From a virus (lineage: Duplodnaviria > Caudoviricetes): a DNA stretch of 28,746 nucleotides. Both the position numbers and the translations under genes were made by a program. The stretch lies in the IMG/VR virus record IMGVR_UViG_3300020045_002143, positions 1-28,746 of that record; one strand, given 5' to 3'. The number at the start of each line of letters is the position of its first letter. Positions within the stretch are counted from its first letter, which is position 1. The notes beneath the pieces were generated by a model. It made no database searches, was not told the origin of the DNA, and saw only the letters and a list, made by a program, of their open reading frames with translations. Shown piece after piece: positions 1 to 28,746 of this stretch.

Positions 1-93
1 ACAGCTGTCAAGCTGATCGACCAGCTAGCGGCCGCGGGTGCTGTTGGGGCCTGTGATGCGCGGGGCGCGCGGGAAGTGCTGGTGGTGGCATGA
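1..93 (+). CDS. 3' end of a protein with an FtsK-gamma-like winged-helix C-terminus (partial)
   Basis: Frame 1 reads TAVKLIDQLAAAGAVGACDARGAREVLVVA*, resembling the FtsK gamma end (AARLIDQLE..G.VG..d...REVL). Its TGA overlaps the next ATG (ATGA at 90-93). Confidence 0.6.
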   Translation, partial: TAVKLIDQLAAAGAVGACDARGAREVLVVA

Positions 94-1013
94 GCGAAAA
101 CACCAAAATCGAGTGGTGCGATGCCACGGTGAACCACTGGGCCGGATGCACCGCTGTATCACCCGCGTGTGACAACTGCTATGCCAAAGCCATGGCCAAG
201 CGCCTTTGGGGTGTGGGCTGGGGGGCTGGTGTGCCACGGCACCGGTTTGCCAATGCAAACACCACATTGAAAGCTCTTGACCGCAAGGCCCAGCGATTGG
301 GTCAGCCACTGAAGGTTTTCCACAACTCGCTGTCTGACTTTTTCGACAATGATGTGTGGGTGGATATGCGTATCGTTGCCATGTGGGCGATGATGGAAAC
401 GAAAAGCCTGATTCACCTGCTGTTGACCAAGCGCATTGGTAATGCCAAAGACATGATTTTTGAGGCTCGCCGTGCTCTGCTCGCGCCGGGTGAGCTGTAC
501 AACCCTGCACCACTTCACAACGTCTGGATAGGTACCACGATATGCAACCAGGAGGAAGCCGACCGCGACATCGGCAAGCTGATAGCCGTGCCAGCCGCCA
601 AGCGGTTCCTCAGCTTGGAGCCGCTGCTGGGGCCGGTGGATCTGGAGCGCTGGCTTGAGCCTGCTGGCCTGGCTACCGATCTGGGCCTGAGCAATCCTGG
701 GATCGACTGGGTCATCGTTGGCGGCGAGTCCGGCCCCAACGCCCGCCCGATGCACCCGGATTGGGCGCGCAGCCTGCGTGATCAGTGCCAGGCGGCTGGA
801 GTTCCGTTTCTATTCAAACAGTGGGGTGAGTGGATCAGCACAGACCAAGAGCCACAGCCCTATGGAGGGCCGTTGTCTCGGTGGATGTGGGCTGATGGAT
901 CCGCGCTTTTGGCCGATGACGGGCAGCGCGGTATGCCACTTTTTTGCAAAGTCGGCAAGAAAGCCGCCGGCCGCCTGCTCGATGGCCGCACCTGGGATGG
1001 GGTGCCATCATGA
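90..1013 (+). CDS. Phage Gp37/Gp68 (DUF5131) family protein, radical-SAM-like three-Cys motif
   Basis: N-terminal TKIEWCDATVN..GCTAVSPACDNCYA, LLLTKR, FLSLEPLLGP, WVIVGGESG..ARPM, FKQWG and GRLLDGRTWD are typical of the family. Confidence 0.9.
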   Translation: MSENTKIEWCDATVNHWAGCTAVSPACDNCYAKAMAKRLWGVGWGAGVPRHRFANANTTLKALDRKAQRLGQPLKVFHNSLSDFFDNDVWVDMRIVAMWAMMETKSLIHLLLTKRIGNAKDMIFEARRALLAPGELYNPAPLHNVWIGTTICNQEEADRDIGKLIAVPAAKRFLSLEPLLGPVDLERWLEPAGLATDLGLSNPGIDWVIVGGESGPNARPMHPDWARSLRDQCQAAGVPFLFKQWGEWISTDQEPQPYGGPLSRWMWADGSALLADDGQRGMPLFCKVGKKAAGRLLDGRTWDGVPS

Positions 1014-1501
1014 GCCGCGGCCGCCCACCCCGCCAGCCACGCTGGCAGCCCACCGGCGACACCCTGACCCTTGCCCGGCACTTTGCCGCCAAGCCAGCCC
1101 GCCAGGACATGGACGCTGTGGTCAATGTCCTGCAGGCTGCATTCAACGCCCTGCGCAAAGGTACGGTCACCGAAATGCAATTCGGCGTGCTGAATGGCTG
1201 CATCGATGTGGCCCGCTTTGTCGAGCGCCAGGGCGTAGTCACCGGCCTGTCGCCCACCATCGAGCTGGCCGACACCGTGGTCAAGGCCATCCATGCACGG
1301 ATCTGCAAGCACGGCACCTGGGGCAGCACAGCCTTGTATGCCCATGAAATCAAGGCCATGAGCGAGTTTGTCACCCAGCACACCTTTCAGCTTCGCCAGC
1401 TTGGGCGGGCTGAATTTCTGCGGGCAGTCGCTGCGGCCAAGGGCTTCATCGGTGCCAGCGCCGTGATCGTCAACGCCGACCAGATGCAGGCCCTGTCATG
1501 A
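1010..1501 (+). CDS. Hypothetical phage protein
   Basis: ATGA overlaps at both ends (1010-1013, 1498-1501); start taken at MSRGR within ORF 944..1501. Confidence 0.7.
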   Translation: MSRGRPPRQPRWQPTGDTLTLARHFAAKPARQDMDAVVNVLQAAFNALRKGTVTEMQFGVLNGCIDVARFVERQGVVTGLSPTIELADTVVKAIHARICKHGTWGSTALYAHEIKAMSEFVTQHTFQLRQLGRAEFLRAVAAAKGFIGASAVIVNADQMQALS

Positions 1502-2019
1502 CCAAAAGCCGCCATATCACTACCCACACCGTGGCCAGCTTGCATGAGCGCTGCGATGACGAAGGCGACTGCTGGCTCTGGACGGGCTACATGGCCAACG
1601 GATCGCCCTACGTCAGCCACAGCGGCAAGATGGTCGCCGTCAGAAAACTGATGCTGGACCTGGTCGGAAAAAAGGTCCGACAAACTGCCCGCTACTTTGC
1701 CACCAGGTGCGGTAACGCGGACTGCATCCACCCAGACTGCATTGTCGCCCGCACTGATGCCGAGCACATGGCCGCCATGGTAAGCCACGTGCGCCACCAG
1801 CACCCGGTGCGCGTCAGCAAGCTGCAGGCAGCCGCCCGGGCACGGCCGGCATGCAAGCTCACCGAAGCCAAAGCCCAGGCCATCCGCACCGATGCGCGCA
1901 CCTGCAGCGCCATTGCCACAGACATGGGCATCAGCAAAGCGCTGGTGGCCAAGGTCAAGCGCAACGAATGCTGGCGGCCCACGTCAGCCACTCTTAACCC
2001 TTGGATTGGACTTCTATGA
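1498..2019 (+). CDS. Degenerate HNH-like (zinc-binding) protein with C-terminal HTH
   Basis: CWLWTG...CGNADCIHPDC layout of phage HNH proteins, plus KLTEAKAQAIR...IATDMGISKALVAKVKRNECW HTH-like tail. Confidence 0.6.
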   Translation: MTKSRHITTHTVASLHERCDDEGDCWLWTGYMANGSPYVSHSGKMVAVRKLMLDLVGKKVRQTARYFATRCGNADCIHPDCIVARTDAEHMAAMVSHVRHQHPVRVSKLQAAARARPACKLTEAKAQAIRTDARTCSAIATDMGISKALVAKVKRNECWRPTSATLNPWIGLL

Positions 2020-2444
2020 GCATGACCATTAATACCCCTTTCAAAATTCCATCATCCTGCAGCGCTGCCACCTGGAAATCCGACCGCTGGGGCATGCGCG
2101 AATCAGACCGTTGGCCCGAAGGATTCCCAAAGCCACGGACCTGCTCCTTCTGCGGCGGCGTGCATCCTGAAGACCTGATTGAGCTGATCAAAATGGGGTG
2201 GGAATTTGAGCCCAGCAGCAAGGGCTACAAATCCTATTGGCACCCGCCTGGAATGGCTGGGTATTTCACTGCGCTGGTGAAAGACTTTGTCGACGCATTT
2301 ATTGTTGACCGAATGACACCGGCGGCGGTGGACCCGGTGCCTCCGGTCAAACTTTACAGCGACCACTTGACACCCGATCTGATCGCCACCATCAATTCTT
2401 TGCTTTTGATCAACAGGGCGAAAGCCCCAGGGAGTGCTGCATGA
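2016..2444 (+). CDS. Hypothetical protein with CxxC motif
   Basis: ATGA overlaps on both sides; [11 protein letters not shown] motif. Confidence 0.65.
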
Positions 2445-3025
2445 GCACAATCCTCACCCGTTGCGGCCACGTCTTCAACCTCCTGGCGCCGGCACACTCG
2501 CGGATCGACATCGACACCATTGCCCACGCGCTGGCCCACATTTGCCGCTTCACGGGCCACACGTCGAGCTTTTACAGCGTGGCCCAGCACAGCGTCCTGG
2601 TCAGCCGCCTGTTGCCGCCCGAGCATGCCCTGGCCGGCTTGCTACATGACGCGGCCGAGGCCTACATCGGCGACGTGTCGAGCCCCTTGAAAGCGTTGCT
2701 GCCCGATTACCAGGCCATCGAGGCCAGTGTCGAGGCCGCGGTGCGCAACCGCTTCGGCCTCAGCGCCCTGCTGCCACCGGCCGTCAAGCTGGCCGATCTG
2801 TGCGCCCTGGCCACCGAGCAGCGCGACCTAATGCCGCCACACGACGCCACGCCGTGGGCCTGCCTCCAGGGCATCAGCCCGCACCCGGATCCTGTAGTTC
2901 CGCAAGAACCGTACATCGCCCGAAAGCTTTTTTTGGCGCGTTTTTATACGCTGTCGGCCGGCGTGGATAGGCGCCACTGGCGGCGGGCGGAGGGCAGCAA
3001 GCTGGTCGACTGGAGCGCGGCATGA
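2441..3025 (+). CDS. HD-domain phosphohydrolase (YfbR-like 5'-deoxynucleotidase family)
   Basis: [33 protein letters not shown] and VKLAD motifs. Confidence 0.88.
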
Positions 3026-3117
3026 GCGGCCTGGGCGTGCTGCTTGGGCTGATCGGCGCGGCTGGTGCCGGGCTGGTGATGGTGGCGGTTTGGGCTATTG
3101 CGAGGGGTGGGAAATGA
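3022..3117 (+). CDS. 31-aa single-TM microprotein (not in the ORF track)
   Basis: [31 protein letters not shown]; fills the gap exactly, with ATGA overlaps at 3022-3025 and 3114-3117. Confidence 0.65.
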
Positions 3118-3335
3118 ACACAGGTACTTACACGCGGGCCACCATGCAAGTCCCGACGCTTGAGGGAATAGTTGACGTAGTCGACGCGCTGAAGGCCTCA
3201 TGCCAGGCGGGCAAGTGGACGCTGCTGGCCCCCGATGGCCGGGTGTGGATGAACAGCGACCCGATGATTCTGTTCGCCGCGCTGGCCGCCGTGATGCAGG
3301 GCCAGGACTTGCGTTTTGATGGAGTGGCACGATGA
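3114..3335 (+). CDS. Hypothetical protein
   Basis: ATGA-coupled at both ends; start MNTGT. Confidence 0.65.
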   Translation: MNTGTYTRATMQVPTLEGIVDVVDALKASCQAGKWTLLAPDGRVWMNSDPMILFAALAAVMQGQDLRFDGVAR

Positions 3336-3595
3336 CCCCCTGGTACACCGACCAAGAAATCGACGACCTGTGCGCCGGGCTGGTCACCAACGCCGCTAAG
3401 ACCCGTCATTTGCGTAGCCTGGGCCTGACCGTCAGCCAAAAGCCCAACGGCCGCCCGCTGGTGATGCGTGGCCAGGCCGAGCGCGTGCTGTCCGGCCTGC
3501 AGCAAATCCAGTCCTCAGCCGCCGCTGACCAGCCCGCCCGGCCCAACCGCGCCGCCCTGATCGCCGCATTTGGCAGAAATTTGAAGGCGGCGTAA
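3332..3595 (+). CDS. DUF4224-type excisionase-like protein (recombination directionality factor)
   Basis: YTDQEIDDLCAG....AKTRHLRSLGL....KPNGRPLVMR and C-terminal PNRAAL; lies upstream of the integrase. Confidence 0.75.
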   Translation: MTPWYTDQEIDDLCAGLVTNAAKTRHLRSLGLTVSQKPNGRPLVMRGQAERVLSGLQQIQSSAAADQPARPNRAALIAAFGRNLKAA

Positions 3596-3597
3596 CC

Positions 3598-3876
3598 ATG
3601 CCAGATATTCAAATTCCAGGCGGTGTGATGCATGTCAGCGGAGATTTCAAGCCGGGTGATCAGGCGCCCACCGGCTATCTTGACTGGCATGAATGGGCAG
3701 AAGTGCAGCACAAGGCTGGATTGAGGCAAAAGGCCTGCGGCCGATGTGGAAAGTGGTTCTATCCGCAGCAGCTCAGCAACCGGGTAGACGTTTACACAGC
3801 ACGGACCAAGAAATGGGAACCTGTGACGGTGGAGTCTCCCGTTTGCAATGTGTGCAATAAAGCCAAAGAGGAATAA
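3598..3876 (+). CDS. Hypothetical protein with two CxxC pairs (zinc-ribbon-like)
   Basis: ACGRCGKW...VCNVC; fits between the excisionase-like gene and the integrase. Confidence 0.65.
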   Translation: MPDIQIPGGVMHVSGDFKPGDQAPTGYLDWHEWAEVQHKAGLRQKACGRCGKWFYPQQLSNRVDVYTARTKKWEPVTVESPVCNVCNKAKEE

Positions 3877-3877
3877 C

Positions 3878-4984
3878 ATGGCAACGATGGGTCGCAAGCG
3901 CAAATCCTCAGATACGGGGCTAGAGCCTCGTGTGTACGCCAAGCATGGCGCGTATTACTACGTCCACCGCGAAGGTAAGTGGGAGCGCTTGGGTACCGAC
4001 ATGGCCGAGGCCAATCAGAAGGCACGCCTTTTCAATGATCCAGATGGCGAATACGGCACCCTGGTCTATTGGCTCAAAATGTGGCTGGTGCACTGCCAGG
4101 CCAAGGTCGCGGCAGGCAAACTGGCCCAGCGTACCCTGGACGATTACACCGGCGCCGTCAAAGGCACCGACAAAAAGAACGGCGCCTTGAGCATCTTCTT
4201 TTCCCCGCCACTTACCCCGCTCGACCTCGATCCCGACATGGTGCAGGACTTTCTGGACACTATGGCCGAGCTGGGCCGCCCGGTTCCTGCCAACCGCGAG
4301 AAGGCTGCACTCAGCAGCTGCATCAGTTGGCTAATCCGGACAGGCAAGGTGCCAGGACTGAAGGTCAACCCTTGCCTGCGGGCCAGTGGCATCAAGCGCA
4401 ACCCCGAGGCCAAGCGCGACCGCTACGTCACCCACGAGGAATACCGAGCAGTCTGGGCCGTGGCGCAGACCAGCGTGAAGCTGATGATGGAGCTGACCTA
4501 TCGCACCCTGCAGCGCCCCGAGTCCGACATCATCACCTGGACCACCGGCGTGCTGCTGACCGAAGACGGCCAGCGCAAACTGCACTTCAGACAGGGCAAG
4601 ACCGGAAAGTGGATGAAGGTGCTACTGACCGCCGAGCTCGACGCGCTGATTCGCCAGGGTCTGGGCATTATCACCAAGCTGCACCAGCCCATCGTGCGCA
4701 CGCGAGTGGGCGAGGCCTACAGCTACGACGGCCTGAGCGCCATGCTCAAACGCAGCATTGGCAAAGTGAACGCCCAGCGCAAGAAGCTGGGGCTTCTGCC
4801 GATCCCAAGCTTTGGCTTCCGCGACCTGAAGGGCAAGGGCGCCACAGACATGTGGCTCGCCGGCATTCCTATCGAGCAAATTCAGCAGCTGTGTGGCCAC
4901 GAAGACAAGACTACAACCGAGATCTATGTCAAGCAGCGATGGCGGGAAACAGCCACCGCCAACCTGGTGGTGATGGGCGCATAA
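3878..4984 (+). CDS. int: Phage integrase (tyrosine recombinase)
   Basis: GAGGA RBS before ATG 3878; N-terminal arm-binding region (GRKRK...PRVYAKHGAYYYV); catalytic LQRPESD, QGKTG, FRDLKGK, CGH, EIY; adjacent to attP. Confidence 0.93.
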   Translation: MATMGRKRKSSDTGLEPRVYAKHGAYYYVHREGKWERLGTDMAEANQKARLFNDPDGEYGTLVYWLKMWLVHCQAKVAAGKLAQRTLDDYTGAVKGTDKKNGALSIFFSPPLTPLDLDPDMVQDFLDTMAELGRPVPANREKAALSSCISWLIRTGKVPGLKVNPCLRASGIKRNPEAKRDRYVTHEEYRAVWAVAQTSVKLMMELTYRTLQRPESDIITWTTGVLLTEDGQRKLHFRQGKTGKWMKVLLTAELDALIRQGLGIITKLHQPIVRTRVGEAYSYDGLSAMLKRSIGKVNAQRKKLGLLPIPSFGFRDLKGKGATDMWLAGIPIEQIQQLCGHEDKTTTEIYVKQRWRETATANLVVMGA

Positions 4985-4987
4985 ACC

Positions 4988-5008
4988 AAGGGCCGAAAGG
5001 CCCTTTTT
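4988..5008 (+). terminator. Rho-independent terminator after int
   Basis: AAGGGCC-GAAA-GGCCCTT stem followed by a T run. Confidence 0.75.
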
Positions 5009-5163
5009 GCTGCCTGCCGGATCTGTCCAATATCCAGTAGTTTGAGACCCAGCCAAACCATATTTCCCTAGCTAGACCCAAGTCTGAATTGCAGAAAATA
5101 TTAGACAGCTTATGGGCAAGAAGTGAGGATTCATGCGGCTTTGCGGGCGTTTTGGTGGCCCGC

Positions 5164-5208
5164 CTGTTAATCCGTAGGTCCCTGGTTCGAGCCCAGGTCG
5201 AGGAGCCA
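5164..5208 (+). mobile_element. attP core: 3' part of tRNA-Asn(GTT) from anticodon loop to CCA
   Basis: CTGTTAA-TCCGTAGGTC-CCTGGTTCGAGCCCAGG-TCGAGGAGCCA contains the anticodon loop, T arm and CCA. The 5' half is absent, and phage genes lie on both sides. Confidence 0.88.
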
Positions 5209-5230
5209 CTTACAAGGCTCATAGCCACTG

Positions 5231-5265
5231 AAAAGCCCACTATTAAATCGATAGTGGGCTTTTTT
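5231..5265 (+). terminator. Rho-independent terminator (possibly bidirectional) downstream of the tRNA fragment
   Basis: AAAAGCCCACTAT-TAAATCG-ATAGTGGGCTTTT perfect stem. Confidence 0.85.
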
Positions 5266-5435
5266 CATTGTTAGACGTTTTATTAGACACTGTCTAATAT
5301 CCAGTGGTTTTAGACTTTTTGGGTCTCACCGAAAACCGCTCTAAATGCCCCAAGTTGCAAGCAAGCGCCCTGCCCTTGCAACCACACCAGGCAGTTTGCA
5401 ACCATGCAACCTGCGCGATTCTGGCAAGCCTGTTT

Positions 5436-5645
5436 TCAAGGCGCCGGGATTTGCCGGGCCTTGATCAAGAAAAGTTCCCACACTGCCAAGCTGATAGCCC
5501 GGTCGCCCGCCTCCCAGCGCCGCCAGGTGCGTCCATCCGTGTGCACCAGCTCGCCGGCCTGCTGCTGGGTCAGACCGGCAGCTTCACGTGCGGCGGCGAT
5601 CTGGGCGGGGTCGGGCTGGGTGATCATGGCGCCATCGGTGGCCAT
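5436..5645 (-). CDS. XRE/KorC-like HTH repressor
   Basis: QPDPAQIAAAREAAGLTQQQAGELV..DGRTWRRWEAGDRAISLAVWELF; the start may instead be the second Met (5627). Confidence 0.8.
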   Translation of the reverse strand: MATDGAMITQPDPAQIAAAREAAGLTQQQAGELVHTDGRTWRRWEAGDRAISLAVWELFLIKARQIPAP

Positions 5646-5893
5646 TTTATTTCATCCGTGCGGCCGCGCCAGAATTTGGCAGGGTCTGGCGGGACGCCGG
5701 CAGGGTGGCCTCGAAAATCATGATGGGCTACCGGCTGGCCATTGAAATTCAGCACGGCCAGTGTCGGCGACCCGTCGAGGTCGGTGCGATTCACCAAACT
5801 GGTGAAAGCAGCCAGGGCCGCGGCCCTGTCGGCGGTATTGGTTTTTTCGCTGACCCGCTGATGCGGGTCGCGGAGATAGACGCGGTAAATCAC
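5624..5893 (-). CDS. Hypothetical protein
   Basis: GTGA overlap with the upstream gene; middle gene of a three-gene operon. Confidence 0.65.
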   Translation of the reverse strand: MIYRVYLRDPHQRVSEKTNTADRAAALAAFTSLVNRTDLDGSPTLAVLNFNGQPVAHHDFRGHPAGVPPDPAKFWRGRTDEIKWPPMAP

Positions 5894-6117
5894 ATCGGGC
5901 CTTGAATTTCGTATTCGCGGTGATCGCCGACTTCACCCTTGATGGCAGTCACCACATAGGTGCCGCTTGGCACAAAGCCAAGATATGCCTGGTCGACAAG
6001 AGCCGAGGCCAGTGGCTTCGAATATTGCCATGGCATCACTTGGTACTCACTGCCCAAGATGACAACTTTGTCGCCTTGGTAAGCATTGATATTTTTCAGA
6101 GTGAAGGTGCGTGACAT
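5890..6117 (-). CDS. Hypothetical protein, first gene of the KorC-like operon
   Basis: Strong AGGAGA RBS (6124-6129) downstream of a near-consensus promoter. Confidence 0.75.
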   Translation of the reverse strand: MSRTFTLKNINAYQGDKVVILGSEYQVMPWQYSKPLASALVDQAYLGFVPSGTYVVTAIKGEVGDHREYEIQGPM

Positions 6118-6189
6118 TTTGATTCTCCTGATTGAGACCCGGAAGCCGCCGGGGCGGTGGACCTGCTTTATTGCCTGTCCATGTGCTTT

Positions 6190-6217
6190 ATTATAGGGCC
6201 ATTGGCCCTATTTGCAA
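6190..6217 (-). promoter_or_regulatory. Sigma70 promoter with overlapping palindromic operator
   Basis: TTGCAA-16 nt-TATAAT on the - strand; palindrome ATAGGGCC-ATT-GGCCCTAT at 6193-6211. Confidence 0.85.
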
Positions 6218-6249
6218 TAGCTTTTAAAAATATTTTCTAAGTAGTTACC

Positions 6250-6525
6250 CTAGTCCAAATCCAGCTCCGCCGCCCGCGTGTCCGCATCCCCCTGCACCAC
6301 GGCCCCATGAAAAACCGGGGCGAAGCCGGTCTTTTGATGCCCTGGCGGCGGCTTGTAGCTTTGCACCGCGATTTGATTCGTCGATGGGTCGAGCCGGCCG
6401 ATCAGCACATGACACAGGCCCCAGTTGACACGGCTGCGGCGGATCACCAGGTAGGTCTCTTCGCCCGGCGCCACCCGGCGCAGCCAGCGCGGCAGGGCGA
6501 ACAGAATGCAATTGCTTTTTTGCAT
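6250..6525 (-). CDS. Hypothetical protein, last gene of the lysis cassette
   Basis: TGATG overlap with the holin stop; 91 aa. Confidence 0.65.
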   Translation of the reverse strand: MQKSNCILFALPRWLRRVAPGEETYLVIRRSRVNWGLCHVLIGRLDPSTNQIAVQSYKPPPGHQKTGFAPVFHGAVVQGDADTRAAELDLD

Positions 6526-7049
6526 CAGCGCACCGGCCCCGACCCTTTGATTGTTTCAATCCCCTTGCCGATTTGGCGCAACCCGGCATAGGTCCACGGC
6601 AAAGCCAGCAGTAGCAGCAACACGTCGACGCTGGGGTTCTTCGTCGCAAAGACGTAGACCAGGGCGGCTATCAAGCTGACCCAGCTCTGTGCCGGCCTGG
6701 TGCGGCGCACAAAGGGGTCTTCGGCCACGTCGCCAGAGCGGATCGTCTTTTGCGTCTCGGCCTGCTCGGCCTGGGCATCGTCGAGCTGCTGCTTGGCCAT
6801 GATGCGGATGTGCTCGCGGATGCTGGCCTCATCTTGCCCCGCCAGCTCGCGCAGGCGCAGCACTGTGGCCGGGTCGGTCTGCAGCGCTTGCAGGGCCGCA
6901 CCCGGGTCGGTGGTTCCGGTGGCGCCGGAGACAAGAGAGATTCCGGCCGCTACCGCGCCCGGCACATTGCCGGTGAGCAGCGAACCCACCAGGGCTGCGC
7001 CGGTACCGGCATTGCTTTTGAGCCAGTCGCCAACTATGGTCCAGTCCAT
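6525..7049 (-). CDS. Holin (3TM/GTA-holin-like)
   Basis: Follows the endolysin; N-terminal hydrophobic segment, coiled coil, D.FVRRTRP motif, two C-terminal TMs, YAGLRQIGK. Confidence 0.75.
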   Translation of the reverse strand: MDWTIVGDWLKSNAGTGAALVGSLLTGNVPGAVAAGISLVSGATGTTDPGAALQALQTDPATVLRLRELAGQDEASIREHIRIMAKQQLDDAQAEQAETQKTIRSGDVAEDPFVRRTRPAQSWVSLIAALVYVFATKNPSVDVLLLLLALPWTYAGLRQIGKGIETIKGSGPVR

Positions 7050-7050
7050 A

Positions 7051-7533
7051 TCATGCCCCCATCAAGTTTTTTGCAATGCGCCGCGCCCAGCCTTTGCCGA
7101 AAGTCGACCAGGTCAACAAGTCGGTCATGAATGCCAGGCGTTGGCCATTGAATTGGGCTTTGAGAATGCCACCCGGAACCGCTTGCGCGGCGGTCAGGGT
7201 CTGCGGGCCGATCACGCCATCATTTGTCACACCCAGGGCCCGCTGCAGCCACTTTGCGGCCTGCTCGACGCCGCTGTTGACGGCCGCGTCAAAGACATCA
7301 AAGCGCACTTCCGGGGGCAGCTGGTCGGCCTTGCATGGAGTCCAGTAGCTGGCCCGGTAGATGGCGCCGGCCTGCCACTGGGTCAAATCAGCCATGCCGC
7401 CGACGTAGCCGTGAGCGCGTGCTACGGCCTCGGTCACACCCCACATGGTTTCGCCGCCGGGGTCGGCGGGGTTGTTGCTGTAGCGGCCTTCGTGGCCGAT
7501 CAGGCGCTCAAATGCCTGGTCAAATGTGCTCAT
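7051..7533 (-). CDS. Endolysin, glycoside hydrolase family 108
   Basis: FDQAFERLIGHEGRYSNNPADPGGETMWGVT, FDAAVNSG, DGVIGPQT, FGKGWARR. Confidence 0.92.
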   Translation of the reverse strand: MSTFDQAFERLIGHEGRYSNNPADPGGETMWGVTEAVARAHGYVGGMADLTQWQAGAIYRASYWTPCKADQLPPEVRFDVFDAAVNSGVEQAAKWLQRALGVTNDGVIGPQTLTAAQAVPGGILKAQFNGQRLAFMTDLLTWSTFGKGWARRIAKNLMGA

Positions 7534-7841
7534 GATTTCCCCCCATTTTTGAAAGCAAGGTACACCGCCAGCAGCGGCGCAATGATCCCGGCCAGCCACT
7601 TGACCGCTGTCCCGAAGTAGCCCACGGCCTTAAAAAAGCTCTTGCCCATACGCAAGATCTCCAGCACCTCGCCCACCTCAGCGCGCATGGCCGTCTGCTC
7701 TGCGCTCATGCTGGCTTGCACGGACTCAATGCGGCCCATGCGGCTGTCGCCATCGTCCAGGCGGGCATTGACATTGCCCATGTCGTCGCAGCCGCCGGGG
7801 CAGGGGTCGTGGGGGTGCATGTGGGGGGTGAGGTCAGGCAT
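7530..7841 (-). CDS. Small membrane protein (coiled coil plus C-terminal TM), lysis-associated
   Basis: C-terminal WLAGIIAPLLAVYLAF; ATGA overlap with the endolysin. Confidence 0.65.
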   Translation of the reverse strand: MPDLTPHMHPHDPCPGGCDDMGNVNARLDDGDSRMGRIESVQASMSAEQTAMRAEVGEVLEILRMGKSFFKAVGYFGTAVKWLAGIIAPLLAVYLAFKNGGKS

Positions 7842-7864
7842 AGGGGGTCCTTTGGGGCGGGGTG

Positions 7865-10585
7865 TCAGATGTAGCCGATGAAGGTGAAGTTGTCGCTCAG
7901 CGGAACAGCTTCGCTGGCAAGCATGGTCCCTGGGTGATCGACCTCGATACCTTCGCTGGATACAACAACAAGCTGGGGATCGGCACCAAAGGCGCTGCAG
8001 GCCAGGCGTAAGGGATTTCCTGGCCAGCCGCTCAGGTCGCGCCAGTAGTCGGCTTTGGCCACGATGGCCAGGGGATTGATCGGCGGGTAGGCGTAAAGCT
8101 GAGCAGGCCCTGCATGCGGAACGATCTGGACAGTATTTCGGTAGTAATCATTGGCGACCTGGCGCCGAAATCCCCACTCGCCATCAAGCCCCCACTGAAA
8201 CGGCTGCAGTGAGTGGCACAAATTAAACATGATCGCTTTCCAGTCACCGATGCCTGTCGGGTCAGCGTCGCCCGCAATAATGGCAGACAGTTCGGGGAAT
8301 TGCCCGATGCTAGTGTTGTAATTCTGGATGAAAAACCAACGCTCATAGGTGTAGGTCGGACCCCAGACGCCGTCGGTGTAACCAAATTCTTGTATCTTGC
8401 ACAAGTAACGGAAAACGTAAGTCTCTTCGTCTTGATACAGCCCACCCTGAGCAAAATAAGCATATCCGTCACGCATCATGGCTGCAGTGATCACGCTGCT
8501 GCGCTCCACCGTCTGCTGTTTGATCGATACACCAACGTATTGGAATTGCAACACCTCAAGTAGAACAGGATTGCCGGTGGTGAAGCCAGCGGCCAGCGTG
8601 ACTGCCGGAATGATCGACCGGCCCATGGCGTTGCCGTGGCGCATCTGCGGGTAAAGCGTGCTCGACGCGTAGCGCTCGGCGCCGTTGCTGATGGTCGGAG
8701 CAATATGGTAGGGCGGGCCGCACTCGGTGTTGCTGATGGTGTCCTGTGCATCCGAGCGGATGCGCACTACGTCCAGCACGCCATTGACGTGGCAGACCAT
8801 TACCGGCGTATGCAGCGGGGTGCCAGCCAGATGCCCGGGCACCGACGTCGGGATCACCTTGCCAGGCATTTGGGCCAGGCGCCCGGTGATGGGCTCATAA
8901 AAGGCAAACGGCACATCACGGGCTACGCCAGCATCACCCCACCACCATAGTGGCCCGCTTTCGACCATCGTTAAGCTGGCTGTCCCAGCGGCTGCCGGGG
9001 TGCCGGGCGTCAATGGCAGGACCAGCGCCCCGATGCTGATGTTGATTCGGTAGTGGTAGCTGGTTACCTCGCCGTCCACATCGGTGGCGTAGCAGGTGTT
9101 GTGGGCTTCGCTGCCGGAATCATTAAAAGACCAGCCGCAGGAGCTGCTGAACGCCGTTTTTTCGTAGAAGGTCGCAAGCGCGGCTGGCGTGGCCAGGGTA
9201 ATGACTTTTCCGGCAGCGCGGGCGCTGACAAGGGCCGCACCTACGGGGAAGGCGCCACCGGACGGTATGCCGCCGAAGCGGGCCAGGCTTTCACTCACCA
9301 CATCTTCGGGACTGTCTGTGCTGGCCGTGTTGACTGGCAGCGGCATGGCCAGCACACCATTGATACGCCCCACCTCGACCACCCAAGCCTTGCCATCCTG
9401 GCCCATGACAACGCCATGGCAGCGCTCGAAATGGTAGTCGTACAGCACCGGCATGTCTCGGCCCATCAGCACCGCCACCACCTGGGTCATGCGGCCAGAA
9501 AACAAGCTAGGCGCCAGGTCGACCATCTGCATCCCATTGCGGGCCAGGCGCGGCTCGGCGTGGTAAATGTCTGTCCCGCTGGCCGGGTCGCTTTGCAGCT
9601 GGTATTGCCAGGCCTGGGCGGTCGGCTTGTACGAATTCAGAGCCTTTTTGCTTTGCGCCAGCTGCACCAAAACGGGGTTGCGCACTACCCCGCTCAAAGG
9701 ACCGCCGCAGCTCTTTGGGTGATCCACAAAGCCGATCACCTTGGGCTGCGCCCAGTCGTGGTCGGTGAATTTGACCACGCACTTGTCGCCGACAGAAAAG
9801 GCGTTGCTGTTGCAAGTCATGTAGCTGACCGGCACGTCTGCCAGGGTCGTGACTTTGTTGATGACAAGCTTCTGGGCGCTTGAGCGATCATCGTCCAGAG
9901 TCACGTCGGCAGTGTCGGCAGCGGCATTGATAGCGGTGATGGTGCCGCGCCGGTAAGTGGGCGCCCACTTTTGCCAGCCGGGCAACACCGCCGCATTCCA
10001 AAAAACCTGCTCTGGCGACTGCACCTCACGGGCGGTCAGCACGCCGTCGGCAGCGGTGGGCATTGGGGCTGCCGGGGCCACCAGCACCAGCTTGCTTTCG
10101 CCAGGGATTTCAATCGTAGCCACGCTGCCGGTAGCATCTTCAGTCAAGTCCACACACCATGCGTCTTGCGTGACTTCCAGCAGCAAGGCTGCCCAGGTGG
10201 CGCGGTCTTTCGTGAGTTGGGTTTGCTCGGTGGTCAGCAGCATCAGCGCGGAAATCAGCGGCTCGGTTTTGAGGCGCTGGGCGTTGAGCTTGGCCATGGC
10301 CGCGCTGAAAGCATCCATGGCTGTCTTCAGGGCCGCGGCGTCGATGGGGCTGGTGCGGCTGGCGGTCACATAGGCCTCAATCGTCGGCGCGACTGCAGCT
10401 TCGGCTTGGCCCTCAAACACCATTTGCACGCTCAAAAATCCTTGCGCCCGGGTGATCAGCGGCAGCAGCTCAGCCAGGCGCGCGTCGATCTTGGCCAGGC
10501 GGGCGGTCTGGGTGGCTTTGCCGGTGTCGATCTTGATGCTGTAATTGCCATCCGTGCCGCCGCTGATGATGATGCCTTTGCCCAT
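7865..10585 (-). CDS. Large tail tip/spike-like protein, probable receptor-binding C-terminus
   Basis: 906 aa, last gene of the tail operon; N-terminal coiled coil, then an OB-fold-like segment (YRRGTITAI...ADVTLD...FSVGDKCVVKF...PKVIGF). Function inferred from position. Confidence 0.6.
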   Translation of the reverse strand: MGKGIIISGGTDGNYSIKIDTGKATQTARLAKIDARLAELLPLITRAQGFLSVQMVFEGQAEAAVAPTIEAYVTASRTSPIDAAALKTAMDAFSAAMAKLNAQRLKTEPLISALMLLTTEQTQLTKDRATWAALLLEVTQDAWCVDLTEDATGSVATIEIPGESKLVLVAPAAPMPTAADGVLTAREVQSPEQVFWNAAVLPGWQKWAPTYRRGTITAINAAADTADVTLDDDRSSAQKLVINKVTTLADVPVSYMTCNSNAFSVGDKCVVKFTDHDWAQPKVIGFVDHPKSCGGPLSGVVRNPVLVQLAQSKKALNSYKPTAQAWQYQLQSDPASGTDIYHAEPRLARNGMQMVDLAPSLFSGRMTQVVAVLMGRDMPVLYDYHFERCHGVVMGQDGKAWVVEVGRINGVLAMPLPVNTASTDSPEDVVSESLARFGGIPSGGAFPVGAALVSARAAGKVITLATPAALATFYEKTAFSSSCGWSFNDSGSEAHNTCYATDVDGEVTSYHYRINISIGALVLPLTPGTPAAAGTASLTMVESGPLWWWGDAGVARDVPFAFYEPITGRLAQMPGKVIPTSVPGHLAGTPLHTPVMVCHVNGVLDVVRIRSDAQDTISNTECGPPYHIAPTISNGAERYASSTLYPQMRHGNAMGRSIIPAVTLAAGFTTGNPVLLEVLQFQYVGVSIKQQTVERSSVITAAMMRDGYAYFAQGGLYQDEETYVFRYLCKIQEFGYTDGVWGPTYTYERWFFIQNYNTSIGQFPELSAIIAGDADPTGIGDWKAIMFNLCHSLQPFQWGLDGEWGFRRQVANDYYRNTVQIVPHAGPAQLYAYPPINPLAIVAKADYWRDLSGWPGNPLRLACSAFGADPQLVVVSSEGIEVDHPGTMLASEAVPLSDNFTFIGYI

Positions 10586-10588
10586 GGC

Positions 10589-11878
10589 TCAGTCCCCCAC
10601 ATCCATGTAAGCGTCTGAGCCGCTGGGCGCGTAGTAATTGATATAGCGCACCACAAACGGCACACCCTGCACAAAGGCTCGGTGGCCGGGGCGCAGCAGC
10701 CAGTCGATGGCGCAGCGCACCCGAACTTTGCTGCCGCGGCTGACGCTGCGCACACCGGCCAGCAGGCAGTCAAATACAGCGGGGGGGTCAAGGTCTTCGG
10801 CAAATTCTGGCGCCCAGCCGCTGAGGGTGCAGGTGTAGCGCGCAGGGCCCTGGTCAAACTGCACAGCCTCGGCCGGGGCGCGGGCCATTTCATATTCAAC
10901 AACCGCGCCACCTGGCAGAACGGCGCGGCGCGAAATGACAAAGCCCGTGGCGGCATTGATCGCCGACCACCAGGCGCTGCAGGCGGGCACCACACACTGC
11001 ACATAGCAGCTGCTGCCGGTCTGCAGCGTGGCCTGCCAGCTGCTTACCGGAACACGCACCAGGCCGCCAGCCGTTACCAGGTCCATGGTGTAGAGAGACA
11101 GCAGATTACCCACCAGGCCGGTGAAATCATGCAGCAGCACCAGGCTGGCAGCACCCAGGGGTGATGCTGCCGCCAGCCTGGGAGCCATTGGTGGGATGGT
11201 GTTGGACAACAGCATTCCGGGGAGCGCTGGATAGCTCAGCGGGGACGCCGTCTGAAGCATGGCCGCGACGGGAAGCGCCGCAGGCATGGGCGCGCCGACC
11301 GACAGGCTCAGCAGGCGGGTGGTTCCTCCGATTCCGATGCCGACCGCATTGCAACCAATTGCGCTGATCCATGCCGTGGAAATAGCACAGGTTACGCCGT
11401 TGACCGTCACCGACTGCGCACCGTTGGCCACTGAGATAACACCGTTGTAAATGGTGTCTGGCGCCATGCCGATGACCGCTGTGGTCACCGCGCCAGATCC
11501 GGGTGTTTCGATTGACAACACCCAGATGCCATTGGTCGTGGGCGTGTAAATTCTTACTGCGGTCTGCTTGCTGCCGCAGCGCAAGTCTATCTCGACGCCG
11601 AAGTGGGCCAGCGCGCCGGCCGCTACACTGGGCCCGGAGCGCCAAGAAAAATAGGTATCAAAGGACAGCGGGTTGCCGTAGTCACTGCCAAAGTCGCCCA
11701 CATAAGCTGTGTTTGAGCTGGCAACGCTGGTGCCGGTCGGTAGCGCCGCGCCGTCGCCCGAGAGGGTGATCCAGCTGCCGTCGTACCAGAGCTGGCCTGA
11801 AAACGTGATGTCAGCCGTTCGCCCTGTCAGGGCCGCGCCCGCCGTACCATTGAACGCATCCTGAAAAAACGCGGTCAT
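10589..11878 (-). CDS. Minor tail protein
   Basis: Position in the tail operon; beta-rich N-terminal domain, Pro/Ala linker, C-terminal ...IDWLLRPG...INYY domain. Confidence 0.55.
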   Translation of the reverse strand: MTAFFQDAFNGTAGAALTGRTADITFSGQLWYDGSWITLSGDGAALPTGTSVASSNTAYVGDFGSDYGNPLSFDTYFSWRSGPSVAAGALAHFGVEIDLRCGSKQTAVRIYTPTTNGIWVLSIETPGSGAVTTAVIGMAPDTIYNGVISVANGAQSVTVNGVTCAISTAWISAIGCNAVGIGIGGTTRLLSLSVGAPMPAALPVAAMLQTASPLSYPALPGMLLSNTIPPMAPRLAAASPLGAASLVLLHDFTGLVGNLLSLYTMDLVTAGGLVRVPVSSWQATLQTGSSCYVQCVVPACSAWWSAINAATGFVISRRAVLPGGAVVEYEMARAPAEAVQFDQGPARYTCTLSGWAPEFAEDLDPPAVFDCLLAGVRSVSRGSKVRVRCAIDWLLRPGHRAFVQGVPFVVRYINYYAPSGSDAYMDVGD

Positions 11879-11883
11879 GATGG

Positions 11884-12273
11884 CTACCCGATGGTGGCCG
11901 ACACCACAGAGACAGCGCCGCCAACGACCGCCGTCAAGGTATTCACCACCGCATACCCGGGCACCGCCACCGTGCCCGCCTGCGTCGGTAGCGACAGATG
12001 GACGGTGCCGGCGCTGCTGCAGACCTCGGCATAGGCCACGGTGCCATCTGACCCAAAGGTGGATGCGCTGGCGATGCCCAGCGCCAGTTGCCCGGTGCTC
12101 CCGTTGACAGTGCCGCAGGGGTAGGTCAGCGCGATCTGCCCTAGCAGGGCATCGGCGGCGCTGCGCAGCTTGATGCTGCCGGCCGCGCCACCGGCATCGA
12201 CCAGGGTCTTGAAAGCGGTGTGGGCAGCCACCAGGGCAGCAGCGGAGTAAGTGGCGACAAGGGGTGCAGGCAT
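11884..12273 (-). CDS. Minor tail/virion structural protein
   Basis: Position; Ala/Gly/Thr-rich beta composition. Confidence 0.55.
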   Translation of the reverse strand: MPAPLVATYSAAALVAAHTAFKTLVDAGGAAGSIKLRSAADALLGQIALTYPCGTVNGSTGQLALGIASASTFGSDGTVAYAEVCSSAGTVHLSLPTQAGTVAVPGYAVVNTLTAVVGGAVSVVSATIG

Positions 12274-12295
12274 GGTGTGATGTCTCCGAAAAAAA

Positions 12296-12646
12296 TCAGG
12301 CCAGCCTCTGGGCGACCAGCAGCGTCAAGGTGGACTCGGCGGGGCCGGGGGTGTAGGCCTCCAGCGCGGCGACAAAAAAGCCTTGCGGGGTGCTGCAGTT
12401 GACTTGTGCATACAGCTGCACCAGGCGGGCCACGGCGGCCTCCTGGGCGGCGCTGCGCGGCACCCAGGACAGCTTGAGCGTGCGGTCGGCCTCGGCATAA
12501 CCAAAGTCATTGAACACCGCGCCACCGTCCAAGGTGGCGACGCGGTTCATGCGCCGGCGTGGGGCGCCAAAGCTAGACTTGTCATTGGCGTCAAGCTCGA
12601 CTACGCCCAAGGGGTCGAATGTCAGAGGGGACAAAACGACTTGCAT
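12296..12646 (-). CDS. Putative distal tail protein
   Basis: Immediately downstream of the tape measure gene; RRMNRVATLDGG motif. Confidence 0.5.
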   Translation of the reverse strand: MQVVLSPLTFDPLGVVELDANDKSSFGAPRRRMNRVATLDGGAVFNDFGYAEADRTLKLSWVPRSAAQEAAVARLVQLYAQVNCSTPQGFFVAALEAYTPGPAESTLTLLVAQRLA

Positions 12647-12647
12647 G

Positions 12648-15440
12648 TCAGACCCCCAGCAGCAGTTTCAAGCCGTCTTTGTTGACCTTGACCTGAATAG
12701 CCTCAAGAATGGTCCACATGAAGGCCTCTAGGTGCGGCTTGAGGCCGGCGCCGTCGATCTTGATCAGACCATCGCCTTTTTGCAGTGCGTCGACTTGGGC
12801 GTTCATCATGCGGATCTGGGCTTCGGTCAGGCTTTTTTGCAGATTGAAGGCGTCGGTGCGGGCCGTGTTTTCAATGTCAATCTGTTTCTGTACCCGGTTC
12901 AGGCTGTCCCAGCTCAGGCTGTCTGATTTACCCAGCGAGTCAAACAGCTTGCCCAGCACTTCGCCGGTGCTGCTGATGGTGGTGCTGATGCCTTCGATTA
13001 GCGACTGCGCAATCTTGGCATTGGCTTCGACGTTGGCAATGTCGAGCTTGACCTTGGCCTCGATGGTCTTTATTTTTTCGTTGCTTGCAAGGCTGGCCAG
13101 TTTGTATTCCGCGTCTTTGGTGACCCTGGCCAGCTCGATCAGGTCTTTGTTTGTGAGGTCGGTCTTTTTGGACAGTGCGTCCATCACATCACCGCTGTTT
13201 TTTAGCTGGGTGTTGAGTTCTTTGACCGGCGGGTTCAGCTTTTCGTATTCGGATCTGATCAGTTTGCTGGCTTCGGCGGTGTGGCCTGCCCAGCTGGCGG
13301 TATCTTTGTAGGCACCGGCCAAGTCGTTCATCAACGCCTTGTTTTGCTCGGTGGGGGCCTTGAGGGTGACTGCTACCTGTGCCAGAAACGCGGTTTTGGC
13401 ACTGGCCTCGCCAGCAGCTACAGCGGTCTCAATCAAGGCGTTGCTGTAGCCTTGCAGCTTGGTGACATCGGTTGTGGCGCTGCGTAACTCCATGGCCCCG
13501 TCGCGCACGCGCTCCAGCGGGTCTTTGGCTTTGGCAGCGGCGTCGCCGATGGCCTTGATGCCGTCCGCGCCCTTGGGGCCAGCGGCGGCCAGTTGTTCGG
13601 TGTCGTGCGTCAGGTCATAAATCAGGCCGCCCAGGCTGCCGGAGCCAGTGAGGCCATTCACAGCAGCGTTGATGCCCGCGCTCAGAACCGTTCCCACCGC
13701 GTAGCCAGCGGCCCCGGCAGCGCCCACCAAAGCTGTGGGGCCGAGCACGGTGGCCAGTGCACCAGCAGCGGTGCCAGCAGCCCCGGCAGCCGTGCCAAAG
13801 CTGCCCAGGCCGGTGACGGTTTTCAGCAGCGATGCACCCGCCAGCAATTCCAGCCCGGTGCCTACCGATTCGATGGACTTGCCCACCGCCCCCAGGCCGG
13901 GCAGCAGCAGGGTCAAGATGTCCGCAAAACCCAGCATCTTGCCGGATGCTGTGGCGGCACCTTGACTCATACCAGCAAAGGCCTCTACCACCGGCAAGGC
14001 GGCATCCAACAGCGCTCCCCAGGTTTGGGCAATGCCTGCGCCCTGGTTTAGAAGGTTGGCAATGCTGTCCACCACCAGCTGGATGGCTTTAGCCAGCCCT
14101 TCGGGGGTGGTGAGGTCAATGCCGTCAAACAAGCCGCCCAGGCTGCTGGCCAGGTTTTCCAGCGCGCTGTTGAATTTGCCAAAGTCCACTGATTCAAGTG
14201 CAGCAGGCAGGTTTTTGGCAATGGCGGCCATGAAGTCGGACAGGCGCTTGGAAATACCCTGCAGTGTGTCAAACACAGTGTCAAACGCGCCGGCGTCGAT
14301 GGAAAAGGTCAATCCTTTGAAGATGTCTTTCAGCGACGTGATCAGCCCGGTAAACTCGCCGCCCTCGTTGAGCTTTGACCCGACGCTGATCATGAAAATA
14401 TCGAAGCTGTTGCGCATGGTGGCCAGCTGCGCATCCCAAGTTTGAGCCAGCACTTTGAATGCCGTATCCACCGACCCCGCGCTATTGGCCATGGCCTCCA
14501 GCGCCTTGGCGTAAATGCCAGACTTGTCAGCCCCCAACGCTGTCACGGCCTTGAGTGCTTCCATGCTGCCAAACAGCTTGGCCATGACCTCAACATTGCC
14601 GCCGGTAGTTTTGTAAACGTCTTTCAACACGCCATCAAGGCCCTTGGTGGCCAGGGCGTTGGCGTCAAACGACAGGCCCAGGCCAGCGGCGGTTTCCTGC
14701 GCGTCTTTGCTGGGCTTGATGATGTTGGCAATGGCCGCCTGAATGGCGGTCATTGCCTGGCTGGTGGGCACGCCTGAGGCGGTTAGGGCGGCAATGGCCG
14801 CATTCACGTCACCAAAGCTGATGCCCGCCGCAGCTGCGGTGCTGGTGACCTGGCTCAGAGACTGTGCCAGCTCGGGCAGCGTTGTTTGCCCAATCAGCAC
14901 CGTCTGCATCAAAATGTCAGAGTATTTGGCCGCCTCGCTGGCACTCGCGCCGTAGGCGTTCATGGACCCGGCCAGCACGTTGGTGGCGCTGGTCAAATCG
15001 CCCTGCCCGGCTACCGCCAGCTTTTCAGCGGTGCTGACAAACTCTATTGAGTTGCCCCACTCGATACCCGCAGACACAGCGGTGTAGAGCGCGCCGGTGA
15101 TGTCGTCAAGGCCCTTGGTGCTGTCGCTGGCGTAAGCCAGCACGTCACCCCGGAACGCGCCCACTTGCTCAGACGTGCCCTTGAAAAGCGTGCCAATTTC
15201 GGCAATCTTGCCATTGAACTGGCCAGCGGCGTTGAGGGCGGCACCACCAAACGCCACACCCAGCGCCACAATGGCAGTGTCTGCCAGCTTGACGGCATCG
15301 GCGATGCTATTGAGCGGGCTGATGGCGCTTTGCGCCGATTCGGCAAAGGTGTTGAGGCCCTGACCAACGCTGGCCAGGCCAGAGCCGGTGTTATCAACCG
15401 CGTTGAAGACGATCTGCACCGCCTTGTTGATGTCAGCCAC
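12648..15440 (-). CDS. Tail tape measure protein (TP901-like core)
   Basis: 930 aa, Ala-rich helical; ALYTAVSAG, GQTTLPELAQSL, LTASG..TSQAMT motifs; GTG start with AAGGAG RBS. Confidence 0.9.
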   Translation of the reverse strand: MADINKAVQIVFNAVDNTGSGLASVGQGLNTFAESAQSAISPLNSIADAVKLADTAIVALGVAFGGAALNAAGQFNGKIAEIGTLFKGTSEQVGAFRGDVLAYASDSTKGLDDITGALYTAVSAGIEWGNSIEFVSTAEKLAVAGQGDLTSATNVLAGSMNAYGASASEAAKYSDILMQTVLIGQTTLPELAQSLSQVTSTAAAAGISFGDVNAAIAALTASGVPTSQAMTAIQAAIANIIKPSKDAQETAAGLGLSFDANALATKGLDGVLKDVYKTTGGNVEVMAKLFGSMEALKAVTALGADKSGIYAKALEAMANSAGSVDTAFKVLAQTWDAQLATMRNSFDIFMISVGSKLNEGGEFTGLITSLKDIFKGLTFSIDAGAFDTVFDTLQGISKRLSDFMAAIAKNLPAALESVDFGKFNSALENLASSLGGLFDGIDLTTPEGLAKAIQLVVDSIANLLNQGAGIAQTWGALLDAALPVVEAFAGMSQGAATASGKMLGFADILTLLLPGLGAVGKSIESVGTGLELLAGASLLKTVTGLGSFGTAAGAAGTAAGALATVLGPTALVGAAGAAGYAVGTVLSAGINAAVNGLTGSGSLGGLIYDLTHDTEQLAAAGPKGADGIKAIGDAAAKAKDPLERVRDGAMELRSATTDVTKLQGYSNALIETAVAAGEASAKTAFLAQVAVTLKAPTEQNKALMNDLAGAYKDTASWAGHTAEASKLIRSEYEKLNPPVKELNTQLKNSGDVMDALSKKTDLTNKDLIELARVTKDAEYKLASLASNEKIKTIEAKVKLDIANVEANAKIAQSLIEGISTTISSTGEVLGKLFDSLGKSDSLSWDSLNRVQKQIDIENTARTDAFNLQKSLTEAQIRMMNAQVDALQKGDGLIKIDGAGLKPHLEAFMWTILEAIQVKVNKDGLKLLLGV

Positions 15441-15612
15441 AGAGCTGCTCCTTTGTGTCGTACCACATGGCCCAAACCGTCATTTCGTCCAGCGTCAAGT
15501 ACCCTTGTGGGAACAGATCACGCCGGTGCTGGTATAAAAACCCCCCTCGCATCTCACATAGCTGCAGGCTGGCAACTAAGCTGGGATCTCTGGCGAAGAG
15601 GGCTGCGGCTTT
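15433..15612 (-). CDS. Frameshift extension (gpGT-like) of the tail assembly chaperone
   Basis: The -1 frame after G GTA AAG (15609-15615) stays open: KAAALFARDPSLVASLQLCEMRGGFLYQHRRDLFPQGYLTLDEMTVWAMWYDTKEQLCG*, ending over the tape measure start. Confidence 0.7.
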   Translation of the reverse strand, partial: KAAALFARDPSLVASLQLCEMRGGFLYQHRRDLFPQGYLTLDEMTVWAMWYDTKEQLCG

Positions 15613-16034
15613 ACCCGGCTGCCACCCTGCCCGGTCATCAGGGTGATTTTGTTCGTGAGGTCATAAAACTCGATGGGGCACACCTCGCCCAGCTTGACCG
15701 CTACCGCATGGGTCAGCACCGGGCTGACGCAGCCTTGCACCAGCATTTCAATGCGCTTGGAAATTTCACCAGGTGTGTCTGCCGCCATGCCCAGCGCCTT
15801 GCGGATCTGCGCCACCTGGTCTTTTTGGCTGGCGATGGCTTTGACTACGGCGTCAATGCCGTTTTGCCGGGTGCCAGCATCCATGGCGCGCTGCAGCTCG
15901 CAGACGGTGAGGCCGCGCACCACAAACTCAGGCGCAACCCCCGGCCCAAAGAACTCGGCCAGCTGGGGCACCACCACCCGCTCGGTGCGGGCGGTGAATT
16001 CAGCGGCCTGGAAAGCCTCAGCATTGAAGCTCAT
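15576..16034 (-). CDS. Tail assembly chaperone (gpG-like)
   Basis: Lies between the major tail and tape measure genes; start MSFNAEAF, 2 nt after the tail tube stop. Confidence 0.75.
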   Translation of the reverse strand: MSFNAEAFQAAEFTARTERVVVPQLAEFFGPGVAPEFVVRGLTVCELQRAMDAGTRQNGIDAVVKAIASQKDQVAQIRKALGMAADTPGEISKRIEMLVQGCVSPVLTHAVAVKLGEVCPIEFYDLTNKITLMTGQGGSRVKPQPSSPEIPA

Positions 16035-16036
16035 GA

Positions 16037-17014
16037 TCAGCCCACTTCCTTGGCCGACTGGGTGGCACTGATGGTGCACGCGGCTTTGATCTGGTCACCG
16101 GCGGGCCAGGTTCGGGCAATGCCCAGCTTGCCTTGCGTCAGCAGGTAGGCGCTGCGGTAGCGGTCCGGGTAAAAGCGGAACCACAGCAGCGCGTCTTTTT
16201 GCGTCACCAAGCCATCTGTCACACCGTCGTCAAGGTAAGCAGTGAAGCCGCCCTGCCCCAGGCTCTTGCTGGTGCTGCCCAGCGTGGTGCCATAGATCTG
16301 CGTGGAGCTGACGCTGTGCGACGTTTCTGGCGCGGTGAAGTCACTGGCCAGGCTGATTTCGGCAAACAGCGGGCTGGCGTAAGAGGCAAACACCTTTTTA
16401 GGCAACGTGCCGGTGTGGATCTTGGGAAGGGGCGACATAAACGTGGCCTTGGCTGCGCTGTAGTCAGTGCTGACCACCGGGAAGTTGGCCATCTCGACGT
16501 GTGTATTCACTACCGCATAAAGCTGCGCGCTGGTCACAACAGCAGCGACGCTGGTTGTGACGCGCACCTGGCCGATTTCAATGCTATCCACCGGGATCAG
16601 CGGAGGGCCGCCTGCGACGCCACGCACCTCGCTGAAGGCGGTGCTGGCTCCGTCCGTACCTGCCACCACAGCCACGGCCCCGGCAGCGTTGACAGTGACC
16701 GAGAGCACCTTGGATACAGCTGTAGCCGGGCGGGTGATGGTGGTGCCAGCAGCAGCGGCCACAGCAGTCACCACGCCGTTGAGGTTGCAGGTGAGGGCAG
16801 CCACGTCGATGGTGTTATTGGCTGTGCCGGGCACAATGGCGCCGCCAGTCAGCAGGCCATTGGGGCGGATCACCGGGGCGGCTCCGGCCTTGCCAGACCA
16901 CAACCCCGCGGCGCTGGTGAAGGTGGTGGCGTCGCCGGAGTCAGTCAGGGCCGTCATGGCGGTGAACTGCTGGCCGGACTCGTACTCAAGTTTTGCATTT
17001 TCTGCGGTTGCCAT
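16037..17014 (-). CDS. Major tail (tube) protein
   Basis: 325 aa, beta-rich; position after the tail terminator and before the chaperone. Confidence 0.7.
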   Translation of the reverse strand: MATAENAKLEYESGQQFTAMTALTDSGDATTFTSAAGLWSGKAGAAPVIRPNGLLTGGAIVPGTANNTIDVAALTCNLNGVVTAVAAAAGTTITRPATAVSKVLSVTVNAAGAVAVVAGTDGASTAFSEVRGVAGGPPLIPVDSIEIGQVRVTTSVAAVVTSAQLYAVVNTHVEMANFPVVSTDYSAAKATFMSPLPKIHTGTLPKKVFASYASPLFAEISLASDFTAPETSHSVSSTQIYGTTLGSTSKSLGQGGFTAYLDDGVTDGLVTQKDALLWFRFYPDRYRSAYLLTQGKLGIARTWPAGDQIKAACTISATQSAKEVG

Positions 17015-17040
17015 GGTGGTAGTCTTTCAAAAATAAAGGG

Positions 17041-17487
17041 TCAAACGGTGGCGGCGGGGTCGCCCTGGGTGGTGGCATAAGTCACGGTAAAACGCTGCTG
17101 GCCAATGGTGATGGGCAGGTCGCCCATGACGCTTAAATCGGGCCGGTAGCCTGCGGGGCTGATGTCTTTGACCCCGGCAATCACGGCATTGGCCAGCGCC
17201 ACCTCAACCTGAGCCAACAGGGTGTCGCGGGTCGCGGCGTAGTTGCTGGCTTGCTGGACTTCGGCGGTGATGGATAGGCTCAAGGTGCGATTGATCTGGC
17301 GGGCCGCGCGGCCGGCGCCATACACAGCCACCACCGACTGGTCTTCGCCCGCGTCCTCAACACACAGGGCCGGGAAGGCGCTACGCGGGTCGTACACGGT
17401 GTCATACACGCGGGCACCTGCCAGCGTACCGGCAGCAGCCAGCACGGCCACAATGGCGTCGCGGATCACTTGGCGCTGGTGCGTCAT
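17041..17487 (-). CDS. Tail terminator/completion protein
   Basis: MTHQRQVIRDAIVAVL...RVY...FPALCV...FTVTY pattern and position. Confidence 0.7.
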   Translation of the reverse strand: MTHQRQVIRDAIVAVLAAAGTLAGARVYDTVYDPRSAFPALCVEDAGEDQSVVAVYGAGRAARQINRTLSLSITAEVQQASNYAATRDTLLAQVEVALANAVIAGVKDISPAGYRPDLSVMGDLPITIGQQRFTVTYATTQGDPAATV

Positions 17488-17768
17488 GACTGACGCTCCA
17501 AAATCAGCGTTGTGATGCCGGTGCCATCGGGCTGGCTGCTGCGCACGCGGTAGGTGCTGCCAGCCACCACCAGCGTGCTGGCATTGGTGGTGGTGGCGCA
17601 CGCCGCGCTGGGCAGGGTAGCCGCTGTGCTGGTGGTGGCCATGCCGTCAAAGGCCTGGGCATACGCGCTGCTGAAAAACCCCCGCACCGCCACACCGTCG
17701 AGCAGCATGTCCACACCCAGGCGGTCAAAGGCCGTGGCATCGGTGTGCTGCAGTCGGGTGGTGCTCAT
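17484..17768 (-). CDS. Head-tail joining (closure) protein, gpFII-like
   Basis: TYRVRSSQPDGTGITTLILE C-terminus; position. Confidence 0.7.
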   Translation of the reverse strand: MSTTRLQHTDATAFDRLGVDMLLDGVAVRGFFSSAYAQAFDGMATTSTAATLPSAACATTTNASTLVVAGSTYRVRSSQPDGTGITTLILERQS

Positions 17769-17796
17769 GGCGGGGGCTTTTTTGGCGGGGCCGGGC

Positions 17797-18267
17797 TCAG
17801 GCGTTGAGGTTGATCTCGACCGTGGTCACACCGTTGCCCGCGGCCTTGGCGGCGTACCCTGCCAGCACGTTGGAGCCCACGGTGGTGGTCAGGCGGCTGT
17901 TGGCGTTGTCCCAGTACAGCAGGGCGCCTTGGGCGACCACGTCGGTGCTGAGTTTGGCGATGGTGAACACACCCTCAACCGCCACAGCGCCGGTGGCGCC
18001 ACTGGCAATGGCGGTCATGGCCACACCAACGCGGGCGCCGATCAGCAGCACCTGGCCGCTGGAGACGGCTGAGCCTGCAACGTAGTCGATCACGTCGCCA
18101 GACATCACGTATTTGGTGGTCATGCCTGCGGCACCGGCCATCGAGATGGCTGTGGCCATATCTGGCGACAGCAAGGTCGAGGCGTCAATGCCTGCTGCAT
18201 GGGCTGCCAGCCCAAGGCAAGCAATGGCCGCCACGGCCAAGAGGGGGAGAAAACGGAAGTGTTTCAT
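17797..18267 (-). CDS. DUF2190 capsid decoration/cement protein with a 48-aa hydrophobic N-terminal extension
   Basis: Core from MTTKYVMSGDVIDY (18123) with VSSGQV, GVA, EGVFTIAK, GALLYWD; AAGGA RBS precedes the upstream ATG 18267. Confidence 0.8.
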   Translation of the reverse strand: MKHFRFLPLLAVAAIACLGLAAHAAGIDASTLLSPDMATAISMAGAAGMTTKYVMSGDVIDYVAGSAVSSGQVLLIGARVGVAMTAIASGATGAVAVEGVFTIAKLSTDVVAQGALLYWDNANSRLTTTVGSNVLAGYAAKAAGNGVTTVEINLNA

Positions 18268-18307
18268 GGTGTGTCCTTAAAAGTCAAAACGGGTGGGTCA
18301 GGCGGGC

Positions 18308-20389
18308 TTAAGAGCCGGTGGAGCGCACAGCGCCGCGGAAGTCGACACCGCCAATGGCGTAGTCCATGCGCACCTTCCAGCGCGCACCGTCCACGCTGAA
18401 GCCGTTTTCCATCTCCAGGTAGGGGGTGTCGATGCCGTCAAGGAAGGCCACTTCCAGCACCGGGGCTTGGGCCGGGTCGGCAAACATGAACCATGGCGTG
18501 CCGCTCAGGCGCGGGGTGCCGACGATGCTGCTCACCATGGCGGCGGCAATGTTGGCGCGCTGGAGTTTGTTGGCGGCGTCCGGGTCATAGGTGCTGTTGT
18601 TCACCACCTTGGCCTGGCCGGCGATGGCGTCCGGGCCCAGCCACACGGCGGGGCTCAGGGCCAGGAAGTCGTTACCGCTCACGTCCTTCTGCGCGCTGAG
18701 AACCACACGGGCGGCCTCGAACGCGGTCACGGTGGGGGCGCCGGTGGAGACGTTGGCGTGGCTGGCATGGAACAGCGTTACACCGTCAGACAGCGTGGGG
18801 CCCATGCCGCTGTTGAGCGCCAGGGTGGCATACACATCGGCCTCAACTGTGCGTTTGGCGGAGCGGCCCAGGCTGGAGGCCAGGCCGGTGAGCGCGCCCA
18901 TGTCGTCGTTGATGATGGCCTCGCGGCTGATGTTGATGATGTTGCCCTTGGTGCCTGCGGTGAGGGTTGCCTTTTCGCCATCGGGGATGGTTTTGTTGCG
19001 GAATTCGCCCAGCTCGGTTTTGCTCTCCAGGTTGCTCAGTGAGCCGACGCGGTAGCGGTTGTGGGCGCGGAAGTCGCTGACGGTGCCACGGGCGCAAAAA
19101 ATCGTCCAGGTATCAGCCTGCAGGGCGTAGGCACCTTGCAGGGTTTTGTGCATGACGTTTTCCAGCAGCACAGGGAAATCGCTGGTGCTCTGGGTGAAGG
19201 CGGCGGCGACGATGGCGCGCTGGTCCATGCCGTCGGAGCGGATACCGGCGCGGGCCAGGCACATCTCGGCCAGGTTGAGTAGCTTGCGGCCGCGATAGGG
19301 GTTGGAGCCGTCGGCGCGCACGGGGCCGGACTTGTCAACGGTGATGTTGGCCTTGGCCAGCACGGCCTGGATCATGGCGTCGCGGTGTTTGTCGCCTTCG
19401 TCTTTGACCGTGTTGACCGTGATGTGGCCGGCCACCGGGGTGGCACCGGCGCCCAGGTGGGCCAGCAGTTTCAGGCCAGCGGCGTCGACCGTGCAGGCGG
19501 CGTCTGCCTGGCAGGCGGCGCGCAAGGCGGCCACGCCATCGCGCTCGGCAAATTTGGCAAAGCTGGCGTGGATGGCTTCGCGGCGAGTGTTGTCGGCGGC
19601 CAGCGCGGCTTGCACAGCAGCAGACACGTCGGCAGGGGCAGCGGCATCAGGGGGTGTGCCAGCCGCCGTGGGGGTGACTTGTTGGGTCATGGTGGGAGCT
19701 TTCAAGGTTGGCGTGGCGGCTGCCACGGAGGGGCGGGAAAATCGTGCAGACGCCTGCACGCGCAGGGCGGCAGAGGCGGCTACGGGCAAAGCGGTGGTGA
19801 CCGCGTCGACAAAGCCCATGGCCAGGGCCTCTTGGGCGGTGTAGTAGTGGTCGGTGCCATCGGTCAACAGGGCCAGCATGTCGGCAACCGGCTGGCCGGT
19901 TTTGGCGGCGTAGCTGGTGGACAGGGCGGCGCTGTACTGGTCCAGCATGTCAGCCGTGTCGCGCAGTTTGGCGCTGTTGCCCTCGGCATAGGTCCATGGG
20001 GCATGCACCATAAAAATGGCGTTCTCGGCCATCTCGACCTTGTCACCGGCCATGGCGATCAGGCTGGCGATGCTCATGGCCACACCGTCCACCACGGTGG
20101 TGACGGTGGCCGCGTGGCGCTTGATGGCGTTGTAGATGGCCACACCATCGGGCACGCTGCCGCCGTAGGAGTTGATGCGGATGGTGATGGCCTGCGCGGT
20201 GAGGGCGGCCAGGTCTTTGACGAACTGGGCGGCGCTGACTGTCTCGGCCCACCAGCTCTCGCCGATGTCGCCGTAAATGAAGATTTCAGCCTCGGCCACC
20301 GGGGTGCCGCCAGCGGCTGCAGCGGCTGCGGCCAGGGGGGACTTTTGGCGGATGCTGTACCAAGTTTGGGGTGTGGCGGCTTGTGTCAT
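18308..20389 (-). CDS. ClpP-type prohead protease fused to major capsid protein
   Basis: IFIYGDIG, INSYGGSV, GVAMSIAS (Ser), MVHAPW (His), TAQEAL..GFVD; then Ala-rich scaffold and capsid (STSDFP.LL, SREAIINDD, RMDYAIG..DFRG). Confidence 0.92.
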   Translation of the reverse strand: MTQAATPQTWYSIRQKSPLAAAAAAAGGTPVAEAEIFIYGDIGESWWAETVSAAQFVKDLAALTAQAITIRINSYGGSVPDGVAIYNAIKRHAATVTTVVDGVAMSIASLIAMAGDKVEMAENAIFMVHAPWTYAEGNSAKLRDTADMLDQYSAALSTSYAAKTGQPVADMLALLTDGTDHYYTAQEALAMGFVDAVTTALPVAASAALRVQASARFSRPSVAAATPTLKAPTMTQQVTPTAAGTPPDAAAPADVSAAVQAALAADNTRREAIHASFAKFAERDGVAALRAACQADAACTVDAAGLKLLAHLGAGATPVAGHITVNTVKDEGDKHRDAMIQAVLAKANITVDKSGPVRADGSNPYRGRKLLNLAEMCLARAGIRSDGMDQRAIVAAAFTQSTSDFPVLLENVMHKTLQGAYALQADTWTIFCARGTVSDFRAHNRYRVGSLSNLESKTELGEFRNKTIPDGEKATLTAGTKGNIINISREAIINDDMGALTGLASSLGRSAKRTVEADVYATLALNSGMGPTLSDGVTLFHASHANVSTGAPTVTAFEAARVVLSAQKDVSGNDFLALSPAVWLGPDAIAGQAKVVNNSTYDPDAANKLQRANIAAAMVSSIVGTPRLSGTPWFMFADPAQAPVLEVAFLDGIDTPYLEMENGFSVDGARWKVRMDYAIGGVDFRGAVRSTGS

Positions 20390-20395
20390 GGCCGC

Positions 20396-20441
20396 AATGT
20401 AGGCGGCGGGCTGTCTAGTCTTTAAGCAAAAAAGCTGGACT
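20396..20441 (-). promoter_or_regulatory. Late promoter box 1 (putative Mor/C-type activator site plus -10)
   Basis: 31-bp box 20411-20441 identical to 25528-25558; TACATT 9 nt downstream on the - strand, ATG 6 nt further. Confidence 0.75.
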
Positions 20442-20464
20442 ATTTTTAGTTTGGCAGCTGGGCG

Positions 20465-21385
20465 TCAAACAAGCGTCAAAGTCTTCCATTGGCCATCACT
20501 TAGGCCTCTGTCATCGTGGTACATATCGGTCATAGCCTGGTGCTTGTGGCCTAAAAGCACCATGGTATTGATGCCTTGCGCGCGGTACAGGCGCTCTGAA
20601 AGCGAGCGGCATTCGTGCAGCGATGTCGGGGCACCGGATTTTGGCGGTGCAATGGATGCTTCGCGGGCTTCTTCAAATCGCGCAGATAGACTGGCATCGC
20701 CGGGGCGCTTGCCGGTCGACTTGCGCAGCAGGTATTCATCGCCCACCGCGTAATCCCGGCAGGACTCGATCACGTCGCCAAGGGTGAGCCCGAGGGCGTC
20801 GAGGCGCAGGGCCAGAGGGAGCGCCAACTTCGCCCCGGTCTTTGCTTGCTCAATGTGAAGGTGGTCATCCCACACGTCAGCAAATCGCATCTTGACGAGA
20901 TCAGAGCGGCGCTGGCCGGTGACCAGGGCCAGCACCATCATGCGGCTGACCCAGCCGGGCATGTGTGCGGCGGCATGGCCGTGAATGGCCGTCCACTGCT
21001 CCAGGGTCAGGCGATTGCGCGCCACTGTGACACGCTGCGCCCGCACCTGGTCGGCCGGGTTGCGGTCCACCCAGCCATAGGTCAGCGCACCGCTGAAGAT
21101 TGACTTGGCCTCGATCAGCACGCGCTTGGCCAGAGGCGGGTGCTCTTTGTGCACTCGACCAATGAAGGCTGACACGTCGTGCGGCCGGATGCTTGAGATG
21201 ATCCTGTCGCGCCCCAGGCCCCGAAGCACATGGGCCATCGAACACCTCCGGTTGGCCTTGGTCTTGTCGGTGATCGGCAGGCCAGCGATGATCTGGTCGT
21301 AGACGCCTGACCATTGCCCCAGCGTGCGGTAGCGGGGCCTTACGGCGCCCACTGTCCGCGAGATGAGGAACGAGGTCAGGGACAT
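20465..21385 (-). CDS. Second tyrosine recombinase, lambda-Int-like, lacking the N-terminal arm-binding domain
   Basis: VTGQRRSD (R), QAKTG (K), LHECRSLSERLY (HxxR), LLGHK (H), MYHDDRG (Y); only 306 aa. Confidence 0.9.
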   Translation of the reverse strand: MSLTSFLISRTVGAVRPRYRTLGQWSGVYDQIIAGLPITDKTKANRRCSMAHVLRGLGRDRIISSIRPHDVSAFIGRVHKEHPPLAKRVLIEAKSIFSGALTYGWVDRNPADQVRAQRVTVARNRLTLEQWTAIHGHAAAHMPGWVSRMMVLALVTGQRRSDLVKMRFADVWDDHLHIEQAKTGAKLALPLALRLDALGLTLGDVIESCRDYAVGDEYLLRKSTGKRPGDASLSARFEEAREASIAPPKSGAPTSLHECRSLSERLYRAQGINTMVLLGHKHQAMTDMYHDDRGLSDGQWKTLTLV

Positions 21386-21396
21386 GAAACGGGCGT

Positions 21397-21422
21397 GTGA
21401 TGAAAGTATTAGATTTACCCGA
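21397..21422. repeat. Putative recombination site A
   Basis: gtgatgaaagtattagatttacccga; 20/26 identical to site B; contains the stop codon of 21415-21672. Confidence 0.65.
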
Positions 21423-21672
21423 GAGCCTTACCACCAAAGCGCATGGACACCCAGTCGCCAGCAGCCTGCCCAATAACGACTGCGGCGACTACAAACCAGT
21501 CGCCATCCATCACGCCGACGACACCGCCAGACAGCACCAGAAGGCGCACAAGGTTGGCCGCAGCGTTGAGTAAGATCGTTGCCCATTGCTTGTCTGCCGC
21601 AATGGCTTGCACTGCTGATGTGCGTAGGACAGCGTGGGCAAACTGCCCCAGGAAGATCAGAAAAATAGTCAT
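21415..21672 (-). CDS. 85-aa three-TM membrane protein (DUF5698-like pattern), putative cassette 2
   Basis: Three hydrophobic segments; no evident SD; bounded by sites B and A. Confidence 0.65.
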   Translation of the reverse strand: MTIFLIFLGQFAHAVLRTSAVQAIAADKQWATILLNAAANLVRLLVLSGGVVGVMDGDWFVVAAVVIGQAAGDWVSMRFGGKALG

Positions 21673-21673
21673 G

Positions 21674-21699
21674 GTGCTGAGATCGTTAGATTTACACGA
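21674..21699. repeat. Putative recombination site B
   Basis: gtgctgagatcgttagatttacacga; contains the stop codon of 21692-23617. Confidence 0.65.
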
Positions 21700-23617
21700 A
21701 CTTGTCGGCGGTCAGTGTTGCCGCGCCCAGTCTGTAGCCAACAGAGTTCCCGTGCGTTCCGTCAATGGTTGCGTAGTATGCGGACCCGTTGACCGCCCAC
21801 TTACTGGTTTCCGTTGGGTAACTATCCTCCACCGCAGCGGACGGGTCGAAGTACCCAGTAATATCCAACAGGGGATGCAGCGACCGAATGGCATCGTTGA
21901 CATAGTGGCGGCGGGACGTTGGACCGCCGTAACCACCACCCGACGAAGGCGTCTGATTTACCGCAGTAGCCCAGTTATCAGTTGAAGCAGCATCGGGGGT
22001 TGCTGTCATCGCAATCATGTTGACGTTCGGCAGTATGGCGCGAATCTGTTGATTCACGTTTGCCATCTGCACCAACACCTGCGCTGCGCCGCGAACGGTT
22101 GAATCAACAATTGGCTGCAAGTAGGCCCAAACGCAGGTTCCATCAACTATGCCGCCGCTCGTACTTGCTGGTCCGGTTCCAGATGCCGCAGAAGTTCCCG
22201 CGACTACGCATACATAAATGTTTGAATTTGCCTGTTTTGTATCCCACTTTGCGTAAGCCGTTGAAATGGCCCAGCTTCCATAGGAAATACCGGCCTGCAT
22301 GTCGTTATGCACATTGGCATTGATGACGTGTGTCGGGTTGGCAAGCTGGAGCAGCGCCCGGCGATAAGCCCAATTTGACGGGGTGATCAGGTACTTATTG
22401 CCATCAGACCCGCGCCCAAGGCCGCCGCCGCTGTAGCCAAGGTTCTCCCATATGCCGCGCTCGATGAAGCCGCGGTTACCCAGCGCGGAGCCAACGCCAT
22501 CGCCCTCGGAGCCCGAACCGCTGCCGCCTTCTCCTACACCGTAGCTCAATGAGTCACCGACAAACCAGATGAACGGGTCTCCTGAGTCGGTTTCGATCAG
22601 CAGCATGATCGGCGTGAAGTAGTTGCTGTTGCCGCCCTGAGTTGCCGGGGCTGCAGTGATGGAAGTGGCAGACTTTGCTGTATCAAGAGCAATTTGAGAC
22701 TGCGCTACAGTGGTGCCGTTCAACGATGCGTAGCCCACGTAGCGCTGCAAGAAGTTGCTGGACGAGCGGGTGTAGGGAATGCGACCCGTAATTGGTGTTC
22801 CCGCTGTCGCTTCTTCGACCGTAGTCCACAGCCCAAAGAACTGCTCCGCTTCAACATAGCTTCCGAGGTCGAGTACATCGCTAATCAGGTAGCCGTTCGC
22901 AGGCGGCGATGCTTGCCGATACTGGGCGACCTCGCTCGATCCAAACTTGAACATCTTTCGAGGCGACAGGCCCGTTGTGGCGTTCTGGTAAACCTGTTCA
23001 AAACCCACTTGGAAGTTGTAGTCGTTGGTGAAATTGGTGTCCACGATTGGAGTCCCAGCGAGTGGCTGGAAGCATTGCAGGACAGCCCGAACACGCCGAA
23101 ACCGGGTGTTTGAATAGTGCCGGGTACGGTGCAGCATGGAGTAAGCCGAGCCGCCTCCAAACCCTTGCACGTCCACGGACATGCCTTGGTTGATGCCGCG
23201 CCACGTAAGCGCAACGGCATCGACGTTTCGGCCAGCTACCTGGGTTGCAATCCTCCCGGTGACAAGGTTAGTTCCTGCATCAACCATGCCCGGCTGCGGG
23301 CTGAGTAAAAGGCTACCGGTGGAGCTGGGGTTTGCGGCCACCTCAGACGCCAATCCAGCCAGGCGGCCGATGCCAAAAACAGTCGTGAATTTTTTGGTGG
23401 TGTTGTTCCAATACACTTTGTCACCCACAGCCCATGCCTCCGCGCTGGTCTTGGCAACATAAAACTCGCCTTGGGTGATGATGTCGGTTTGCGCGCCAGC
23501 CTTGCAATCAGCCGTGGCCAGACCAAACAGGCTGCCCACGAGGACGCCCGCTCCTTGCAGCAGGTCATACGGCGCGAGAACATGGATGATGTTGCCTTCT
23601 TGCTTGTAATTTCTCAT
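21692..23617 (-). CDS. DUF2190 decoration domain fused to an SGNH/GDSL hydrolase with an inserted CBM-like module
   Basis: aa 1-~106 DUF2190 (MRNYKQEGNII...GEFYVAK..AEAWAVGDKVYWN); SGNH blocks FVGDSLSYG, GRGSDG, VHND, DGTH; insert WAISTAY...YVCVVAGTS...DGTCVW. Confidence 0.8.
   Translation of the reverse strand: MRNYKQEGNIIHVLAPYDLLQGAGVLVGSLFGLATADCKAGAQTDIITQGEFYVAKTSAEAWAVGDKVYWNNTTKKFTTVFGIGRLAGLASEVAANPSSTGSLLLSPQPGMVDAGTNLVTGRIATQVAGRNVDAVALTWRGINQGMSVDVQGFGGGSAYSMLHRTRHYSNTRFRRVRAVLQCFQPLAGTPIVDTNFTNDYNFQVGFEQVYQNATTGLSPRKMFKFGSSEVAQYRQASPPANGYLISDVLDLGSYVEAEQFFGLWTTVEEATAGTPITGRIPYTRSSSNFLQRYVGYASLNGTTVAQSQIALDTAKSATSITAAPATQGGNSNYFTPIMLLIETDSGDPFIWFVGDSLSYGVGEGGSGSGSEGDGVGSALGNRGFIERGIWENLGYSGGGLGRGSDGNKYLITPSNWAYRRALLQLANPTHVINANVHNDMQAGISYGSWAISTAYAKWDTKQANSNIYVCVVAGTSAASGTGPASTSGGIVDGTCVWAYLQPIVDSTVRGAAQVLVQMANVNQQIRAILPNVNMIAMTATPDAASTDNWATAVNQTPSSGGGYGGPTSRRHYVNDAIRSLHPLLDITGYFDPSAAVEDSYPTETSKWAVNGSAYYATIDGTHGNSVGYRLGAATLTADKFV
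23256..23282. repeat. Putative recombination site C, inside the DUF2190-fusion gene at the domain junction
   Basis: ccggtgacaaggttagttcctgcatca shares GnTGAnAnnnTTAGnT with sites A and B; falls at about codons 112-121. Confidence 0.5.
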
Positions 23618-23626
23618 TTCATGCTT

Positions 23627-25240
23627 TCATTTGACAGGGGTGAATTGGCTGGCCAGGGCGGCATCGTCGCCTTGCGTCGGGGTCTTTGGGCCTGCTGCTG
23701 CAGTCTGGGCGGCCACAGCGTTGGCGGCGGTGTTGTCGTTAGCGGCGTCGCTGCTCAAAATCAGCTCGGCGCGGGCGGCTTCTTTGCGCCACTGGATGAT
23801 TTGCTCCAGCACGTCGCGCGGGTTGCGCCCGCCTTTGCGGATGGCTTCGACCTCGCTCATGAAACCGGCTTTGGTGAGCACCACCAGGGCCTGGGCCTCT
23901 TTCATGGGGTCGATCCAAGGCATGGCCTGGGCGACAAACAGCGCATCGTTTTCGGTGCCTGGCATCACGTCGGGCGGGGTTTTGACCACGCCGGAGAGGT
24001 GGGCGGCTTGCACAAAGCCGTCCCACACGGGCTTGACCCACATGCCGGTGAAGGCGTCGGTCAAGGTGGCATAGTTGATCCACTGCTCGACCAGTTCCTG
24101 GCGCTGGGCGGAATAAGTGCCGTTGTAGTCGCGGGCAATACTGCTGTAGCTGGCCCCTACACCGGCGGCGGTGGCGCGTAATTGGCCCTGGCGGAAGGTG
24201 ACGACGTTGGGGTTTGGGCGGTTGCTGTCAATCAGGCCAATCTCTTCACCCACCTGCAGTCCGTCGATGATCATGCCGGGGGTCAGGCGCAGGTCGCGGC
24301 CCAGGGGGTTGCCGTCAGAGTCGCGTTGGCTGACGGGAACGCTGGCGGGGTCGTAGCCGTCGGGGCTGTTTTTCTTGACGTAGGCGGTAAGCGCGGCGGC
24401 CACTTTGGCGGCGATGCGCTCACTGTCTTCATAGTCTTTGATGTCCTCAAGCCGGGCGATGATGCTGGCAAATTCGGTGATGCCGCGCATCTGGCCAATG
24501 CGGTCGCGCAGGGCCACGTGGATGACGCGGTCGGCACTGATGCGCTTGAGGTCTTGGGTGCTCAGGCTGATGGCGCTGGCCCCGTCAAGCGGGTTGCCGC
24601 GGTAGACGTGGTATGCAATGGGGCGGCCCCAGGCGTTGCGCTCGATGCCCTGGCGGATGCGCTCGCCCTGATCGAAGCCCATGGGGCAGAGGTCGGCCTC
24701 AAACAGCTCCAGGCTATAGGGCACGCGGCTGGCGTGGGTGAGGCCGGGGGTGAGGCCGATCAGCTCTTGGGCAAAGGATTCCCCGTCCCGGATCCAGGTG
24801 CTGACGGTGAGGCGCTGCATGGCGGCGTCGGTGTGCAGGCCGGTGACTTCGGGGGCGGCGCGCCATTCGCGGTGGGCATGGCGCAGGGCGGCGGCGTACT
24901 CTTCGTGGATGCTGCCATCTTTGCGGCGGGGCTGGGGCTCGATGCCGATGCCGCTGGGGCCAACAATGTTGTTGGTCATGGTGCGGATGATGCCGCGGCC
25001 AATATCGTTGTTGCGCTGGATGTGGCGCGCCTGGGCCATGAGGGCGCCCGCGCCTTGCTGGACGATCTGGTTTGGCCCCAAGCGGTCGCGGTAGAACTTG
25101 CGGCTGTTGCTGGGGCTGGCGGCCTCATGCGCGGCGTAGGCGCGGATTTTGTCGTAGGCGTTGCGGGCGCCCAGGCGGCGCAGGCCTGCGGCGGGGGAGA
25201 TGTAGCCGACCAGGCGGTCGACGATGTTGAGGTCGCGCAT
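23627..25240 (-). CDS. Portal protein, lambda family
   Basis: IVGPSGI, RDGESF, RQGIERNAWGRPIAYH, GQMRG, YSAQRQEL, PWIDPMKE. Confidence 0.93.
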   Translation of the reverse strand: MRDLNIVDRLVGYISPAAGLRRLGARNAYDKIRAYAAHEAASPSNSRKFYRDRLGPNQIVQQGAGALMAQARHIQRNNDIGRGIIRTMTNNIVGPSGIGIEPQPRRKDGSIHEEYAAALRHAHREWRAAPEVTGLHTDAAMQRLTVSTWIRDGESFAQELIGLTPGLTHASRVPYSLELFEADLCPMGFDQGERIRQGIERNAWGRPIAYHVYRGNPLDGASAISLSTQDLKRISADRVIHVALRDRIGQMRGITEFASIIARLEDIKDYEDSERIAAKVAAALTAYVKKNSPDGYDPASVPVSQRDSDGNPLGRDLRLTPGMIIDGLQVGEEIGLIDSNRPNPNVVTFRQGQLRATAAGVGASYSSIARDYNGTYSAQRQELVEQWINYATLTDAFTGMWVKPVWDGFVQAAHLSGVVKTPPDVMPGTENDALFVAQAMPWIDPMKEAQALVVLTKAGFMSEVEAIRKGGRNPRDVLEQIIQWRKEAARAELILSSDAANDNTAANAVAAQTAAAGPKTPTQGDDAALASQFTPVK

Positions 25241-25256
25241 GGTGGGTGTGAGTCGG

Positions 25257-25502
25257 TCAGTTGAAGCGGGCGCTGGTGTAGGCCATGCCGGCAAAAGTGG
25301 GCTGGCCAGCGGCAGCGGCGCTGAGTTGGTTGACGGTGCGCTGCCACTGGGCGATGCCTTTTTGCACCAGGGCCAAATCCGTCTGACGGTCGGTGCGGTC
25401 GGCGCCAGATCCGCTGACGCGAATCTCTTGAGCCTCAAGGATGCGTGATTCGGCGGCCTGGTATTCGGCGAGTTTGGCTTGGGCTTGAGCTAGGGTGGTC
25501 AT
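25257..25502 (-). CDS. Head completion protein (gpW-like)
   Basis: MTTLAQAQAKLAEYQAAESRIL...DLALVQKGIAQW; small gene just before the portal. Confidence 0.75.
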   Translation of the reverse strand: MTTLAQAQAKLAEYQAAESRILEAQEIRVSGSGADRTDRQTDLALVQKGIAQWQRTVNQLSAAAAGQPTFAGMAYTSARFN

Positions 25503-25512
25503 ATGGACGCTG

Positions 25513-25558
25513 ACCATACCGCCCACCCTGTCTAGTCTTTAAGCAAAAAAGCTGGACT
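25513..25558 (-). promoter_or_regulatory. Late promoter box 2 (putative Mor/C-type activator site plus -10)
   Basis: Same 31-bp box at 25528-25558; TATGGT 9 nt downstream on the - strand, ATG 10 nt further. Confidence 0.75.
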
Positions 25559-25599
25559 TTTATTGTGGCGTTTCCTGCCTTGCGACTATGGTGGTCGGG

Positions 25600-25824
25600 T
25601 CATGGCGCTTTTGGGGGAGGCGCTGGATTCTTGGGGCGCAGGTCGGCATGTGGCCTATTCCCACCAACGCGAGTGGGCTCCCAGGGCGGTGGATGCGGTG
25701 GAGGCAGTGGGCGGTTGTACACCGGCCCAGAGGTCTCAAACAAAAACTTACCCACTGCCACACCGGCCAAAAACAGAAATACAGCGACCACCCAAAACGG
25801 CACGCACATTGTTGAATCAAGCAT
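25600..25824 (-). CDS. Small single-TM protein with proline-rich C-terminus
   Basis: FWVVAVFLFLAGVAVG followed by PLPPPHPPPW...PAPPPKAP. Confidence 0.5.
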   Translation of the reverse strand: MLDSTMCVPFWVVAVFLFLAGVAVGKFLFETSGPVYNRPLPPPHPPPWEPTRVGGNRPHADLRPKNPAPPPKAP

Positions 25825-25848
25825 GTTTTTCTTTCTTTTCCGCAGGGG

Positions 25849-26160
25849 TTAGCGGCCGACGATCTGGTACAGGCGGCTGCGGCTGAGGTTCCATTTTTTG
25901 CATTGCTCCAGGGCGTTGGCGCCATTGAATTCGCGCCGGATCTGCTGGTCGCGCTCGGCGTTTTGCGGCTCGGTGGGGATGTAGATGCGCTGCCCCCCTG
26001 CCCGCTTGCGCCACCCGCGCACCAGGGCGGCACTAATGGCGGCGCTGTATTCCTCGTGCAGACCAATCTCGGTCTTGAGGATGTCTTGCATTTCGCGCTG
26101 CAAAAACAGGGCGCTGGATTCTTCCCGGGCGGGGCTGACTTTGGGCTGAGGGGCGGGCAT
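25849..26160 (-). CDS. Mor/C family transcription activator
   Basis: GGQRIYIP...ERDQQIRREFNGAN..EQCKKWNLSRSRLYQIV; start at MPAPQ. Confidence 0.85.
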   Translation of the reverse strand: MPAPQPKVSPAREESSALFLQREMQDILKTEIGLHEEYSAAISAALVRGWRKRAGGQRIYIPTEPQNAERDQQIRREFNGANALEQCKKWNLSRSRLYQIVGR

Positions 26161-26182
26161 GGGCAGGGATTCCTGGGGCGGG

Positions 26183-28171
26183 TTAAAGGCGGCTGCTCCA
26201 GCCGGCCGGTGCAAAAGGGCTGGGGGCAAAGGGAGCTGGGGTGGCCGATGGCGCCGGGCGACGTGCAGGCGACGGCGTGGCTGGCTGGGTGGGGCTGGCG
26301 GCGCCAGGTGCAGACGTGTGTACGGGAGCCGATTGAGCATAGACACCATCGTGCTGCTGCATAAGCATTTGCTCTCGGCGATCCCAGTCCGCTTTGGTGT
26401 GCCGATGAAGCCGCAGCTCAGGATGGTGGGCGGCGGCGTAGGCATACACCCAGGTATCCAGCGGCTCATTGCGCGAGCCCCGTTTGTTGACAAAGCGGTT
26501 TTTGGCGGGGTCGTAGGTTTCTGACACCAGGCCTGGAAAGTACTCAAGCGGTAGCTGGTCTGAAAAATGCGTGGTGCGCACGTCTGCACTCTTATCTGCA
26601 TCCGTGCTCAGGCGGCTATAGAGCCAGTGCTTCACGCCCACCGTTCCAACGTGGTAAATCGTGACGCCTTTTTTGTCGGTTTTTCCGCGATGTGTCACAT
26701 CCTGCAGCTTGCCTTTGGACAGCACCGGGGCGTTATTGGGGATGGCACCAAACACCACCATAGGCCGGCGCACGCGGCGGGCGCGCACAAAGGATTTCAC
26801 GTCTTCTGTGCGGTGACCACCGGCATCATTGGCCATGGCTTCAACCCGCAGCACCGCGCCGCTGGCATGCAGAATGGGCGTATTGAGCAGTTCGGTCAGC
26901 GACCCCCACACGGCATCATCAGCCGGGTCGCCAGGCAGTTCCACATAGTCCAGCACCCAGAACGCCATGCCACGGCCCCAGCCCACCAGCTGCACGGCCA
27001 GACGGTTGTCTTGCGTGTCGATGCCTGCGGTGATGCAAAGCACGCCGTGCGGCGCAGTGCGCAGCTGGTAGGCCTCGGCCCGGTCGGCAATGGCGTTGTG
27101 CTTGACGGCACGCATGGCCGCGTCTTCCCAGGGTTCTGCCAGGCGATCATTGACAAAGGTTTTGAGTCGCCCGGGCTCGGCTTGCACGTCGCGCCAGGTG
27201 TCAACCAGATCCACCCAGCGCGGCCCCAGGCCAAACTGGTAATACAGGCAGTTGATGTGGTAGCCACGAATGCGAGCGCCGGGGTTGTCTGGCACCCACT
27301 GGCCGCTGGCAATCATGGCCGTCTTATGGTGCTCATCGATGTCGGCGCCACATTCCTGGCACACGTACCAGACCCGCTTGCCATCAAGCGTCCAGCGCAG
27401 GCCTGCCCACTGCAGGTGCTGCATGTGGCCGCAGTGCGGGCATGGCACGTGGTAGCGGCGCTGGTCGGACTTATTCCACAACTGTTCAATGCGGCTCAAA
27501 CCCTTGATCTGGGGTGTGCTGATGTAGAGGCTTTTGCTGGTGCTGGGAAAGGCGCTGGTGCGACCCTTCAGCATTTCAAGCGGGTCATCACCGCCGTGCA
27601 AGTTGTTGGCGAATTCGTCGACCTCATCCACGATCAATGTGCGCACCGTGGTGGACTTCAGTCGGCTTGGGCTGCCGGCGTGCTCCATGTACAGCTGGCC
27701 GCCGGCAAAATCTTTGAAGGTTTTGGTATTGGAGCTGTCGCGGCTGGCCACGCTGGTGAGCGCCCGCTTGACGGCGGCGGTGTCGTCGATCATGGGGTTG
27801 AGCTTTTGCGAGACCCACTTGTTCATGCTGACTTCACCAGGCAGGCAGACCATGACCGGGCCGGGGTCGTGGTCCATGCAATAGCCCAGGGCGTTGGCAG
27901 CCACTTCGCTTTTTCCAAACTGGATGGGGAACATGAGCACCACCTCACGCACGGGGCTGCGCAGGCTCAGGCAGTCCATGGGTTCCTTGAGCGGCGGGTT
28001 GTTGGCGGTGACCCAGTCGCCCGTGATGCTGCTGCCCTTACTGCTGAGTTTGCGGTTGCTGTCAGCCCACTGGCTGACGGTGAGCGGCTTGCGCGGTGCC
28101 AGAGCACGCGCCAGGGCGCGAAATCCGAAAACGTACGGATTGGCGTAGGGCGGCGCGGCGACGGTGTCCAT
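26183..28171 (-). CDS. Terminase large subunit (lambda GpA family)
   Basis: IQFGKSE Walker A, LIVDEVD Walker B, ISTP, VPCPHCG..CQECG, GIDTQD, RNEPLD. Confidence 0.95.
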   Translation of the reverse strand: MDTVAAPPYANPYVFGFRALARALAPRKPLTVSQWADSNRKLSSKGSSITGDWVTANNPPLKEPMDCLSLRSPVREVVLMFPIQFGKSEVAANALGYCMDHDPGPVMVCLPGEVSMNKWVSQKLNPMIDDTAAVKRALTSVASRDSSNTKTFKDFAGGQLYMEHAGSPSRLKSTTVRTLIVDEVDEFANNLHGGDDPLEMLKGRTSAFPSTSKSLYISTPQIKGLSRIEQLWNKSDQRRYHVPCPHCGHMQHLQWAGLRWTLDGKRVWYVCQECGADIDEHHKTAMIASGQWVPDNPGARIRGYHINCLYYQFGLGPRWVDLVDTWRDVQAEPGRLKTFVNDRLAEPWEDAAMRAVKHNAIADRAEAYQLRTAPHGVLCITAGIDTQDNRLAVQLVGWGRGMAFWVLDYVELPGDPADDAVWGSLTELLNTPILHASGAVLRVEAMANDAGGHRTEDVKSFVRARRVRRPMVVFGAIPNNAPVLSKGKLQDVTHRGKTDKKGVTIYHVGTVGVKHWLYSRLSTDADKSADVRTTHFSDQLPLEYFPGLVSETYDPAKNRFVNKRGSRNEPLDTWVYAYAAAHHPELRLHRHTKADWDRREQMLMQQHDGVYAQSAPVHTSAPGAASPTQPATPSPARRPAPSATPAPFAPSPFAPAGWSSRL

Positions 28172-28746
28172 CAGTCGGCTTTGGAGGCGTCAGCCCACTT
28201 GGTGAAGACGGCCACCAGCTCGTGCAAGATGCGTTCAGTCTGATCAGCCAGGGTGATGCGGATGGCGGATTCATCTCGGCCCGCCAGCTGCGGCGGCAGC
28301 GTGGCCTGCCAGGCTTCAAGCTTGCTGCGCAGGGTGGTGCCGGCATCGGCAAACGCGGCCATGACCTGCTTGCGCTCGGCCAGGTCACCTGCGGCCTTGC
28401 GGTATTCGTCATGCTCGCGCTCGGCGGCGTAGTGCTCGCGCTTGGCTTTGCTGTCCTGGAAGTTGTAGAGACCAGCGGCAGCGGGTGGCAGGTCGGCAGC
28501 GTCTGCCGGATCTGCGCTGTCGTCGTCTTCCACCGCGGCTGTATGGCCGGTGGCCACCACCGCGCCGCGGGCCTGGGCGTGGCGCTCGGCCACACCTTGT
28601 TTCGCCGGGTCGCGGGTGGCGGCAATGCGGGCGATGGATTCGGCCACCAGCACCTGCTTGCCGTCCGGGGTCATCACCAGGCGACCATCTTTCTTGAGCT
28701 CATAGCCGTAGTTGCGCTTGCAGCCGATGTGTTCGGAGAAGGCGGG
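28171..28746 (-). CDS. Terminase small subunit (5' truncated by the window edge)
   Basis: Frame open to the window end (PAFSEHIGCKRNYGYELKKDGRLVMT..., HTH-like); FQDSKAKREHYAA..E coiled coil; TGATG overlap with the large subunit. Confidence 0.8.
   Translation of the reverse strand, partial: PAFSEHIGCKRNYGYELKKDGRLVMTPDGKQVLVAESIARIAATRDPAKQGVAERHAQARGAVVATGHTAAVEDDDSADPADAADLPPAAAGLYNFQDSKAKREHYAAEREHDEYRKAAGDLAERKQVMAAFADAGTTLRSKLEAWQATLPPQLAGRDESAIRITLADQTERILHELVAVFTKWADASKAD

Follow-up and report, generated by a model that had tools for sequence, protein, structure and literature searches.

The window, by which we mean the whole 28,746-nt stretch of caudoviricete DNA that was analysed, carries on its minus strand, in this order, genes for a portal protein, a 641-aa protein, an 85-aa protein, a 306-aa tyrosine recombinase and a fusion of ClpP-type protease and major capsid protein. 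The portal gene (23627..25438, minus strand) belongs to the lambda family (Pfam PF05136, E 4.5e-92), and the 641-aa ORF (21692..23617, minus strand) starts 9 nt past its stop codon. From its sequence, Pfam matches and homologues, this ORF joins a DUF2190 anchor through a linker to a putative SGNH-type esterase; its G+C content is 0.51-0.61, against 0.62-0.70 in the flanks. It is followed by orf85 (21415..21672, minus strand), which encodes a small hydrophobic protein and forms the body of a second cassette, and by the recombinase gene, int306 (20465..21385, minus strand). As the downstream neighbour is the prohead protease/major capsid fusion gene (18308..20389, minus strand; PF00574, PF25209), the head operon is interrupted by the module. 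Three short sites, A, B and C, lie in direct orientation with core-to-core distances of 1582 bp (C to B) and 277 bp (B to A). The gene order, orientation and unit lengths given in the initial annotation were all recovered in the window sequence; no site was found at the left, portal-side edge of the fusion gene. The phage also has a free-standing DUF2190 cement protein of 156 aa (17797..18267, minus strand; PF09956, E 2.4e-24), encoded in the usual slot behind the capsid gene.

The anchor of the fusion, a DUF2190 (Phage_cement_2) domain, occupies residues 6-102 (23312..23602, minus strand; PF09956, E 1.6e-18) and scores 67.4 bits, above the curated cut-off of 24. Between sites C and B lies the payload (21692..23244, minus strand), about 515 aa of SGNH/GDSL-like esterase sequence, which was delimited through its homologues: those at 44-74% identity match the payload part only and have different N-termini, and locus L076 shares homology with the window only between the two sites (67% nucleotide identity over 1518 bp). 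Protein P0041 has an N-terminus 63% identical to the window anchor, joined to a different GDSL domain. A Pfam scan of the window protein matched nothing in the C-terminal part, and the SGNH assignment is a tentative one, drawn from the GDSLSYG and DGTHGN blocks visible in the translation and from PF13472 or PF00657 matches in homologues of 32-56% identity. The esterase is predicted to be located on the capsid through the DUF2190 domain. The earlier view of DUF2190 as a constant anchor was not borne out: most anchors at sites of the class to which C belongs (type I, below) are unrelated N-termini of short length, the median being 64 codons, and DUF2190 anchors occur in just four fusions (the window, P0041, L107 and L125).

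Site B (21663..21691, minus strand) is a complete site of a class that we term type II, with left arm ATCTAACGATC (21681-21691), core TCAGCAC (21674-21680) and right arm CATGACTATTT (21663-21673), the last containing the ATG of orf85; the fusion ORF ends in a double stop, TAA ATC TAA, within the left arm and its 5' flank. Site A (21397..21414, minus strand) consists of a type II left arm, ATCTAATACTT (21404-21414), and the core TCATCAC (21397-21403), which differs from that of B at one position. Its right, recombinase-proximal side is not arm-like, and int306 starts 12 nt further on. The upstream ORFs of A and B stop at the identical position in both sites, as had been reported. The 26-nt pattern of the initial annotation matches the window only at A (21397-21422) and B (21674-21699), with no match expected from 100 shuffles, and a type II matrix built from 12 sites at other loci only gives B 20.9 bits and A 19.1, the next best window position reaching 10.1. 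Site C (23245..23273, minus strand), a type I site, has left arm AACTAACCTTG (23263-23273), core TCACCGG (23256-23262) and right arm GAGGATTGCAA (23245-23255); it lies in frame after the DUF2190 domain, encodes the linker TNLVTGRI and aligns in its linker DNA with L076, L107 and L125. Under a matrix from 56 type I sites at other loci, C scores 26.1 bits and ranks first of 57,424 (runner-up 3.5). Under an A/B-type matrix it fails, with -5.8 bits and rank 261 of 57,456, because it belongs to a second site class. All three rank clearly above background under matrices from other loci and are members of conserved site families. The kinship suggested between C and A/B held for the arms, which are common, and not for the 7-bp core (TCACCGG against TCAGCAC or TCATCAC); C is not their equivalent, and excision junctions between C and B or C and A are therefore not expected.

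Both classes have a layout of 10-7-10 (arm, core, arm), with the same inverted arms (about TCTAATCCCC / GGGGATTAGA) and different 7-bp cores. Type I sites, at in-frame linker positions, read aactAATCCtg, core TCACCGG, then GGgGATTgaat; type II sites, which overlap stop codons, read TCTAATCCCC, core TCWKCAC, then RAWGATYA. Among 111 distinct flanks of a 16-mer defining type II, the right side is R-A-W-G-A-T-Y-A-n-A (A in 79 of 111, G in 74, A in 68, T in 64), which repeats the left arm in inverted and degenerate form. The two arms are in register only when the spacer is 7 bp (4.26 of 10 positions match at offset 0, and 1.8-2.6 at other offsets). A purine directly follows the core in 83 of the 111, and the next start codon often lies inside the right arm. 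For type I, the scan returned 323 TCACCGG words against about 128 expected, with bimodal arm scores; all 61 words with at least 11 of 22 arm matches are on the strand of the 3' (type II) site, and of 55 distinct type I sites, 42 lie in a single ORF (phase ACC GGN) that reaches as far as the following type II site, at a median spacing of 1.5 kb. Codon usage was examined in 27 linkers seeded by the peptide [ND]P[LVF]TG.I. Of these, 26 have ACC for Thr (background 19%), 25 have GGG for Gly (19%), 25 have ATT for Ile (46%) and none has CCG for Pro (31%). This fixation of type I codons is a mark of constraint on the DNA, beyond the peptide motif. That the sites are direct and not inverted was seen in all strong site pairs in 79 loci as well as in the 61 type I sites, and the claimed absence of attC-like hairpins was confirmed by DNA folds of 19 sites on both strands (z -2.1 to +1.7), which showed no shared structure.

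Approximately 130 stretches of IMG/VR contain the type II 16-mer, against 11 for a reversed control pattern, and 120 of these loci were fetched for analysis. An ORF of at least 100 codons stops in the type II site at 71 of the 120. The sites come after carbohydrate esterase or hydrolase genes, and most such ORFs have a type I site 60-400 nt in. Pfam matched 27 of 53 ORFs upstream of type II sites: 17 GDSL, two SASA, two GH5, one GH43, one polysaccharide lyase and one deacetylase, the rest being two beta-helix proteins and one with the cement domain only. Judged from these neighbours, the site classes are tied to carbohydrate-active payloads of virion genes. Among 401 sampled Burkholderiales genomes, a sample that may not include the true host, the 16-mer occurs in a single one, where it adjoins the recombinase gene of L001; int306 likewise occurs in one of the 401, the same MAG holding L001.

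Payload variation at the sites among relatives, which the initial annotation had proposed to look for, was seen in five related pairs that have homologous flanks, unrelated payloads and breaks at both sites. L103 and L134 share 2003 bp at 95.3%, a stretch whose final base is also that of the type I core; the two then lack similarity for about 1.4 kb, and are alike again over 3518 bp at 92% from the type II left arm. This pattern is repeated in L111/L123, L077/L079, L082/L114 and L114/L137, and L089 and L106 have nothing in common but the two sites. Breaks at a single type II site were found in L023/L026 (1524 bp at 100%, ending on ...CAC), L028/L029, L070/L088, L138/L190, L122/L172 and L171/L182. 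At the resolution of BLAST, homology breaks lie 0 to 17 nt from the core. L023 and L024 differ at one base in 4350, inside the core. Together with the 42 of 55 uninterrupted ORFs, the five pairs support the notion that the C-B segment behaves as a swappable unit, translated in frame with the resident N-terminal anchor. The comparative data all come from metagenome assemblies; it is nevertheless unlikely that two mis-joins would lead back to one backbone in samples of independent origin, and the reading frames are uninterrupted.

The second cassette behaves similarly as a discrete unit. The orf85 family has 17 proteins at 53-100% identity, and the homologous unit of L077 spans exactly window positions 21672 to 21397, with 100% amino acid and 89% nucleotide identity. 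The 276-bp unit of orf85 and site A was found in three contexts with identical ends, and its recurrence in other phage contexts bears out its description as a separate small cassette. L029 has a second two-site array ahead of int, with two direct sites, and L077 has two sites without int.

The recombinase itself has core-binding and catalytic domains only (PF22022, PF00589). Its PF00589 match is above the cut-off, and the catalytic set R159, K182, H257, R260, H280 and Y289 is invariant in seven of seven aligned relatives. The best named relatives, at 35-43% identity, are lambda-family Ints (HK022, mEp235) and the ZF40, Kp4865-4 and PPompW integrases; an NCBIfam scan returned no family at E <= 0.001, TIGR02249 (integron integrase) included, and the enzyme is thus lambda-Int-like and not IntI, as first described. 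Alignments begin at residue 1 (ZF40) or at residue 21 or later, that with HK022 Int (357 aa) at query residue 21, and Pfam found central and catalytic domains and no arm-binding domain. The family comprises 900 clusters at E <= 1e-40, the best 120 of which are all 286-320 aa. When the motif was sought upstream of recombinase homologues, as had been suggested, a type II arm and core were present within 130 nt of the int start in 15 of 26 distinct family loci, comprising 12 of 13 loci at 58% identity or more and three weaker ones; in L005, the thirteenth, the arm has diverged. L088 and L199 each have an int that is truncated, beginning at residue 245 or 274, and joined directly to the core at a CAC|GA pseudo-site, as deletion to such a site would leave it. 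A reciprocal half-site downstream of int was not found, matches there being at background rate, and the recombinase-proximal sites, A among them, have no recognizable right arm. A tyrosine recombinase is absent from seven of 10 long site-bearing records, six of the seven being at least 92% complete, and from the 91% complete L077 record, and int306 similarity occurs in just six of the 120 motif-seeded loci. From its position int306 is the likely exchange enzyme; its catalytic role is inferred only, because most complete site-bearing phage genomes encode no recombinase. Elsewhere the window has a separate integrase of 378 aa and, behind its gene at about 5060-5320, a fragment with TTAGAC repeats that resembles a tRNA 3' end; a second integrase is also present in the L010 record.

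We consider it probable that sites C and B bracket the esterase payload, that B and A bracket the 276-bp orf85 cassette, and that the armless, lambda-Int-like int306 is the likely exchanger of such units between phage genomes. Recombinase protomers would bind the shared arms, and strand exchange would require matching cores, allowing type I with type I and type II with type II only. One crossover per site between co-resident phage genomes, the partner being a co-infecting phage, a prophage or a circular intermediate, would then replace the payload in frame behind the recipient's anchor. Units between two type II sites, such as orf85, might be inserted and excised in the manner of integron cassettes, and phages without the recombinase would depend on its supply in trans. 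Such exchange would probably re-assort rapidly the glycan specificity of the esterases and hydrolases displayed on virions. Of the insertion and excision of payloads first envisaged, in-frame swapping stands, and replacement by two like-with-like crossovers is more likely than integron-type insertion and excision.

An alternative that we think unlikely is that the elements are linkers for general recombination, module boundaries of the Botstein type, with no dedicated enzyme and int306 a passenger. Phage annealing proteins can use stretches of 25-35 bp, and the conserved elements, at 25-35 bp and about 30 bp, could serve homologous recombination; homology breaks anywhere within the element at the resolution of BLAST, and the recombinase is missing from most complete site-bearing genomes. 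However, a tyrosine recombinase requires just such inverted arms, set in exact register on either side of an asymmetric 7-bp core, and homologous recombination has no use for them; this reading is also opposed by the int306 relatives lying directly on a type II half-site, the truncated ints joined to the core, and the sole L023/L024 difference, which falls inside the core. Somewhat harder to sustain is the idea that the sites are genuine and the enzyme is encoded by the host or another mobile element, int306 being a captured or occasional copy. The many phages without a recombinase and the missing right arm at recombinase-proximal sites would suit it, but a scan of 45 immediate downstream ORFs found two of int306 type and no other recombinase family, the 16-mer and int306 are each confined to the L001 MAG among the sampled Burkholderiales, and the int306 family is large.

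It is very improbable, and largely refuted, that int306 and site A form a second attP-int module with the enzyme gene as a lysogenic-conversion gene. Genes such as gtr and oac do sit beside attP in P22-like phages, the cargo here acts on polysaccharides, and a conserved site abuts the start of a lambda-Int-like gene, as with many attP sites. Against this, the window already holds an integrase with a tRNA-like fragment and L010 a second integrase, int306 lacks the arm-binding domain, the site is in none of the 400 other Burkholderiales genomes (which may not include the true host), sites also occur in complete recombinase-less phages with terminal repeats, and in-frame type I sites and two-sided payload replacements are left unexplained. 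Just as improbably, the elements could be phage promoters, operators or translational coupling signals at mosaic boundaries by coincidence, as the type II overlap with stop codons, the starts in the right arm and the purine after the core might suggest, but the codons of type I sites, inside ORFs, are fixed, at least 11 independent pairs lose homology at the sites, folding predicts no stable structure, and a recombinase gene behind a half-site is given no reason.

Exchange by an int306-like recombinase leads to a wider reading, which we regard as evenly poised: a natural network of recombinase-mediated cassette exchange (RMCE) in which an armless lambda-Int-like family, with at least two mutually incompatible core classes of a common 10-7-10 site, swaps the catalytic modules of virion-displayed polysaccharide esterases and hydrolases in frame and independently of homology among many unrelated Betaproteobacteria phages. 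If so, lytic phages without a recombinase would take part through an enzyme supplied in trans, and the NPxTGGI peptide of the linker would exist largely as a side effect of the DNA site.

A literature search found no description of such a system, in agreement with the initial annotation, and we know of no natural counterpart of RMCE. The system looks like natural cassette exchange between heterospecific sites, and is neither an integron nor a shufflon. With integrons it shares a tyrosine recombinase gene beside arrayed units that lack promoters and end in a conserved 3' site, often across the stop codon (B-orf85-A-int in the window, two direct sites before int in L029), units that recur in other contexts (orf85 with site A), and many site-bearing loci without the enzyme, comparable to integrase-less attC clusters. 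In contrast to integrons, the enzyme is lambda-Int-like and matches no integron-integrase model, the sites are short, double-stranded 10-7-10 elements and not folded attC hairpins, and the system lies within phage structural operons. Furthermore, int306 is co-oriented with and downstream of the cassettes, whereas the integron integrase is divergent, with attI and the cassette promoter between, and the ORF itself contains sites of a second, heterospecific class, which makes the unit a protein module instead of a gene.

The R64 shufflon (Rci, sfx sites, pilV) offers an in-frame tyrosine recombinase site in a surface-protein gene, a constant N-terminus with alternative C-terminal segments that set specificity, and a 7-bp core with just one well-conserved arm. 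It inverts segments flanked by inverted sites of a single replicon, whereas the paired sites here are all direct and the alternatives are exchanged between genomes, not stored in the same one. Invertible tail-fibre segments likewise let Mu, P1 and related phages alter a virion protein in its C-terminal, receptor-facing region, through site-specific recombination inside the gene. Their enzymes, Gin, Cin and Min, are serine invertases that act on inverted sites, two alternatives being stored; the present sites are direct, the enzyme is of the tyrosine type and the payload pool is open. Closer in form is engineered RMCE with heterospecific lox or FRT sites, a laboratory design with Cre or Flp, in which identical arms with incompatible spacers flank a segment and two like-with-like crossovers replace it without excision. 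The comparative footprints here have the same shape, the segment being replaced and both flanks kept in five pairs. Finally, tailspike and depolymerase domains are exchanged behind conserved N-terminal anchors by homologous recombination. The arrangement of anchor, linker and exchangeable glycan-active domain is alike, but both boundaries here are marked by a conserved recombinase-type DNA site with fixed codons, and the 3' boundary lies outside the ORF.

Around the proposed cassette region, the head genes run along the minus strand from a large terminase (26183-28171) through a small gpW-like ORF to a lambda-family portal (23627-25438), and resume with a ClpP-protease/major-capsid fusion (18308-20389), a free DUF2190 cement protein of 156 aa (17797-18267) and a FII-like head-tail protein. 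Between portal and capsid lie three further minus-strand genes: a 641-aa ORF (21692-23617) with a Phage_cement_2/DUF2190 domain at residues 6-102, an 85-aa ORF (orf85; 21415-21672) and a 306-aa tyrosine recombinase (int306; 20465-21385). The G+C content of these three genes (0.51-0.61) is lower than that of their flanks (0.62-0.70). The 28,746-bp window spans an entire IMG/VR viral record, which is an estimated 57% complete.

Sites A (21397-21414) and B (21663-21691) had been proposed from a 26-nt pattern, which matches the window only at 21397-21422 and 21674-21699, with no match expected by chance. In int306 relatives gathered from viral, genome and metagenome collections, the upstream ORF varies, and the interval from its stop codon to the start of int contains the same motif, approximately TAAnnCTAATCCCCTC[A/T][G/T]CAC. 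A matrix from 12 such sites, built without those of the window, gave 20.9 bits for B and 19.1 for A, the next-best window position scoring 10.1. An exact-pattern scan of IMG/VR with CTAATCCCCTCWKCAC returned 120 loci (an estimated 130 or so stretches), compared with 11 for the reversed control pattern. Positions that the pattern left unconstrained were far from random in 111 distinct flanks: the left side reads aWWWT, and the right side, R-A-W-G-A-T-Y-A-n-A, repeats the left arm TCTAATCCCC in inverted, degenerate form. This arm register exists only at a 7-bp spacing (4.26 of 10 matches at offset 0 versus 1.8-2.6 at 14 other offsets). Judged from sequence, this 10-7-10 layout around an asymmetric core, TCWKCAC, matches that of simple tyrosine-recombinase sites; we term the class type II. 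Site B is complete, with the orf85 start codon falling within its right arm; in site A, left arm and core give way to sequence that does not resemble an arm. We also looked for attC-like hairpins by DNA folding and found no hairpin potential in the sites.

At 71 of the 120 type II loci an ORF of at least 100 codons stops inside the site. Pfam scans covered 53 of 66 upstream ORFs, all but 13 partial ones at loci of 616 nt, and gave matches in 27, comprising 17 GDSL/SGNH, two SASA, two GH5, one GH43, one polysaccharide lyase, one polysaccharide deacetylase, two beta-helix and one DUF2190-only protein (locus L107); the upstream ORF of locus L125 combines DUF2190 and GDSL in one protein. Downstream ORFs, 45 of 82 being scanned, were ordinary phage genes (FII, DUF4054, DUF2213, portals and lysozymes); two of these 45 were int306-type recombinases and none belonged to another recombinase family.

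Site C (23245-23273) fails the A/B-type matrix because that matrix describes another class of site. Homologues of the 641-aa protein match it only from about residue 139 to the end and have different N-termini, and one protein, P0041, carries a DUF2190 N-terminus 63% identical to that of the window fused to a different GDSL domain. Four DUF2190 fusions have in common a linker, ...x(V/L)TGxI, right behind the cement domain, whereas free cement proteins stop before it. The DNA of this linker is a site with the core TCACCGG, flanked by AACTAACCTTG and GAGGATTGCAA in the window and by ACTAACCCCC and GGGGATTGAT in locus L076. This second class, type I, has its arms in common with type II but a different core. 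In the loci compared, TCACCGG words number 323 versus about 128 expected, and their arm scores are bimodal; 61 words, every one on the same strand as the type II site, have at least 11 of 22 arm matches. At 42 of 55 distinct type I sites, counted where a type II site lies downstream, a single ORF in the phase ACC GGN extends through to the type II site and terminates there. The two sites are a median of 1.5 kb apart, and the anchor, the N-terminal part before the type I site, has a median of 64 codons. A search on the peptide alone, used to avoid selection on DNA, found 27 distinct [ND]P[LVF]TG.I linkers, in which Thr is encoded by ACC in 26 (background 19%), Gly by GGG in 25 (19%), Ile by ATT in 25 (46%) and Pro by CCG in none (31%). 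This codon bias indicates that the constraint acts on DNA. With a type I matrix from 56 other loci, site C scores 26.1 bits and ranks 1 of 57,424 (next best 3.5), and a chance match is discounted, given the second site class in the linker DNA of other fusions. All three sites of the initial annotation are real. The search gave no further site at the fusion gene's left edge, by the portal. In locus L128 (oriented), type I sites occur at 2039 and 3227 and a type II site at 3516; the second type I site is 283 bp from the type II site, and this short interval may be a remnant or a very small module.

Homology breaks between relatives indicate that the type II motif marks recombination junctions. 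Loci L023 and L026 are 100% identical over 1524 bp, the whole upstream gene, and diverge completely past the last base of ...CTCAGCAC, beyond which lie two different ints; L028 and L029 break in the same pattern. Two contigs from a single metagenome, L024 and L025, stop 132 bp into the gene shared with L023 and L026, and the one base in 4350 that differs between L023 and L024 is located inside the motif. Where both sites are present, payloads, the parts between type I and type II sites, are seen to be swapped. L103 and L134 match over 2003 bp at 95.3%, up to and including the final base of the type I core, have no detectable similarity for about 1.4 kb, and match again over 3518 bp at 92% from the type II left arm. 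Similarity is likewise lost and regained in L111/L123 (1595 bp at 97.7%, then 77 bp at 100%) and L077/L079 (386 bp at 96.9%, then 124 bp at 99.2%); L082/L114 and L114/L137 have unrelated payloads between flanks of 83-87% identity, and the common sequence of L089 and L106 is the two sites only. One-sided breaks occur at the type II site (L070/L088, L138/L190, L122/L172 and L171/L182) and at the type I site (L085/L131 and L082/L101), and homology between the window and L076 is confined between the two sites (67% over 1518 bp). Chimeric assembly is unlikely to account for these patterns, as the members of several pairs derive from different samples and the two flanks rejoin one backbone. Homologous recombination at the conserved linkers is a rival explanation of the exchange that we consider unlikely. 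In locus L004 (1-2240), the gpW-like and portal genes are on the strand opposite the SGNH cargo, int and protease-capsid genes, an arrangement due to either inversion or misassembly, with no site detected at the strand-switch junction.

The site architecture, the association with cargo genes, the reading frame and the breakpoints are shown by the sequences and are best explained by a module-exchange system that uses two heterospecific classes of one site type. The payload would be replaced through like-with-like crossovers at the type I and type II sites, whose cores would be mutually incompatible, and such crossovers would keep the frame behind the resident anchor. The enzyme is likely int306, which would catalyse the exchange in cis or be supplied in trans. 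The initial annotation had envisaged insertion and excision of cassettes. This would hold for units between two type II sites, which in this reading behave like integron cassettes, whereas the payload between C and B would rather be replaced. One such unit is that of orf85, which belongs to a family of 17 proteins. L077 has the order SGNH-like gene, type II site, orf85, type II site, followed by DUF2213, cement and capsid genes, and no tyrosine recombinase was found in this record (91% complete). Its homology with the window starts exactly at the orf85 ATG (21672) and stops exactly at the final base of site A (21397). Between 21415-21672 of the window and 3294-3548 of L077, the orf85 proteins are 100% identical and the DNA 89%, a difference that indicates strong purifying selection on the protein. 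L079 has the same unit behind a different upstream gene, and in L029 a second two-site array precedes an int.

Int306 consists of central and catalytic domains only, with conserved catalytic residues. Its closest named relatives, at 35-43% identity, are the lambda-family Ints of HK022 and mEp235 and the ZF40, Kp4865-4 and PPompW integrases, whose alignments start at int306 residue 1 (ZF40) or at residue 21 or later. The family comprises 900 clusters at E <= 1e-40, the best 120 all being of 286-320 aa; a few carry source names, and these are Rhodoferax (sp. BLA1), Azonexus, Dechloromonas and Denitromonas (D. iodatirespirans). The motif was expected to be kept beside relatives of the recombinase, and by one fixed criterion, a type II arm and core within 130 nt upstream of the int start, this is so at 15 of 26 distinct family loci and at 12 of the 13 with at least 58% identity, the other (L005) having a diverged arm. 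More distant relatives (L038, L041 and L047; 37-50% identity) have upstream the same left arm, TCTAATCCCCC, joined to a third core, TCGCGCG, which may represent a further heterospecific class; in L047 this core is followed by GGGGATCAAC, resembling a right arm. In L088 (2361-2543) and L199 (315-410), int remnants of the last 61 and 32 residues are joined directly to a type II core. The L088 join falls at H-E-C-R codons, where the window int reads CTGCAC/GAATGC, and from its sequence looks like a pseudo-site. Besides these truncated copies, a frameshifted one occurs in L043 (7001-7901). L023 (1548-1610) and L024 have a conserved hydrophobic ORF of 20-21 residues (MIYLILYLVVLGWCWSMVAG / MTHPPPLYLLLCLWCWALVAG) between type II site and int; in L030 (~6850-6915) this ORF is positioned just before the site.

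Three results count against int306 as the sole enzyme. Similarity to int306 was found in only six of the 120 motif-seeded loci; seven of ten long site-bearing records have no tyrosine recombinase, six of these seven being at least 92% complete; and no half-site bounding an int-carrying element rose above background, since reciprocal half-sites (core and right arm) downstream of int numbered nine versus ten on control strands. That a different enzyme acts in trans is improbable in our estimation. It is still far less probable that site and recombinase form a second attP-int module, as the motif was not found in 400 other Burkholderiales genomes. The motif as a tRNA 3' end or attP core was rejected, because it misfits the T-loop, ARAGORN found no tRNA in the window, and the sole tRNA-like fragment adjoins another integrase. 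This ordinary 378-aa integrase (3848-4984, plus strand) is followed by a terminator-like hairpin, the tRNA 3'-end-like fragment (~5150-5210) and several TTAGAC repeats, and 3848-5320 is probably the true int-attP module of the phage. Int306 is therefore an extra recombinase and not the sole integrase. A regulatory role of the sites is very unlikely.

The module-exchange system has the cassette logic and in-frame C-terminal switching of integrons and shufflons. As the initial annotation held, it is neither: int306 has no match to the integron-integrase model and so is no IntI, attC hairpins are absent, int is not divergent, and the sites are not inverted as in a shufflon. It would work like engineered cassette exchange between heterospecific sites. 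A search of the openly accessible literature, motif strings included, found no description of such a layout, in agreement with the earlier view. The nearest paper reports classical integron parts in phages (PMC9892861), and the other matches were to unrelated primers.

If the recombinase is active, cassette exchange between heterospecific sites would gain its first natural counterpart in this system, which would also be a new route to altered phage host range and glycan specificity and provide a compact, directional, in-frame tool for swapping protein modules; it would further exemplify a conserved peptide linker dictated by a DNA site. It has long been asked how phages re-assort receptor- and glycan-specific domains so freely, even across unrelated genomes, and the usual answer invokes rare recombination, homologous or illegitimate, with subsequent selection. 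In the present system, recombinase-type sites mark where the module begins and ends, one within the ORF and the other at its stop codon, and natural relatives show clean swaps.

The fusions suggest that exchangeable enzymes can ride on capsids via DUF2190. In L107 (~20-3510; sites oriented +), two DUF2190-like stretches (362-727 and 860-1114) lie between the capsid and FII genes; a type I site is located at 1218, and the second stretch anchors an 878-aa DUF2190 fusion, so that a fusion can adjoin the cement gene in its usual slot. The free cement protein of the window has its cement domain at residues 56-153 and a signal-peptide-like start, MKHFRFLPLLAVAAIACLGLAAHA, which is unusual for a capsid protein.

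Follow-up and report, generated by a model that had tools for sequence, protein, structure and literature searches.

Described exchange systems and the locus

Exact in-frame exchange of receptor-binding or depolymerase domains among unrelated phages is usually ascribed to chance homology. In E. coli tailspikes, one motif lies at the boundary between anchor and enzyme and one follows the stop codon, and a role in the exchange of domains between phage genera was proposed for them (PMC10408124). They are 20-95 nt long, have 63-81% identity and were proposed for homologous recombination; the word 'recombinase' is absent from the main text of PMC10408124. The locus described here has sites in similar places, which are shorter and stricter than the E. 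coli motifs.

Recombinase-mediated cassette exchange (RMCE) is described in PMC7736782 as a laboratory method, in which a pair of incompatible sites for HK022 Int, Cre or Flp flanks a cassette and two crossovers swap it. For HK022 Int, the 7-bp overlaps between inverted Int-binding arms must match, and two incompatible pairs give engineered cassette exchange (PMC7736782). The window analysed in this study, a virus record of 28.7 kb, has this layout in natural form. Two heterospecific sites flank an exchangeable cassette, 7-bp spacers lie between inverted arms, and the neighbouring enzyme is of the lambda/HK022 type. Unlike the RMCE of PMC7736782, the enzyme here is devoid of an arm-binding domain, and one of the sites is embedded in an open reading frame. 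Lambda-type att sites also have inverted core arms around a 7-bp overlap, a symmetry that is weak in the window itself. However, attL and attR share one overlap, whereas the C and A spacers of the present system differ in all loci; no empty attB-type locus was found, and the enzyme lacks the arm-binding domain of lambda-type integrases.

In the R64 shufflon (Rci, sfx) and in tail-fibre shufflons, an armless recombinase is adjacent to a gene with a constant N-terminus and a variable C-terminus, the spacer is 7 bp, one arm is degenerate at some sites, and a stored set of segments is inverted between common-core sites (PMC11852207, PMC8138268). The present locus resembles them in all but the last point. 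Unlike shufflons, it holds a single payload between direct sites with unlike spacers, and variety is seen only across genomes. A module-exchange model exists for the Acinetobacter XerC/D-site (pdif) modules. These modules have tyrosine-recombinase sites as borders and enzyme-less carriers, as here, and form and resolve co-integrates between replicons, as may happen here; they are whole-gene modules on plasmids and use the host XerC/D pair (PMC5790767). The present locus, in contrast, has one phage-encoded enzyme with sites of its own and a domain that is fused in frame. The 9-7-9 layout of the sites and the dedicated phage enzyme presumably speak against membership in the XerC/D dif family. 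Integrons, including phage-borne attC arrays, likewise have cassettes beside a tyrosine recombinase and recombinase-less carriers (PMC9892861). Unlike in the integrons of PMC9892861, cassettes here are replaced rather than accumulated, and the genes are read toward a co-oriented recombinase.

We found no description of such a natural inter-phage domain-exchange system among openly licensed papers and preprints, a search that left subscription journals mostly uncovered. The system is widespread and apparently undescribed, with a catalytic step that we infer. Both the enzyme family and the logic of the reaction were known before, and their use as a natural domain exchange between phages would be new.

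The recombinase and its sites

The locus lies in the late head operon on the minus strand, which encodes in order a terminase, the portal, a 641-aa fusion ORF, an 85-aa ORF, a 306-aa recombinase and a ClpP protease-major capsid fusion. The portal gene (23627-25237, minus strand; PF05136) is upstream, and the protease-capsid fusion (18308-20389, minus strand; PF00574, PF25209) is downstream. The 641-aa ORF (21692-23617, minus strand) joins a cement anchor to an enzyme payload. Its constant anchor of 118 codons (23264-23617, minus strand) is a head-decoration (cement) domain with PF09956 at residues 6-102 and a match to phrog_122; a second, free-standing cement gene is found at 17797-18267. The scan for promoters and terminators gave chance level only. 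Because a separate 378-aa integrase (3848-4984, plus strand; PF00589, phrog_1) likely serves lysogeny, the recombinase of the head region is probably dispensable for prophage integration.

The 306-aa recombinase (20465-21385, minus strand; PF00589, PF22022) has the core-binding and catalytic domains of lambda Int. Residues 21-295 were aligned to residues 75-348 of lambda Int (E 1e-42), which was its sole PDB relative. An arm-binding domain is absent: just 20 residues precede the part that matches lambda Int from 75 onward, and the open frame reaches 14 codons farther upstream. Among 68 homologues, R159, H257, R260 and H280 were invariant, and K182 and Y289 were kept in at least 90%. The catalytic roles of these residues, which we take from the lambda alignment and its known numbering, correspond to the R-K-H-R-H-Y set. 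This set, together with the two domains, identifies a tyrosine recombinase of the lambda-Int lineage. HK022 Int is homologous to it. In a quick tree of 95 of 194 rows, the site-bearing enzymes formed a clade of 30 rows with support 96, and site A was scored directly upstream of the recombinase in 28 of the 30. Sister recombinases keep the inner arms and use other pairs of unlike spacers. All 139 records found by protein among cultured phages had less than 60% identity to the recombinase; the 40 listed among them were all lambda-type integrases. In a sample of 401 genomes of the Rhodoferax family, the centre genome alone matched at E 1e-90.

Sites of type C and type A consist of 9-bp arms around 7-bp spacers, 25 bp in total. 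Site C (23247-23271, minus strand) has its left arm at 23271-23263, the spacer TCACCGG at 23262-23256 and its right arm at 23255-23247. It is in frame inside the head-decoration gene, where it encodes N-L-V-T-G-R-I, and its score was 27.6 when the window was excluded from matrix training. In the C motif, CYAATCCYG approximates the left arm and GGGGATTRR the right arm, on either side of TCACCGG. Sites B and A (spacers TCWKCAC) are located at gene ends, and they were the only two window matches of the A matrix trained without the window. Site B, of type A (21665-21689, minus strand; spacer TCAGCAC at 21680-21674; score 23.0), overlaps the stop of the fusion gene. Site A (21388-21412, minus strand) has its left arm at 21412-21404, the spacer TCATCAC at 21403-21397 and a degenerate right arm that runs into the recombinase start. 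The conserved DNA just upstream of the recombinase is CTAATCCCC followed by TCWKCAC. All three sites of the window are on the same strand. A GTTRRRY-like string on the plus strand at B and C recalls integrons. An integron reading based on these strings was rejected, with no attC single-strand hairpin (z-scores 0.03 to 1.81 in 6/6 strands folded) and no NCBIfam family match of the recombinase, hence no IntI.

Symmetry and conservation were evaluated across loci. The symmetry scan peaked at the spacer centre in 24 A sites of recombinase-less phages and in 22 C sites. No peak was seen in 22 A sites beside a recombinase, where the right arm overlaps the gene start and is degenerate (mean 3.05/9 vs a null of 2.3). 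In the window itself, palindromic pairing is poor, with 4/9 for C and 2/9 for A. The right arm, which lay outside the search pattern, appeared in 29 A sites of recombinase-less phages, with G at +10 in 25, A at +11 in 21 and T at +12 in 20. In the C site, the wobble base of the glycine codon, which was unscored, was G in 17/17 training sites, at a GGG usage of 17%. As the training sites of the C matrix were chosen partly by the motif, conservation of the V and T wobble bases is not independent of that choice, and the independent evidence at the DNA level is the G wobble and the right arm only.

The spacer TCACCGG was present in 51/52 C (5') sites and an A-type spacer in 49/49 3' sites. Positions 3-4 of the A-type spacers vary (28/11/5/4/1 of 49), also where two phages have both flanks in common; strict identity over 7 bp therefore fails. 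In the strand-swapping model of lambda, central mismatches in the spacer are tolerated. The C and A spacers have only the first two bases and one more in common.

Site A and the start of the recombinase gene overlap, and there is no clear ribosome-binding site ahead of the ATG, as might be expected if the arms were mainly operators, for autoregulation of the recombinase or control of late genes, and the swaps incidental. We regard this reading as very improbable, since phages without a recombinase gene retain the sites, and with better arms, and since the sites coincide with exact breakpoints of replacement.

The original prediction had correctly recognised C, B and A as recombination-type sites beside a tyrosine recombinase, and they proved to be conserved. 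It further held that the outer halves of C and A rejoin at a shared CTAA into an ancestral palindromic acceptor that two insertions had split. Joining 23282-23268 to 21408-21398 on the minus strand indeed yields a 26-mer in which an 8-bp centre separates 9-bp ends that match at 7/9 positions. By chance, such pairing is expected at a fixed register with a probability of 0.0015 (binomial) or 0.0025 (200,000 random joins), and of 0.026 when a spacer of 6-8 bp is allowed in any register that holds CTAA. The match is thus uncommon for one try, yet the register was picked after the fact. Among the 45 homologous loci with both sites, none reached 7/9 at this register, although the symmetry had been expected to be conserved; mean pairing was 2.38 where a recombinase was present (21 loci) and 2.29 where it was absent (24 loci), vs a null of 2.43. 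The A position was one base off in two of the 45 rows (L172 and L266), and six C loci without an A match were left out of the scoring. The joined hybrids had their sole symmetry peak at the centre of the 7-bp spacer rather than at CTAA, which is the outer end of the left binding arm and not the crossover point. The true centres of the sites lie about 11 nt beyond the predicted register.

The two joined halves have different origins. The left half (23268-23282, minus strand) consists of anchor codons and the outer 4 nt of the left arm of C, and is not a conserved arm. The right half (21398-21408, minus strand) consists of the inner 5 nt of the left arm of A and 6 nt of its spacer. It also includes a shared T at -1, which only 2 of 60 listed A-type sites have, namely the window's own and one off-register row. 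The neighbouring 85-aa ORF (21415-21672, minus strand) encodes a small hydrophobic protein without a Pfam or PHROG match and forms a secondary module between two A-type sites. An unrelated phage (L293), which has other head genes and no recombinase, carries a copy with 100% protein identity and 89% DNA identity over 21397-21672 of the window, and identical TCATCAC spacers are found on both sides of the ORF there. Because this homology stops at the last base of the A spacer, the right half belongs to the 85-aa module and moves with it; it is not an outer half of A. A 12-nt match to the left half near the A site of L096 had other spacing and was taken as chance. The TGATG/CATCA symmetry, offered as a signal, is best read as chance particular to this window. 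An acceptor centred on CTAA is scarcely credible, and the joined 26-mer is best read as a chance symmetry in the wrong register that nevertheless points at a real, widespread exchange system. Of the two insertions, what stands is that the 1859 bp hold two mobile modules; the empty acceptor and the crossover at CTAA do not.

Site pairs and interior replacement among phages

C and A-type sites were paired at a distance of 0.8-3.3 kb in about 50 diverse phages, many of them recombinase-less. Strong matches were direct-oriented across loci, and the C and A spacers were unlike in all of them. Apart from the window, 23 recombinase loci extended far enough upstream; C lay 1.2-3.3 kb upstream of A in 22 of them, which were filled, and in none did C adjoin A as in an empty acceptor. 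Three further recombinase loci were too short upstream to be judged for C. Scans with a single motif gave 21 and 18 viral loci. Among the informative ones, A was found downstream in 16/18 loci of the C pattern and C upstream in 14/16 loci of the A pattern, while the chance of a partner site was about 0.023. Four loci had no partner: two had an A site shifted by one base at the payload stop, and two had no C. An A site without C was seen in L002, L271 and L272. Duplicates (L251, L273, L274, L280, L286 and L287) and L002, which has no C, were excluded before counts were made. In 221 control loci (5.7 Mb, both strands), the C matrix matched four times, all in duplicate records of clade loci.

The interiors between paired sites are replaced precisely. 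Seven phage pairs from five backbones had both flanks in common and interiors without blastn or tblastx similarity, and unrelated interiors were found in 9/9 tested pairs, which were selected for a shared flank. For example, the sequences of L293 and L295 agree fully as far as the first base after the C spacer, are unrelated for the next 1.4 kb or so, and agree fully once more from the A arm onward. A DNA alignment was obtained for a single pair out of 46 interiors. An anchor in L176 that is 51% identical bears an unrelated payload. The frame that enters at C stopped 8-16 nt before the first A spacer in 29/46 loci, and two or more ORFs lay between C and A in the remaining 17. We found no two unrelated backbones with a large payload that was nearly identical; the closest case, with 67% DNA identity, was L288, whose 5' site is not clear-cut.

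A recombinase gene was nearby in only 1 of 39 motif-scan loci. Among whole records found by pattern or cassette, 0/36 and 0/4 in two tests encoded a recombinase; the positive control was found. The recombinase-less records include eight viral records that are at least 90% complete and the cultured Curvibacter phage P26059A, which has two tandem units. The main text of the P26059A paper makes no mention of a recombinase, integrase, cell surface, structural protein, mass spectrometry or lysogen.

The lack of a recombinase in all 40 of these records could mean that the motifs are hotspots for homologous or microhomology recombination by host or phage, with the recombinase as a bystander or relic. 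The C site also encodes a conserved peptide, and a precedent has been proposed for E. coli tailspikes (PMC10408124). Nevertheless, we consider hotspots quite unlikely: the sites are only 25 bp long, have 9-7-9 inverted symmetry and fixed silent positions, and lie directly upstream of one recombinase clade (28/30 rows), and the spacers follow the recombinase clade while the arms are constant.

Proposed exchange and its cargo

The anatomy of the sites, their pairing, the precise replacement of interiors, the in-frame fusion to a constant anchor and the recombinase-less carriers were observed. We believe that these loci probably undergo a natural recombinase-mediated cassette exchange, in which C x C and A x A crossovers would swap the surface-enzyme domain and unlike spacers would block its loss; the proposal is drawn from comparison of genomes. 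The recombinase would be expressed late, as part of the head operon, in cells that contain two phage genomes after co-infection or induction of a prophage. It would bind the arms; C x C would fuse the genomes and A x A resolve them, or in reverse order. C x A within one genome would be blocked by the unlike spacers, so that the domain would not be deleted. Recombinase-less phages would use the enzyme in trans, and small accessory genes, for instance the 85-aa ORF, would be gained or lost through A x A between two A-type sites. The new domain would be displayed on the virion, here on the head-decoration protein, and act on host surface polysaccharide.

Alternatively, the interior might be excised as a circle despite the unlike spacers, with the inner arms as a terminal inverted repeat, and reinserted into an empty site. 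Tn916-like coupling sequences are a precedent for excision of this kind. This alternative is the original prediction moved to the corrected register. The inner arms are the best paired (means 5.8/9 and 7.1/9), the C and A spacers begin with the same two bases, and the 85-aa ORF does lie between two A-type sites. However, no empty locus was found among 24 recombinase loci with enough upstream DNA. In viral contigs, a narrow exact pattern that combined a C-type left arm and an A spacer had 0 matches, and the equally narrow converse pattern had 2, both ordinary filled C sites. As both patterns were narrow, the lack of empty or swapped sites weighs little. In addition, the spacers never trade places, whereas systems with coupling sequences would mix them. 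We think that excision and reinsertion is unlikely.

Beyond the single locus, we lean slightly toward a community-wide network of natural cassette exchange. Siphophages, Mu-like phages, P2-like phages and podophages of freshwater Betaproteobacteria would share a two-site socket, and armless recombinases of a lambda-Int clade would use it to attach enzyme domains for surface polysaccharides to virion anchors, in trans and even in lytic phages. Separate exchange pools would be formed by the sister recombinases, whose spacer pairs differ. If the proposed exchange is true, it would be a natural counterpart of engineered cassette exchange, which has hitherto been known mainly from the laboratory. 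With a named enzyme, defined 25-bp sites and P26059A as a cultured carrier, the question of domain exchange becomes directly testable. The compact 306-aa enzyme and several natural spacer pairs are possible tools, and the C-site motif offers a route to mine hundreds of polysaccharide-active domains.

The exchangeable payload of the window is the C-terminal part, about 520 aa, of the 641-aa fusion (21692-23255, minus strand). It is predicted to have a beta-sandwich and an SGNH-type carbohydrate esterase fold. The pLDDT of its AlphaFold2 model was 83.9, the top PDB matches were a PVA esterase (9kr0, E 5e-14) and an acetyl-xylan esterase (7toh, E 5e-13), and it matched the esterase PHROG 8480. 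Since most anchors have no family, display on the virion is shown by homology for cement-type anchors alone. Payload homologues were also attached to other N-termini: in 5/26, different N-termini were joined via the same junction peptide, and two of these are anchors known from C loci. At the protein level, the junction motif was absent in about 19 of the 26, which indicates that payloads also move by other routes. Pfam matches (E at most 0.001, some below the curated cut-off) were obtained for 22 of 41 payloads and none for 19. They comprised 16 GDSL/SGNH proteins, three polysaccharide deacetylases, one fucosidase, one rhamnosidase and one sialate acetylesterase. The unrelated interiors were mostly carbohydrate esterases or hydrolases fused in frame.

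Sister recombinases and a cultured relative

In five other loci (L186, L023, L032, L188 and L189), sister tyrosine recombinases of the same armless type adjoin payload genes, the exchangeable enzyme parts that are fused to a constant anchor. The borders of these payload genes carry the same inner arms as those in the window with different spacer pairs; the pair CGGGTGG/CTCGCGC was found in both L186 and L023. In several sister loci, the recombinase is oriented toward the payload, and a conserved gene of approximately 82 aa comes after the recombinase. In P26059A, a cultured phage of Curvibacter, two anchor–C–payload–A units, gp119 and gp121 (KY981271.1, 78123-82620; L289), lie in tandem and are separated by an HNH gene. 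No recombinase of the window's family was found when the record KY981271.1 was searched.

Contents of the cassettes

Small genes were found between two A-type sites (spacer TCWKCAC) in L019 (9307-9994; 177 aa, phrog_24928) and L172 (5232-5623; 119 aa), a placement that resembles that of the 85-aa ORF of the window. In L003 (231-338), L092, L262 and L267, the cassette starts with a tail of 31-36 aa that closes the anchor, and a separate enzyme ORF follows. The tails of L092 and L262 are 73% identical; the anchors of these two loci are unrelated. The C-to-A interval of L100, located between 3273 and 128 nt 5' of the recombinase, contains an ORF that we take, from resemblance judged by eye, to be a candidate diversity-generating reverse transcriptase. 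In L096 (1547-2293), an HNH-like ORF lies on the opposite strand within the C-to-A interval. Directly before site A of L096, a 12-nt string matches part of the left half (window 23268-23282, minus strand) of the 26-mer joined in the original prediction, and its spacing differs.

Irregular loci and a repeat around the cassette region

In L271 and L272, A-type sites are located at gene ends, and no C site was found upstream of them. In L002 (1050-1100), the 5' end of the payload is missing, and the payload borders directly on a portal region in inverted orientation; this layout could represent either a rearrangement or an assembly chimera. The cassette region of the window is enclosed between two copies of a 37-nt direct repeat (20411-20447 and 25528-25564), which are 95% identical. 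One copy lies just 5' of the head-tail/portal genes and the other just 5' of the protease-capsid gene; the repeat is possibly a late promoter or operator.
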